Source of the DNA: Botryllus schlosseri
Taxonomy: Eukaryota
Direction of reading: 5' to 3'
Length of the DNA stretch: 64,000 bases
Assembly (NCBI GenBank): GCA_051294905.1
Contig: CM119371.1
Coordinates: 37,884,001-37,948,000 of the forward strand
Shown here: piece by piece, positions 1-64,000 of the stretch
How positions within the stretch are numbered: the first letter of the stretch is position 1
Layout: each line of letters opens with the position of its first letter
The notes under the pieces: generated by a model
Told to the model about the DNA's origin: nothing
What the model saw: the letters and a program-made list of their open reading frames with translations, nothing else
Databases searched by the model: none
Made by a program: the position numbers and the translations under genes

Positions 1-1218
1 TTCGAGTAGAAGTACTTCTTTCATAAGCAACCTAAAAATACTTGAAGTAGAAGTAGATTTTACTGACTTTAAATCTACTCAAGTAAGTAAGTAAGTAGTT
101 GTGAAAACGATCGTAATTCGTTCACATGGACTGTCAAAAGCTGTAAATTGAGCTATGCCGAAGGTGTAGAGAGCTTGATTGATATTGATGCATCCCAACT
201 GTAAGAATAAGCAGAATACAGAATAATCAGTAGTTCACATCATGGGATGTAAATGATAGTATTGGTATGGAAATGCGATACTAATTCTTCGTCCATTCGA
301 ACACCCTGTTTTAGATAATACCATGACATGGCGCCCTCTCCCATAATACAAGGCCCGAGTTCAGTCGAAAAGCAATACGGAGAAGTTGTGTTGGATACGG
401 CTTTAACAGTTAGTGCGGTTAGTATACGTTAATTAAAAATATGGCAGATCGTAAAAATGCCATATAGTGTATAGCTGTATTTCCTGAAAATATAAGGTAA
501 TACTAAAATTGCTTTTATACTTCAACAGGTATGTTTTCCAGACAAAAGAACTGAAACTACAATTAGAACTCAACGTATAACACTCGTAATTGAAAGAAAA
601 ATACAAATACTACTTCTAAAAAGCGGAAAATATATTTGATGTCTTTTGCCCAGAAAGTTTCAACGGTGGTCTGCTAAAACAGGTCTAACGTTTAAAAAAA
701 GTCAAAGTTCACGTTTCCAGATTAGGACACGTCACGGGCTGATAGGTATAAAAGGTTATTGCTAGATTGTGGAACGATAGTTTCAAACGTTATTGGGGGC
801 CATACTCACTGTGATGAAATATCTCGTATAGGCGACAATGCGGTGTGAACTGAACCACGCAACCCGGTATCTAAATTATTTTCAGCGATACTTTCGTAAA
901 ACATATTTGTCAATCCATATCTACTGCGCGCGAAGCGCAACGAAAATTCTGGGTATACCATGACTTTTATGAAAATTAAATGTTGGTACTACGTTAAAAC
1001 ATCCCCGAAATTCCTTAGATTATCTCTCTTGTTGGTAGATTAAACTACTTCTACTTGACAAACTGAAAATAGCGAAAAGTAAGTAAGTAGTTCAAAAAAT
1101 ATTACGAAGTAGAAGTAGAAGTAGCGAAAAAAGATCTACTTGTGTAAGTACCAGAAGTAGAGGAAAACTACTTGAGTACTTCGAAAAAGTAGAAGTACTT
1201 CGTTACTGACCACCTCTG
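1..1218. mobile_element. Non-autonomous DNA transposon (MITE-like) with AAGTA/AGTAG-rich subterminal repeats, left end outside the window
   Basis: Clusters of agtagaagta/aagtaagt at 1-100 and 1040-1200, ending tacttcgttactgaccacctctg. A similar end occurs near 19045-19067. Confidence 0.5.
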
Positions 1219-1349
1219 CTGCATTGATATATTTACTCGTTTATAACTCCGCTGGTTGGCGACTGAATCTAATACCTTCCGGTCCCTTGTCGTCTCTCAA
1301 TCTGCATGTGGTCTTTGTTGGTGCGATGAATAAAACATACTTACTGACT

Positions 1350-1584
1350 GAGCGAGATAGTGTTAAGGTTATGCGTCCGGCTTCTCGATCGGTAGGCCGT
1401 GGGTTCGATCCCCGGCCGGGACCAAAGACTCGAAAATTGGTATCCGCAGCTATCCTGCTAGGCGCTCAGCAATCACGAATAGCATGGGGGAGAAAAAAAC
1501 GGGGGCGCAGACTAGATGACCTCACGGCCGCATCGCAACTCCGTCAAAGCATCTCGATGGTGCAGGCGAAAAAGAATATCATGC

Positions 1585-1620
<36 letters not shown>
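1350..1620 (+). mobile_element. tRNA-derived SINE, copy 1
   Basis: A-box-like tagtgttaagg, B-box ggttcgatccc and a (CT)n tail. Closely similar to 14242-14494. Confidence 0.8.
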
Positions 1621-1622
<2 letters not shown>

Positions 1623-3191
1623 GTGCGCACTGCCTGTTACGGTGATACGGCCGTTCGTAGCGGACATGACACTGTAGTTACACTTTGATGCAATGGATTG
1701 ATTTGGAACCGTTTTCACTTTTCTGGTCAGTGACTCGGCCGACTCGGTGGTCGCCTTTCGTGTCTTTTGCGCCTGGGCTGGTAATACAATACTTGAACTT
1801 GACGCTTGTAATCCAGCTGTCGGAAAGTGTCCGCGATCCTAAAATATTTACTCCGTAGTATGGAAATGAACATCTTAGGTATTCTCGCGACCAAAACATT
1901 TTGATTTTGATGAAGATAATTATAGAATGGGCTATGACTATACTGAGACGGTATGAGCATTAGCAATTTTAACAGAATCTACTTCTCGAGGTCTAATTTT
2001 GAATATCATAGCAAATAGCAACAGCCTTTGGGCTATGGCATCTTCACTATTGCTTTCGCAACATTAAGGGCCATGGGCCCGGCGCCCCTGAGTGGAATCG
2101 GTGGCAACGGCACGCGCACCGTCACGCGAGCATTTGTATCTGATCACGCCGATTAATGAATTATGCGGACGTCACAAAGCGATACCAGAGTCCAGATCCA
2201 GAAAAAAACGCTTGCGATTTTAATGAACGCAAGCAAGCGTGGTATTTGTGCAACAGCGAATGTATGGCATATCCCTAGTCTGGCGTATACCAGGTCTATT
2301 TTAGCACATTGTGTCGTTTAGTAAGTAATTCAGTATCGAATCAGCGAAAAATATTTTCGTCACGCGGATGAAATTTTCCAATCACGCGAGAAATCCTTCT
2401 GTCACGCACAACATGTTGTCGAAAACAACCACCGATCCCAGTCTGGCCGGCGCCCAGGGCCACCGTGGGTCCGTCGTCCGTGGAAGTTGAAGGCTGAGGT
2501 TGCAGTGCCATGGTCTGTGTTTTAATCGAACTTTGAGATCCTGTTGACCAAGTGTTACAAAGACTGTGTGACAAAATGCTGTAAAAGTGGATGAAATTTG
2601 TAAAAAAAACAACTGATAATGCTATAGATATATATGCGATGCTCATATTTTTGACAGGATACATTAAAATACTCCTCAAACCACACAGGAAGGTTCCATA
2701 TCGTGATGCACTGTATTAGTGAAACCCTTGGATGAGTCAAGGAGTTACGATCCATAGACATACTGCATATGCGACTCTCGGGAATGACTGAATGAGAGTT
2801 GAAGTTCAGTTCAGGTTGGTTTGGTCTTGGGGTTATCAAGTCACTGGCTCAAACTTCCAACTAGTAAGTGGCCTATGCAAGACCCATATTACTATCTGCT
2901 TTGATTAAAACTACTCAATGAAATTGGAACATTGAAATAAAACTGTTTTCGTACTGTATTGACTTTCGCCCATTGTGGTATTATCGACACAATCCTAAGT
3001 ACCCCGCAGCGGGTGTAGACGTCGACAGGGGGTGAAATTGGAATTAACTCTACCCCCTTTCCGAGTTCGACTCTAGCTCCTTTTCAAAATCCCTTCATGT
3101 TCTCTTGGAGAGAGTAATCTGCTTATCCTTTTAAATGCATTCGCATACTGTTTCTTGTTGTGCACTGCCTTATCAACCTAAATATTTATAG

Positions 3192-4653
3192 CAGTGGTTC
3201 TCAACCTTTTTCGCTTCGCGGACCCCTTTTGACCGCCACGGACCCTCGCGGACCCCTTCAAGTTTTAGTTCAATTTTAGCTCTTTTATGGTGCAACCTTC
3301 ATCTGTCTTGTGTAAATATGAGCTGTAGGCATGTGGTAAACAGAAAAATATTGCTTTTTCTTGAAAATAATATTATACTATTTATGTATAAATTGGTAAA
3401 ATTTCATTACTTCAAAGCTAATTATGCTGCTGTGTTTCTTGAAGTACGTGGTCGTGTCTTGAAAATCCGGGTCTTCGTTTTGATATGAACGAGGAGTGCC
3501 GAAAACCATTACCGCAAAGATAGATGGAGGCTAATGCAATATTAACGCATAACGCTTCCGACGAGACTTTTAGTGTGATCGCAACATTTATGGCACCAAA
3601 ATGAAGAAACATATATTTTATGAACATATCACACCCAGTATCTAGCGCAGAGATGGGTAACATGCACACCGCGGGCCGGATTCGGCCCGCAGAGAGTTTC
3701 TACCGTCAAATTGAAATCCTAATCTAAAAGTATAGACAAATTTTATGCGGCAAACAATGTATCCTAGTTTTCCAACCTGAGGAAGGCTGTCATGAAACGA
3801 CTTGTTCTGTTCGGGTCTACATATATATTTACGAGCAAACATTTGCGATCATGAACAATTGAACACTAACACGACAAGGCTGCATACCAATATAACTGGT
3901 GATATGAATTTCAGGGTTGGAGCGTAATGCTTCGACAGCAACGAAACAGTCCTTGTTAATCAAAAAACCAGCCTTGTCGATAGGGTATATGCAATAAGAA
4001 TGCGTCCAATTTGATAGCCGAGCTTTAAGAGTAGGTATATCATTGTCCGATTTATGACGAGTGTCAGCCGTAAATATTCGGGTTAATTTCAATATGAATA
4101 TACTATTCAATTATATATTGAAGTTCTGTACCTCCAAGAAGCTGTTCAAATAGTGGTTATGTATATCACATAGGATAAATGGATTTGGTGGCGAGGTTTC
4201 AATCCCTGCATTGAGACAAATTAGGGAAATACTTCGGAAATTTTTATTTCAAGCGACTGTTCACTAATTTGATGACAACTTCAAATCGAGAAGGTTTCGC
4301 AGACATTACGAAGTCACCCTGATTGACGTTACTATCTCCATATTTTTATTTTAACCCCAAACCCCAACAAAACGTCTCTAAACAGCAATATGTTTGTATG
4401 AGCAGGTTATTGGAAAATGGGCAATGAAAATGAATTTCCACACAACGATAGTTCATGTCAGACGATTATTATGATGATATGAGTCATGAGGTTTTAGCAG
4501 TTGTGGTGCGAAACTGCCTTATGCTTTCTCAAATTAAAAAATAAAAATAAAAATAAGTTATCAACCATTATAAAAATTTGGAGGTGTCGCGGACCCCCTA
4601 AAATTGCTTCGCGGACCCCTAGGGGTCCGCGGACCCCCGGTTGAGAACCGCTG
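3192..4653. mobile_element. Non-autonomous hAT element with degraded transposase remnants
   Basis: TIRs cagtggttctcaacc / ggttgagaaccgctg and perfect 8-bp TSD atttatag (3184-3191, 4654-4661). A minus-strand remnant IYLCGNGF resembles the hAT C-terminal TYLCExGFS motif. Confidence 0.85.
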
Positions 4654-5311
4654 ATTTATAGTTAACCATTCGTCATACTTTATTATGCCCCCATAGTCAG
4701 TTGTCAACAGCACACCGAAATTTGTTTTTGATTCGCCTCCTCGATTTGCGAGTAACTCATTATTCACATATATAACTGGCAAAGGTTTATGCGTATAGGG
4801 ACGTTTACATAGACAAGATTACATGATCCTTGTTGCATTGGAGTTTGTACCCGATTATTCCATTACAATTTAATACATTGTCTGCTTTCAAAGTATCCTT
4901 CTTTTTTCTTTCATCTCTTTCTCCTTTTCTCTCTGCTGGTTACGTGCCTGCGTACTGTCATCCGATGAGCCAGGGGTTGCCTAATACGTTTTTGCATTAT
5001 GATGTCTTTGAGTGAATATTTTTAAAACTATTGACAGAGACTGGAACAATGATTATGGATTGCTCCATGTTATTTGACTATATATCAACTTTTGCGATCA
5101 TTATTGCTCGCTCTTTTATGTTGGCCTAATATACTGTTTCTTTTAATTCACTGTACATGTTCTTTAGGCCAAGGGTGGGCAAACTTCGGTTGCACATGCG
5201 TTTCGCCATTTTGCTAGGGAGGTTTAACCTTATTATAAATTGTTGCATTTAATCGTGTAATAGCTTAGCAATATGTGTGTTGTTTCTTTCCTTATTATGG
5301 TTTACGCAAGA

Positions 5312-6481
5312 TAGCTTTCAATACAACATCCATTGTAGCAGTATATTTATTAAACTCGAAGACTTTTCGGGTGCCTCTTTTCAAGAGTTTTCGGCACACT
5401 AAAGGGATTTAAACAGATTTAAAAGCAAAACCAAAAAGGCAAAGTATGACGCAACAATCAAAATCACAGACCATGAAATTCGCATTGTATCAATGGCAAC
5501 AATAACAAACTACGAAGTATACGGACATACGGTACTATAGTAGCAGCACAATTTGTAAATAAACAGTTACACGCACGGAACAACACGCACTCCAAAATAT
5601 GGCCCAGAAAAATGCCCGGCATTTTTACACCTACCTTGGCTAGGTAACGTGTCTAGCCGATTTGAAAAGCTTATTAAATCGGCTGTTCACCGTTGCTACT
5701 ACAGCGTTAACACGCATGTAGTGTACACGACGAAACCCTTGTTACCCAACTCTCGAAAAGATGTACTTCCTGCCTTTGATGCAAGTAATGTTGTTTACCA
5801 ATACAAGTGCCACTGTGATAGTAGGTATGTAGGACGTACATCTCAAAGATTGTTTGAGCGTATCAAGCAGCATATCCCAAAATTGATTCGGTCAAAAACA
5901 TGCGCAAATGATCGCACGGAGCTCGCACGTCAGTGCAAATTGGCTGCAAAAACAGACTGCTATGATGATTACCAAGCATATGCTTCGTCAATCGGTCAGC
6001 ATCTGAGTGAAAACCTTGCCTGTGCACAGCACTATGATGACAATATGTTCACTGTCATTACGCGTGGTAGGTCTGTGTTTCATTTAAAAGTGTTGGAGTC
6101 TACTATTATTCAGTTGAGCAAACCTATTTTATGCAGACAGAAAGATTTCCTCTATAACCTACAAATTTCTCATTAGTGCGTGTTGTTCCGTGCGTGTAAC
6201 TGTTTATTTACAAATTGTGCTGCTACTATAGTACCGTATGTCCGTATACTTCGTAGTTTGTTATTGTTGCCATTGATACAATGCGAATTTCATGGTCTGT
6301 GATTTTGATTGTTGCGTCATACTTGCCTTTTTGGTTTTGCTTTTAAATCTGTTTAAATCCCTTTAGTGTGCCGATAACTCTTGAAAAGAGGCACCCGAAA
6401 AGTCTTCGAGTTTGATAAATATACTGCTACAATGGATGTTGTATTGAAAGCTATATTCAAGTTCTGTACCACGAACCAGCT
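5312..6481 (+). mobile_element. 5'-truncated Penelope-like retroelement with an inverted copy of its 3' repeat
   Basis: GIY-YIG ORF flanked by ~280-bp inverted repeats (5311-5591 and 6175-6454). A 12-bp direct repeat gtttacgcaaga at 5300-5311 and 6482-6493 is the likely TSD. Confidence 0.85.
5592..6176 (+). CDS. GIY-YIG endonuclease domain of a Penelope-like element (N-terminally truncated, no RT)
   Basis: VVYQYKCHCDSRYVGRTSQRLFERIKQH...SSIGQHL...LKVLESTII...KPILC fits the Penelope GIY-YIG/CCHH pattern. The frame is open upstream as PKYGPEKCPAFLHLPWLG. Confidence 0.85.
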   Translation, partial: PKYGPEKCPAFLHLPWLGNVSSRFEKLIKSAVHRCYYSVNTHVVYTTKPLLPNSRKDVLPAFDASNVVYQYKCHCDSRYVGRTSQRLFERIKQHIPKLIRSKTCANDRTELARQCKLAAKTDCYDDYQAYASSIGQHLSENLACAQHYDDNMFTVITRGRSVFHLKVLESTIIQLSKPILCRQKDFLYNLQISH

Positions 6482-7704
6482 GTTTACGCAAGACTTGTAA
6501 AGTTTACTGGAAGGTGGCACAACAGGGTTAAAAATTTGCAATTGAACTCTTGAATCCAGTTCACATAACCATTTCACCCGCAACAATATATATCACTGGT
6601 CATCAATCAATGATGAATCATTGTGTTCAACAATGAACTTGATAATTAACTGCGCCAACAAAGGTCACAATCATTTCCGGGCTAGCAATGGTGAATACGG
6701 CATTATTATTTGTATTGTAAAGACTAGCAATAACTGCAGAGTTTGGCCAAGAAAATCGCGTCGAGATACCGAGCTGAAGTCTACCTTAGATTCTCATCAG
6801 CACTTGAAGCAACTGCTCCGCACTGCTTAAACGTCGCATCAGCCTGATTTCAAGCACCTTGCAGCCCATGCAGGTGGAGACGCAGTGTATCACCACACAA
6901 TAATATACTTCATTTGATAGCCTACATTTTATTGCTACTTTGTAAATTGGTATTTTTGAATTATCGTGTTGTGGCTCTATTAAAACTGAAATTTTTCGCG
7001 CATGAAGCAGGTCTGCCCACCCTGTTCTAGGCCAAGGTGTGGTATTGATTGTAAGACGAGTCCTAGTCGTTTCTACACCCTCCTATCTTTTCATTATATC
7101 AAAGTTTGTAGTTATTAAAAATGATGACATCAATAATAAACTGAATTGACTATACTTTGCCGGATAGTCCAATACCCTATGTTTAATGGTTAAGTATTTG
7201 TGAACCACCGCCCCGGCATGTTTTTTATGGCTTTCAAGCGTTGGGTCATTGGTTATCTCAATCATCAATTCTGCCATGCAAAAATGATTAGAGTAGTACT
7301 GCACTCTGCGTCATGTGTTCATTCTGATGATTTGAGGCGATTAGTGGGGAATGATTCTTTTGAGTAGCGGTAATGAAATTATGCCCTTCTTGCCACCAAG
7401 ACCTAATTTATCAACAAAAATTATACATTCAATAGTATTTACCACTGTGGGAGCCTTGAAGCCTCGATTGCTACGCACCTTGGTGGAAATGACACAGGCC
7501 TACTCGTGAAGTCGTGATCTGATCAACCTGTTGCATTGTCAAAATAGGCATGGTCAAAAAGATGTGAAATTATCTTCAATGTGATGTAGTTCCGCAGTAG
7601 CCATTGGGTATTTCAAACATCAATCCTGCGATCCAATCGTGGCAACTGATTCTCTAGCCCATTTCTTCCAAGTTTTTTCCAGATATAGGCACAATGTAGA
7701 ACTA

Positions 7705-8655
7705 ATGGCCGCGGAGCCTCGAAATTCACCGCGATATTGCCAAAGTTCACCTCTGCTAACGGAGACGCACTCGGATCTAAAAGACAGAATCAATTCTTTT
7801 GACGAGTCGTCCGACTGCAAGAACGACAATGCGCATTTTTTCTGCGGCGCCGGATCATCCGCCATCAACATCGTCCTCACGTTCCCCGTGAACAAAGTCA
7901 TGTTTCGCCAGCAATTGTTCGGATTCCGGATCCAAAAGGCAATTCAGCAGATGAGGCGCGAAGGCTTCATTCGACTATACCGCGGATTACCTGCTCCTCT
8001 TCTACAAAAATCATTGTCTACTTCGCTAATGTTTGGATTATATCATAAAAGCCATCATGTGCTGAGATATGAGTGGAGATGGAATAATACTATTGCGACG
8101 TTGAGTGCTTCTGTATTTGCTGGCACTTGTGAAGCCGTTTTAACTCCCTTCGAACGGGTGCAAGTGCTGTTACTAACCCCGAAGCACCACGGTACATTTA
8201 AAAGTACATACCACACATTGACCACATTGCACTGTTACAACTCCGGCGTGAAAGAATATTACCGCGGTCTGAGCGCGATATTAATCCGAAACGGATTTTC
8301 AAACGCCATATTTTTCGGTCTCAGAAAACCTATCAAACAACTGCTTCCAAAAGCAGACCAAGGTACCGTTAAAAATTCAGTGAACGACTTCATCAGTGGT
8401 GCCGTTATTGGCGCCATTTGCAGTACGCTGTTTTATCCTATCAATGTAATAAAGACTAGGATGCAATCTAATGTTGGCGGAGAATTTTTGTCTTTGAAGC
8501 AAACTTATATTTTGATATATAACGAACGCGGGCGAGATTTGAGGAAATTTTTCCGCGGTTGTCACGTCAACATAGCGCGTTCTTTTTTATCGTGGGGCAT
8601 CATTAACGCGTCTTTTGAAATGCTTCTGAAATTTTTTTACAATGTCAAGTCCTGA
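7705..8655 (+). CDS. SLC25A51: Mitochondrial carrier of the SLC25A51/MCART1 type (NAD+ transporter family), coding region in one exon
   Basis: TFPVNKVMFRQQLFG, LYRGLPAPLLQK, LTPFERVQVLL and FYPINVIKTRMQS carrier motifs typical of SLC25A51/52. First in-frame ATG at 7705, about 316 aa. Confidence 0.88.
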   Translation: MAAEPRNSPRYCQSSPLLTETHSDLKDRINSFDESSDCKNDNAHFFCGAGSSAINIVLTFPVNKVMFRQQLFGFRIQKAIQQMRREGFIRLYRGLPAPLLQKSLSTSLMFGLYHKSHHVLRYEWRWNNTIATLSASVFAGTCEAVLTPFERVQVLLLTPKHHGTFKSTYHTLTTLHCYNSGVKEYYRGLSAILIRNGFSNAIFFGLRKPIKQLLPKADQGTVKNSVNDFISGAVIGAICSTLFYPINVIKTRMQSNVGGEFLSLKQTYILIYNERGRDLRKFFRGCHVNIARSFLSWGIINASFEMLLKFFYNVKS

Positions 8656-8723
8656 CTGCTGCATTTTTCGAGTCGTTTCCGCCTTGAGCACAGCTGAAAC
8701 CTGTCTGGTATCGTGCTTCGATG

Positions 8724-9174
8724 CAGACTTGGACAAGTAGAATTAGACTAATTAGAGTGAAATCTCTTTGCTCTAATTCTAATCTAATTTGTGACATCTC
8801 TTTGCTCCAATTCTTATCTAATTTGTGAAATGTTTAAATTTTACTTCTAATTTATTTTCTGGTTTCTCGATAGAAGTGTGTAGTGCAAAACGATCCAAGC
8901 TTGCTGTACAGACATTTGCTATTTTCGTGCTCCCAAGAAAGAACCATGATCTAATATTAACAGAACTTGATTCAGTGCCCAAGTTTTCGCCAATTTTGTA
9001 ACTCCAATCTAATTTGAAAAAATCTGTCGCAAAAATTATAAATTTAATCTAAATTGGAAATGAATGTGTAGCTATAATTCCAGTCTTGTCATACTCTAAT
9101 TTGGAAATAAACTTTGTAGCTGTAATTCTGATCTAATTTGAAAAAGCTGGAAATTCTCTAGTTGTCCAAGTCTG
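8724..9174. mobile_element. MITE with ctaatt-rich internal repeats (uninterrupted family member)
   Basis: TIRs cagacttggacaa / ttgtccaagtctg. Relatives at 19232-35028 (split) and about 63213-63640 (reverse). Confidence 0.75.
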
Positions 9175-10811
9175 CCTTGAGATGAACTTTTGTTGCTTTG
9201 GTGCGGCACTACGCTCGCTGTGACATGGTCTCAAATTATAAGGTTGGAGTTGTGAGAAACACATTGACAACAGCTATTTCCTGAGAAAGCCACGGTATTC
9301 AAACTGCAGCTAGAAAAATTCGTGAAAGGCTGTAGGCACTATTACAGGGATCGATCAGTGGCATGTCATCAGCTGCTTCCCAGGGAAAATGGCTGCTGGA
9401 AAAAATCTTTTTGGCACCTCCAACGTTAATTTGAGACCACATCATGTTGAGAGCGTAGCGCCCCTTTAAGGTGAGAGTAATAATTTATTCAACGCCAAGT
9501 TTCAAAATTGAATAGTTCTCCTATATATAAGATTTTTGAAAATTATTCCTAGGAATTGACTTTAAATGTTTTAATATTATCGGAGCAGACGCTTGACGAG
9601 TGTTAGCCAAAATGTCCTTGTCTGTTTCAATTTAAATACTGTTCATTCAAAATTATTGTTGTGAATCAAACGAACTTTGCAACTTGAAATGAGGAAAATA
9701 TATTTGCCATTTGACTTCAATAGTATTGCTTTGCCCATGTGGATCCTGGGCCTGGAGTGACCCAAAATCATTCTTGGAAAACAGACTTGCGCTCTGATAT
9801 GTGGAGTTTTCTTGCATTTTGTTTAAACTGTGACTTTTTTGTTCTGAAACGTAGATTTTTTCCGCATCTTGGTGACCTTATTCAATGAACATACCTTCTT
9901 CATGACTGTTCGATTTTGGCTGCTCGACAGACCGGGTTACTCGGCTTGAACTGATGCCAAAAGAAGGTTCTTATGCTTGAGGGTCAATGACAGCTGTTAT
10001 TTACAAACTACTTCCAAGGAGATGAAGAATATCTAAGGTCTGAAGAGTAGCCTAGTCTAGTAGATTGTGTGTATTGTCAATAAAGACTTTCAGCATCTTA
10101 AGATGATCACCATGACAATTTCAGCTAGTAAAAATTTCCCAGACGGATTACGGTGAGCAGAGACATGATGGTGGAAAATGTAACTATGGAAGTGCAAATG
10201 AAAATATCGATTAAATAGGTGATCAAAGTACAGTTGTTGGTAGCCAAGTAGAAGTAATGTAAATTAACAATGAAGTGCATGTCGAAGTATTGATTTCCAA
10301 ATTGGTAAAAAACCGAGTATTCCAGGTAGCACGTAGTTCGGAAACATAACCACTTGAGTATTATTTTGGAAGTATGTAAAACCTAGTGGAGTACAGTAGT
10401 TCATAAAGTTGAAGTACGTCGTTGTTGACGGCCTCTGATGAATTCATACAGATTACATCAACTGTCGATTAGCCTGAAATATTCGAGACCGGGCTCTATA
10501 GAGAGTGAGTCTTTATTTTGATCCAACCAAAATACATAAGAGGTAGACAGCAATGATGGTGGCCTAGATTTCCAAAGATTGTTGACAGACTCGAGGATTC
10601 GCGTATTAACCTCAAATTCAACCCGTACTTGGGAGGGAGTTGTGTTCTCTTGGAATTTGCGTTGATCAGGTGATATTCCGACAAAATCGTCCCCGTTATG
10701 AAGCATATTTAATGTTATTATTGGATGATGGGATTACCAGTAAACCCAGCCCTCGGTAAACCCAGCCCTTGGTGAACCCGGCCCTCGGGAAATTTGGTAT
10801 TCACCGGCATC

Positions 10812-11143
10812 CCGGCAACCCTAACCCTAATATCCCACCTCCGGCAACCCTAATATCCCCCCTCCCACAACCCTAATATCCCACCTCAGGCAACCCTAAT
10901 ATCCCCCTCCCACAACCCTAATATCCCACCTCCCCGAACCCTAACATCCCATCTCCGGCAACCCTAACCCTAATATCCCACCTCCGGCAACCCTAATATC
11001 CCCCCTCCCACAACCCTAACCCTAATATCCCACCTCTGGCAACCCTAATATCCCAGCAACCCTAACCCTAATATCCCACCCCCGGCAACCCTAATATCCC
11101 CCCTCCCACAACCCTAATATCCCACCCCCGGCAACCCTAATAT
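10812..11143. repeat. Degenerate ~22-28 bp minisatellite containing telomere-like AACCCT units
   Basis: Repeated caaccctaa(ccctaa)tatccc(a/c)cctcc units. Confidence 0.9.
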
Positions 11144-12496
11144 TCACATTTTAACATTTTAACATTGGCGTCGTCGCAGATGGCTTCTTCTGGCAGACTA
11201 GATCTTGCACGCGGCAAAAATCCGTCCATTCGGGCGTTTTATCTGAATCGGGTTATCATTAATTTCATCGGACACCACAAGATTGCTATACAATGAGAAC
11301 ATAAGAAGGTTTTTAAACGGATCGGAGCATTCTTTGATATTAGTCACCCACCAGGACCTCGCCTAGATGATGTCGTTGTAGCGCACTGGCGTAGCCAGCG
11401 AGGGGCGATCGCCCCCCCCCCCAAATTTTAGGAAAATTTTTCGTAAAATCAATAAATATGACATTATTTTAGGGCAGATGACTGCAACCTAAAAAATTTC
11501 TTCGCGCTTTGCGCGATTTAGTGTCCATGATCATGACTGTCTTGATTTTATTATCGGTGTCCCGGAAAAAAATCTTCCGCAAATACCCACAATTGATTTT
11601 AGCTGCATTCTTAATTATGAGAATACAACAGTACCAGTAGATACACGAGAGTAACTCAAGGTCGTTGGGTTGATTGAGTTTAGGGTTGTCAGTTCAATAT
11701 GGGGATTGGGGACTGTTAGCTCCGACAATTCCCGTTACGGGACACACGAAGACATATAAAGTAGGTTACATGCGACTCCGCAAAGTGCGCTCCCAAAATG
11801 ATTGACCGACCGACGCATGTATTCGATATAGATTTTCTGGTACTTAAATGGCTGGCGCCTAATGATCCTGTCCCTGCAATCAGACTTCTCCGACATGAAT
11901 GCGACTGGCACAGGAAAATATCGCCACCTCCCTTTAAAAAGTGCTAATTTGAAATCGCACGAGTCTGATCAAAGGAGTTTTGTAATTAGGTCTGGTATAT
12001 ATATCAGCAATTCCAATCTCTAAACCAGCATCAATCTTTTCCAGAGGTCAGCACTAAATAACCGTGCTTCAACGAAGTAATTATTAAGAATGGAATCCAC
12101 TTGCTCATATACACGCACCAATATTATTGATCAAATACTTTGATTTACTCAAAAACATGTACGCTCCGCGCGACTAGGTCCGAAATGCACACTGCTTTTC
12201 AACTGGAAGCTTCCATAGGGTATGTGTGTGCGTGCGTCTAAGAATCGTTTGAATAAAGGGTAGTGATGAAATTGCCCATGGCAGGATGTACGGTTCTGCG
12301 AGGTGTTCCCACGGGAGAGCTTCCCTAAACTCATAAAAATCCCCCCCCCCCCCCCCGCAATAAAAAATGTAATTCTAGCTGCGACCTTGTGTGCGAGAGA
12401 TCTCTTGAGTGGTGACAGCTTTCTCCGCAAGTCATGAAGTAACAGCAATAAATGACAACTGTCCCGTCCAGCGTCCACCCTATACAAACTCTAAAT

Positions 12497-13282
12497 CAGT
12501 GGTTCTCAACGTTTTTGTCGTCGCGGACCCTCTTTGCACCTTCACGTAGGCTACCCCGGCGGACCCCCGGTTCTTATTTCAAATTTGCCTCTATTATCAT
12601 GCAACCTTCATCTGTCTTGTGCAATTATTATCTGTAGGCTAGTGATAAACAACAGCGAAATGACCTTTCTTGAAAATAACACCGACTTTTTATTATTTTA
12701 AAGCGAATTCTGTAGCTGCATTTCTTGAAATACAGGGCTATGTCTTGAAAATCCACGTCGTCGATTTGATATGAACGAGTGCCGAGAATCCATTTCCACA
12801 GAGATAGGTGGTGACGAATGTAATAATAACGCGTAACGCGTCAGACGACACATTTGGCTATGATGGCAACATATAAATGGATCAATATATATCCTCCAGC
12901 CTAGACATTTCTATCTAGCAGCTCATCGTGAAGTTATTCTGGAATAGCGGTCGGTGTATTTCATGGGAGAAAATGGATCTCGGCATACAATTATTTCCAA
13001 AACCCCAGCAAAACATCCCTAAACAGCAATGTGTTCGTATAAGTAGGCTATTGGCAATTAAAATGACTTTGCCCGGTGGAATATTTCATCTCAGACGGCC
13101 ATTCTCTGTTTATGTGAGTCCTGAACTTTCAGCAGTTACGAAGCGAAAGTGCTTCATCATCTCTCTAATTTAAAACAAACCAAAAATAGTTTATTATTAT
13201 TAGGTTATCAACCATTTTGCAAATTTGGAGTTTTCGTGGATCCCTTGAAAAGGCTTTGCGGATCACCGGTTGAGGACAACTG
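12497..13282. mobile_element. Non-autonomous hAT element related to 3192-4653
   Basis: TIRs cagtggttctcaac / gttgaggacaactg and TSD ctctaaat/cactaaat. Shares internal sequence with 3192-4653 (tgcaaccttcatctgtcttgtg, tttgatatgaacgag). Confidence 0.75.
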
Positions 13283-14241
13283 CACTAAATAGTCTTGCCG
13301 TGTGTTTTGAACATAGTTCAAGTGTACTAGCCCTGAATGTTCGATGACACCACTTCTATCAGCTTTGCCGGTAAATCTGATAATGACAATGTATTTGCAA
13401 TATGCAAGTAACAATATAATGAACAATTTTCATTCTTTAACCAAAAAATTTTCGCGCTTCGCGCGAAAGTATTGACGTCAGAGTTTTCTACAATCACACA
13501 TCACTTTATATGAGCGGAATATATGCATAAAGATCGCCTCAGATGTTGTGTTAATCATCCAATAAGGGCCCAAGACCATCGTTTTAGTCCATTCTTCCTT
13601 ATCTTTGGGTGGGAGGGGCTCATTTACGTCATCGAATTTTTGCCCCCCCCAAATATTTTTTCTGGCTACGCCCTTTTGTAGGCTAGGTTTGTCATACGTC
13701 GGGCAGGAAATTCGATTATATGCCTATGCCTAAATGTCCGAAATTTTGAAGGCTTGAAGTAGACTCAAATTTCTGTTCGTAAATCAAAATAAATAATATT
13801 ATTTTTGAGCAGATTTATGCTATTTGACATTTTTCTTCGCGTTGCGCGCGATTTAATACTACGTATATTGATATTAATAAGGGAAACACGCAACGCGCCC
13901 TAGCAAAAATGCAATCACAAATAAATAAAAATAAACATCGTTTACTGAAATAAGTGTGATTGTGATCGCAATTATAAGATAACTGTATATCATTGATTGA
14001 AGCCGTTTGGATGCTTTAGTTTAGTCCAAGACAGTTGTTCTAAACCTGGGGGTCGTTTGCCTTTATTCTGGGGATCGCGAAGATGTTGGAAATCATCAGC
14101 TTCCAAAATAGGCCGTGAGTAAGTCTGGGCAAGCTGACTTTCTGACTTTTTATATTAATCAGGCTATCATTTTTTTAGCTGGACCGCGGAACATTTTCAA
14201 ATTGGAAATGAGCTCGTGGCCATAAAAGGTTGGAAACCGCC

Positions 14242-14494
14242 GAGCGAGTTAGTGTAATGGTTATGCGTCCGGCTTCTCGGTCGGTAGGTCGTGGGTTCAA
14301 TCCCCGACCGGGTCATACCAAAGACTCGAAAATTGGGCTATACTGCTAGGCGCTCAGCAATCATGCACGGATAGCATGGAGGAGAAAAAACGGGGGCGGA
14401 GACCAGATGACCTCACGGCCGTATCGCAACTCCGTCGTCAAAGCATCTCGATGGTGCAGGCTAAAAAGAATATCATATCTCTCTCTCGCTCTCT
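14242..14494 (+). mobile_element. tRNA-derived SINE, copy 2
   Basis: A box tagtgtaatgg, B box ggttcaatccc, same body and CT tail as 1350-1620. Confidence 0.8.
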
Positions 14495-15566
14495 GAGCAA
14501 TATACTGGTGTATTTTATAGTGATATGGCAGAACCAATATTATTGACAGAATTCATTAACAAATTCTAACACGCAGATGCATATACTAAGCACAATTCAA
14601 AACCTGTGTTTCACTTCACTCCTGTGTACAGTCGATAGGCGAAGCTTTCCTAGTGCGAAGTCATATTGATTGAAAATGTGTTCATACCTCATTGTAAACC
14701 CCGCTAGTGGGCGCTAAAATCTGTCCGGAATTTGATCCACAAAAATATGGTAACCCTATTGTAGGCTGTAATAGAAGAGGCATGCACCATTGTGTCCTAC
14801 AATGGTGTGGCTGTGGACACAAGATAATCTTACGGCTCACTGCAATTGGTCAACATCACACTTTCCATCTGGCTAAAGGCAATTTTAATGAAATAAAATT
14901 GGTATCAATCGAAAGCTACCGAGGTACTGATTACGAAAATATATATTCTATTGTGCTCGTGGTCCTAGAATCCCTAAAAATCATGCCCCGAATTTTGATT
15001 GTTACAGAGTTTTGTAGTGTGACACTGCTGTGCAATTTGAAAGCAGCAGAACTGCTACTCCTGTAGCTGGTGACTCGAGCGCTGATTCCGAAAATACACA
15101 TTAAAACTTGGTCATAACAATGAAACCACGCCGAATTCGCCGTCTGAAAATCAGGATTGTTCGGAACAATGACTATAACAATGACCTTCGCGCCGCTCCA
15201 AGTGTAGATTGCGACGTCACACTACTGTCCATATAGCTTCAAGCAGTTCCATAAGTATCTACAGGCAGCAAAGAAATAAAGAAATTGTTTTGTCACGTCT
15301 GCGTTTCATTAAACTTTTCATTCGCGAACCACCATCCGTGTTTAGCCTACTCTACGTGACGTCAACTGAGACGTTGTGACGCAAGTGAGAAAACAAATTT
15401 TGATGCGATGAAATAAGTATCGAAGTCCGAACCACATCGTTTGGAATAATGGTGAGAATGACCATTTAATCAGGTGCAGGACGGAACGATTTTTCCAACA
15501 GAAGTTTATTCAATTGAGTTTTTCAGACATCGCGTATTTTGAAGCATATATAGCTTATCCTTCTTT

Positions 15567-17161
15567 TCATAACTTTCTTCGAACCTTCATCTCCGTGTAG
15601 CGTAGAATTCTGTAGGGCAACCGCCACCAGATGCCTTTCGCGTCTGTTTTGTTGAAGTTTCCAATCAAATTACTATGGCCGCAGTTGATATACCACCAAG
15701 CTCCTTTGTAGTCAGAAGCACAATTCCCTCTTGACCAATTATCGTGATCGGCGTCTTTTGTTGAGAATTGACGGTTGTTGTGATATGTGAGAGCATCGTG
15801 GCTTGCATTCCCGGAGAATCCGGATACGGTCAGTCTGTATTTGTCCGAACCGGGTCCAACTTGGAAATTGCTGAATAATAACAAATATATCGCGCGTGTT
15901 TTGATTGGAAACTAGTTGCGGCTGAACGAAACGCAACGAAGAGATGTCAACTTCATTCCTTATGCAAAACATGTTTGCGGTAACTAATATTCTAATTCTT
16001 GGATGGCGGCATCGCTACGTCACAGCGACGGATCAGTTCATAGTTCACATTGTACCATAATAAAATCTCAATTCATACTTAATACATTTCAAAAGGTAAG
16101 ACGTGATACTTTCGTACTCATTCACTGTATCGCCAGTGGTGCTTATATGTCGGCACTTTGTTCAGTTCTGTTCGTCATTTTATCGCACAATTGTTATTGA
16201 CAATTCAATATTTGTATATCAATTATTACATTAAAACAACACATGCCTGTATTTAGCCACCAAGGGAATTCCTGTATCGTTCGTGGTCATGTGGATTTCC
16301 AATTCCATGTTCCCGTATTTTGTCCTTTCATGCAATTCCTCGAGTCCTGGGAACAAACGTTATGAAATTATTGAAGGTTTTGAATCAAATTACTTTATCA
16401 GGCGACATTGTTATAAACCTGTACGTACAACATGATGTAGGAAATTTTCTTCATTGCGGAATAAGTCTATTTCTCATATAATGACCAAGTTTAGATCGAC
16501 AAATCCTACCACTTGAAGGAATCTAATTACATTCAAAACCTGCTTACCGAGCCAGAATTCTCCTTCACTGTTTCCGAATCCTTTCACGTAATCATTCCAA
16601 CCTCTGTAGAAATCCACGTGTCCGTTCATTCTCCGCTGGAAATCCTGCAACGGAATTAAGCGAGCAATCAAAGTTTAAGAAATGTCATGAATTCTCGTCT
16701 TTGAGTTATGGTTTTAGTGTTATTACCCATCGATCTCCTATTTTAAACATCTGTTCATCTTAATTAGAGCTGGCCCATGATGTTTGAAAAAGCGCCATAT
16801 TTTAAATATTTTCAATTCTACTCACAATCCATCCCTTTGCTGCGGGCGATTTCTTCTCTTCTTCTGATCTGAGTTGAAGTTCCATCGTTATCGCCGACAT
16901 CACTTGCCGACCCTTCATGAAACGTTCACAGTTCGGTTCAGTTAGGACGTCATACTACCTAGGCCCTACCTATACTAACCCCGCAATCCCCTTCTAAGAT
17001 CCATTTACGATCAACGTAACTTCTCACGCAAAATTTCGCTAGAAAAGAATGAGATAAAATACAACTTGATTCAATTTCGGGAACAAATCCTCCCTTCCTG
17101 ATAAACGAGGGTAAGTCATCCCAAATCCGAACATCAAAAAAGTCCAATTTTTCAGCAACAT
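15567..17161 (-). CDS. Fibrinogen-related domain (FReD, ficolin/tenascin-like) gene, multi-exon, paralog 1
   Basis: Exons read [32 protein letters not shown] (~16547-16645), ~16247-16347, and FSTKDADHD...[19 protein letters not shown]...TEMKVR (15567-~15870). The 5' exon structure is uncertain. Confidence 0.85.
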
Positions 17162-18462
17162 TTTTCGATGTGTCCTATTCTATACCGAACTTGACAAAAC
17201 AGATGGTATCGAGTAGATGAAAGTATGGATGCAGAAGAAAACTAAGGTCTGGGTATAATGATTCGAGTACTGAAATTATATACGCCCTTTGCCACCAAGA
17301 GGCAATTCCTTAACGAGAATTTAGTTTCGGTACAATTTCCCACCCTTGAAAGCCCGAAACCTCGATTGGTCATATCGAAGCAACCGAATCATGTAGGCGT
17401 ACTACAGAAGTCGTGATCAACCTATGACATGGTCACAAAATGATATGAAGTAGTACAATCACAAAATGCAAACTCATCAAGAATGTGATGTATAAAACTC
17501 ATGTTATATTCGTTGTGGTTCTGGTGGTATAGAAGGTGCATTACACCTATCCACACCATTCAGATTGTTGCAACGTCATATGAGTGATACCCGAATACTC
17601 GTCTCGACTCAAAGCCTAATACCCGATTCAGAATCCATCCACTCATTAAGGTACTCGATATTATCCAGCCCTAATAATATGCGATCAACTTCAACTGAGC
17701 CACACGTATAAGAGCCTCTCTGAGCTCATCTTATTATACCAATAGCGGTTACTTCAATAAAGCCTAATTTTTCACCAATTGCTATACGTTTGCAATGACA
17801 TTGCTGCGTTACTGTATTGCAGGCATTAGTGCATCCTGCAATATTGTAGTCGATAGCGATTAATATTATCACGATAACACCAAAATCAATACTCTCTCAA
17901 TACTCGACTCAATTCATTACAATAATACATATTTCAGATGTGAATACTCGAATCATTGCCCCTAGCCCTAATATCATAAAGGCAATACAGTTAAACAACG
18001 AAATTGACTATTATAATATTCTTATCGTGCTATTCTGTAGGCCCTACTCCTTATGTAGGCTACTTTGTGATGCTGTTTCCGAATATTAGCTGTGTAATAT
18101 AACTACTGGCACATCAACAACCACTGCGCTTATCCTTGAACCGCTAACTAACGTTCAACATGCAGTTACTACATTCCTAACATATATGTAGAGGCATGAG
18201 TCAACAACGAATTGAGCAGATTTACCAGTGTTACGTTTCCAGAAGGAATATTCCTCGCGGCTGAATTTCGTATTCCAAGTGTTGCCTCAGTCTCATTTGC
18301 TATAACAATCTGCACTCTGAATTGGAATCAACCTCGAGCCAACCGTTTATATCAGTGACCGCCAAACTGGGTGCTGCGGCACGCTAGTGTGAATATGAGT
18401 CGTACCCCTTTTTGCTACTCAAGTAGAAGTAGAAGTAACGTAAGTTCACGTTGGAGTATAAA

Positions 18463-18884
18463 TAGGGTTACCCTATTTTGGAATCGGGAAATGAGGACAC
18501 TTTTTACAAATCATAAAAGTTAGATCACCAGAATCGAAAACGGCTGATTTTAAAATCTTTACTGAAAATCTTTTTGTGTTGACTAAGAAAGGTGATCATT
18601 GATGTCATAATCCCGACTCGACTCCCGGATTATCCACTATTTAACAATACGACAGTGGTGTTGACTAATAAAAGTGAGGTCATTTTTACAGTCCGACTCC
18701 CGAACGACGCGCTCGAAAGTCCGCATTACATATTTCGCGTCATTTATGGCGTTTTTAGTTCAGCCCGTCCATTAGCCTAGCTGTCAAAGCTGGCAACAAG
18801 AACGAATTTCACAAAAAGAGGACATTTTCGATTTCCGGAAAAAGGAGGACGAATCGTCCTAAAGGAGGACATGTGACAACCCTA
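18463..18884. mobile_element. MITE
   Basis: Ends tagggttacc / gacaacccta with subterminal gaggac repeats. Confidence 0.5.
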
Positions 18885-19705
18885 AGTCATGGTAGGGATG
18901 TCCAACTACGAATAAAGCCAAGTATTCTAGGCCTAAATAGGCTAACTGTTGAGTAGAAGTGAAAGTTGTCCAAAAACACGACCACTGGAATAAGTATAGT
19001 ACAAGTATATGCAAAACCCAGTTGAACATTCCTAACGTAGAAATACTTCGTTACTGGCGACCACTGAACAATTTATATATGAATATTACTATATCAATTC
19101 ATTCATACCACAGAATCGACATCGACTGCGATTAGCCAGAAATATTTTTGGACTTGGAGACCCCGTGGTTCAGAACAGTTTACACACTCACGGATTCGCA
19201 TATTATGATTAATTTCGACCGCAATTGATGACAGACTTGGAAAACAGGAGAATTCCGGAGCTAGATGTAGGTAATTTAATTCTAATATAGTTTATGAAAT
19301 GTTTCTATGCTCCCGTTTTCATTCTAATCTATTTACTGATTATCCTTACTCCTAATCTTACAAGAGAACTGTATGGGGCGGAAAGAGCCAAGCTCGGCGT
19401 ACATATGAGTAGTGTATGTAGGCCGATTATAGCCACCAATGAGATTACGCCACGTGTCCAGCCACGCCCACTTTCAAATTTAAATATTACCGCGCATTTT
19501 TTCAATTTTTTTTTCGGTTACTTGCCGAGAATTGAACCGAGGACCTCGCGACTCGGAAATATTACCGCGTATTTTTTTTTCTTACCCGAATTACCGCGTA
19601 TATTTTTATTTAATTTTTTTTTTATTTTTTTTACTCGAATTTCAGTGGATTATAAGAACGAATCCTTGCAGAGATATGAACCGAGGACCTCAGGACTCAG
19701 ATATG

Positions 19706-19785
19706 AAAACGCGCCTTCTCCTGGAATCGAACCGAGACCCTCATGTCTTATAGACCAGAACTGTAACCATTACACTATCGCGCTC
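19706..19785 (-). ncRNA. tRNA-like RNA polymerase III unit (left-arm copy)
   Basis: Mirror of 34427-34506. Confidence 0.5.
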
Positions 19786-19901
19786 GTTGAGAACATCCGT
19801 CTGTATTGAAGGTTTTAAAAAAGGTTGTCTAATAAGACGCAAACATTGAAAACGCATTTATTATTGTCGCCACAATCACCATTTATTTTCCGGGATATCC
19901 A

Positions 19902-20177
19902 CATGATAATATTCCCTATAATGTTTGTCATCGGAGGCGGTAAATGGCTCCGATTTAATTTCCGGCCTCAAGAAAACCGCGAGGCCACCGATTTCATTGT
20001 TCACGACTGGACGAATTTCCGCAATCCTCTCGGGCGATAACATGATAATGGTCCCTATAATGTTGCTCATCGGAGGCTGTAAATGGCTCCGATTTAAATT
20101 GTGTCGTCAAGAAAACCGCGAGACCACCGACTTCTTTACCCACGACTGGACGAATTTCCGCAATCCTCTCGGGCGAT
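19902..20177. repeat. Two-copy 139-bp tandem repeat in the left arm (mirror 34035-34310)
   Basis: catgataat...cctctcgggcgat begins at 19902 and again at 20041. Confidence 0.9.
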
Positions 20178-22840
20178 CTGCGTGATTCGTAATTCTCCAA
20201 ATAGGCTTCCAGTAGCTCATCATCATCGGATACAGGTTCGGTTTTGATTTTTACCGTGGAAAAAATTAAATCAGAGATGGCTACCGTACGCTTCCTAGCC
20301 CGCGCTCTCAATTGCAAGGCGAGGAGACGAGTGTACCATTAACATTATAGACGTACAACGAGCGATCAATGATAAGTGGCTCTGTATATCATGAGCAATA
20401 ATAAACGACGAGTGTGCCATCAACAATATAGACGCACAAACGAGCATATTTAACTAGCATTGATGCTATATCGATATGGCGCAGTATGTATAGCTGCATG
20501 CTAACCAATTCACATTTAACAATGCGACCCGCGTACAATTATGTAGCCCGATTTTCGTTGAATATTGACAACCCCAACAAATCGAATGAGCTCTTTTCCG
20601 TAGACATCTATAACACAGCTGTCAGTTCAATGGACACGAACTTGAGATTCCGTAGGGTTAAATTCCAAATCAAATAAGACCAGAGTGACTTATCTCTCTT
20701 TCAGGATTTGGACTGATGCGTCCGGCCTATGTCGCAACACTACAATATGTGGCAACACAAACCTATGTATACGTACAGTTGTTATTTGTAGTGTCATCGT
20801 CGCCCGCTGATGCGATAAACTCCCAACAGCTGACACATTCGGCTTCAATCTGATACCAGCATAATTTTTGTAGGTCGAGAATAAGGGTCTCAGGTAATTT
20901 AATTGCAACTAAAATGCCTGCGGCGGCTAATTCTGAGCTTGTTTTGGCTCGGGGGTCGGATGCAACATATGAATCCATTGGCATGGCGCACTATAGCCAA
21001 TTTAGGATGATGAGCCAAAACGCGTAGGCGAGAGAATGGAGATAATAACTAGCCTATATATTTAGAACAAATCAAGTATTGATTTCATGATAACGTATTC
21101 GTTATAACGTCATAAACATTTAGCGAGTTGTATAAGCTGCTTATCCTCAATAACCAATTTGTGGAAATTAGTGAAGAAGTGGATTGTATAGATTCTTAGA
21201 ACAGCACGAGAGTCTGGTTATAGATTTGCTGATGGTACCTGCTGACAGCATCATAACCACGCGACCTTTACTTACCCGTCAGCTAATGTCTTACTATGTA
21301 AAACATGCTTTCTGCACGTTCTTCCGTGAAGACGAACGTAATTTACTGATGTCCTAAATATTAAATTAATTCGGTTACTCTATGTGGCAGCTCATAATTT
21401 GAAATCAGCAAAGACTTCATTACATTACAAGTCTTACATTTTACGTTACTTCTTGATCGTTTCTTTACTGCAAAAAGCGTTTATATTCAACTCGTCGCAT
21501 TTTAGATTGCTTCGAGTCGTGGCGGTAGTTATGAATAAGTTAATATTGTGCCTACTGTCCAGTGCACCTATAGATGCAGAATGTACTTAACACGCGCATG
21601 GATCGCTTATTCCAAATAAATCGCTTAAAGTAACAAACGTGCTGGAGTTGTCAATCTAAAATCATATTCATGATACGAAATAAGTCATTGCCATTTTGAA
21701 TTTATGATATTTTTATAAACGACCTTTAAAAATGCGCGGGCCCCGAAGTCAGGTTATTGCACCAGCAATAAAAAAGTAACATTGTAAGTTTAATCAGGTC
21801 GATAAAATATTATATATTTTTTGTTACATTTCTTCCATATCTGCAAATATATCTTGATGCTATCGTGAGCCACTAAAATGTTGTCCGCATGCGATCCGAT
21901 AACCGTAGTTTGCTCATCCCTGGTTTTAATCATAATCTTTCAAGTAAGTTCTGTTGGTAGGCAAGCCCTACCAGGGTATATTTTGATAAATGCGGGAGTA
22001 AATCGTTATCGAGCCCCTTTCGTTAGCAACTTCTTCAGTAACACAAAATGGGTGACCAATCGCGGCCTCTCGAAATAAATGAACAGCATGCAATATGAAC
22101 AGGACATGAAGCTACGATGTCCGATAATTCCTTTCAATTAAAGTAGAAGTATAGCTATTTCCGACCGAGTAAAACGTTACTCGACATCGTGCTGTTGATA
22201 GTAGTGAGAAATGACATTCGTTTACTTTCGATAATATCCAACATACGGGCTCATGTCGGGGGCAATTTTTAGAACTCTAATATCGCATAGCCCAACTTTG
22301 CAATATTTGTCGATTTATTTAGTCATGTTTTCCTTGCAATAGCCATTCAGCATCGCGAAAATTCATAGTAGAATTTAGAATAAACTGCTACCGTTCATCA
22401 AGGTCGTTGAAAAGTACTTTTCAACGTTTAACTATCATGACATAGTAAACTTCTACTCAAGTACGAGAAGTAGCGATTGTAAGATGATTAGAAAATAAGT
22501 ATTACGGACGCAGTTTTGCCTAAAACCTAAATCACAACACGTTATCTGATCCCTTCCGAATGGCGAGATTAAATATCCCTGAAAAATGAATATTATTCAT
22601 AATATTCACATTGCTATACAAGAAATTTGCCCTGACATTGGCCATAGTGACCATTTAGAATTGGATAGTCAAGGAGTCGAAATTTCTTCGATGCGCATAG
22701 TGCACTAATTCGAGTGCTGAAATCCAATCGACTATATTTGTTATAATGATTCGAGTCGGGTAGTAAAATTTAATTAGCCAGCACTGAAATTACAGCAATA
22801 TAGTTTTACGACCGATGCGAAATTTGGTAGCCATTTCCAG

Positions 22841-23290
22841 GAATAGTAATCAATCCGAAACATTATGATAAATAGATAAGGTTGAAGAAATATAAAAATA
22901 TCATCAATGGTGTATGTATTATGAAACTGGAAATATTGTATTTGCGGTAGCCCGCGATTAGTTTCCAATTCGTAATTTCAACCGCATCGGCAGTTTTTTC
23001 ATCAAAATAAATAAACAAATACTTTGATGCTAATTTCAAAATAGCGTAAATCTCTTAATGAATTTCCCTTGAATAGTAATTAATCCGAAACATTATCATG
23101 CAAGGTCTAAGAAACATAAAAATATCATTAATGTGGTATGTATTGTGAAACAGGCAATATTTTCTTTGCGGTGATCAGAGAATATGTTCTAATTCGTAAT
23201 TTCAACCCCATCACCAGTGTCTCATAATAATGAATTAGCAAATCCTTCGATCCTAATTTTCAAAGTAGCTTAGCTTAGATCTCTGAATGA
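22841..23290. repeat. Diverged ~230-bp tandem duplication directly upstream of the Bcl-2-like gene (mirror 30922-31371)
   Basis: gaatagtaat(c/t)aatccgaaacattat at 22841 and 23071, with shared aattcgtaatttcaacc downstream. Confidence 0.75.
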
Positions 23291-23317
23291 CCTCTGACTC
23301 CCTGTTATCTTCAAACC

Positions 23318-24200
23318 ATGGAATTATTAGGAGTATCACCATCGGTCACTGAAGAAAAGGATGAAATTACATCCGGGGCATATTCCTTGGCCAGGAATTT
23401 TATCATGTACGAACTAGACTGGCCAAGCGTTAAAGCAAATACGAATGCGGAGACAACCTTACGGCGAGTTGGTGATGAAATGTTCGAGCGACATCGAACT
23501 GTCGTAAATGCAATCTCTAAACGTCTCCGATACAGTATTGTCGAAGTCGATGAAAAATATGAAAAATATTCTGCGGATGAGCGGATGTTTCTGATAATAG
23601 CTGATGAAATTTTTAAAGATACTCAAGAAAATTGGGGTCGTATTGTATCTCTGTTTGTGCTGGGTAGCATTCTTGCTCGCAAAAACGAGGAAGAGCATCA
23701 CGGTGATAATATAGAAGATATCATACAGTCAGTCGGGAATTACATCGGTAGAAGAAGACGAAAGTGGATAGGGGAAAATGGAGGATGGGTAAGCGATTTT
23801 ACATGCCCTGATAAGGACTTGGGAATTATCGTTTAGCTTGAGGTACTGTGTATCTGCTCTCGAGAGCCCATACCATCTATCGATAATGAAACTTAGCTTG
23901 CACTTCACAATTCGGTTTTCAATTCAAATTTTGTCATAAGGCACAGAAATTTACAGACCAAGCGCCCCGAGCTTTGAATTACCTAGCAAGTACGGTGACT
24001 TTCCTCTGCAAGATTAGGAACGCTTACATTTTTTTTGTTTGTTTCAGGACAGTTTTGTAGGATTTTTTGATAACGCAGCTCTCGATGATAGTAAAGTTTG
24101 GAAGAGGCTCATGTTTGTCGGAATTGGACTGACGTCTATTGCAATGGCAATAACAAGATCATGGATACTCCTTTGCCATACATCATGTAATAATTTTTAA
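23318..24200 (+). CDS. Bcl-2 family protein (multi-BH, likely pro-survival), exons 23318-23788 and 24048-24200, 207 aa
   Basis: BH3 TLRRVGDEM, BH1 NWGRIVSLFVLG, BH2 WIGENGGW|DSFV. GT-AG phase-0 intron 23789-24047 right after GGW, then a hydrophobic C-terminal tail LMFVGIGLTSIAMAI. Confidence 0.92.
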
Positions 24201-24721
24201 ATAATATATTTCTTCGCCGTTTCATTACATCAATTTTCCCTGTAGGACGGATGCAGTTTCTTCTGAGATTACATGAAAGATTGATCCATAAAACCGTCTT
24301 TATCTGGAACATTTCTATTCTTCAAATTTATCCAGCTACGTAAGGGAATTGTTAGGTTACCTAGAAAACGCCGCAGGTCATATTTGACCCAATTCCGATC
24401 ATAGTAGCGACAGGGAGTTATGACAGCTCAAAATTATCCATCTTTCGATGCCAAATATCGTTGGTTCTCCACGACCTAATATCGTGTTCTATAAATATTG
24501 TGTATATGGAGCAGATATAAATGTTGCTATTTTGTTGTTATTTACGAAGAATACTTTGCTCAGTAATTAATTTCACGGGGATTCTAAACCTCAATACATA
24601 CAAGAGAGCCAAGTTATATCAACCTGGGTTAACCTGTAGTGTTATGTAATTACCTACAATTTTATCAAGACGTAGCGAACACGATAAGTAATATGAAGTG
24701 AAGGAATAAGGGGGCCAAATT

Positions 24722-25981
24722 TCAATGTATAGATGCATATTTATGCGGGAATATCGTCCTACTGGACGAATGCAATTGTTTCCTTAAAGTTTTCCTGTCT
24801 ACGCCATTTAAGCGCGGTAAGATCAGTTTGAGTTGGCGACATTCAGGATGATATTTCACGAAGCTCTGAATGGTAGTCACATATTACCCGTGGATTCTTG
24901 TTCTATCGCTGTCACTGAGGTCGAATACCTTTAGCTGTTCATTGAATAATTGATTATTAGGCGGTTTAGATCAATTTCATAAACGAAATTTGAACTACAT
25001 TGCTTTATTGAGAACCATGAGAGAGCAGGAAATAACTTACTGTAGTGCATCGCTTCCCCATCTCTTCGGTAAGATTCCTGATTTGCAATGAAGCATCTTG
25101 CAATTACTCAGGTTGAATTCTTCAACGCGGGTTTTATGCAGGATATCAGTTGCTGTTTTGTAGCAGGAGGAAATGTCAGGATTTCTACTCAAATCCAGCG
25201 TATGCAGCTTAAACACAGTGTGATGTTCAAATATTTTACGACGCTACAAACCACTCAGTTGCTGTAACAATGATATTTATAGACGACAGAGCAATAATAT
25301 CAATTTCTGCGCCTCATCGCAAAACTGGTGTAATACAGAAATTGATGAACGTCGATAGGATTTGAAGAAACTGCCAAAACTACCATTAATATGAATGAGC
25401 GATAGAAAACCTTCCGCTCATAAGCAATATGACACTTTTTATCAGCAGATGTGATCACGAATGCCTTATTGATGGTAAATTCGCTCGCTAAATGAAATGC
25501 TATGCCTGACCTTGATAGGAATTCATATTAGTAGTACACTATGCTTGATTATTTAACTTGCAAGAAAACAAAACAGATCTAGCTAAAATGGATCACCTCA
25601 TGATTTCCGAGACCGTTATTCAACGAAGTTAATGACTGTTCATCCAATTCGCAAGCTGAAAGTCGAACTGCCTTCGTGTTATGCCTTTTCGCGAAGCGTT
25701 CGATTTCTTGCAATCCTATCGGTTCCAAATCCGTATTGTAACTTAGATCGAGTTTATCAACCTACAAAATACAGCAAATTATTCTGAACACGACACACAA
25801 AATTGTGGAAACGAGTGGCTACCTCGATTTCACCGAAACATTCAAAAGCACGAATTTCATAGGGTGTAAGGTCGCATCCTTTCATCACAAGGCTAACCGC
25901 TTTGTCTTTAGAAAATAAGGGCGGCAGTGCAGCCATACACTCTTCATTCAGACAATTATAACTGATGTCGAGATATTGGAG
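24722..25981 (-). pseudogene. Multi-exon leucine-rich-repeat (RI/NLR-like) gene remnant, left-arm copy
   Basis: Mirror of 28231-29490. Confidence 0.7.
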
Positions 25982-27088
25982 CTAAACGAATATGGGAAAC
26001 TGACAATTTACGACCATAATTAATCGGCGATGAAGACAAAGATTACAAACTTATAACAGAGAAATGTTGATTAGCCAGTCACGTCATAATAGATTAGCGA
26101 AATGTTCTGAGATTAAAATAGCACTTCCGTGATACCTCTCAAATGGACTCTTTGCAACCAGTCATAAAGAATGTGACTATTGACCACTACTCAACATAAG
26201 GAATTTCAACTTGATCATGATCCATAAGTATTGATTGAGGGTGCATCCTCTTATCACCTGTAGCATATGTGAATTATCGTGAATTCATGATCAGAAAATA
26301 AAATTATTATTCATTCTAATCAACATCCAATGTGATTTTTGTGTTGGACTATTTCAATATTTCGATAAGTCGGATAAAATGGTGATACGTGACATATATA
26401 CTCAAGCAAAAAAACTGCTCCATTACCAACACCACCGCGTATATGCCAATAACATAAGACTAAATCATGCTAGTTTGCAGAGTTTAGTCAACCATTGTAC
26501 AGTTTATGCGCTATGAGAATATCGAGTTAATCCAATTACATCATCATAAAGTTTATCCAAGAGTCAAAACTATATAATTTTCCAGTATTGTATGGACTAA
26601 ATTATTAGAAATAAACATCCAAAATGTTAAAGCTTTGGTTTTTACTTTATAAGAATAATTTTATATACTTTATTATAATCATGGTAGGGTATTTGTAATA
26701 ACGAAGGTGTTCTTTAACAACAAGCTATCTTTAATTTTATCAATAACACAAGCTAATTGATACATTTTGAAATTGACTGTAAGATATTAAGCTAATCGTC
26801 AGAGTCGACGGTGATAAAACTATTTTACTTGAGTAATATTTATCGCTACATAAATATCGTTACGCCTTCGGTGCGATGTAAATAGTTGTCTCGTGCGGCA
26901 TCCGTTGCGTGTCGTCACCCTTCGTACACCGTCGAGGAATAGGCTAGCCGGCTCCGTTGACTTGTGACTATTTGTCGTAGACTTAAGTTGTGATATTGTA
27001 AGTTTTGAGGTTCTAAGATGGGTCCGTTCTGGTAAAAAGGAGTCCGCGAATACAATAAAGAGACAATCCTGAGGATGCCGCCCGCCCC

Positions 27089-27123
27089 GCTCTGGGTTCG
27101 GGGCCAATAATAGGGATTAAATA
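27089..27123. other. 35-bp asymmetric spacer at the palindrome centre
   Basis: gctctgggttcggggccaataatagggattaaata between ...gccgcccgcccc and ggggcgggcggc... Confidence 0.95.
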
Positions 27124-28230
27124 GGGGCGGGCGGCATCCTCAGGATTGTCTCTTTATTGTATTCGCGGACTCCTTTTTACCAGAACGGACCCATCTTAGA
27201 ACCTCAAAACTTACAATATCACAACTTAAGTCTACGACAAATAGTCACAAGTCAACGGAGCCGGCTAGCCTATTCCTCGACGGTGTACGAAGGGTGACGA
27301 CACGCAACGGATGCCGCACGAGACAACTATTTACATCGCACCGAAGGCGTAACGATATTTATGTAGCGATAAATATTACTCAAGTAAAATAGTTTTATCA
27401 CCGTCGACTCTGACGATTAGCTTAATATCTTACAGTCAATTTCAAAATGTATCAATTAGCTTGTGTTATTGATAAAATTAAAGATAGCTTGTTGTTAAAG
27501 AACACCTTCGTTATTACAAATACCCTACCATGATTATAATAAAGTATATAAAATTATTCTTATAAAGTAAAAACCAAAGCTTTAACATTTTGGATGTTTA
27601 TTTCTAATAATTTAGTCCATACAATACTGGAAAATTATATAGTTTTGACTCTTGGATAAACTTTATGATGATGTAATTGGATTAACTCGATATTCTCATA
27701 GCGCATAAACTGTACAATGGTTGACTAAACTCTGCAAACTAGCATGATTTAGTCTTATGTTATTGGCATATACGCGGTGGTGTTGGTAATGGAGCAGTTT
27801 TTTTGCTTGAGTATATATGTCACGTATCACCATTTTATCCGACTTATCGAAATATTGAAATAGTCCAACACAAAAATCACATTGGATGTTGATTAGAATG
27901 AATAATAATTTTATTTTCTGATCATGAATTCACGATAATTCACATATGCTACAGGTGATAAGAGGATGCACCCTCAATCAATACTTATGGATCATGATCA
28001 AGTTGAAATTCCTTATGTTGAGTAGTGGTCAATAGTCACATTCTTTATGACTGGTTGCAAAGAGTCCATTTGAGAGGTATCACGGAAGTGCTATTTTAAT
28101 CTCAGAACATTTCGCTAATCTATTATGACGTGACTGGCTAATCAACATTTCTCTGTTATAAGTTTGTAATCTTTGTCTTCATCGCCGATTAATTATGGTC
28201 GTAAATTGTCAGTTTCCCATATTCGTTTAG

Positions 28231-29490
28231 CTCCAATATCTCGACATCAGTTATAATTGTCTGAATGAAGAGTGTATGGCTGCACTGCCGCCCTTATTTT
28301 CTAAAGACAAAGCGGTTAGCCTTGTGATGAAAGGATGCGACCTTACACCCTATGAAATTCGTGCTTTTGAATGTTTCGGTGAAATCGAGGTAGCCACTCG
28401 TTTCCACAATTTTGTGTGTCGTGTTCAGAATAATTTGCTGTATTTTGTAGGTTGATAAACTCGATCTAAGTTACAATACGGATTTGGAACCGATAGGATT
28501 GCAAGAAATCGAACGCTTCGCGAAAAGGCATAACACGAAGGCAGTTCGACTTTCAGCTTGCGAATTGGATGAACAGTCATTAACTTCGTTGAATAACGGT
28601 CTCGGAAATCATGAGGTGATCCATTTTAGCTAGATCTGTTTTGTTTTCTTGCAAGTTAAATAATCAAGCATAGTGTACTACTAATATGAATTCCTATCAA
28701 GGTCAGGCATAGCATTTCATTTAGCGAGCGAATTTACCATCAATAAGGCATTCGTGATCACGTCTGCTGATAAAAAGTGTCATATTGCTTATGAGCGGAA
28801 GGTTTTCTATCGCTCATTCATATTAATGGTAGTTTTGGCAGTTTCTTCAAATCCTATCGACGTTCATCAATTTCTGTATTACACCAGTTTTGCGATGAGG
28901 CGCAGAAATTGATATTATTGCTCTGTCGTCTATAAATATCATTGTTACAGCAACTGAGTGGTTTGTAGCGTCGTAAAATATTTGAACATCACACTGTGTT
29001 TAAGCTGCATACGCTGGATTTGAGTAGAAATCCTGACATTTCCTCCTGCTACAAAACAGCAACTGATATCCTGCATAAAACCCGCGTTGAAGAATTCAAC
29101 CTGAGTAATTGCAAGATGCTTCATTGCAAATCAGGAATCTTACCGAAGAGATGGGGAAGCGATGCACTACAGTAAGTTATTTCCTGCTCTCTCATGGTTC
29201 TCAATAAAGCAATGTAGTTCAAATTTCGTTTATGAAATTGATCTAAACCGCCTAATAATCAATTATTCAATGAACAGCTAAAGGTATTCGACCTCAGTGA
29301 CAGCGATAGAACAAGAATCCACGGGTAATATGTGACTACCATTCAGAGCTTCGTGAAATATCATCCTGAATGTTGCCAACTCAAACTGATCTTACCGCGC
29401 TTAAATGGCGTAGACAGGAAAACTTTAAGGAAACAATTGCATTCGTCCAGTAGGACGATATTCCCGCATAAATATGCATCTATACATTGA
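28231..29490 (+). pseudogene. Multi-exon leucine-rich-repeat (RI/NLR-like) gene remnant, right-arm copy
   Basis: AG/GT-bounded exons 28231-28389 (LQYLDISYNCL...LVMKGCDL), 28451-28615 (VDKLDLSYNTDL...VRLSACEL), 29005-29171 (LHTLDLSRNPDI...FNLSNCKM, 167 bp, apparent frameshift) and 29278-29490 (LKVFDLSD..., in-frame TAA at 29326). Confidence 0.7.
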
Positions 29491-30011
29491 AATTTGGCCC
29501 CCTTATTCCTTCACTTCATATTACTTATCGTGTTCGCTACGTCTTGATAAAATTGTAGGTAATTACATAACACTACAGGTTAACCCAGGTTGATATAACT
29601 TGGCTCTCTTGTATGTATTGAGGTTTAGAATCCCCGTGAAATTAATTACTGAGCAAAGTATTCTTCGTAAATAACAACAAAATAGCAACATTTATATCTG
29701 CTCCATATACACAATATTTATAGAACACGATATTAGGTCGTGGAGAACCAACGATATTTGGCATCGAAAGATGGATAATTTTGAGCTGTCATAACTCCCT
29801 GTCGCTACTATGATCGGAATTGGGTCAAATATGACCTGCGGCGTTTTCTAGGTAACCTAACAATTCCCTTACGTAGCTGGATAAATTTGAAGAATAGAAA
29901 TGTTCCAGATAAAGACGGTTTTATGGATCAATCTTTCATGTAATCTCAGAAGAAACTGCATCCGTCCTACAGGGAAAATTGATGTAATGAAACGGCGAAG
30001 AAATATATTAT

Positions 30012-30894
30012 TTAAAAATTATTACATGATGTATGGCAAAGGAGTATCCATGATCTTGTTATTGCCATTGCAATAGACGTCAGTCCAATTCCGACAAACA
30101 TGAGCCTCTTCCAAACTTTACTATCATCGAGAGCTGCGTTATCAAAAAATCCTACAAAACTGTCCTGAAACAAACAAAAAAAATGTAAGCGTTCCTAATC
30201 TTGCAGAGGAAAGTCACCGTACTTGCTAGGTAATTCAAAGCTCGGGGCGCTTGGTCTGTAAATTTCTGTGCCTTATGACAAAATTTGAATTGAAAACCGA
30301 ATTGTGAAGTGCAAGCTAAGTTTCATTATCGATAGATGGTATGGGCTCTCGAGAGCAGATACACAGTACCTCAAGCTAAACGATAATTCCCAAGTCCTTA
30401 TCAGGGCATGTAAAATCGCTTACCCATCCTCCATTTTCCCCTATCCACTTTCGTCTTCTTCTACCGATGTAATTCCCGACTGACTGTATGATATCTTCTA
30501 TATTATCACCGTGATGCTCTTCCTCGTTTTTGCGAGCAAGAATGCTACCCAGCACAAACAGAGATACAATACGACCCCAATTTTCTTGAGTATCTTTAAA
30601 AATTTCATCAGCTATTATCAGAAACATCCGCTCATCCGCAGAATATTTTTCATATTTTTCATCGACTTCGACAATACTGTATCGGAGACGTTTAGAGATT
30701 GCATTTACGACAGTTCGATGTCGCTCGAACATTTCATCACCAACTCGCCGTAAGGTTGTCTCCGCATTCGTATTTGCTTTAACGCTTGGCCAGTCTAGTT
30801 CGTACATGATAAAATTCCTGGCCAAGGAATATGCCCCGGATGTAATTTCATCCTTTTCTTCAGTGACCGATGGTGATACTCCTAATAATTCCAT
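30012..30894 (-). CDS. Bcl-2 family protein, second copy (exons 30894-30424 and 30164-30012)
   Basis: Mirror of 23318-24200. The exon 1 translation is identical in the ORF track. Confidence 0.92.
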
Positions 30895-33800
30895 GGTTTG
30901 AAGATAACAGGGAGTCAGAGGTCATTCAGAGATCTAAGCTAAGCTACTTTGAAAATTAGGATCGAAGGATTTGCTAATTCATTATTATGAGACACTGGTG
31001 ATGGGGTTGAAATTACGAATTAGAACATATTCTCTGATCACCGCAAAGAAAATATTGCCTGTTTCACAATACATACCACATTAATGATATTTTTATGTTT
31101 CTTAGACCTTGCATGATAATGTTTCGGATTAATTACTATTCAAGGGAAATTCATTAAGAGATTTACGCTATTTTGAAATTAGCATCAAAGTATTTGTTTA
31201 TTTATTTTGATGAAAAAACTGCCGATGCGGTTGAAATTACGAATTGGAAACTAATCGCGGGCTACCGCAAATACAATATTTCCAGTTTCATAATACATAC
31301 ACCATTGATGATATTTTTATATTTCTTCAACCTTATCTATTTATCATAATGTTTCGGATTGATTACTATTCCTGGAAATGGCTACCAAATTTCGCATCGG
31401 TCGTAAAACTATATTGCTGTAATTTCAGTGCTGGCTAATTAAATTTTACTACCCGACTCGAATCATTATAACAAATATAGTCGATTGGATTTCAGCACTC
31501 GAATTAGTGCACTATGCGCATCGAAGAAATTTCGACTCCTTGACTATCCAATTCTAAATGGTCACTATGGCCAATGTCAGGGCAAATTTCTTGTATAGCA
31601 ATGTGAATATTATGAATAATATTCATTTTTCAGGGATATTTAATCTCGCCATTCGGAAGGGATCAGATAACGTGTTGTGATTTAGGTTTTAGGCAAAACT
31701 GCGTCCGTAATACTTATTTTCTAATCATCTTACAATCGCTACTTCTCGTACTTGAGTAGAAGTTTACTATGTCATGATAGTTAAACGTTGAAAAGTACTT
31801 TTCAACGACCTTGATGAACGGTAGCAGTTTATTCTAAATTGTACTATGAATTTTCGCGATGCTGAATGGCTATTGCAAGGAAAACATGACTAAATAAATC
31901 GACAAATATTGCAAAGTTGGGCTATGCGATATTAGAGTTCTAAAAATTGCCCCCGACATGAGCCCGTATGTTGGATATTATCGAAAGTAAACGAATGTCA
32001 TTTCTCACTACTATCAACAGCACGATGTCGAGTAACGTTTTACTCGGTCGGAAATAGCTATACTTCTACTTTAATTGAAAGGAATTATCGGACATCGTAG
32101 CTTCATGTCCTGTTCATATTGCATGCTGTTCATTTATTTCGAGAGGCCGCGATTGGTCACCCATTTTGTGTTACTGAAGAAGTTGCTAACGAAAGGGGCT
32201 CGATAACGATTTACTCCCGCATTTATCAAAATATACCCTGGTAGGGCTTGCCTACCAACAGAACTTACTTGAAAGATTATGATTAAAACCAGGGATGAGC
32301 AAACTACGGTTATCGGATCGCATGCGGACAACATTTTAGTGGCTCACGATAGCATCAAGATATATTTGCAGATATGGATGAAATGTAACAAAAAATATAT
32401 AATATTTTATCGACCTGATTAAACTTACAATGTTACTTTTTTATTGCTGGTGCAATAACCTGACTTCGGGGCCCGCGCATTTTTAAAGGTCGTTTATAAA
32501 AATATCATAAATTCAAAATGGCAATGACTTATTTCGTATCATGAATATGATTTTAGATTGACAACTCCAGCACGTTTGTTACTTTAAGCGATTTATTTGG
32601 AATAAGCGATCCATGCGCGTGTTAAGTACATTCTGCATCTATAGGTGCACTGGACAGTAGGCACAATATTAACTTATTCATAACTACCGCCACGACTCGA
32701 AGCAATCTAAAATGCGACGAGTTGAATATAAACGCTTTTTGCAGTAAAGAAACGATCAAGAAGTAACGTAAAATGTAAGACTTGTAATGTAATGAAGTCT
32801 TTGCTGATTTCAAATTATGAGCTGCCACATAGAGTAACCGAATTAATTTAATATTTAGGACATCAGTAAATTACGTTCGTCTTCACGGAAGAACGTGCAG
32901 AAAGCATGTTTTACATAGTAAGACATTAGCTGACGGGTAAGTAAAGGTCGCGTGGTTATGATGCTGTCAGCAGGTACCATCAGCAAATCTATAACCAGAC
33001 TCTCGTGCTGTTCTAAGAATCTATACAATCCACTTCTTCACTAATTTCCACAAATTGGTTATTGAGGATAAGCAGCTTATACAACTCGCTAAATGTTTAT
33101 GACGTTATAACGAATACGTTATCATGAAATCAATACTTGATTTGTTCTAAATATATAGGCTAGTTATTATCTCCATTCTCTCGCCTACGCGTTTTGGCTC
33201 ATCATCCTAAATTGGCTATAGTGCGCCATGCCAATGGATTCATATGTTGCATCCGACCCCCGAGCCAAAACAAGCTCAGAATTAGCCGCCACAGGCATTT
33301 TAGTTGCAATTAAATTACCTGAGACCCTTATTCTCGACCTACAAAAATTATGCTGGTATCAGATTGAAGCCGAATGTGTCAGCTGTTGGGAGTTTATCGC
33401 ATCAGCGGGCGACGATGACACTACAAATAACAACTGTACGTATACATAGGTTTGTGTTGCCACATATTGTAGTGTTGCGACATAGGCCGGACGCATCAGT
33501 CCAAATCCTGAAAGAGAGATAAGTCACTCTGGTCTTATTTGATTTGGAATTTAACCCTACGGAATCTCAAGTTCGTGTCCATTGAACTGACAGCTGTGTT
33601 ATAGATGTCTACGGAAAAGAGCTCATTCGATTTGTTGGGGTTGTCAATATTCAACGAAAATCGGGCTACATAATTGTACGCGGGTCGCATTGTTAAATGT
33701 GAATTGGTTAGCATGCAGCTATACATACTGCGCCATATCGATATAGCATCAATGCTAGTTAAATATGCTCGTTTGTGCGTCTATATTGTTGATGGCACAC

Positions 33801-34426
33801 TCGTCGTTTATTATTGCTCATGATATACAGAGCCACTTATCATTGATCGCTCGTTGTACGTCTATAATGTTAATGGTACACTCGTCTCCTCGCCTTGCAA
33901 TTGAGAGCGCGGGCTAGGAAGCGTACGGTAGCCATCTCTGATTTAATTTTTTCCACGGTAAAAATCAAAACCGAACCTGTATCCGATGATGATGAGCTAC
34001 TGGAAGCCTATTTGGAGAATTACGAATCACGCAGATCGCCCGAGAGGATTGCGGAAATTCGTCCAGTCGTGGGTAAAGAAGTCGGTGGTCTCGCGGTTTT
34101 CTTGACGACACAATTTAAATCGGAGCCATTTACAGCCTCCGATGAGCAACATTATAGGGACCATTATCATGTTATCGCCCGAGAGGATTGCGGAAATTCG
34201 TCCAGTCGTGAACAATGAAATCGGTGGCCTCGCGGTTTTCTTGAGGCCGGAAATTAAATCGGAGCCATTTACCGCCTCCGATGACAAACATTATAGGGAA
34301 TATTATCATGTGGATATCCCGGAAAATAAATGGTGATTGTGGCGACAATAATAAATGCGTTTTCAATGTTTGCGTCTTATTAGACAACCTTTTTTAAAAC
34401 CTTCAATACAGACGGATGTTCTCAAC

Positions 34427-34506
34427 GAGCGCGATAGTGTAATGGTTACAGTTCTGGTCTATAAGACATGAGGGTCTCGGTTCGATTCCAGGAGAAGGCG
34501 CGTTTT
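34427..34506 (+). ncRNA. tRNA-like RNA polymerase III unit (right-arm copy), not a canonical tRNA
   Basis: A box TAGTGTAATGG, B box GGTTCGATTCC and TTTT at 34503-34506. D-arm-like hairpin tgtaa-tgg-ttaca, but poor anticodon and T stems. Confidence 0.5.
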
Positions 34507-35212
34507 CATATCTGAGTCCTGAGGTCCTCGGTTCATATCTCTGCAAGGATTCGTTCTTATAATCCACTGAAATTCGAGTAAAAAAAATAAAAAAAAAATT
34601 AAATAAAAATATACGCGGTAATTCGGGTAAGAAAAAAAAATACGCGGTAATATTTCCGAGTCGCGAGGTCCTCGGTTCAATTCTCGGCAAGTAACCGAAA
34701 AAAAAATTGAAAAAATGCGCGGTAATATTTAAATTTGAAAGTGGGCGTGGCTGGACACGTGGCGTAATCTCATTGGTGGCTATAATCGGCCTACATACAC
34801 TACTCATATGCTTGCCATTCGCACACTGATGAGAATGAACTTTGGTTTGATATTAACTGAACGTGATTTTAGTCGCATTTCTCCATATTGTTCGAAAATG
34901 AATACGATTTCCCATTTTCGCGCAAATCCAGTAATTCCAGCTCTAAATAATCAGGGGAAATGTGTAGCTATATTTCCAATGCTAATCTAATTAGGAAATG
35001 CTGAAACTTTAATAGCTGTCCAGTTCTGCTTAGTGAGGCGCTCTGTTCTCTTTCCATTCGCGTCGATCGCTTGATATTCGGAGGACATTTTCTCTGATTC
35101 GAAGCAAATTCATCGATGTTCTCGATATTGAAGGCGTTCAAATTTCTTCGCACTATCATCGCAGATAGTTTCTGACAGACTCAATCTTTTATGCGGATAT
35201 ATCCACTAATAA

Positions 35213-36987
35213 TCAGCAAACTTGACATAAGTGCGCGGACGTTCTCGTATGACAGGGTCGGTAGGAAGTGATGATTGCGCGTCCTCTAGCGACAATCGCC
35301 AGGCATTCCTGACCTTCGAACGGTCCGTTGTCGGAATATCTCGGCTCCGATTGGCTGGAGAGGTCGTTGCCGTTCGGGTCTTCTTCCACGCCCACCCAGA
35401 ACGACACACCCACCAGTCCTACTTTTGTAGACAGACTCCTATGGAAACAAAACATGGAACTATATATATTATAGTCAGTAGCAAAGCAGTGTGCGTGCCT
35501 CTTATTTACATTGCCTAGTCCCAGCTGCGTGATTTCAAATACCACTGCAAGTCGTTTCGACACCTTCCCATCTTTTCATTGTATCACAGTCTTGTAGCGT
35601 TACGAAATGATGAAACTAGCCCTTCTATTCCTACTCAAGTAGCGTTTGCCCACTAATTCTGCTCAATCAAATGGTTAGATCCATTTCTATTTGAACATTT
35701 CTTAAGTACAAAAGTATCTCCATTTTAAACGTTTGTATACAAGTACATATCTGATGCAACATGAAACACAACATGCAACCATATGTGATCAAGGTCGGTA
35801 ACTGCGTATAATTCTTGAGAACTCAAGCAGATTTGGCATGTTTTTACCACTTAATCAAGTGATTTCGATTTTAGCCTACTTGCTGACCAGTCTTTTTTTA
35901 TTAACAAAACCACTCAGCCTACTTTATAATCTTTGGTTTTTGAAAATAGAAAGTGGCTTTTGGGCTATATAATATTGAAGAGTGCAATTGTCACGAAGCC
36001 GCCTGAAACAGCCATGTATCACGATAACCGCCGATATTGTCGAATATTAACATATTTGTAGGGTCATTAGTGACTTTGCGTTAGTGGCATAGGTTCATCT
36101 GAACAGTTTTTTCAGACCGGAATACTTATTTAAAACTTTCGTTTTTGAAACATAGTAAGTAGCTTTGGGATATCATTGCATCACTATAATTAGTGAAATT
36201 GTCATGAAAGCCCCGGGAAATGATACCTGTATTAGGATACCTGGGTAATTTCTAGGAATGCCTTATTCGTTGTGTCAATAGTGATTTTGTTTTAGTTGCA
36301 AAGATACGTCGTACGAGTTCCAAAGAATACGGCTTAGTTTTACTGCTTAAATTATGCGACCCCGGAGCCAAATCTTCTTATTGGAACAACTTACTAAACT
36401 ACTCTTAATATCTTTAATTTTCTCCGTCCACTTGAAGAACTTTTGATCACATCCGCTTACAATAGATAGACTTGTGGGGACTTACGCCAAATCTTTCGTG
36501 GTCCCGACGGCGTCTGGTGACGTCAGCCGTGCTCCGAACAGAACGCAATCTTTTTTCGCTTCGTGGTAAGTCATCTGATCGATAAAGGCTCGATAACGAC
36601 AACTGCCGACTCTCGTCCATCTCCAAAACGGATCCTCGGTAGTCTGAACAGAGGTACAGATGTGCGGCGTTTTTTTAGAAACCTAACAAGCATAATTTGA
36701 AAATAAATTTGGTTTTGAATAACCCTAAATTGTACAGGTGCTCTGCTACTCACTTTCTCCGTAGTCGTAGGCCCAGCCGTCGGCTCTAAATGTTCGCTTC
36801 GTGCTGATTCGATTCGAATTCTGGAAATCGGTGCGTCGTCTTTAAAACATACAGAAAAATCATTCCCCGCATACAAAGCCTCGGCATCGACTCACTCACT
36901 CAAAGAGATTAGCTTAACCGTCAGTAGCAGGCTGAGATATCGCTGCACCAACTCTGCTGAGCGTGATGGTTTGCTCTCGCCGACCAT
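35213..36987 (-). CDS. C-type lectin-like domain protein, multi-exon
   Basis: Exon ~36486-36683 reads WTRVGSCRYRAFIDQMTYHEAKKDCVLFGARL and ends at a gtaagt donor. Last exon 35213-~35438 reads FWVGVEE...QECLAIV...RPCHTRTSAHLCQ. The 5' exons are tentative. Confidence 0.7.
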
Positions 36988-37272
36988 GCTACGTCGTGTC
37001 AATGGTTGTAGTTCGTTGTGAGAAGGGTGTTGATACTGCTGTCTTCTAAACGTGATAGGGACAGGGCTGATGAATAGAGGGCCTCTGACGCCTGCAGCTT
37101 GAGCGCTTGAAGCGAATATTCCTGTCAGTAGATTACAGTGGTGGTCAGTAACGGACAAGATTTACTTTTTCGGAGCGCTCACACCGCTTTCCCGGGAAAA
37201 GTAGAATAAAAAGGTAATGATACATAACAATGTCTTATTAATCACCTCTACTTCTACTTCAAACAGGTTCTA

Positions 37273-37805
37273 CCAAGGTTGTAACGAAATCTCAAGGTTC
37301 CTAGTCACAAAATCACTCTTATAGTTTTGACTCGCGTCAAGTCGAGTCATTTTCAATTCACCACCGAGTCAAGTACGAGGATAAGTCGGTGAGTAGAGGT
37401 TCGAGTCCGAATCCAAGCCATTGTGTTCACTGTTCAGTTTTGGGTTCAATCCGGTTCAACACGCTCTTTTAACTCTGCCCGAGTGATATAGCATGGCTCA
37501 CCTTTATAATTTCGTAATTTACCTCAGTCCTAACAGTTTCTGGCCCTATTGTCCAAGTAACAAGACTGATAGACGAAATACCAATAATACGGTGACCTTA
37601 CTATTTTCGAAGTCACATTGAAATGTCTGTCTTGGCCGTCCTGGTATCGAGTCATATGACTTGGTTCGAGTCATGTATAATGACTCGCGTACATATCGAG
37701 TCAATACACAAATTGAATCGAGTCGACTTATTTTCCGCATTTGAAAAAATGACTCGAGTCAAGTCGAGTCACCAAAAAATCGTGACTCGAGTCATTGCAA
37801 CCCTG
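37273..37805. mobile_element. hAT-type MITE, GACTCGAGTC-rich family
   Basis: Ends caaggttgtaac / ttgcaaccctg, internal homology to 41536-42120. Confidence 0.7.
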
Positions 37806-37954
37806 CATATATGTCATTTCACTATCGTGTTGTGTAGCTTTGTAATACATATTTCGTAGACTTATAGGCTACTGCGATACACTCAATCTACAGGTGGCGA
37901 GATAGCGGATAGTGGTATGATCCAAAACTGCAACACCAATGGATTGTGGGTCAG

Positions 37955-38546
37955 GGTCTGACTATAGATTACTAACCTACGGATAGATACGCAAGTCCCG
38001 TCGTTACGCTCCGGCAAGCAGTTACACTCGTTGCTGAGCAATCTAAAAGCAGCATAATTGGTGGAGTTATGGCTTGCGACCCGAGGGCTGAAATGTAATG
38101 AAACTGGTCTTAATCGAGAGCTGCTGCCGCACTGATTCCGAAAATACAAATTAAAATCTTGTCGGGGATATGGAACCACCTCAAAACATCCCTCAAAATC
38201 TGAAAATCGACATTGTTCCAACAATGGCACCACCGCAACACGATGAACATAACGATGGCCAATTTCGTCAAGCGATCGTTCAGAATAATGGCGACTTCCA
38301 GACTTTGAGGGATGTTTTGACGTGGTTCCATTCCCCTGACAAGATTTCAATTTGTATTCTCAGAATCAGTGCGACAGTAGCTCCCGATTAAGACCAGTTT
38401 CAATAAATTTCACCCGTCGGGTCGCAAGTTATAACACCACCAATTATGCTGCTTTTAGATTGCTCAGCAATAAGTTTAACTGCTTGCCGGAGCGTTGCGA
38501 CGGGACTTGCGTATCTATCCGTAGGTTAGTAATCTATAGTCCGACC
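37955..38546. mobile_element. Fold-back MITE (~260-bp inverted arms)
   Basis: gactatagattactaacctacggatagatacgcaagtcccgtcg and its reverse complement at 38495-38541, with arms paired inwards. Confidence 0.85.
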
Positions 38547-41006
38547 GAGGTCGACTTCAGAATTCCTATCAAAGTTTTAAGGGTTTATCTGAGCTCCTCC
38601 TCGCAACGTGATCCGCGTAAGCGGTGTGTTATAAAGAGCCTAGAAGTGGGCAGTGCAACAAGTCGGCAACTACGGAGTGAAAATAAAGAAAATTGGCCTG
38701 GTATAAATCACCATAGTAGTCGATAAACACTATGGATGCCACAACAAACAAACAACCAAACAAAGCGCTTATTCGTATTGTAATTGAATAGAAAGTTACG
38801 GAGTTACTCCTGCATGTACTTGAATAGCAACGCTGACTAATTTGACCACGTCCGAGATGTCTATACAGTAGTTTATCGTCAGAGAGAGCGGGTGAATAAT
38901 TGCCCGAAAGCGATTTAAGCCTTTTACAGTAACAATATTGCGTAGTGCATTTGGAGATTTTAACAGCGGGTACAGGCTATTTATTGCGTAAAAGATTTCT
39001 AATTTGATTTGTCAACAGGGTGTGATCAATGTTCTATTTTAGAGGAATTTAAGGTGTGCAAAGTATATATATCGGCAAATCTTACCTATGGCTCCTACAA
39101 TTCCGATTATCTGCGACTTCAGTTTCGTCAAACTGTAATAATCTGAAGGCAACATCATATCTAAACTGTTCCAATTAAACCTATGCACGCACGCAAACAG
39201 CAACGTATCTACCAACTCGTCAGCTCATGAATGAAATAGCTCTTAGAGACGCAATCTTATATCGACACGACCTTCGGCCAACTGTCAAAAATCACGACTT
39301 CACTTTCTCCACCGAAGGTGATGGTTAGTAACGTTAAATTGAGACCTCGGCCTCCGTAATCGAACCGCGTTTTCGCAATGAAGTGAATTACTACAGAACG
39401 CAACGCGATAATTAAGTCGACGAGATGTTTCTGAAATGGCCCTCATTACCGAACTTCATAACCTGATGTCGCGGATTGAATGCGATATTTCACACGCCGA
39501 GAGCCTTACTTAAATTAACTGCGATCCCAATCATCGATACGTTGTTATAATGAAAGCCAATGGTCGTAAGCTAGGACTGAATAAGTTGAGATAATAACTT
39601 CCATTGTTTGCCGCAATATTAGGTGAACGCAGAAGAGACCACCAATACCGTTTTAAGTTAGTCTATACAAGTTTCTTTTCAAATCATATTGAATCTCCGG
39701 TCCACACTAACACTTTAATGCAAGTTGAATCATAAGAATGTTCGGTTCAGTTAACAGTTTAATACTAATAACATCCTTTAAAACAGTGGTTCTCAAACTT
39801 GGGGGCGCGCCTACCCTAGGGGACGTGAATGCATCTGAAGGAGGGTGCCGAAGCTGCAAGCTTCTGAAAAAATGTTCGCCCTAGCGCGATTTATCTCTTT
39901 TCGTACTAACTGTTCCGTATATAGTTCAATTCTCACCTTGACTTATAACCTTGACTTAAATTTCACACTGAATGAAAAGTAACAATTTTCTAGCTTCCTC
40001 GTATGTTGTGTGTTTACAGCCCCGCTCTCGTGGCTACGCCATATATACTGACTGTAACAATGCACATTGATGTGACTTAATTATTTGCCGCGTTGTCTTT
40101 CCGTTCAATTTCATGTGAGTTTTTTGTTAACTGAACAATAAATTAGTCACGATGCGTGGCCATAATAACGAGTAGCCCTACCACGAAAGATAATCCTTTC
40201 TCAGGGGCGTCAATGAAATCCACGTAATTCATCGAAATGGCGTGAAAACATACAATTTGCGTCTTTGATCGATGACCAGCTGATGTAATTGACCTATTAG
40301 TTCTCATTAAATTTTCAATATATTCTGGATCCCTCTCGCAAGATGTCAAAACAAAAGAATTTAGAGTAGAAATGTGACCGAAAATCGTGTATTTTTAGTT
40401 GAAGGTGGTATTACAGGGTTAGAAACAGACATGGGGAGATTACTTCATGAATGTAATCGATTGCGATTGCGATTACCTCAGAATCACGCGATTACGATTA
40501 CGATTACAGCAAAATCAGAAAGTAGTCGATAACGATTACGATTACATTGGAAAAATATTCACGATTACATTCATTTTGCTTTTTAGGACTATAATCTTAG
40601 AAAATATATTGTATGTACAAGTATTGCGATGAAAAGGCTTAAAGAGATAACAACTTTCTTTATACATAATGTACCCATTGCCCAACATGAAGCGGGCCAG
40701 CCGTATCCTGGCATAGAGAACCGAAAATAACATGGTATCTCGACAACCTTATCAGATAATGTGGCGTCAAATTCTTGACGATTACCCCTAAAAATTGTCA
40801 GCCAAATTTAATCGGGTTTATTGCAATATACATATATATTGTTCGATTGTATATTGAAGCTCTGTAACTCCAAGAGTATCTTGAAATAGTCGGTTAGTAG
40901 TGAGAATAACCCACTAATCAAGTGTGGGAGGGGCGCCAGTTATTTACAAAAAATGTTATTTCATTGAGTTTTAAGGAATCTGGTATTTTGACATCAATCC
41001 TCATCT

Positions 41007-44000
41007 TCACAATCTTCTGCGAAACTTCATTTCCGAGTAGCGCAGTGGTCTGTCAGAGTTACCATGCCACCACCAAATTCCTTTAACGCCCGTCTTGTTG
41101 AAGTTTCCATTCAGATTGCTGTCTGCGCATTGGTTTTACCACCAGCCTCCTTCGTGCAAAGAAGCGCAATTCGATAGCAAATGACCATCGTTATCGGCGT
41201 CTTTCATTGAGAATTGTTGATTGTTGTGAGCTGAGAATGAGTCAAGAGTTGCATTCTCGGAGTACATGTATCCGGATACGTGAAGTTTGTAGTTGTCGGA
41301 GCTGGGTCCGATTCGGAAATTGCTGAACAATACGAATTGGCGCGAATGTTCAATAAAGCCTATGCAGGAGAATGCATGGAAATGTGGTTTATGGGATGTT
41401 ATTAATTTTCTGAACGCAACGATGAGATCCCACGTTAAGTTCGTTGCGAAAAACTTTGGTGATAAATTGGCTATTGCTTTTTCGGTGAGATAATGACATC
41501 GTGACGAAACCAAGTCGACACATTTTAGAGCAGACCAGGGTTGTAACCAAGTCACAAGGCTCCGAGTCACAAGTCAATCTCACTTTTATTGTTTTGACTC
41601 GAGTCAAGTCGAGTCATTTCAATTCACCACCGAGTCAAGTCCGAGTCCAAGTCAGCGATTAGAGGGTCGAGTCCGAGTCATGGAATTATGACTCGAGTCC
41701 AAGTCCAAGTCATTGTATAGACTGCTCAGTTTCCAGTTAAAGTCTTGGTAAACCCACTTTTTATAACTCTGTTTGGTGATATCGGATGTTTCGCATTTAT
41801 AATATACCAATTTTCCTCACTTTTAGCAGTTTCTGGTCGCATATTCAAGTACCAGTACCAACAGACGAAATCCCAATGGTGTGTTGGCTTCGGAATTACA
41901 ATGAAATGTCGGTCTTGGCCGTCTGAGTCTCGAGTCAATGACTTGGTTCGAGTCATGCGCAATGACTCGAGTCCAAGTCGAGTCAATACACGAATTGACT
42001 CGAGTCGAGTCGAGTCATTTCCGTATTTTGAAAAAATGACTCGAGTCAAGTCGAGTCATCGGAAAATCGTGACTCGAGTCAGACTCGAGTCGAGTCATGA
42101 CTCGAGTCATTACAACCCTGGAGCAGACCCGGGCAAAGTGCGGCCCGCGGGCCAAATGCGACCCGCGAAACTATTCTGTGCGGCCCGCGAAAGGTTGCTT
42201 GAAATTCAAAACATGAAAACTTGTTTTTTAAATGAATAAAACCATAGGCTGTATCTACTGAACAGGAAATTCGTATAATTTGAAGCCTGTTCATAAATAA
42301 GCCACGATTACGCTGCCTGCGTACCTCACATGCGTAATCCAGATTCAAGATAAAGGCAATGTGGCAAAGTACGAGTAGCAATTAAAGTCACAAGAAATCA
42401 CATTTTCCATATAGTTTAGTTTGAAATTCTTTGTTGCCATTGTCACATTACGCATTATACGGTATGTGTTTCAATTTGTTACGTGTGATACGTTTCCAAA
42501 GCCCTAATTCGTAAATCAAGTGAATCAGTGCTCGCGATTACTATATGACTCATCATATTTATCACCCATAAAGGATCACCGGACATGCCAAAAAAGAATG
42601 CTGCCAACTAAAATTCAAAAAAGGTTTAGACCGGGGGTTGGCAACCCCCCTCATTTTATTTTTTGCCGAGCATGTCGCCGAGATTGAGCATTTTAATTAA
42701 AGTCGGTCTTATGACAAAAACACGAAAAACTCGGTCAAGGGAGGGCGAAGTTCAAAAAAACTGCAAGCTTCGCTCAACATCAAGGCTATAAGCTGCACAC
42801 TGCTCGGAAGGCAGCGACCAAGAAAATGAGCTTTGTACTATTGCACATACATTTCGAACTGCGGGACAGGAAAGCTTAAGAAGAGGGCGCGAAGCCGAAG
42901 TTTATTGAAAAAATTTTTCGCGCTCCGCGCGATTTACACATGCCTTGTAGTTGTGGCTCTGTGTATTGTCCGACATTGATATTTCAGAATTCCTTCATTA
43001 ACTGCTGTAACCTTCCATGCAATCAAACTATCCGTTGGGATTGCTAGCATTCTGGTTGCACTTTTTAATATTTTGTGATATCATGATGAGGACGGCGCGA
43101 ATTTTTTCACTAACATAAAGGCCTAGAAAGTTTGAGAACCACTGTTTTAGAGACTTAATAGAAGAACGTTGATAGGAATTTAAAGAAAGTTAAAATGTAT
43201 CACGTTTAACATTGTTTCGAATCATTTCGGTAAATAGATATTTTCCTAATTAACTGTCACTTTCCCATTACCTAACATCAACATATTTACTTCGCAGCAT
43301 TTATTAACAATGTAATTTAGAAATGAAATGAAATACTCTGGAGAATATAGCTAAGACTTTTCACTTGGCCCGCCAACGTATATTCAAATTCTCATTTGGC
43401 CCGCGGAGAAAAATAATTGCCCATCCCTATTTTAGAGATTACCTAGTTACATCGCATAATGGCATGGAGATTGTTACGTCGATGCTATAAATGCATTTGA
43501 AAACATAAAAGGGCCATTCTAAACTTGAATGATGTGATAAACCGACACAGTTTGAAATCTCATGAAATTTTGTACGTAGGCCTACACAGAGTACTTAGTT
43601 GTACTAAGTTCGAGCAGAATGGACTTTATTTTATGACAATTGCACTTTAGGATCAAAAGTTACTTCGTTTTGAAAATTGACTATCTTCGCTCATTTCAAA
43701 TCTGAGCAGTTCAAGTTTTACCAATTTGACGTAATACTTTCATATTGGTTTTCCCTCCGCCTGTCGTTAATAAACTGTTGGCACTTTATTAATTTTCGTT
43801 CGTCATTTATTCCGCCAATTATCACTACTATCACCAAACTTTTGTATTAATTGATGCATCGAACTACCACTTGCCTGTATTTAGCCACCCAGTGGGTATT
43901 TGTGTCGTTCGTGATCATGTTGATTTCCAATTCCATATTTCCTTCCTTTGTCATTTCGTGCAATTTATCGAGTCCTTGACACAAGCGTTGGGAAATTATC

Positions 44001-44648
44001 TTAGGCATTAGTTTTTGATCAAACTACTTCGCCATTTGAAATTACCAATAAACCAAAAACCGTTATAAATGATGTTAAATTCAAAGGCTCCCTACCGAGC
44101 CAGTAATCTCCTTCACTATTTCCGAATCCTTTCACGTAATCAACCCAACCTCGGTAGAAATCCACGTCTTCGTTCATTCTGCGCTGGAAAACCTGCAACG
44201 GAATTCAGAAAAAAAAATCAAAGCTTCAGACATCTCATGAATTCTCTTCTCTGAGTCCGTGCGACGTTATATCTCTATATTGATAAATTGTTCATTATAA
44301 ACCGAGCTGGCTCATGACATTGCGAAAGATTTCAACTTCTACTCACAGTCCATTTCTTCTTCTCATCTTCTGCTCTGAGTTGAAGTTCCTTCATTATCTC
44401 CGACATCATTTGCCGGCCCTTCATAAAGCGTTCACGGAATATAGTGACGTAAAACCAATTGTACACCAACCTCACAATCCCCCTCCGAGATCCATTCCCC
44501 ATCAACGTAGCTTCTCATGCAAACCTCTGCTGAAAAAGAGAAATTTCCGTCTAATTCGAATTCGAATGGAACTAGCATCCTTCATACCTGACGAACTCGA
44601 GTAGATCACGAATCCGAATATCAAAAGAAGCCAAATCTTGAGCGACAT
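41007..44648 (-). pseudogene. Fibrinogen-related domain gene, paralog 2, with a premature stop in the last exon
   Basis: Signal-peptide-like MSLKIWLLLIFGFVIYSSSS, exon [33 protein letters not shown] (~44094-44192), and last exon ...HEGGWW*NQCADSNLNGNF...EMKFRRRL with TAA at 41136-41138. Confidence 0.75.
41536..42120. mobile_element. hAT-type MITE, GACTCGAGTC-rich family
   Basis: TIRs cagggttgtaa / ttacaaccctg and perfect 8-bp TSD gagcagac. Confidence 0.9.
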
Positions 44649-46387
44649 TTTCAGAAAAATATGATATTTAATATCAGCTGCCGTGACGTTGTGTAGCTTC
44701 AAGGTATAATCCACGTTTCCTTTAAATGCTGTTCACTCGTTGTCAAATATGGCCTAAAAATCAGAGACATCGGACTTTGAAATCGCAGTTACACAGCATT
44801 TATGCCGCACACTAGGGGGTGTCAATATTACCCAACTACCAAATTGTTTATTACAATCAGCGTAATGATTTTCTAAGGGTCTTGCGTACTTGAGGCTGTA
44901 TGCTTCTCAATAAATCTACATGCGCATCATTAGCTTGTACTTGTATCGAAACTAACGCTCAACACACAGTTGCTACATACCTAACATCCGATTTTGAATG
45001 ATTCATCAATCTGAAAGTAATAACCAGTTGCTATAGCGTTGTAACGTCGCATTCGTCAAGTAACGTCGATGCGATATCGATGCTTTATTTGAATACAGAC
45101 AGGCATGAACTACGAGGCGCCATGTCACGACCACAGTTAATACAAAGGAAATCATTTTTTGAGCAAATGACACAAATATTAAATCACGCGACGGTTTTTT
45201 TAAAATTTACTATGTATGACGTCTTAAATATTCGAATCAAAAGCAAGTTTTAGCGACTGTCAGGCAGTATGAAAACTACGATCGAAATAAGTCGTTTCAA
45301 AGTTATATTGTTATGTATGTAAAATCGGGGCTGTGAAGTCACGGAAATTTTGTAACATCCTCCGAAGTCGGAGTTCGTTGAGATGCTCTGACTCCGACTT
45401 AAACTACTTGAAAATCTAACCAAATGTTCTCAAACGTAACTGAAAAGTTCCGTTCCACTTACAGAAATAAATACGTGTTTCGACTGGGTGTATATCTTCG
45501 CAAGCTTAATTTGTTTCGGAGATTAGAATTTTTTAAATTGATGAAGGATGATTCAGTTAGTAATATTAATTACTCACAATCCAAGAAGCGTATAGTAGAT
45601 ATATGGGAATAATGGAGGAGGAGTAGGAGTTCTGTGAAGATAAAACTGAGTGAGGTGTTGTCTTGGAAAATGTAGGGCCCGTAAATATTAATTGAACATA
45701 TTCGAGCGGGTCCGTTGGAGTAAAGACTTCGTTACATGATGCTATTTCGTGATCTACCTATCTGCTCTGTCAAAATGTATTGAAATCGCCCAAATGTACT
45801 AAACTAAAGGACGCACCCGATTTCAAATTGGTATTCTGGCAAATAGTTTTTCTCTGTGGGATTGCATTTGTCTTGACAGGTTCAGATTGCCAGGACATGA
45901 ACATTCGGTGCCAGCCATAGAAGTAGATGATGAATATGTCAGTACTATCAAGTAAACAGTTTCACTCGGTAGATTCGGTCAGTGGAAATAATACCATTAG
46001 CAGTAAATCCGAGGTTGATACTTTGGAAATCTGTTAAAATTTTCCTAGTCAAAATAACAATTTGCATGAAGATGGTGTTTAGCTTATCATCGCAGTATAT
46101 TAGAGATAGGCTACCATACGTGACTCTGATGTTTTCTGACAACACCTCCTAAACACCCATATATATGAAAATAGCAATCAGTTTTCCATAGTAGCTCGTG
46201 GTCGACTCATTTAACGGTCCTTGAATCAAACATTACGTAGCTGCAACAGCCGAAGCTCTGTCGCCTGAAAAAACTTGTGGGAATATTTCAATAGTTTTGT
46301 GTTGTCATTCGGTTACATTTCATAGCCAAATAAGCCTCTTTGTAAAGCAAATAACCGCTGGCTTTTGCCATTCATAAGTCTGTGTAT

Positions 46388-48140
46388 TAGGGTGGAGAGA
46401 AAACAACTTTTTTTTTAATCGAAAGAGGTGGTTATTAAATCCCGACAAATGACCTGTAACTTTAATAAAAATTTACTTTAGGGGATTACCCCATTTTCCA
46501 GCCGGCAACCCTCCAATTTCTGCGCGCGAGGAGGCAACATTTACCCATCTCGTCAACACTGGTCGTGGAGTCATGATATATAGCTCAAAAGCTGCCAAAA
46601 CATCGTGTTTCTATCTGTCTTAAGAAGAAACTATTCTTTACTGTTAACAGAGAACGAGAACAGCCACAAAATCGCAAAATTTGACGTGGGTAAACGGCGG
46701 GAGTTACTAAGTTACATGTTAGTGTGATTTACACAAGAACAGCTAAATAAATCAATCTATTTATATGAAAGGTCTTTGCTAAGTGATGTTAATCCATCTA
46801 TTTTTAGAACAGGCCCGCGGGCGACTCATCTTGTCTTTGCGAGCTATCTAGGACCCACGTGCCCCGCGTTAGTGACCCCTGGTCTAGAATATGGCTGTGG
46901 AAGGACACCCTGAGTGGTCGTCTGATCCCCTTGAGTGTGGTGGCAGGACACAGTCCTAACGCAAGTTCAGACCCTGCAGACCATAATGGTTTCCACCCAG
47001 GGCTTGACAGGTTTCATGAGATCGTGGGTGGCCCAATAGGCATTCACCCGCGTACACATTCCGATGCCGGCCGAGCCGACAACGTGACTCCTTAATGCAT
47101 CTTCCAGACGGGGCCACGTTTGTTTCTCCGCTCGGATTTTCTATTAGATCTTATCCCGTTGCCACCAGGGACTACTCCATCCTCAGACGAGTCTGGTTGG
47201 CCATTGCTGACCTAGTACATTTGCTACCGAGGCCACAGTCACAGCATCACTTTATGCCTCTTCTCCTTTCTCATGGAGACGTCGCCCGCTTGGGCCTTCC
47301 GGGACAGTATTCATGATCAACCAATCGGGTGTCGTCAGCGGCACTCCTCGCCCTACTAACGACTACCAGCCATCCATTCATGCAGAGTATGGATGTTATT
47401 TTGCCATTCCACCGATTTTGCACACGACACCGCCCACACACCTCGTTACGTCTTACGCCAAGCACATCTTGACCGTACTGAGCATCGCTCAAGGAATAAT
47501 CGAGCCTTAGGGAGCTTGGAGGCCACGCAGCCTCGCACATATTTGCTACTAAGGCAGCAGTCGAAGCACGGCTGTGTCTCTCCAACCTACTCAAGGGGGC
47601 CCGATGACCACTCAGGGTCTCCTTCCACAGCGATATTCTAGATAAGAGTCAACAACGCAGTGCCCGCGGGCCCCATAGGTAGCCCTCGACCAAATAAGTC
47701 ACCCGCGGGCCTGTTGTAAAAATGGATGGAGTAACAGCACGTACCAGTGAGCTTTTATATAAAGAGATTTATTTATCTTGCTGTTGTTGTGTAAATCACA
47801 CGAACATGTAGCTTATCAGTTACTCCCGCCGTTTACCTGGGTCAAATTTTACGTTTTTTTGGCTGTAACTCCTTTTGTGTTGACAGTAGAGAAAATTTTC
47901 TTCAGAGAGAAACATGATGATGTTTTGGCAGCTTCTGAGCTATATATCATGACTCTACGACCAGTGATTGCCGAGATGGGCAATTTTACCCCCTCGCGTG
48001 CAGAAATTGGGGGGGTTGCCGGCTGGGAAATGGGAGCAATACCCTAAAGACTATTTATATTGAAGTTTTAGGTCATTTGTCGGGATTTAAGAACCCTCAT
48101 TTTTCGATTTGAAATAAAAAATTGTTTTCACTCAACCCTA
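46388..48140. mobile_element. Composite fold-back element: diverged ~450-bp inverted arms around a GC-richer core with its own inverted ends
   Basis: Outer ends tagggtggagagaaaacaa / ttgttttcactcaacccta. Inner inverted repeat tctagaatatggctgtggaaggacaccctgagtggtc (46883-46919) pairs with 47605-47642. Confidence 0.7.
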
Positions 48141-48777
48141 CTGTCTATACTTCCCATCATTGCGTCACAACGACGAATGTATTCCTGCATTTCGAATTTC
48201 GTTAAACTAATTTACTGATGTTCGCTTCAGATGAGAGTGAGTCGCAAAGCTTCCAACTGAATAAAATTTGGGGCACCACCATTTTTTTGTTGTGGTATTG
48301 AAGTGCCTACCTCAAACTGTTTATATCCATACTGAGATTTTTACAGCGTACTGAATCTTATAGCACCGTTCTTTCAATACCTTGACCAGACCGTGTATAT
48401 ACGACTGAAGCAGAGGTCTGGCCTGGAACCATGAGCCACTTGGGAGTCCGCGGACTAGCTCTAAGCGGCCCACGAAAGGGCAATTATGAAAGTGCACCTA
48501 TAAAACTACATTGAACTTGATAACATCTGTCCTTATTTTATCCTGTCAACAGGTAGCTTTTTAGGCAACAAATAGATTCGACTACTAATCGACTACTCGG
48601 GGCCTATCATCTGGAATGCATTACCACTTGATCACCTCCTGTCGTTATACTACTAACACTGTTGCCCTACCTCGCCCAGACATTGCTTCATTGATCATTT
48701 GCTACCATCGTTTAATTTTTATTCTATTTTCCTTTTTTAACTAAACATTTTTACAGCCAGACTGTTCAGAGTCAAGT

Positions 48778-49731
48778 GTAGGGGAGATGTGGTACCAACG
48801 GATCAAAAATTGGAAAATGATCGCTGGCCCCGAAATGTTCAGCCGAAAACAGAAGATCTTTTGCTGGCTCAGCACTTTGATACAAGCTCTACCTATCGCG
48901 CACATATACATGAATATCCGTCTTTCCAAAAAATATTTATGGACGTTCAAAATTTGTTGCTCGAACGTGTCATCGGTCCCCACCCGGTGGGTCCAATGGC
49001 ACACGACCCGGGGACCTATGAGACATACTCTCAAAAACTCAGATTTCTTGCTCAATATTTTAATCTAAGCTACAGTAAGCCTTAGAAGAATGTTTGGTTG
49101 CAACCGTCAAAAAATAGAATAAATAATAACTCAAATGTAGCCATAAACTCACGTTTCGATTTAGGCTCGAACTTATAAATTTGAGGGTACATACATATTG
49201 CCCGAAAATCGACAGTGTGACATCCAAATACCTCGTTATAGCGATAAAACATCATATTCAATTATTACATTAAGAGTTTCTGTACGTAGGCATGTTTCAG
49301 TTGTTGGATGATTATTATGCTTGATTATTTTGCTTGATTTGGCTATTGTATCATCGGTCCCCACCCTAAGAATTTTATACATGAATCGAAAAAAATTCCA
49401 CTCAAGGAATGTATTGAAAAAATAACAGGTACCATTATATAGCCTGATACAAGCCCTACACTTCACATTAAAAATGATTGCTGGTTTGTTCGTGTTGAAG
49501 GTTACAAAGAAAAATGTATGTGTCGATCGAAATTTAGTTTACACCCCCAAAACAAAAAACATCTCTCAGAGACCCCATAGCTCGCGCACGTCGAAATTTT
49601 TTGTATGCGAGTAAAGATTTTGCCAGCATGCAATTGTAGAAAAGTGCGCGGAGTGTAATCATGGAATCATCATAGAGAATTTTCAAAGTATTTTCGGTCC
49701 CAGTGATCCATCGGTACCACATCTCCCCTAC
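48778..49731. mobile_element. Non-autonomous DNA transposon with 19-bp TIRs
   Basis: gtaggggagatgtggtacc / ggtaccacatctcccctac. Confidence 0.8.
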
Positions 49732-50102
49732 TTGTTTGATGCTGGTGTGATCAGACTAGATGACCTTCACGGTCTTATCGATCATTCCTGTCTAATACCG
49801 AATGCTGTGCATGCATATTTTCTGTACCACCATCACTGCCGTTTGTTATGTATTTTGGTTGGATGAAAATAAAAAGACTCTCACTCTAGATCAAACGGTA
49901 GTATGCGGTGTAATGGGAGGAGTTAGTCTGCGATAGTATACGGCAAGTCAGTGGTCCACGGATATCAGCTCACAAAAATACTTTACTGGCAGTAGCTGAC
50001 ACGAACGTCCTGTGTAGTTCTTGACTGGTAGTTCAATAGACGACAACAAATGCCTCTTCCAGATATATTATACGGACGGTTAGTAATTTGGATAGTTTAA
50101 GC

Positions 50103-51271
50103 CAGGGGTGGGCAAACTACGGCCCGCGGGCCGCATGCGGCCCGCAACATCGTTCTGTGCGGCCCGCGCGAGTCTAAAGAAACTTATTAAAAATATTGAT
50201 AAAAACCGTACTAAATATCTAATTAATGCAGGGACGTGAATAAATTTTCTATTAGCATATTTCACAATGATAATTCTGGGGCAGTGGTTCTCAAACTGGG
50301 GTGCGCGCTTCCATCTGAAGGGGGTCGCGAAGCTGAGCTCAACTGAATTTTTTTTCGCGCTTCGCGCGGTTTACATCCAATTCATACTTATTTCTCTGTA
50401 TTCAATCTGAATTTCATATTTAAAAATCTCTCATCCTCAGTCGTAACCTTCCATGTCATCAAACTATCCGCTATGTTTGCTAGCATCCTGGTAGCGTTTT
50501 TTGATATGACGATAAGAAGGGCGCGAAATCTTGTACGATCATAAGAGGGGCGTGTCTTAGAAAGAACCCCTGTTATAATTTAAATACTTACTATATTATT
50601 TCTTATGTTTAATTTCTGGCGCGACAGCCCGATCTCAAGGCCCACGCAGTTTGAAAGGTTTCAAATGCTAAACATCACAGAAATCCTAAACGACATTGAC
50701 GTAATTCGGATCACGAGTGTGATTTCAGATTGGCCACTCTAGTTTCAATTATTTCAGTGATGTGCCAATAAAAAACGATTCGCGCGTGTCTTAATTAGGT
50801 AGATTCGTTCTCTGTATGCTTAGAATTATGATATTAATATTTTATCTACACATATAGTAGAAGCGTGTTTGAAGCTAACATGGTTATGATGCTGTCAGCA
50901 TTAGTGTGTCCTGGAACTGAACCAAAAGCGGAATTAGTAAATCTATGAACAGATCGCTCTTCACAGATTTGAATTTCAATCTTGTTCTAAGATTCGGGAC
51001 AACCGACTTTCATCTCTATAGTTTTGACAAATTGGTTATTGAGGTCGACCAGCCTATGAAATCTCGCCACTGTTTCTGACGTGTTTACGATATCATCAAA
51101 GCAATATTTGGTTTGTTTTAAATAGGCATATATATTATCTTCATGTCCTCACTATATAATCAAACACCAATATTGCATTTTAGTTTATAATCTCAATTTT
51201 ATATAGTGCGGCCCGCGAATGGATTCAGATGTTAAATGCGGCCCGCGAGCTCAAAAGTTTGCCCACCCCTG
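50103..51271. mobile_element. Non-autonomous hAT element with a nested MITE (~50282-50572)
   Basis: TIRs caggggtgggcaaact / agtttgcccacccctg, perfect TSD gtttaagc, and cggcccgc subterminal repeats. Confidence 0.9.
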
Positions 51272-51748
51272 GTTTAAGCAGTAGTAAGTTATAGCGTACA
51301 CGAGTCTCTTCTTCGGAGTTAATAATACGATATGTAGGCCTACTATGTTATATACCGGCGAGCCGATAAGTCACGTTATGTGGCATTGTACCAATAACAG
51401 ATACGAGAGAGGGAGCAAGGGCTCCACAGCGGCCATGACAAAAGCGATGGTCTTTTGATGTCGCCATCAGCTTCCCAATTAGTTCAGGGGTGCATGTACG
51501 CACCCGCCAAAAAAACGTTTCGGGTATGCGCTAGAAAAATGGTTAAGATCCATTGGACTAGAGCCAATATCTACCGAGATCAGTGCATATGGATCATATA
51601 TTTGACTAACTGCGGCGGCGAAATAGCCTGGGAATGGGCCGTGCTACAAGTAGGTATAAATACGGAATATTAATGAAGAATATTGGCCTAGTGTAAAATG
51701 ACTAGTGTAATCGAAACATTATTGTGATTATTATCAAACACCAACAAC

Positions 51749-52265
51749 CAGGGTTGTAATGACTCGAGTCATGACTCGACTCAAGTCACGATTTTCTGAT
51801 GACTCGAGTCATTTTATCAAAATATGGGAATGTCTCGACTCCAGTCAATATGTGTATTGACTCGACTTGGACTCGAGTCATTTATCAAAATACGGAAATG
51901 ACTCGACTCGAGTCAATATGTGTATTGACTCGACTTGGACTCGAGTCATTGCGTATGACTCGAGCCAAGTCATATGACTCGAGACTCAGACGAGAATGCG
52001 ACGAGAAACTATTACAAGTAAGGAAAATTAATATATTATAAATGCGAACCTTTCGATATCACCAAACAGAGATATAACAGTGGGTTTAACGAGCAGACAA
52101 CACAATGACTTGGACTGGAGTCTTGGACTCAAACCTCTGCTAGATAACTTTGACTAGGACTTGATTCGGTGACGAGTTGAAAATGCCGCGACTTGACCCA
52201 ACGTCAAAACTATAAAGGTGAGATTGACTTGTGACTCGGAGCCTTGTGACTTGGTTACAACCCTG
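51749..52265. mobile_element. hAT-type MITE, GACTCGAGTC-rich family
   Basis: cagggttgtaa...ttacaacccctg with TSD ccaacaac. Confidence 0.9.
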
Positions 52266-52971
52266 CCAACAACTACAGCGCATCACGCTAGTCACAAACG
52301 AATGACATTGTTATTTTCATAAAACAGATGCACAGTAGAATTCTAAATCGGTCGGTAGCAAACTGAAGACATTTGTTGCAACATTCGCGTTCTTCTGATT
52401 TTATAAGACATTTAAAGAGTCTTCCTTCAAGCAGCCTATACTGAGCTCTGCACTACGGACCAATTCTACATCACTTAACCCTGACTCTGTCTACTAGACC
52501 AAACGTTTGCTGAGATCAATGCATACATGCGGATTATATTTGGCTACGACGAATCACGTACAATTAAGTGCATTACGCTAATTACAAGTGAAGATCGTGA
52601 CGTCACTACGCTCATAAACTCTCGAGAATTTTCACGTGGTCACATTGAACTGTGAGTAATACAGTGCTGATTGGAATACAGTGGGGGTGTGCCGCACAGG
52701 AACAAACGATAAGGCACTCAAAACATAAATCATTCTTCATTGCATTGGTAAGACCCCGGTCGCAGTTGCTAGGTTGCCGAAGCATGATTGTGACGTCACA
52801 GAACCTCGCGATTGTGACGATTGAAGAACTGTCTGTAAAGCGACGAAAAAAAAATTTCTTAAAATCAATTAAAATCTTGAGCTCGGGCGAGTTTTTTTTT
52901 TCGGTGCCATTCTCAGCGCCAGGAATTTTCCATCAATTATCTCGTGACGAAGGCTGTGCCGCGATACGAAT

Positions 52972-64000
<11,029 letters not shown>

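Follow-up and report, generated by a model that had tools for sequence, protein, structure and literature searches.

A palindromic element of Botryllus schlosseri, probably a non-autonomous Polinton/Maverick derivative, with a Bcl-2-like gene in each arm

Background

Polintons (Mavericks) are given in one account as elements of 13-25 kb with TIRs of 100-1,500 bp and target-site duplications (TSDs) of 5-8 bp (PMC10748475), and a lizard copy that another report calls typical is 17,487 bp long, with a 6-bp TSD and a 584-bp TIR (PMC3014272). In adintoviruses, which belong to the Polinton class, homologues of Bcl2 and IAP have been reported (PMC8502044), and nematode Mavericks with a cargo region are described as mostly intact and as retaining pPolB and virion genes (Widen et al., bioRxiv 10.1101/2022.07.12.499685). 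Incomplete particles of adenovirus, according to one source, contain left-end DNA, the packaging signal being at the left end (PMC5033970).

The element studied here lies in a 64,000-nt stretch of B. schlosseri DNA (the window). It resembles Polintons (adintoviruses) in its AG(T)-repeat ends, 6-bp duplication, size (15-20 kb) and homologous terminus. Unlike them, it lacks genes for polymerase, integrase, ATPase, protease and capsid. Its "TIRs" extend over 7,681 nt each, five times as long as the published maximum, and are separated by a 35-nt spacer. The cargo region of the nematode Mavericks has a parallel in Botryllus, where at least 9 unpaired Bcl-2 copies stand some 2 kb upstream of an integrase; the nematode elements differ, as the cargo-bearing elements of Botryllus are without pPolB and the window element is without integrase too. 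The snap-back defective genomes of adenovirus are also similar (a protein-primed linear genome, one end present twice in inverted orientation, dependence on a helper). Snap-back molecules seen by Daniell in 1976 reportedly include long inverted repetitions; to our knowledge such genomes arise de novo in infections, and we know of no heritable, integrating, gene-bearing lineages of them. In contrast, the window family resides in chromosomes, has diversified (dS up to 0.44) and is endowed with selected genes.

Foldback elements such as Drosophila FB have arms of short tandem repeats and no conserved genes, while non-autonomous DNA transposons of the MITE-like kind are usually far shorter than their master. 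Both share with the window element long inverted arms, little or no centre and, presumably, a transposase acting in trans, but the window family is near master length and protein-coding. The palindromes of the primate Y chromosome are fixed at single loci, and their kilobase arms are kept >99.9% alike through gene conversion. The arms of the window element are likewise of kilobase length and >99.9% alike while its lineages diverge; as this palindrome is mobile, unlike those of the Y, homogenisation may happen in a replicative hairpin rather than in the chromosome. Palindromic non-autonomous Polintons have reportedly been described in zebrafish, according to a preliminary description of this locus; our search of the literature turned up no palindromic satellite family. 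We show herein that the window element belongs to an old, large and diversified family of palindromes, the common gene of which is a two-exon Bcl-2-like gene. The element itself is very probably a non-autonomous, fully palindromic derivative of Polintons/Mavericks.

Results

Structure and ends of the window element

The palindrome is real and is made up as follows (positions are those of the window; C14 is another contig of the same genome).

19408..34804, no strand: entire palindromic element of 15,397 bp, with the ends AGTAGT...ACTACT; homology with the C14 copy stops at those bases
19408..27088, plus strand: left arm, 7,681 nt, aligning without indels to the right arm, with 5 mismatches
27124..34804, minus strand: right arm, 7,681 nt, mirror of the left arm
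19402..19407, no strand: left target-site duplication, CATATG; in the C14 copy, CACATA occupies the corresponding place relative to AGTAGT
34805..34810, no strand: right target-site duplication, CATATG
27077..27135, no strand: palindrome centre, a 12-bp G+C-rich clamp (GCCGCCCGCCCC / GGGGCGGGCGGC) flanking an asymmetric 35-nt spacer (27089-27123)
19901..20177, plus strand: tandem subterminal repeat, 139 bp x2; mirror copy at 34035-34311

A repeat search of the window returned arms at 19402-27088 and 27124-34810, separated by 35 nt; this arm length of 7,687 nt arises because the self-complementary CATATG is counted in. By direct count the arms differ at positions 20921, 21833, 22371, 24838 and 25450, and are therefore near-identical (99.93%) rather than identical. 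Comparison with both C14 arms shows every difference to be a singleton confined to one of the two window arms, with a 3/2 split between arms. Outward of CATATG, comparison of the arms found no continuation of the palindrome. The 7.7-kb arm contains one tandem array of 139 bp x2, one of 18 bp x2.4 and no others, which is not the FB type of arm built from degenerate tandem repeats. Frames of at least 130 aa within the arms are limited to a 181-aa Bcl-2 frame in each and two that cross the ends of the element, of 172 aa (left) and 149 aa (right). The preliminary description had claimed two inverted arms of 7,681 bp without indel, a 35-bp spacer, AGTAGT...ACTACT termini with CATATG on either flank and a Bcl-2-like exon as the sole long ORF; all of this is borne out, with the addition of the five mismatches and the end-crossing frames.

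Mobility of the palindrome

A second full palindrome, 99.5-99.7% identical to the window element, is carried by contig C14. It has the same terminal bases and its own 6-bp duplication, CACATA. We show in this way that the window element is a discrete insertion, bounded by AGT repeats and a 6-bp target duplication, and that the palindrome has moved in its entirety at least two times. Of the 12 family members examined, 6 showed AGTAGT ends with 6-bp duplications, the boundaries of the other six having been drawn short of a terminus. Copies at unrelated loci with other TSDs, which had been proposed as a check on mobility, were thus found (CACATA on C14; CTCGTG, TACTCT, TACATG and CACGGC in relatives).

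A fold-back (chimeric) long read might have given a false second arm, and the arm identity of 99.93% is what such a read would yield. The short-read contigs are moreover fragmentary: none bridges the centre, and the best left-junction contig reaches 24 nt inside the element, short of the 31 nt required for a bridged junction. This explanation is nonetheless close to refuted and barely credible, because the same 15.4-kb palindrome stands at a second locus, between different unique flanks and with its own duplication. Dozens of related palindromes occur at other loci, both flanks in the window are unique and its duplications match, and the five arm differences are singletons divided 3 + 2 between the arms. 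Depth in run X1 (28-62 for element contigs against 8-9 for flank contigs) points the same way, as soft evidence, since depth does not equal copy number. Even less credence can be given to the idea that host DNA was duplicated locally in inverted orientation, with no mobile element involved. Short-spacer inverted duplications do form at breaks, and the arm has host-like genes with introns, but the boundaries are exact and identical at two loci, each with a 6-bp direct duplication. The ends are also homologous to a Polinton TIR, and at least 28 termini of the same type are spread across the genome.

A resident Polinton with a homologous terminus

The same genome contains a 19.7-kb element (C11:7780598-7800252; the helper) with a 6-bp duplication, AAGATC, and a TIR of 432 columns at 97% identity. 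Pfam matches were obtained for rve (4.8e-12), Chromo (6.7e-8) and Pox_A32 (2.3e-6), together with a Peptidase_C5 match below cut-off (E 0.04) for the protease. A 1,244-aa ORF with a DTDS motif, assigned to DNA_pol_B_2 clusters at 0.97 (19/30 hits), is predicted to encode the protein-primed polymerase pPolB. A 426-aa ORF probably encodes a double-jelly-roll capsid protein, judging from its structure model (pLDDT 73.8, pTM 0.75), for which the top Foldseek hits were the capsid proteins of Sputnik, PBCV-1 and mavirus (E 7.6e-16 to 6e-14).

19408..20263, plus strand: terminal region homologous to the helper end, nucleotide identity in segments

The segments are 89% (1-107), 86% (183-403), 80% (296-631) and 76% (633-841) identical, about 860 bp in total, and the shared stretch begins at base 1 in both elements (AGTAGT...GGCCGATTATAG). 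Both window arms match the left end of the helper for about 720 bp, past the 430-bp TIR common to the helper's right end. Beyond the terminus of about 860 bp, the two elements share nothing except one 20-residue match, and tblastx of the arm against the helper gene region gave 0 hits. In the 63 arm frames of at least 45 aa, Bcl-2 alone exceeded the Pfam cut-off. No pPolB gene was found among these frames, no rve integrase by Pfam in the arm or within the window element in the genome integrase search, and no capsid, packaging ATPase or protease gene in the frames or by tblastx against the helper.

The window element thus has the 6-bp duplication, the 5'-AG TIRs homologous to those of a pPolB- and integrase-bearing element and the multiple unrelated loci of a Polinton derivative, and is without the pPolB, rve integrase and capsid/ATPase/protease genes of an autonomous Polinton; it is on this account that we regard it as non-autonomous. 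Three earlier proposals fare well here: that the ends are of Polinton/Maverick type (homology of about 860 bp to a resident terminus, with equal duplication length of 6 bp), that viral genes are missing, and that an autonomous element with the same terminus should exist (C11, with its predicted pPolB, rve integrase, A32-type ATPase and double-jelly-roll capsid). The closest polymerase-bearing element found has 85-89% terminal identity and two copies only, and no helper above 89% terminal identity was found. The shared ends and duplication length suggest that helper enzymes may mobilise the window element.

The Bcl-2-like gene

23318..23788, plus strand: Bcl-2-like exon 1, 157 aa, with LRRVGDE, NWGR and GGW; mirror at 30424-30894, minus strand
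23789..24047, plus strand: phase 0 intron, 259 nt, GT...AG, immediately 3' of the GGW codons
24048..24200, plus strand: Bcl-2-like exon 2, 50 aa, comprising the remainder of BH2, a hydrophobic tail and a stop; mirror at 30012-30164, minus strand

Exon 1 matched Pfam PF00452 (Bcl-2) at 1.8e-22 (cut-off 31.4 bits) and shares 50% identity with an annotated tunicate bcl-2-like protein 2; 176 PDB sequences matched at E 1e-3 or better, the best being Mcl-1 and Bcl-2 (1.9e-9). For exon 2, which is conserved in distant subfamilies, the alignment covers residues 205-240 of the tunicate protein (47% identity, E 1e-10). The intron was read directly from the sequence, and the homologue alignment resumes in exon 2. 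The product combines the fold domain and a C-terminal hydrophobic anchor with the motifs NWGR, GGW and LRRVGDE, which we take to be BH1, BH2 and BH3-like, respectively. Along element lineages dN/dS is 0.23-0.30 at dS 0.35-0.44, showing that the gene is under purifying selection, and there is apparently a working copy in each arm. The predicted protein is most like Mcl-1/Bcl-2/Bcl-w, and one of the proteins found near it by sequence search bears the name BAX-like (33% identity); pro- or anti-death activity cannot be read from the sequence. The preliminary description had spoken of host-type genes moved by a vector, in a combination that looked undescribed. A merely passive piece of host DNA is at odds with the purifying selection, and also with a non-palindromic class in which the gene adjoins an integrase; that this type of cargo is undescribed is contradicted by the Bcl2 and IAP homologues of adintoviruses (PMC8502044).

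LRR exons and a degraded reading frame

25760..25981, minus strand: LRR exon a, ribonuclease-inhibitor type; mirror at 28231-28452, plus strand
25582..25761, minus strand: LRR exon b, LxxLxLxxN pattern read directly; mirror at 28451-28630, plus strand
25040..25243, minus strand: LRR-like frame c, Pfam LRR_1 E 0.0033, below cut-off; mirror at 28969-29172, plus strand
20504..20980, minus strand: degraded family ORF of about 150 aa, six stops in the match; mirror at 33232-33708, plus strand

LRR exon a falls into Atlas LRR_6 clusters at 0.95-0.96 (Pfam LRR_1 E 0.036, below cut-off) and has at least 146 genomic matches, 136 of them without stop, with a dN/dS of about 0.5 (0.5-0.9). Exon b gave 0.13-0.16 against the group of C8a, another family member, and frame c had no ungapped counterpart beyond the window/C14 pair. 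No longer protein containing LRR exon a was found. A search of the 63 arm frames for NACHT/NB-ARC, TIR, death-fold or other immune signalling domains was negative, and a signalling domain joined to LRRs, as in NLRs and innate immune receptors, is not present in the window element. To speak of immunity genes, as had been done, was to over-read ribonuclease-inhibitor-type LRR exons (Atlas 0.96). The degraded ORF has 82% identity over the match, which includes 2 TGA, 2 TAG and 2 TAA; in aligned copies of other subfamilies it is open for 148-153 aa.

A diversified family with concerted arms

The Bcl-2 candidates scored genome-wide (150 of 410) are all 74-100% identical, 144 of the 150 being without stop. 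At least 53 convergent inverted pairs account for 106 of the scored copies, and at least 28 termini are of the window-element type. As the genome-wide searches covered 150/410, 37/360 and 121/778 candidates, these counts are minimum values, and little weight can be placed on absences. Five whole palindromes are 15,397, 15,402, 16,551, 15,768 and about 15,471 bp long, two of them belonging to divergent subfamilies. Two members with matched termini have lengths of 10.3 and 13.6 kb, and further members of 17.5-20.1 kb or 55 kb, which makes the length constraint a tendency, not a rule. Many palindrome subfamilies additionally carry an LRR gene. A second, non-palindromic class comprises at least 9 unpaired Bcl-2 copies about 2 kb upstream of an integrase; cargo-bearing elements are without pPolB, as 0 of 67 integrase loci had both Bcl-2 and pPolB within 5 kb.

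Between the window element (WIN) and C8a, 539 sites differ between elements yet agree between arms, and arm-specific sites number only 6 and 4, showing that the two arms co-evolve (concerted evolution). The same centre is present in WIN, C14a, C3a, C12a and C8a, while C6a and C5b have a different centre with the same design. The common centre and spacer of WIN, C3a, C12a and C8a, with 539 between-element against at most 10 arm differences, indicate that one palindrome diversified with its arms kept alike. The earlier notion of a snap-back derivative is upheld in that one genome end is inverted and duplicated around a short turn-around (12-bp G+C clamp, 35-nt loop); it was not, however, a single accident, given the 53 or more pairs and the concerted arms.

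Palindromes might instead form anew, and often, from one-armed elements, in which case arm identity would reflect youth and the Bcl-2 and LRR genes would be passive passengers. Two clades of one design with unrelated centres (the WIN and C6a/C5b types), the weak constraint on LRR exon a (dN/dS 0.5-0.9) and the ORF of about 150 aa already dead in the window subfamily all suit this explanation. We consider it improbable, in view of the one centre and spacer kept by WIN, C3a, C12a and C8a despite 539 differing sites (arms at most 10), and of a Bcl-2 dN/dS of 0.23-0.30 over dS up to 0.44 with 144 of 150 frames open. A foldback-type transposon of another superfamily, served by an unrelated transposase and having some repeats in common with Polintons, would account for the very long inverted arms with little centre, a foldback hallmark, and for the want of a helper above 89% terminal identity. 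Yet about 860 bp are shared from base 1 of both elements, the duplication has the helper's length, and in the second class a distance of about 2 kb separates this Bcl-2 gene from a Polinton-type rve integrase. This origin is accordingly very improbable.

Discussion

If the window element is a palindromic Polinton derivative, as we believe, helper Polintons would replicate it, using the AGT repeats for protein priming, and the helper's rve integrase would insert it. The helper capsid probably packages it, which would hold divergent palindromic members at 15.3-16.6 kb; the one observation bearing on packaging in a helper virion is the length clustering of five palindromes at 15.4-16.6 kb. The palindrome may have originated through a reversal of the polymerase at a short hairpin with a G+C clamp, by which one genome end was duplicated. 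Its arms could be kept alike if the single strand, once displaced, forms a 7.7-kb hairpin in which mismatches are corrected, or if turn-back recurs.

A bolder view, which we put forward tentatively and consider doubtful, is that the palindromes are a self-sustaining satellite lineage of Polinton viruses, with a genome folded into a 7.7-kb hairpin, packaged by the helper and pro-survival through Bcl-2 and LRR. The working genome would then be a self-complementary strand of 15-16 kb, and the G+C-clamped central loop would be the turn-around at which the helper polymerase copies the strand back every cycle, which would account for identical 7.7-kb arms over long divergence. The helper capsid would set the length of the satellite, and the Bcl-2 and LRR proteins would hold off the death of the co-infected cell. 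Such palindromes, if this is true, would be a metazoan counterpart of virophages and satellite viruses, not debris, as well as indirect evidence for virion formation by the Polintons of B. schlosseri.

By analogy with viral Bcl-2 homologues (herpesvirus BHRF1/BALF1 and others), which are likewise Bcl-2-fold genes in virus-like genomes, the Bcl-2-like protein most likely keeps the cell alive during replication of the element and its helper. Unlike these homologues, the window gene has a clear BH3, BH1, BH2 and tail anchor, and an intron after GGW. These clear motifs, the intron and the 50% identity to a tunicate gene make it look cellular and recently derived. Exon 1 also has a weak Pfam match to BALF1 (1.2e-4).

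Architecture and mobility of the window element

A repeat search of the window returned two inverted arms, at 19402-27088 and 27124-34810, with 35 nt between them. The outermost six bases of each arm read CATATG, which is its own reverse complement, so the element proper spans 19408-34804 (15,397 bp) and has arms of 7,681 nt, a spacer at 27089-27123, and the termini AGTAGT...ACTACT. Direct comparison of the two arms gave five mismatches and no indels, with complementarity ending exactly at CATATG; the preliminary description was right, save that the arms are not perfectly identical. Apart from the 181-aa Bcl-2 frames, the arms contain no long frame except two that cross the ends of the element.

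Genome searches were run on the assembly of 495.5 Mb and 219 contigs, in which the window occupies C1:37884001-37948000. The first 499 bp of the element had four near-identical sites, namely both ends of the window element and both ends of a twin on contig C14. This twin is a complete palindrome of 15,402 bp, with 99.5-99.7% identity to the window element from end to end; homology between the two stops at the same terminal bases, the flanks are unrelated, and the 6-mer found on both flanks is CACATA at C14 versus CATATG at the window. Such copies at unrelated loci, with different 6-bp duplications, were what the preliminary description had proposed to look for. Two independent insertions of the palindrome, each with a duplication of its own, for practical purposes rule out an assembly artefact of the fold-back kind as well as local duplication. 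The window palindrome is real and has moved. Six of the 12 assembled members carry their own 6-bp direct duplications (CATATG, CACATA, CTCGTG, TACTCT, TACATG, and CACGGC), and all six members with readable ends start with AGTAGT; in the other six, the self-alignment boundaries fell short of a terminus.

Four of the 24 sequencing runs found (X1, X5, X23, and X8) were compared with window 18400-27300 at 97% likeness; three others (X6, X12, and X15), under labels of other species, contain 15-21% of the words. The read contigs were fragmentary: the best junction contig, from X1 at 19154-19431, reaches only 24 nt into the element, under the 31-nt minimum, and none of the listed contig pieces of these four runs bridges the palindrome centre. 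Single-contig depth in X1 was 28-62 inside the element and 8-9 in the unique flank, and summed depths per bin reached thousands, as expected for a multi-copy family, neither depth being equal to a copy number. Rfam gave only sub-threshold matches to miRNA hairpins, at the palindrome centre, which are trivial, and a motif scan gave no tRNA.

A Polinton/Maverick sharing the terminus

Terminal sequence of the window type recurs at 75-95% identity on many contigs, as +/- pairs 15-20 kb apart. One element with a related terminus, at C11:7780598-7800252 (hereafter the helper), is a textbook Polinton/Maverick. It is 19,655 bp long, with AGT-repeat ends, an AAGATC 6-bp duplication, and a terminal inverted repeat (TIR) of ~430 bp at 97% identity. 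Pfam identified an rve integrase (4.8e-12) with a chromodomain (6.7e-8) and a packaging ATPase of the poxvirus A32 type (2.3e-6), while an adenain-like match was weak (E 0.04, under the cut-off). Two further ORFs, of 1,244 and 426 aa, matched nothing in a PDB sequence search and nothing in Pfam, even at E 10. The nearest Atlas clusters of the 1,244-aa ORF are DNA_pol_B_2 (score 0.97, 19/30 matches), and the ORF has a DTDS motif. An AlphaFold model of the 426-aa ORF, built from 19 sequences (pLDDT 73.8, pTM 0.75), is similar to capsid proteins with the double-jelly-roll fold, those of Sputnik (E 7.6e-16, TM 0.64), PBCV-1, mavirus, and an iridovirus. The helper also contains an ORF with a BIR (inhibitor-of-apoptosis) domain, which lies about 1.4 kb from its right end, on the inner side, at C11:7798251-7798862 (+ strand of the extracted stretch, L028:8752-9363; Pfam BIR 6.2e-19). 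With BIR in the helper and Bcl-2 in the satellites, both carry cell-death regulators, though of different families.

Identity between the window element and the helper's left end begins at base 1, with 89% over 107 bp, followed by 86%, 80%, and 76% to about base 860; the rest of the helper has only one 20-residue match to the window element. The match to the helper's left end, ~720 bp, is longer than the 430-bp TIR common to the two ends of the helper, which fits the presence in duplicate of one particular genome end. The window element lacks genes for polymerase, integrase, ATPase, protease, and capsid, and just one of the 63 stop-to-stop frames of at least 45 aa in one arm, the Bcl-2 frame, passed the Pfam threshold. 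Lacking the core genes and sharing the terminus and the type of duplication, the window element is by every sequence-level character a non-autonomous derivative, and not an autonomous Polinton. The core of the preliminary description, a mobile palindrome of Polinton/Maverick affiliation, is borne out by the second copy and by the shared terminus of an autonomous element with polymerase, integrase, ATPase, and capsid fold. The palindromes would presumably be mobilised in trans. The 7,681-nt arms of the window element lie far above the 100-1,500 bp given for Polinton TIRs in the published range of one source (PMC10748475). A search for a helper with the terminus of the distant C6a subfamily gave only eight sites, belonging to four non-autonomous elements, none of them near a listed polymerase.

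The palindromic family

The window element belongs to a large family of palindromes, best classed as satellites of Polintons. A genome search with Bcl-2 exon 1 gave 410 candidates, of which 150 were scored; all 150 were 74-100% identical and 144 were free of stops, so that at least 144 open copies exist. Among these 150 scored matches, 106 form 53 convergent (+ then -) pairs, with spacings clustered near 3.2, 5.6, 7.1, and 8.9 kb, and 44 are unpaired within this set; the genome thus has at least 53 such pairs. Members delimited by self-comparison are listed below.

Lengths of family members by self-comparison
Window element: whole palindrome, 15,397 bp
C14 (twin): whole palindrome, 15,402 bp
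C8 (relative): whole palindrome, 16,551 bp
C6 (distant subfamily): whole palindrome, 15,768 bp
C5b (distant subfamily): whole palindrome, ~15,471 bp
C7: rearranged palindrome, 15,290 bp
Members with partly unique centres or insertions: 17.5-20.1 kb

The Bcl-2 proteins of C6 and C5b are only 76-79% identical to that of the window element, and their arms outside Bcl-2 are unalignable with its arms save for two short blocks; despite this divergence, both are palindromic throughout and differ little from it in length. Other lengths are seen in two elements with matched C6-type ends (10.3 and 13.6 kb) and one pair of window-type ends 55 kb apart. At C9:13231980-13260484, four Bcl-2 matches (+,-,+,-) and four leucine-rich repeat (LRR) matches lie between a single pair of termini 28.5 kb apart, and constitute a pair of palindromic units that are either adjacent or one inside the other.

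Concerted evolution of the arms

Both arms of the window element were aligned with both arms of the C8 element, which is ~92% identical to it, over 8,721 columns, 1,469 of them gapped. At 539 sites the two elements differ while the arms of each agree, whereas arm-specific sites number only six in the window element and four in the C8 element; 12 sites show other patterns. If the arms drifted independently, differences between arms should be about as numerous as differences between lineages, and since far fewer are seen, the arms evolve in concert. Comparison with the C14 twin gave 12 concerted differences, five singletons in window arms, and ten in C14 arms. The pattern suggests that changes arose first in a source lineage whose arms were being homogenised, and that each copy gained a few mutations of its own once inserted.

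The window, C14, C3, C12, and C8 elements have an identical centre, in which a 12-bp G+C clamp encloses the 35-nt spacer, and one palindrome has therefore diversified. The centre of C6 and C5b is unrelated in sequence and of the same design, with a CCCGCGCGC clamp around an asymmetric loop of ~40 nt that is rich in TAGGG/TTAGG-like words. This is compatible with a functional turn-around as well as with palindromes arising repeatedly at small hairpins. As for the homogenisation itself, the arms might be corrected against each other within the hairpin of a displaced single strand during protein-primed replication, they might be renewed by repeated self-templated turn-back at the clamp, or they might undergo arm-to-arm gene conversion in the chromosome. 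The hairpin mechanism is inferred, as is the packaging of palindromes.

The Bcl-2-like gene

The first exon of the Bcl-2-like gene has the following position in the left arm:
23318-23788, Bcl-2 exon 1 (Pfam Bcl-2 domain, 1.8e-22)

The closest solved structures to this exon are Mcl-1, Bcl-2, and Bcl2L10 (E ~2e-9). A GT stands directly after the GGW codons, and 259 nt later, behind an AG, lies a frame that is conserved in distant subfamilies; this second exon encodes DSFVGFFDN...KVWKRLMFVGIGLTSIAMAI, followed by a stop. The closest named relative is the "bcl-2-like protein 2" of the tunicate Styela clava, with 50% identity between exon 1 and residues 50-202 (E 3e-50) and 47% identity between exon 2 and residues 205-240 (E 1e-10). 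The predicted product of 207 aa has a BH3-like motif, BH1, BH2, and a tail anchor. Matches among 1.84 billion representative proteins were few, two at E <=1e-30 and 14 at E <=1e-10. Between subfamilies, dN/dS was 0.23-0.30 at a dS of 0.35-0.44 and 0.27-0.30 at a dS of ~0.15, and such low ratios indicate purifying selection on the protein in the lineages ancestral to the copies. The Bcl-2-like gene behaves as a gene of the element and not as inert freight; a pro-survival role of its product is plausible.

In the ~6% of RNA run X23 that was sampled, seven reads fit the compared region in part, and the portions left unaligned are similar to a repeat, rich in GACTCGAGTC, that also occurs at window 51774-51803. 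A repeat of GACTCGAGTC words occupies window 51600-51960 and is similar to the unaligned tails of the RNA reads touching the end of exon 1.

LRR frames and an ORF near the terminus

On the opposite strand, the interval from Bcl-2 to the centre contains three LRR-like frames. For the 74-aa frame, the genome search gave 146 matches (57-100% identity), of which 136 are stop-free and most form -/+ pairs inside the Bcl-2 pairs. It was grouped by the Atlas with LRR_6 clusters of the ribonuclease-inhibitor type (0.95-0.96); the Pfam matches for LRR were under the cut-off. Its dN/dS was 0.5-0.9, compared with 0.13-0.16 for the next frame. A longer protein containing the LRR exon was sought and none was found, no signalling domain accompanies the LRR frames among the 63 arm frames of at least 45 aa, and the C6, C5b, and C1a subfamilies are without the gene. 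We read these frames as a real but unplaced LRR gene. The immunity cargo of the preliminary description comes down to these frames, with their sub-threshold Pfam matches, and that label is not justified.

An ORF of ~150 aa near the terminus is open over 148-153 aa in five copies from other subfamilies, the most distant of which share 57% identity over the conserved 92 residues. It is degraded both in the window element and in the twin on C14, with 6-7 stops in the matched stretch, and a fold prediction from five sequences reached a pLDDT of only 37.

Positions of the ~150-aa ORF
Window 20504-20980, - strand, degraded
Window 33232-33708, + strand, degraded
L036:2206-2664 (stretch from another locus), - strand
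L042:4889-5335 (stretch from the C6a locus), - strand

A genome search with this ORF gave 1,216 candidates. Some of its matches are -/+ pairs only 1.3-4 kb apart, and such close pairs suggest that much smaller palindromic elements occur as well.

Polymerase or Bcl-2 beside the integrase

The coordinates of three genome searches, for integrase, polymerase, and Bcl-2, were crossed. Of the 67 integrase matches listed at >=66% identity, 36 are accompanied by a polymerase within 5 kb but not by Bcl-2. At nine others there is no polymerase, and an unpaired Bcl-2 lies ~2 kb upstream in the same orientation. The remaining 22 lack both genes, and in no listed case do the two occur together. The integrase and Bcl-2 loci, which are known by coordinates alone, include for example:
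C8:25661431-25664858
C1:8325479-8328909

The Bcl-2 frame is open over 226-228 aa at five of these nine loci and in one further unpaired copy, and the gene may be intronless there. The polymerase-bearing helper has its BIR/IAP ORF in place of Bcl-2. As a lead, this pattern suggests a series from complete virus, through a polymerase-less element with Bcl-2 and integrase, to a palindrome with Bcl-2 only, in which the integrase-bearing, polymerase-less class is possibly the intermediate between virus and palindromic satellite. The mutual exclusion of polymerase and Bcl-2 among the listed matches suggests a stepwise route from virus to satellite, which can be tested by sequence alone.

Discussion

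The class of element, the type of cargo, and intron-bearing cargo are all already known. One account lists Bcl2 and IAP genes in adintoviruses (PMC8502044), and another, on nematode Mavericks, describes cargo that has introns and is located between one TIR and the integrase (bioRxiv 10.1101/2022.07.12.499685); as far as these accounts go, the type of cargo is already described, whereas to the preliminary description the cargo combination looked undescribed. A literature search made without the founding Polinton paper and Repbase reports turned up no account of non-autonomous Polintons that are palindromic throughout and bear genes, nor of satellites with Bcl-2; precedent may exist, possibly in the zebrafish elements that the preliminary description mentions.

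The CATCAT ends of adenovirus are used for jumping back in initiation, and the 3-nt terminal repeats found here (AGTAGT, and AGTAGTAGT at one helper end) recall them. The defective genomes of adenovirus reportedly include long inverted duplications, a finding ascribed to Daniell in 1976. Adenovirus replication, too, is protein-primed. Its subgenomic left-end DNA is packaged, and its packaging signal is at the left end (PMC5033970).

A simple cut-and-paste transposon would not readily account for near-genome length, one end in duplicate, and concerted arms of 7.7 kb. Protein-primed strand-displacement replication together with packaging in a capsid would produce all three. Polintons/Mavericks are thought to be viruses, and to our knowledge there are hardly any observations of their virions or of how they replicate. 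Because the three features are those expected from protein priming and packaging, the palindrome family would serve as a natural readout of both steps. It also presents a eukaryotic mobile element that disperses an apoptosis regulator, apparently functional and in many copies, across a genome, which bears on the expansion of cell-death gene families and on the handling of host defences by virus-like elements. The concerted arms, the near-constant length of fully palindromic members across divergent subfamilies, the selected Bcl-2, and the exclusivity of polymerase and Bcl-2 are the points for specialists.

Other features of the window

Host-type exons outside the element
7585-8655, + strand, mitochondrial carrier (2e-33)
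41136-41573, - strand, fibrinogen C domain (2.6e-10)
52972-53379, - strand, villin headpiece (6.7e-14)
56894-57361, - strand, gelsolin repeat (weak match)

Small foldback repeats occur at window 37955-38546 and 57283-57791, with arms of 264 and 211 nt that are 87-89% complementary, and a 274-nt inverted pair (41617-41890 with 53434-53707) lies 11.5 kb apart.

What the first reader, a model, noticed from the sequence alone, without database searches (positions are those of the whole stretch)
19388..34870. Internal empty-site evidence that exactly 6 bp were duplicated on insertion
CATATG is itself palindromic, so it could be just part of the inverted repeat. But joining the flanks with one CATATG gives ccaagctcggcgta-catatg-cttgccattcgcacactgatgagaatgaactttggtttgatattaactgaac. 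This aligns without gaps to the uninterrupted MITE relative at 8895: ccaagcttgctgta-cagaca-tttgctattttcgtgctcccaagaaagaaccatgatctaatattaacagaac. The palindrome is therefore a clean insertion into an older MITE with a 6-bp TSD. That implies integrase-type insertion and argues against breakage-fusion or misassembly.
Basis: seen in the sequence. Interest (0 to 1): 0.7.

Follow-up and report, generated by a model that had tools for sequence, protein, structure and literature searches.

The report
Giant palindrome inserted into old MITE
A 15.4-kb mirror-image mobile element with Maverick/Polinton-type ends and a cell-survival (Bcl-2) gene has inserted cleanly into an older small transposon; the empty site shows one extra copy of a 6-base word, but because that word is itself a palindrome it is the element's end letters, not the empty site alone, that make a 6-base target duplication the likely reading.

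Summary
The two flanks are adjacent halves of one older MITE-like element, and against the relative at 8895 they sit exactly 6 bp apart (15 of 15 block sizes). The other two relatives are less clear (best single fits 12 and 0), but pooled scores favour 6. The inference is only partly right: CATATG is palindromic, so a 6-bp empty core fits a duplication of 6, 4, 2 or 0 bp equally (about 73/14/12/1%). What favours 6 is the published Maverick end motif (AGT)2//(ACT)2 starting exactly at 19408. The insert is a 15,397-bp palindrome (arms differ at 5 of 7,687 positions, 35-nt loop) with a two-exon Bcl-2 gene, LRR-like exons and no Pfam match to Maverick core genes. Contigs of one sample support the left junction and many related copies. 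Best reading: a non-autonomous, fold-back Maverick derivative inserted by a helper's integrase; breakage-fusion is unlikely. No empty allele or second copy could be read. This scan has already noted such palindromes many times elsewhere in this genome (unchecked notes); I found none in print.

The parts
19232..19401 (+). Left part of the interrupted MITE-like element (5' inverted repeat begins CAGACTTGG)
   Evidence: aligns to relatives at 8720, 63589 and 61804
19402..19407 (.). Left CATATG; probable target-site duplication, palindromic
   Evidence: ambiguity of split
19408..27088 (+). Left arm of the palindromic element (7,681 bp), starting with the (AGT)2 end motif at 19408-19413
   Evidence: motif as in PMC8097293
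23318..24200 (+). Two-exon Bcl-2-family gene (exon 1 23318-23788, GT-AG intron, exon 2 24048-24200; 207 aa, open)
   Evidence: Pfam Bcl-2 E 1.2e-22; splice and frame; PDB Mcl-1/Bcl-2 at E about 2e-9
25040..25981 (-). LRR-like exons reading outward from the centre; gene not fully modelled
   Evidence: weak Pfam LRR_1 (E 0.0033 and 0.036, both below the curated cut-off); splice-like borders
27089..27123 (.). 35-nt unpaired centre (loop of the hairpin)
27124..34804 (-). Right arm, mirror of the left with 5 substitutions and no indel; ends ACTACT at 34799-34804
28231..29172 (+). Mirror copy of the LRR-like exons
30012..30894 (-). Mirror copy of the Bcl-2 gene (none of the 5 arm differences lies in its coding exons)
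34805..34810 (.). Right CATATG; probable target-site duplication
34811..35028 (+). Right part of the interrupted MITE-like element (decayed 3' inverted repeat)
8724..9174 (+).
63233..63659 (-). Uninterrupted relative 2 (4-nt indel just past the junction)
61601..61864 (-). Partial relative 3 (closest on the left side, 14/15 next to the junction)

Best explanation
A 15,397-bp non-autonomous Maverick/Polinton derivative (19408-34804) was inserted recently into an old MITE-like element with a 6-bp staggered cut, duplicating CATATG, which is palindromic by chance (1.8% of hexamers here) or by a mild palindromic target preference. SHOWN: flank continuity with a 6-bp core; near-perfect whole-length palindrome; (AGT)2//(ACT)2 ends; Bcl-2 gene; no Pfam match to core genes; many related sequences in the sample. 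INFERRED: the split of the core as a 6-bp duplication (about 0.93 on its own); insertion by the retroviral-type integrase of an autonomous Maverick acting in trans; origin of the palindrome by fold-back (template switch) during protein-primed copying of one end, so that both ends carry the same origin and integrase site; arms made identical at each round of copying, then drifting after insertion.
For: Empty-site register of 6. End motif identical to the commonest vertebrate Maverick motif, which goes with perfect 6-bp duplications (PMC8097293 passages); such a motif stands at 31 of 48,591 positions outside the element, which moves the four-way split to over 99% for 6 bp if one assumes the motif in half of Mavericks (my assumption). 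It is the only pair of such motifs in the window with both inverted ends and a 6-bp direct flank. Length is inside the 13-25 kb Polinton range (10.1101/2023.08.22.554363 passage). Bcl-2 homologues occur in adintovirus-type Polintons (PMC8502044 passage) and intron-bearing cargo lies next to one TIR in nematode Mavericks (10.1101/2022.07.12.499685 passage). Arms are 99.93% alike whereas deep contigs of related sequence are 93-97% alike to this copy at depth 2,571-3,006 against 47-54 for the flank (run X2). Target motifs of TIR and LTR elements are palindromic at family level (PMC3276498 passages).
Against: No second copy with its flanks could be read: no genome was held, 0 matches in metagenomes, 1 chance match in viral contigs. 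No helper Maverick and no sequence likeness to one was shown here. The duplicated hexamer is palindromic, which is uncommon (882 of 48,586) and leaves other splits open. Two of three relatives do not individually give 6 as best fit. The arms are 7,681 bp against 100-1,500 bp TIRs in known Polintons. The centre of this copy is not bridged by any of the 32 contig pieces shown (of 10,739).
Confidence: 0.8

Rival explanations
1. A circular inverted dimer (replicated hairpin-ended DNA, or a Maverick end-to-end circle whose junction is a perfect palindrome around CATATG) recombined into a chromosomal CATATG. The hexamer then flanks the insert twice without any staggered cut.
For: Closing the element on one CATATG gives a perfect palindromic junction. 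The empty site looks the same under this model. Inverted extrachromosomal intermediates that re-integrate are described in yeast (PMC10766183 abstract); a circular Maverick form is mentioned in nematodes.
Against: Needs the target to be exactly CATATG (0.02% of sites) or a site-specific recombinase, and none is encoded. Homology ends at the hexamer (6 of 20 outward positions pair).
Confidence: 0.06
2. The element is one to three bases longer at each end and was inserted by another transposase with a 4-, 2- (TA) or 0-bp duplication.
For: All give the same 6-bp empty core and the same profile score; together 27% on chance alone.
Against: The Maverick end motif would then sit at 19408 by chance (0.06% of positions). 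The implied ends GAGTAG and TGAGTA do not fit the TGTNR ends of Ginger elements (PMC2836005 passages). No transposase match in 71 frames.
Confidence: 0.05
3. The insertion and its ends are real, but the inside is misassembled: an element with ordinary TIRs and a unique middle was folded into a palindrome.
For: The empty site does not test the inside. No contig shown bridges this copy's centre; one deep contig (run X2, depth 499) follows 26912-27123 and its last 14 letters do not lie on the right arm.
Against: Arms differ by 5 substitutions and no indel although they hold 6 single-base runs of 7 or more; 3 of the 5 are transitions at CpG (P 2.5e-4 to 6e-3), more like mutation than read error. 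Caveat: the window is not CpG-depleted (o/e 1.05-1.23). The left-junction contig ends at 19431 in 4 of 4 runs, where the first 31-mer shared with the right junction begins.
Confidence: 0.07
4. Breakage-fusion-bridge or replication fold-back of local chromosomal DNA.
For: Whole-length palindrome with a short loop is the usual product of such events (PMC10766183 abstract).
Against: The flanks are neighbours in one MITE, so nothing was lost or mirrored locally; the arms match nothing else in the window except 260 bp at 68%; the arms belong to a multi-copy family.
Confidence: 0.02

Closest known systems
Maverick/Polinton elements with 5'-(AGT)2//(ACT)2-3' ends (Barreat and Katzourakis 2021, PMC8097293, passages read; anole element in PMC3014272, passages read)
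   Same: End motif at both termini, 6-bp direct flanks, length in range, inverted termini.
   Different: No Pfam match to pPolB, integrase, ATPase, protease or capsid in 71 frames; inverted repeat covers 99.8% of the element instead of 0.1-1.5 kb; intron-bearing host-type genes.
Adintovirus-type Polintons with Bcl-2 homologues (Starrett et al. 2021, PMC8502044, passages read) and nematode Mavericks with intron-bearing cargo next to the left TIR (10.1101/2022.07.12.499685, passages read)
   Same: Anti-apoptotic or host-type cargo near one end.
   Different: Here the cargo end is all there is, mirrored; those elements keep core genes.
[quoted passage not shown]
   Same: Palindromes in an integrated Polinton-related element, with a hairpin-primed copying model proposed.
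   Different: Those palindromes are about 52 nt, at the termini, in gene-carrying elements of a protist; here the whole element is one palindrome with a central loop.
Snap-back / copy-back defective viral genomes (search listing and abstract start of PMC6140465 only; DNA-virus analogues recalled)
   Same: One terminus copied back on itself so that both ends carry the same replication signal; helper dependence.
   Different: Described for RNA viruses and not as integrated, multi-copy germline elements; an analogy of mechanism, not membership.
Ginger1/Ginger2 integrase-like DNA transposons (PMC2836005, passages read)
   Same: Retroviral-type integrase chemistry; Ginger2 prefers palindromic AT-rich hexamers (RTATAY).
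   Different: TGTNR ends and 4-bp duplications; no split of the junction here gives both.

Membership tests
Maverick/Polinton (autonomous) | (AGT)2//(ACT)2, (AG)3//(CT)3 or (AC)3A end motif | tested here: met
   AGTAGT at 19408, ACTACT at 34799-34804; motif
Maverick/Polinton (autonomous) | 6-bp (5-8 bp) target-site duplication | tested here: inconclusive
   6-bp direct repeat and 6-bp empty core are present, but the palindromic hexamer allows 0, 2, 4 or 6; 6 is favoured through the end motif, which is not independent of the family assignment
Maverick/Polinton (autonomous) | Terminal inverted repeats of 100-1,500 bp around a unique interior | tested here: not met
   arms 7,681 bp, interior 35 bp; range
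Maverick/Polinton (autonomous) | pPolB, integrase, ATPase, protease and capsid genes | tested here: not met
   0 of 71 stop-to-stop frames of 42 aa or more in the left arm match such Pfam families at E 0.05; longest frame 181 aa
Maverick/Polinton (autonomous) | Length 13-25 kb | tested here: met
   15,397 bp; range
Non-autonomous Maverick derivative | Terminal sequence shared with an autonomous Maverick of the same genome | not testable with these tools
   no genome held; claimed only in unchecked earlier notes
Non-autonomous Maverick derivative | Dispersed copies | tested here: inconclusive
   contigs 88-100% alike cover all 30 bins at depths far above the flank, but no second insertion site was read and the tool's depth is no copy number
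Ginger transposons | TGTNR ends with 4-bp duplication | tested here: not met
   possible starts are AGTAGT, GAGTAG, TGAGTA, ATGAGT; definition
Penelope-like head-to-head insertion | Reverse transcriptase / GIY-YIG coding sequence in the arms | tested here: not met
   no such Pfam match in 71 frames; family features recalled
MITE (interrupted host element) | Short, non-coding, terminal inverted repeats, several copies | tested here: met
   about 400-450 bp, inverted ends clear in the 8724 copy, 4 copies in the window
MITE (interrupted host element) | Own target-site duplication and superfamily | tested here: inconclusive
   8-bp flanks are not identical in either copy looked at

The most novel reading that the evidence does not exclude
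A self-perpetuating class of Maverick satellites that exist as a half-genome with one protein-primed end and one covalently closed hairpin end, are copied into a full palindrome of about capsid-genome length, are inserted by the helper's integrase with 6-bp duplications, keep their arms identical at each cycle, and carry intact host-type anti-apoptotic and LRR genes transcribed from both arms. This copy, with a 35-nt loop, would be the tightest form, possibly re-folded from a parent with a longer centre.
Probability: 0.35. Interest if true: 0.8.

Novelty: new variant of a known kind. Interest (0 to 1): 0.5.

Why it matters
A 6-bp duplication is ordinary for Mavericks; the value of this site is that it shows a 15-kb, nearly loop-less palindrome arriving as one unit by clean insertion, not by chromosome breakage. 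If the fold-back reading is right, such elements are footprints of how Mavericks copy themselves, a step that has so far been modelled from sequence only, and they make it testable: arms should be identical at insertion, ends should match a resident helper, and hairpin half-molecules should exist outside chromosomes. It is also a caution on method: a palindromic flanking word cannot by itself give the duplication length, even with an empty site.

Tried and rejected
Whole-genome tally of copies and MITE consensus: no genome held. Terminal pattern in metagenome contigs: 0 matches; Bcl-2 protein there: 109 pattern hits, 0 confirmed. Terminal pattern in viral contigs: 1 match, 17 nt only, no further likeness, chance. 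Earlier findings by sequence: none for the terminus or Bcl-2 exon. Protein search: 2 relatives of 33 candidates, 57-60% identical, without context. Sequencing runs: 4 of 7 listed hold the stretch, all one sample and possibly the source of the assembly, so not independent; no RNA run. Laying contigs on 18900-27160 showed 32 of 10,739 pieces and 24 of 1,077 loose ends; none shown lies at 19401-19408, so neither an empty allele nor other copies' flanks could be read, and absence there means nothing. Other inverted-repeat elements in the window do not have Maverick ends. An uneven 4-base core scored only 0.3 bit below 6 in the profile; rejected because it needs unequal element ends and no duplication. 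A paper for an adenovirus analogue of inverted-repeat-driven palindromic genomes was sought and not found in usable form; that analogy is left out. Supplements of PMC8097293 (end-motif logos) and PMC8502044 (Bcl-2 maps) were not seen and may bear on the comparison.
Full report
What is there. Positions 19402-27088 and 27124-34810 are inverted copies with 5 differences in 7,687 positions, no indel, and a 35-nt unpaired centre. The outermost six bases of each arm are CATATG; beyond them pairing falls to 6 of 20 positions. Inside the hexamers the sequence begins AGTAGT (19408) and ends ACTACT (34804), a span of 15,397 bp. The left arm holds an open two-exon Bcl-2-family gene (Pfam E 1.2e-22; GT-AG intron and 207-aa frame; nearest solved relatives Mcl-1 and Bcl-2 at E about 2e-9) and LRR-like exons with weak, sub-threshold Pfam scores. 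None of 71 frames of 42 aa or more matches a polymerase, integrase, ATPase, protease, capsid, transposase or reverse transcriptase family.

The empty-site observation. Placing left and right blocks separately on that relative gives a spacing of 6 in 15 of 15 block-size pairs. The joined flanks align across the junction to two relatives (E 1.7e-19 and 6.7e-11), against 3 of 600 random joins. A profile of three relatives finds the two flanks independently at abutting model positions in register for one hexamer. Against this: the second relative gives 9-10 because of a nearby 4-nt indel, the third cannot be anchored on the right, and their single best gapped fits are 12 and 0; only the sum picks 6, in 3 of 3 gap settings. 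With real bases the 6-bp core scores 107.4 bits against 104.7 for the next symmetric option and about 102 for 0 or 12, and wins in 3 of 3 leave-one-out profiles by 1.3-2.2 bits. So the flanks are surely one interrupted element, and a 6-bp core is the best but modestly resolved estimate, resting mostly on one paralogue.

What the empty site does not show. It fixes the sum of element length and duplication. Because CATATG reads the same on both strands, part of each hexamer can be given to the element without breaking its perfect inverted ends: duplications of 6, 4, 2 (TA) and 0 bp all leave the same empty core. Counting the coincidences each needs in this window gives about 73, 14, 12 and 1%. 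Recombination of a circular inverted dimer into a chromosomal CATATG would look the same too.

What does favour 6. A motif of that set stands at 31 of 48,591 positions outside the element. With an assumed 0.5 for the motif in a Maverick, the 6-bp split rises above 99% among the four; allowing for the recombination rival I put it near 0.93. Family-level target motifs of TIR and LTR elements are palindromic (PMC3276498, passages), which lessens the oddity of the hexamer. Ginger elements do not fit any split (PMC2836005, passages).

Is it real? Three of the five arm differences are transitions at CpG (P 2.5e-4 to 6e-3) and six long single-base runs have equal length in both arms; the window is not CpG-depleted, which weakens a methylation reading. 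In contigs of four runs of one sample, possibly the assembly's own source, one 278-nt contig covers 19154-19431 without a difference in 4 of 4 runs at single-allele depth. It reaches only 24 nt into the element, short of the tool's 31-letter rule for bridging, but it stops at the last 31-mer that is single-copy in the window, as expected if the right junction also exists (word length of the assembly recalled). A second allele with 19 other letters and 13 gap positions is seen at 18900-19168 at like depth, so the insertion is probably on one haplotype only (inference: the arms are far more alike than the alleles). The empty allele was not among the rows shown. Related sequence covers all 30 bins; in run X2 contigs 93-97% alike reach depth 2,571-3,006 against 47-54 for the flank, which suggests tens of related copies, although the tool's depth is no copy number. 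One contig (X2, depth 499) follows 26912-27123 and its last 14 letters do not lie on this copy's right arm: a single-row hint that relatives run on beyond the loop and that this copy's centre is a secondary fold-back point; it also means this copy's centre is not confirmed.

Mechanism. Shown: a clean insertion of a whole-length palindrome with Maverick-type ends and host-type cargo into an old MITE-like element. Inferred: a helper Maverick's retroviral-type integrase made the insertion (Polintons encode pPolB and such an integrase: PMC6431247, passages); the palindrome arose when copying from one end folded back, giving two identical ends; arms are identical at insertion and drift afterwards. 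Breakage-fusion or local fold-back (PMC10766183, abstract) is unlikely, since the flanks are neighbours and the arms are not local DNA.

Relation to what is known. It is not an autonomous Maverick: two defining features were tested and not met (core genes; TIR 100-1,500 bp, 10.1101/2023.08.22.554363, passage). It works like a helper-dependent derivative; shared ends with a resident helper could not be tested. Bcl-2 homologues are reported in adintoviruses (PMC8502044, passage), intron-bearing cargo in nematode Mavericks (10.1101/2022.07.12.499685, passages), short terminal palindromes in protist virophages and PLVs (10.64898/2026.07.28.741278, section 7); the anole survey saw no non-autonomous Polintons (PMC3014272, passages). 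I found no description of whole-element palindromic Mavericks in searches; several listed only part of their hits (29 of 31, 25 of 63, 15 of 90, 15 of 327), I judged most by title and abstract start, and subscription papers and Repbase are not covered. Kapitonov and Jurka 2006 was not read.

Earlier scan notes describe many 11-18 kb palindromes with Maverick ends elsewhere in this genome, some with Bcl-2 and several with a stated 6-bp duplication, and put the family at hundreds of copies. They are unchecked; they changed my reading from a single event to a family and gave the word 'satellite' and two papers. I confirmed only that related sequence is abundant.

Verdict. Observation confirmed; interpretation partly supported. 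The 6-bp duplication is likely and is the ordinary signature of Mavericks; the unusual thing is the element it brackets. New variant of a known kind; interest 0.5.

Noticed in passing
window 27070-27142: The centre holds GC-box-like (GGGGCGGG) and CCAAT-like words (motifs recalled), and the LRR-like exons read outward from it in both arms; it could act as a two-way promoter.
   Followed up: no
window 19530-19790 and mirror 34427-34497: The subterminal region has a tRNA/SINE-like piece 61% alike to repeats at 1350 and 14242 (D20) and several short copies of a T-arm-like word next to it.
   Followed up: no
window 19901-20177 and 22841-23290: Internal tandem duplications in each arm (138 bp at 88%; about 220 bp at 76%, just upstream of the Bcl-2 start).
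   Followed up: no
window 20942-21203: A 260-bp piece of the arm is 68% alike to 50983-51256 outside the element, probably an old host repeat carried in both arms.
   Followed up: partly
window 18900-19168: Two alleles at equal depth differ by 19 letters and 13 gap positions in 269 bp in 4 of 4 runs: very high local heterozygosity.
   Followed up: partly
window 19406-19407: All three MITE relatives have CA where the target has TG; an ancestral CpG decaying both ways would explain it (inference).
   Followed up: no
window 5308-6457: A 1.15-kb element with about 280-bp inverted arms (95-98%) encloses a 205-aa frame (5559-6176) with a GIY-YIG-like motif as in Penelope endonucleases (motif recalled).
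   Followed up: no
window 10786-11166: A 23-bp minisatellite built around the telomere-like word CCCTAA (D1).
   Followed up: no
window 7585-8655: An intronless 356-aa frame that looks like a mitochondrial carrier (SLC25 type; likeness recalled, not searched) directly upstream of the MITE relative.
   Followed up: no
window 37300-63800: A dense family of GACTCGAGTC-rich inverted-repeat elements with many copies in both orientations; a gelsolin/villin-like exon lies among them at 56894-57361 (likeness recalled).
   Followed up: no
P0001, P0002: Two Bcl-2 relatives (57-60% identical) from assembled runs also run off-frame right after the GGW motif, suggesting the same intron; their context is unknown.
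   Followed up: no

Follow-up and report, generated by a model that had tools for sequence, protein, structure and literature searches.

A Bcl-2-family gene carried in both arms of a Maverick-type palindromic element in Botryllus schlosseri

Foldback transposons, namely FB of Drosophila and its relatives, consist of two long inverted arms and a small loop; the FB arms are built of short tandem repeats, and target duplications of the FB/Mutator type measure about 9 bp. Hairpin derivatives of protein-primed linear replicons, such as the 'hairpin plasmids' of yeast killer plasmids and the inverted-duplication genomes of defective adenoviruses, carry one end copied back and hence two identical functional ends. 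Maverick/Polinton transposons are said to go back to work by Kapitonov and Jurka from 2006. Barreat and Katzourakis (2021, PMC8097293) give (AGT)2..(ACT)2 or (AG)3..(CT)3 ends and a 6-bp target duplication as the Maverick signature, and a length of 16.9 +/- 1.7 kb for intact vertebrate elements. Two further articles report accessory Bcl2 genes in adintoviruses/Mavericks (Starrett et al. 2021, PMC8502044) and a BCL-2 motif inside planarian giant Gypsy-like retrotransposons (Arkhipova and Yushenova 2019, PMC6431247).

The window analysed here, a stretch of 64,000 nucleotides of Botryllus schlosseri (contig CM119371.1), contains a palindromic element with a Bcl-2-family gene in either arm. With inverted arms of 7,687 nt and a 35-nt spacer it is similar to Foldback elements, from which it differs by ends and a 6-bp duplication of the integrase/Maverick type and by arms of unique sequence bearing a gene under selection. 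Copy-back as in hairpin derivatives would account for the identity of the arms and the central loop; however, those derivatives are extrachromosomal laboratory or defective forms, whereas the palindromes seen here are integrated, abundant and long-lived. With Mavericks as characterised in PMC8097293 the element shares (AGT)2..(ACT)2 ends, the 6-bp duplication and a size in the 15-20 kb range, close to that of intact vertebrate elements, but its inverted repeats, 46-1,447 bp long in Mavericks, extend over the entire element, and it contains no core genes.

A captured host survival gene on a replicating DNA element recalls the viral Bcl-2 proteins (herpesvirus vBcl-2/BALF1, ASFV A179L, Bcl-2-like proteins of poxviruses and iridoviruses, adenovirus E1B-19K). 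These are weak structural matches to the element protein (best E 1.4e-3), which resembles cellular members far more closely (E about 1e-5 and TM about 0.7 in the PDB) and whose probable donor gene can still be recognised in this genome. Like the adintoviruses described in PMC8502044, a resident 17.8-kb Maverick of this genome holds a Bcl-2 gene, located beside its left inverted repeat. In contrast to the adintovirus genes of that source, the copies studied here lie in a gene-poor palindrome without virus core genes, keep a spliceosomal intron and a putative membrane tail, and number in the hundreds. 'Bcl2 [Branchiostoma lancelet adintovirus]' was a weak fold match at rank 24. The planarian retroelement likewise has a Bcl-2-like module in a large animal transposon, but PMC6431247 places the motif in a giant polyprotein, whereas the window gene is free-standing, predicted to be spliced and located on a DNA element.

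The gene and the palindromic element

The presence of a real, intact, two-exon Bcl-2-family gene was confirmed (Table 1). Translation of the window predicts a product of 207 aa (157 + 50), and the protein sequence matched all 100 positions (1-100) of the Pfam Bcl-2 profile (PF00452) with E 1.2e-22 and 80.8 bits, the curated cut-off being 31.4 bits. The translation contains a BH4-like helix (NFIMYEL), a BH3-like motif (LRRVGDEM), BH1 (ENWGRIV), BH2 (WIGENGGW) and the hydrophobic tail LMFVGIGLTSIAMAI; open frames and profile match bear out an earlier note on this DNA, which had claimed a 207-aa gene with BH3, BH1, BH2 and such a tail. Residues W106, G107, R108, W150 and G156 are invariant in an alignment of 59 sequences. 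In most copies exon 2 encodes some 17-19 hydrophobic residues with basic ones behind them, a candidate C-terminal membrane anchor, and the tail is 13 aa longer in the subfamily to which the window element belongs. Cellular Bcl-2-family genes have an intron within BH2 directly after the tryptophan codon of GGW. The phase-0 intron which the same note had placed there is bounded by GT and AG and has a counterpart at the same place in the host gene.

Table 1. Coordinates of features in the window.
Feature	Position	Strand	Remarks
Bcl-2 gene copy 1, exon 1	23318-23788	+	157 aa, stop-free; BH4-like, BH3, BH1, BH2
Copy 1 intron	23789-24047	+	259 nt; GT 23789-23790, AG 24046-24047; phase 0 after GGW
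Bcl-2 gene copy 1, exon 2	24048-24197, stop 24198-24200	+	50 aa, including the hydrophobic tail
Bcl-2 gene copy 2, exon 1	30424-30894	-	letter-for-letter identical to copy 1
Copy 2 intron	30165-30423	-	inferred by mirror symmetry of the arms; 0 of 5 arm differences here
Bcl-2 gene copy 2, exon 2 and stop	30012-30164	-	same letters as copy 1
Left target-site duplication CATATG	19402-19407	.	same hexamer at 34805-34810
Right target-site duplication CATATG	34805-34810	.	pairs with 19402-19407
Palindromic non-autonomous mobile element, 15,397 bp	19408-34804	.	contig 14 copy starts and stops at the same bases
Left terminus	19408-19527	+	AGTAGT; TATA 21-24 and CCAAT 29-33 nt from end; invariant in 4 palindromic copies and the resident Maverick
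Right terminus	34685-34804	-	mirrors left terminus
Left arm	19408-27088	+	inverted repeat including 6-nt target duplication 19402-27088
Asymmetric spacer, 35 nt	27089-27123	.	between GC-rich arm ends; same in copies on contigs 14, 4 and 3
Right arm	27124-34804	-	inverted repeat including target duplication 27124-34810
LRR-like pieces, left arm	25037-25981	-	three different frames
LRR-like pieces, right arm	28231-29175	+	mirror of 25037-25981; 74-aa piece on both window strands
Host intron 1 3'-end remnant, now 5' flank of element gene	23289-23317	+	aligns to the pyrimidine tract and splice acceptor ahead of host exon 2

The gene is found twice because one copy lies in each arm of a single palindrome; of 7,687 arm positions 5 differ, all of them outside the gene. 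The earlier wording 'present twice as cargo' thus stands as far as mobile-element cargo is concerned, given ends at the limits of homology and the 6-bp duplication, but not as separate cargo events. Apart from one 139-nt doublet the arms are mostly unique sequence. A copy on contig 14, a different chromosome, is 99.5-99.7% identical to the window palindrome, and homology stops exactly at the element ends. All five palindromic copies have AGTAGT..ACTACT ends; the 6-bp duplication is perfect in three of them (window, contig 14 and contig 4, the latter two each flanked by a duplication of their own) and matches at 4/6 bases in the other two. Many other Bcl-2 loci have ends that are 88-96% identical to the first ~100 nt of the left terminus, and a diverged palindrome subfamily has a G/T-rich central spacer of 33 nt.

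Within 19408-34804, the only ORFs of at least 120 aa were those of the Bcl-2 gene and one low-complexity frame at the left margin, and ORF and profile searches of this interval revealed no polymerase, integrase, packaging ATPase, protease or capsid gene. With the Maverick core genes absent, the palindrome can only be a non-autonomous derivative; judging from its sequence, it is a mobile element of the Maverick/Polinton type.

Donor gene, family of copies and resident Maverick

A three-exon host Bcl-2 gene at 19.04 Mb of contig 14 groups as sister with all element copies (SH-aLRT 98) and is probably their donor. The element gene matches exons 2 and 3 of this host gene, the intron between them (184 nt in the host, at the same position) and the last ~29 nt of intron 1. 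The element ATG corresponds to AAA, the second codon of host exon 2, where a new start codon arose. Retention of these exons, their intron and the tail of intron 1 shows that capture took place at the DNA level; the host introns kept and the tree strengthen the earlier view that the gene was taken from genomic DNA and not retrocopied. Sequence comparison showed the putative donor to be the orthologue of the Styela clava 'bcl-2-like protein 2', and its exon 1 shares 45% identity over 38 aa with the N-terminus of the Styela protein (E 7e-6). The host's syntenic orthologue is the gene on contig 14 and not the window copy. No inverted repeat was present at the contig 14 locus.

Bcl-2 gene copies on elements number several hundred, mostly as convergent pairs. 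A genome search returned 412 candidate exon-1 matches; the 150 scored have 75-100% protein identity and are stop-free in 141 cases. Among them are 54 pairs, every one with the plus-strand copy followed by the minus-strand copy; arm scores are equal in 39, and two pairs have an identical stop in both arms. An intron of 183-263 nt with GT..AG at GGW was found in 23/26 copies examined. Thirteen of 15 measured or end-paired palindromes are 15.3-20.1 kb long, compared with 17.8 kb for the Maverick. The earlier reader had missed the symmetry of the arms, the family of hundreds of copies and the resident Maverick with the same gene.

The one resident Maverick examined (contig 2, 2211650-2229478) is 17,829 bp long, with 251-nt inverted ends, a perfect 6-bp duplication (TACGTA) and likewise AGTAGT..ACTACT ends. 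It encodes an integrase (rve and chromo), an A32-type ATPase and a Bcl-2 ORF. A second locus, on contig 4, has the same Bcl-2-to-ATPase spacing of 8.45 kb. Pfam and PDB sequence searches gave no polymerase match for the 1,314-aa ORF of the contig 2 Maverick, in which a single motif-B-like string was seen, and recognised no capsid genes.

The Bcl-2 region is the sole sequence common to the three element kinds, i.e. the diverged palindrome subfamilies and the Maverick. In the tree, Maverick and palindromic copies form a group with SH-aLRT 99, the palindromic copies alone reaching just 53 (polytomy), and transfer between Maverick and palindromes may have gone in either direction. The Maverick gene has neither the intron nor the putative membrane tail, so the two versions may differ in action. 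It lies 249 nt from the left end, whereas the palindromes carry theirs 3.9-6 kb from the end; simple copy-back of the present Maverick end therefore fails as an origin of the palindromes. The likeness of the termini is confined to AGTAGT, TATA and CCAAT at fixed positions, and BLASTN of the palindrome termini against the Maverick found no further likeness. The only pointers to mobilisation by Maverick proteins are this shared end architecture and the shared Bcl-2 gene.

Selection, possible roles and mobilisation

We consider it likely that the gene, captured from the host as DNA and maintained by selection, serves, in the manner of a viral Bcl-2, a palindromic transposon dependent on Mavericks. 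The protein would block mitochondrial apoptosis in cells that replicate the Maverick and the palindromes depending on it or, alternatively, lengthen the life of carrier cells, and element lineages retaining it would leave more copies. Median dN/dS is 0.27 among element copies (230 pairs, only those with dS above 0.05) and 0.12-0.17 between copies and host donor, far from the value near 1 which the earlier note had named as contrary evidence. Intron divergence reaches 0.31 where dN is 0.10-0.14. These substitution patterns indicate that the element copies evolve under purifying selection.

A passive passenger, located near the end of a parent element, swept along and useless to it, would owe its intactness to youth. 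Copy-back of a Maverick left end would indeed include the gene, many copies are young (window and contig 14 copy being 99.7% alike) and close pairs are relaxed, with pN/pS 0.52. The independent deep pairs, whose dS reaches 0.4-0.5, argue otherwise: pN/pS is 0.30-0.32 in four of five (p at most 1.6e-7), the remaining pair having 0.64 (p 0.089). Moreover, the arm sequence outside the gene is wholly replaced between subfamilies, while gene, intron and splice sites persist. The RNA data would fit a passenger, as the splice 23788/24048 predicted in the earlier note was represented by zero joints in four RNA runs, each sampled at 6-13%. One run yielded no reads at all; the other three gave 12-27 each, partially overlapping the stretch at 95-99%. 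Reads at the end of exon 1 derive from a diverged paralogue and run past GGW into sequence unlike the intron or exon 2 of the window. Taken together, we regard a mere passenger as improbable.

Slightly less probable still is a benefit at the level of the host, which, perhaps a colonial ascidian whose cells turn over heavily, would gain from a higher dosage of a survival gene amplified by the element as a vehicle. Purifying selection by itself is silent on the beneficiary, and the donor is a host gene. Yet host selection would act very weakly on any one copy when hundreds of them are nearly redundant. The signal comes from the deep branches that separate element subfamilies, hence from transposing lineages, and the autonomous Maverick also keeps the gene.

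Family membership, motifs and fold suggest a putative pro-survival activity, although anti- or pro-apoptotic action cannot be read from the protein sequence. BH1-3 and a tail would equally fit the pore-forming, pro-death proteins Bax, Bak and Bok, or a part of an addiction scheme, and one distant relative with 33% identity is named BAX-like. An AlphaFold2 model of the exon 1 part has seven helices (pLDDT 84.2, pTM 0.80). Foldseek returned 281 PDB matches with E <=0.001, and among the matches listed every chain belongs to the Bcl-2 family; pro-survival members lead with TM 0.65-0.74, BOK following at rank 24. Mcl-1, Bcl-2 and BCL2L10 are the closest solved structures by sequence (E about 2e-9), and in these matches the BH4-like first helix of the element protein aligns with that of Bcl-2. 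Since the named orthologue of the donor is a 'bcl-2-like protein 2' as well, a role other than survival seems very unlikely.

An assembly artefact from a fold-back chimeric read, known to yield near-perfect short-spacer palindromes in long-read libraries, or an ordinary segmental duplication can practically be dismissed, as the same pair architecture occurs at about 54 loci spread over all large contigs, target duplications vary from copy to copy, arm differences scale with copy divergence and the spacer is conserved across copies.

In the preferred reading of a selected survival gene on a Maverick-dependent transposon, the palindromes would borrow the Maverick integrase and probably also its protein-primed replication and capsid, with the Maverick machinery recognising the common AGTAGT/TATA/CCAAT terminus. 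Differences between the window and contig 14 copies amount to 14 in both arms, 12 in a single contig 14 arm and 5 in a single window arm. In palindromic copies that have diverged from the one in the window by about 4-9%, the two arms remain at least 99.7% identical to each other, and arm-to-arm differences rise as copy divergence rises. We propose that the arms are equalised at or near every copying round, e.g. by a snap-back or hairpin intermediate, and that the gene is always found twice because copying would remake the arms alike. It is conceivable, though doubtful, that the palindromes form a satellite-like lineage of a Maverick virus, with copy-back genomes which shed every virus gene, kept under selection an anti-apoptotic gene of host origin in two doses, stayed within the genome length of the helper, and rely on hairpin replication and on the helper for packaging and integration. 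If so, a non-autonomous element would pay its way, or compete, by sustaining the infected cell.

The LRR-like neighbour

The earlier note had regarded a neighbouring LRR gene as decayed, which is not established by our results. Pfam LRR_1 matches to the pieces are sub-threshold (E 0.0033 and 0.036). Compared with a 75%-identical copy, the pieces have pN/pS 0.52-0.59, and the 74-aa piece recurs at 146 places in the genome with its frame mostly open. On account of these values and copies, the pieces may represent exons of a spliced gene under weak constraint.

Structure and genomic family of the palindromic element

The two arms of the palindrome in the window differ at 5 of 7,687 positions and at none within the Bcl-2-family gene, which is present twice because its copies are the two arms of one palindrome; the minus-strand copy is identical to the first. 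A copy of the element on contig C14 is 99.5-99.7% identical, and its homology ends at the palindrome ends. Both copies start with AGTAGT, end with ACTACT and are flanked by 6-bp direct repeats of their own, CATATG in the window and CACATA on C14. The common ends, the terminal motifs and the individual repeats therefore identify a mobile-element insertion of 15,397 bp. A third copy, on C4, is flanked by the duplication CCTGAC; for the fourth (C3) and the fifth, a diverged palindrome at C1:28.03 Mb, the flanking hexamers match at only 4 of 6 bases. Each flank of the window element is part of an abundant repeat family, a different one on either side; matches to these families end right at the insertion site, and no genome locus among their 887 and 173 candidates joins both flanks as an empty insertion site would. 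The only open reading frames of at least 120 aa in the element are those of Bcl-2 and one of low complexity at its edge, and no Pfam family besides Bcl-2 was found in the scanned pieces; it must therefore be non-autonomous. A sequencing-library adapter was considered as the origin of the central spacer, but a by-eye comparison with an adapter sequence gave no fit. The inverted-repeat pairs outside the element are probably parts of other transposons.

Features of the window and of related loci (positions refer to the window unless a contig of the same assembly or a sequence piece is named)
Feature	Position	Strand	Properties
SLC25A51-like mitochondrial carrier gene	7585-8655	+	single exon; Mito_carr E 2e-33
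Palindrome arms	19402-27088; 27124-34810		
Central spacer	27089-27123		35 nt
Mobile element	19408-34804		
Element flanks	19100-19401; 34811-35110		
Tandem doublet near terminus	19901-20177 (and mirror)		139 nt
Block common to both subfamilies	22226-22320 (mirror 31892-31986)		95 nt
Direct repeat immediately upstream of Bcl-2 gene	22878-22994; 23102-23218 (and mirror)		117 nt, spacing 224 nt
Bcl-2 exon 1	23318-23788		stop-free frame, 157 residues
Bcl-2 intron	GT at 23789; AG at 24046-24047		
Bcl-2 exon 2	24048-24200		50 residues and stop
Second Bcl-2 copy	30894-30012	-	
LRR-like pieces	25037-25981	-	three, in different frames
74-aa LRR-like piece	25757-25981; 28231-28455	-; +	
Inverted-repeat pair outside element	41617-41890; 53434-53707		274-nt arms, 11.5 kb apart
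Short foldback-like pairs outside element	37955-38546; 57283-57791; 5308-6457		
Host gene, exon 1	C14:19.04 Mb		ends at GTAAGT donor; product matches Styela N-terminus (45% over 38 aa, E 7e-6)
Host gene, exon 2	C14:19.04 Mb		TKEL to GGW
Host gene, intron 2	C14:19.04 Mb		184 nt
Host gene, exon 3	C14:19.04 Mb		encodes hydrophobic tail
Maverick	C2:2211650-2229478		17,829 bp
Maverick integrase			rve, with chromodomain
Maverick ATPase			A32 type, E 1.4e-9
Maverick ubiquitin-conjugating enzyme	L043:908-1378 (piece within Maverick)	+	UQ_con E 1.6e-47; about 500 nt downstream of Bcl-2 ORF
Maverick 443-aa ORF			faint double-jelly-roll match, E 0.15

Translation of the two exons yields the 207-aa product that had been proposed from the sequence alone. 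The Pfam Bcl-2 family was matched across the full profile (E 1.2e-22; 80.8 bits, with the cut-off at 31.4). Among solved proteins, Mcl-1, Bcl-2 and BCL2L10 come closest in sequence (E about 2e-9). From a 59-row alignment, AlphaFold2 modelled the exon-1 product with seven helices (pLDDT 84.2, pTM 0.80). Foldseek matched this model to Bcl-2-family chains of the PDB, with the pro-survival proteins NRZ/BCL2L10, Bcl-2, Bcl-xL, BFL1 and Mcl-1 on the top ranks (TM 0.65-0.74) and BOK at rank 24; viral Bcl-2 homologues were far weaker structural matches (best E 1.4e-3).

A search of the 495.5-Mb assembly with the exon-1 product gave at least 412 candidates. All 150 matches that were scored show 75-100% protein identity, and 141 are free of stop codons. 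They include about 54 pairs, with members 3-20 kb apart (48 kb in one pair). The plus-strand copy comes first in every pair, and the paired genes therefore point to the centre. Both members have equal scores in 39 of these pairs and share the same stop codon in two. The first 100 nt or so of the terminus recur at both ends of many Bcl-2 loci with 88-96% identity. Among 15 terminus-paired and measured copies, 13 are 15.3-20.1 kb long, the others 28.7 and 55.3 kb. All copy counts are lower bounds; six whole elements and 26 gene copies were studied in detail.

When the window and C14 copies are compared, 14 differences occur in both arms of one element, 12 are confined to one C14 arm and 5 to one window arm. 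In copies that differ from the window by 4-9%, the two arms still match at 99.7% or more. The arms therefore appear to be equalised at or near each copying and to drift apart later. All that the diverged palindrome at C1:28.03 Mb (15.7 kb) has in common with the window element is the Bcl-2 region (23238-24633, 72-82% identity) and a single block of 95 nt (78% identity), which may be a cis-acting site. The central spacers of the two palindromes are 33-35 nt long, asymmetric, G/T-rich and placed between GC-rich arm ends, and both contain TAGGG/GGGTT-like strings, while the subfamilies otherwise look unrelated. The spacer may serve as a conserved loop or as a resolution site.

Host origin of the gene and selection on its copies

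Among named proteins, the nearest relative is the Styela clava 'bcl-2-like protein 2' (50% identical), whose best genome match is a single locus outside any palindrome, the three-exon host gene on C14. A Nudix-like gene adjoins this locus. The alignment of element and host genes starts some 29 nt upstream of host exon 2 and extends to about 80 nt beyond the stop codon; it takes in the intron as well as the pyrimidine tract and former acceptor of the host gene, of which an AAA codon became ATG in the elements. In a quick tree search (LG+G4), in which the outgroup branches are long, the host gene is the sister of all element-borne copies (SH-aLRT 98), and the relatives P0003 and P0004 fall outside this clade, with P0007 and the Styela protein farther out still. 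These observations bear out the earlier note's view of a capture at the DNA level, and they support an uptake of genomic DNA without exon 1 by which a survival-family gene of host origin entered the element. As a separate locus and sister of the element copies, the host gene also rules out that the element gene is the host's own orthologue. A PF00452 profile search of the genome was swamped by element copies, and other host Bcl-2 genes did not surface in it. The SLC25A51-like ORF of the window, a host gene, is 73% identical to its Styela clava counterpart and 56% to that of Ciona, which puts the host among the ascidians, probably close to Styela.

In 23 of the 26 fetched copies, exon 1 is followed by a GT..AG intron (183-263 nt) and an open exon 2; exon 2 was not found in two of the others, nor the motifs in one. 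The median dN/dS among the 23 copies is 0.27 (Nei-Gojobori; 230 of 253 pairs, dS above 0.05), and the intron diverges from the window copy by up to 0.31 where dN is 0.10-0.14. Counted on non-overlapping pairs, pN/pS is 0.30-0.32 in four of five deep pairs (binomial p ≤1.6e-7) and 0.64 in the fifth (p 0.089). Summed over eight close pairs it is 0.52 (p 0.007), as expected for decay of copies after insertion. The comparison with the donor suggested in the earlier note gave a dN/dS of 0.12-0.17, thus not near 1, at a saturated dS of 1.07-1.41, and the capture is therefore old. By these measures the protein of the captured gene has been maintained by selection.

The neighbouring LRR gene had been regarded as decayed, a description that is not established: the 74-aa piece, found at no fewer than 146 places in the genome in minus/plus pairs within the Bcl-2 pairs, is mostly open there (frame 74-85 aa), and in comparison with a contig 17 copy of 75% identity three pieces have a pN/pS of 0.52-0.59 (p 0.03-0.08), a fourth 1.27. 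Pfam and PDB searches with these pieces returned only sub-threshold LRR_1 matches and one chance match. The C4 copy lacks part of this region, and the diverged subfamily lacks it entirely. Judged from these comparisons, the pieces may represent a dispensable, weakly constrained fragment of a spliced gene. Some loci of the 74-aa piece are absent from the scored Bcl-2 matches.

The records list no RNA run that contains the window stretch. Of four runs compared with it (6-13% of each sampled), one gave no reads and the others 12-27 each, all matching only partly, at 95-99%; no read in these samples bridges 23788 and 24048. Reads over 23720-23792 stem from a diverged paralogue and continue past GGW into other sequence. 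Those of run X16 match only these 72 nt (95-99%) and diverge on both sides, and a diverged family member is therefore transcribed in the organism of that run.

An autonomous Maverick relative

Weak matches to the poxvirus-A32 ATPase family pointed to a multi-copy 274-aa ORF, and two such ORFs sit 8.45 kb from a Bcl-2 match. The element on C2 has AGTAGT..ACTACT ends, inverted repeats of 251 nt (96%) and a perfect TACGTA duplication; an end motif with a 6-bp duplication is described as the Maverick signature (PMC8097293). Its termini and those of four palindromic copies share AGTAGT, TATA at 21-24 and CCAAT at 29-33. Besides the Bcl-2 ORF it carries a second host-like accessory gene, the ubiquitin-conjugating enzyme. 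Its 1,314-aa ORF had no PDB sequence match and only noise in Pfam at E up to 10; a genome profile search with PF03175 (polymerase B type 2) found nothing, but is uninformative, since it came up empty in the control genomes as well.

The Maverick Bcl-2 ORF is 80% identical in DNA to exon 1 of the window copy, and its dN/dS against palindromic copies is 0.21-0.30. In the tree it belongs to a polytomy together with the palindromic copies, which fall into three groups; support is 99 for the entire clade and 53 for a grouping of the palindromic copies alone. A simple copy-back of the present-day Maverick end could be proposed as the source of the palindromes, but the position and structure of the gene argue against it: the Maverick ORF begins 249 nt from the left end and reads nine codons straight past GGW to a stop, without intron and tail, whereas the palindromic copies have both and lie 3.9-6 kb from the end. 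The palindromic form may be made and renewed via a snap-back or hairpin intermediate, in the manner known from the hairpin forms of protein-primed yeast plasmids and from defective adenovirus genomes. The palindromes would borrow the Maverick integrase, perhaps also its replication and capsid functions, which is consistent with the similar element length.

Retention of a survival-family gene

The Bcl-2 gene is the single constant of this large Maverick-ended palindromic family and of the resident Maverick. Its product probably delays apoptosis as viral Bcl-2 homologues do, and this delay would help the Maverick and the elements that depend on it to replicate, or carrier cells to survive. Bcl-2 genes of viruses and adintoviruses, the Maverick type of ends and the foldback architecture each have precedents of their own, and Bcl-2 homologues have been noted in adintoviruses (PMC8502044). 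A literature search, thin on subscription journals, found no palindromic Maverick derivative, no non-autonomous element retaining a selected Bcl-2 gene and no Bcl-2 expansion on transposons in tunicates; the nearest transposon precedent is the BCL-2 motif described in giant planarian retroelements (PMC6431247).

Non-autonomous transposons are normally expected to shed coding capacity. Here, a family without replication or integration genes retains one host-derived survival gene, intact, spliced-looking and under purifying selection in hundreds of copies, and the remainder of the element is replaced over time while this gene stays. As donor, autonomous relative and derivative occur in a single genome, the steps of capture can be traced, namely the capture at the DNA level, the new start codon and the later loss of intron and tail in the Maverick. 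Two questions thereby become accessible: whether endogenous virus-like elements of animals owe their success to anti-apoptotic genes, and how giant palindromic elements maintain the likeness of their arms. Body turnover in ascidians depends centrally on cell death and cell competition, and a mobile survival gene could matter to the ascidian host too.
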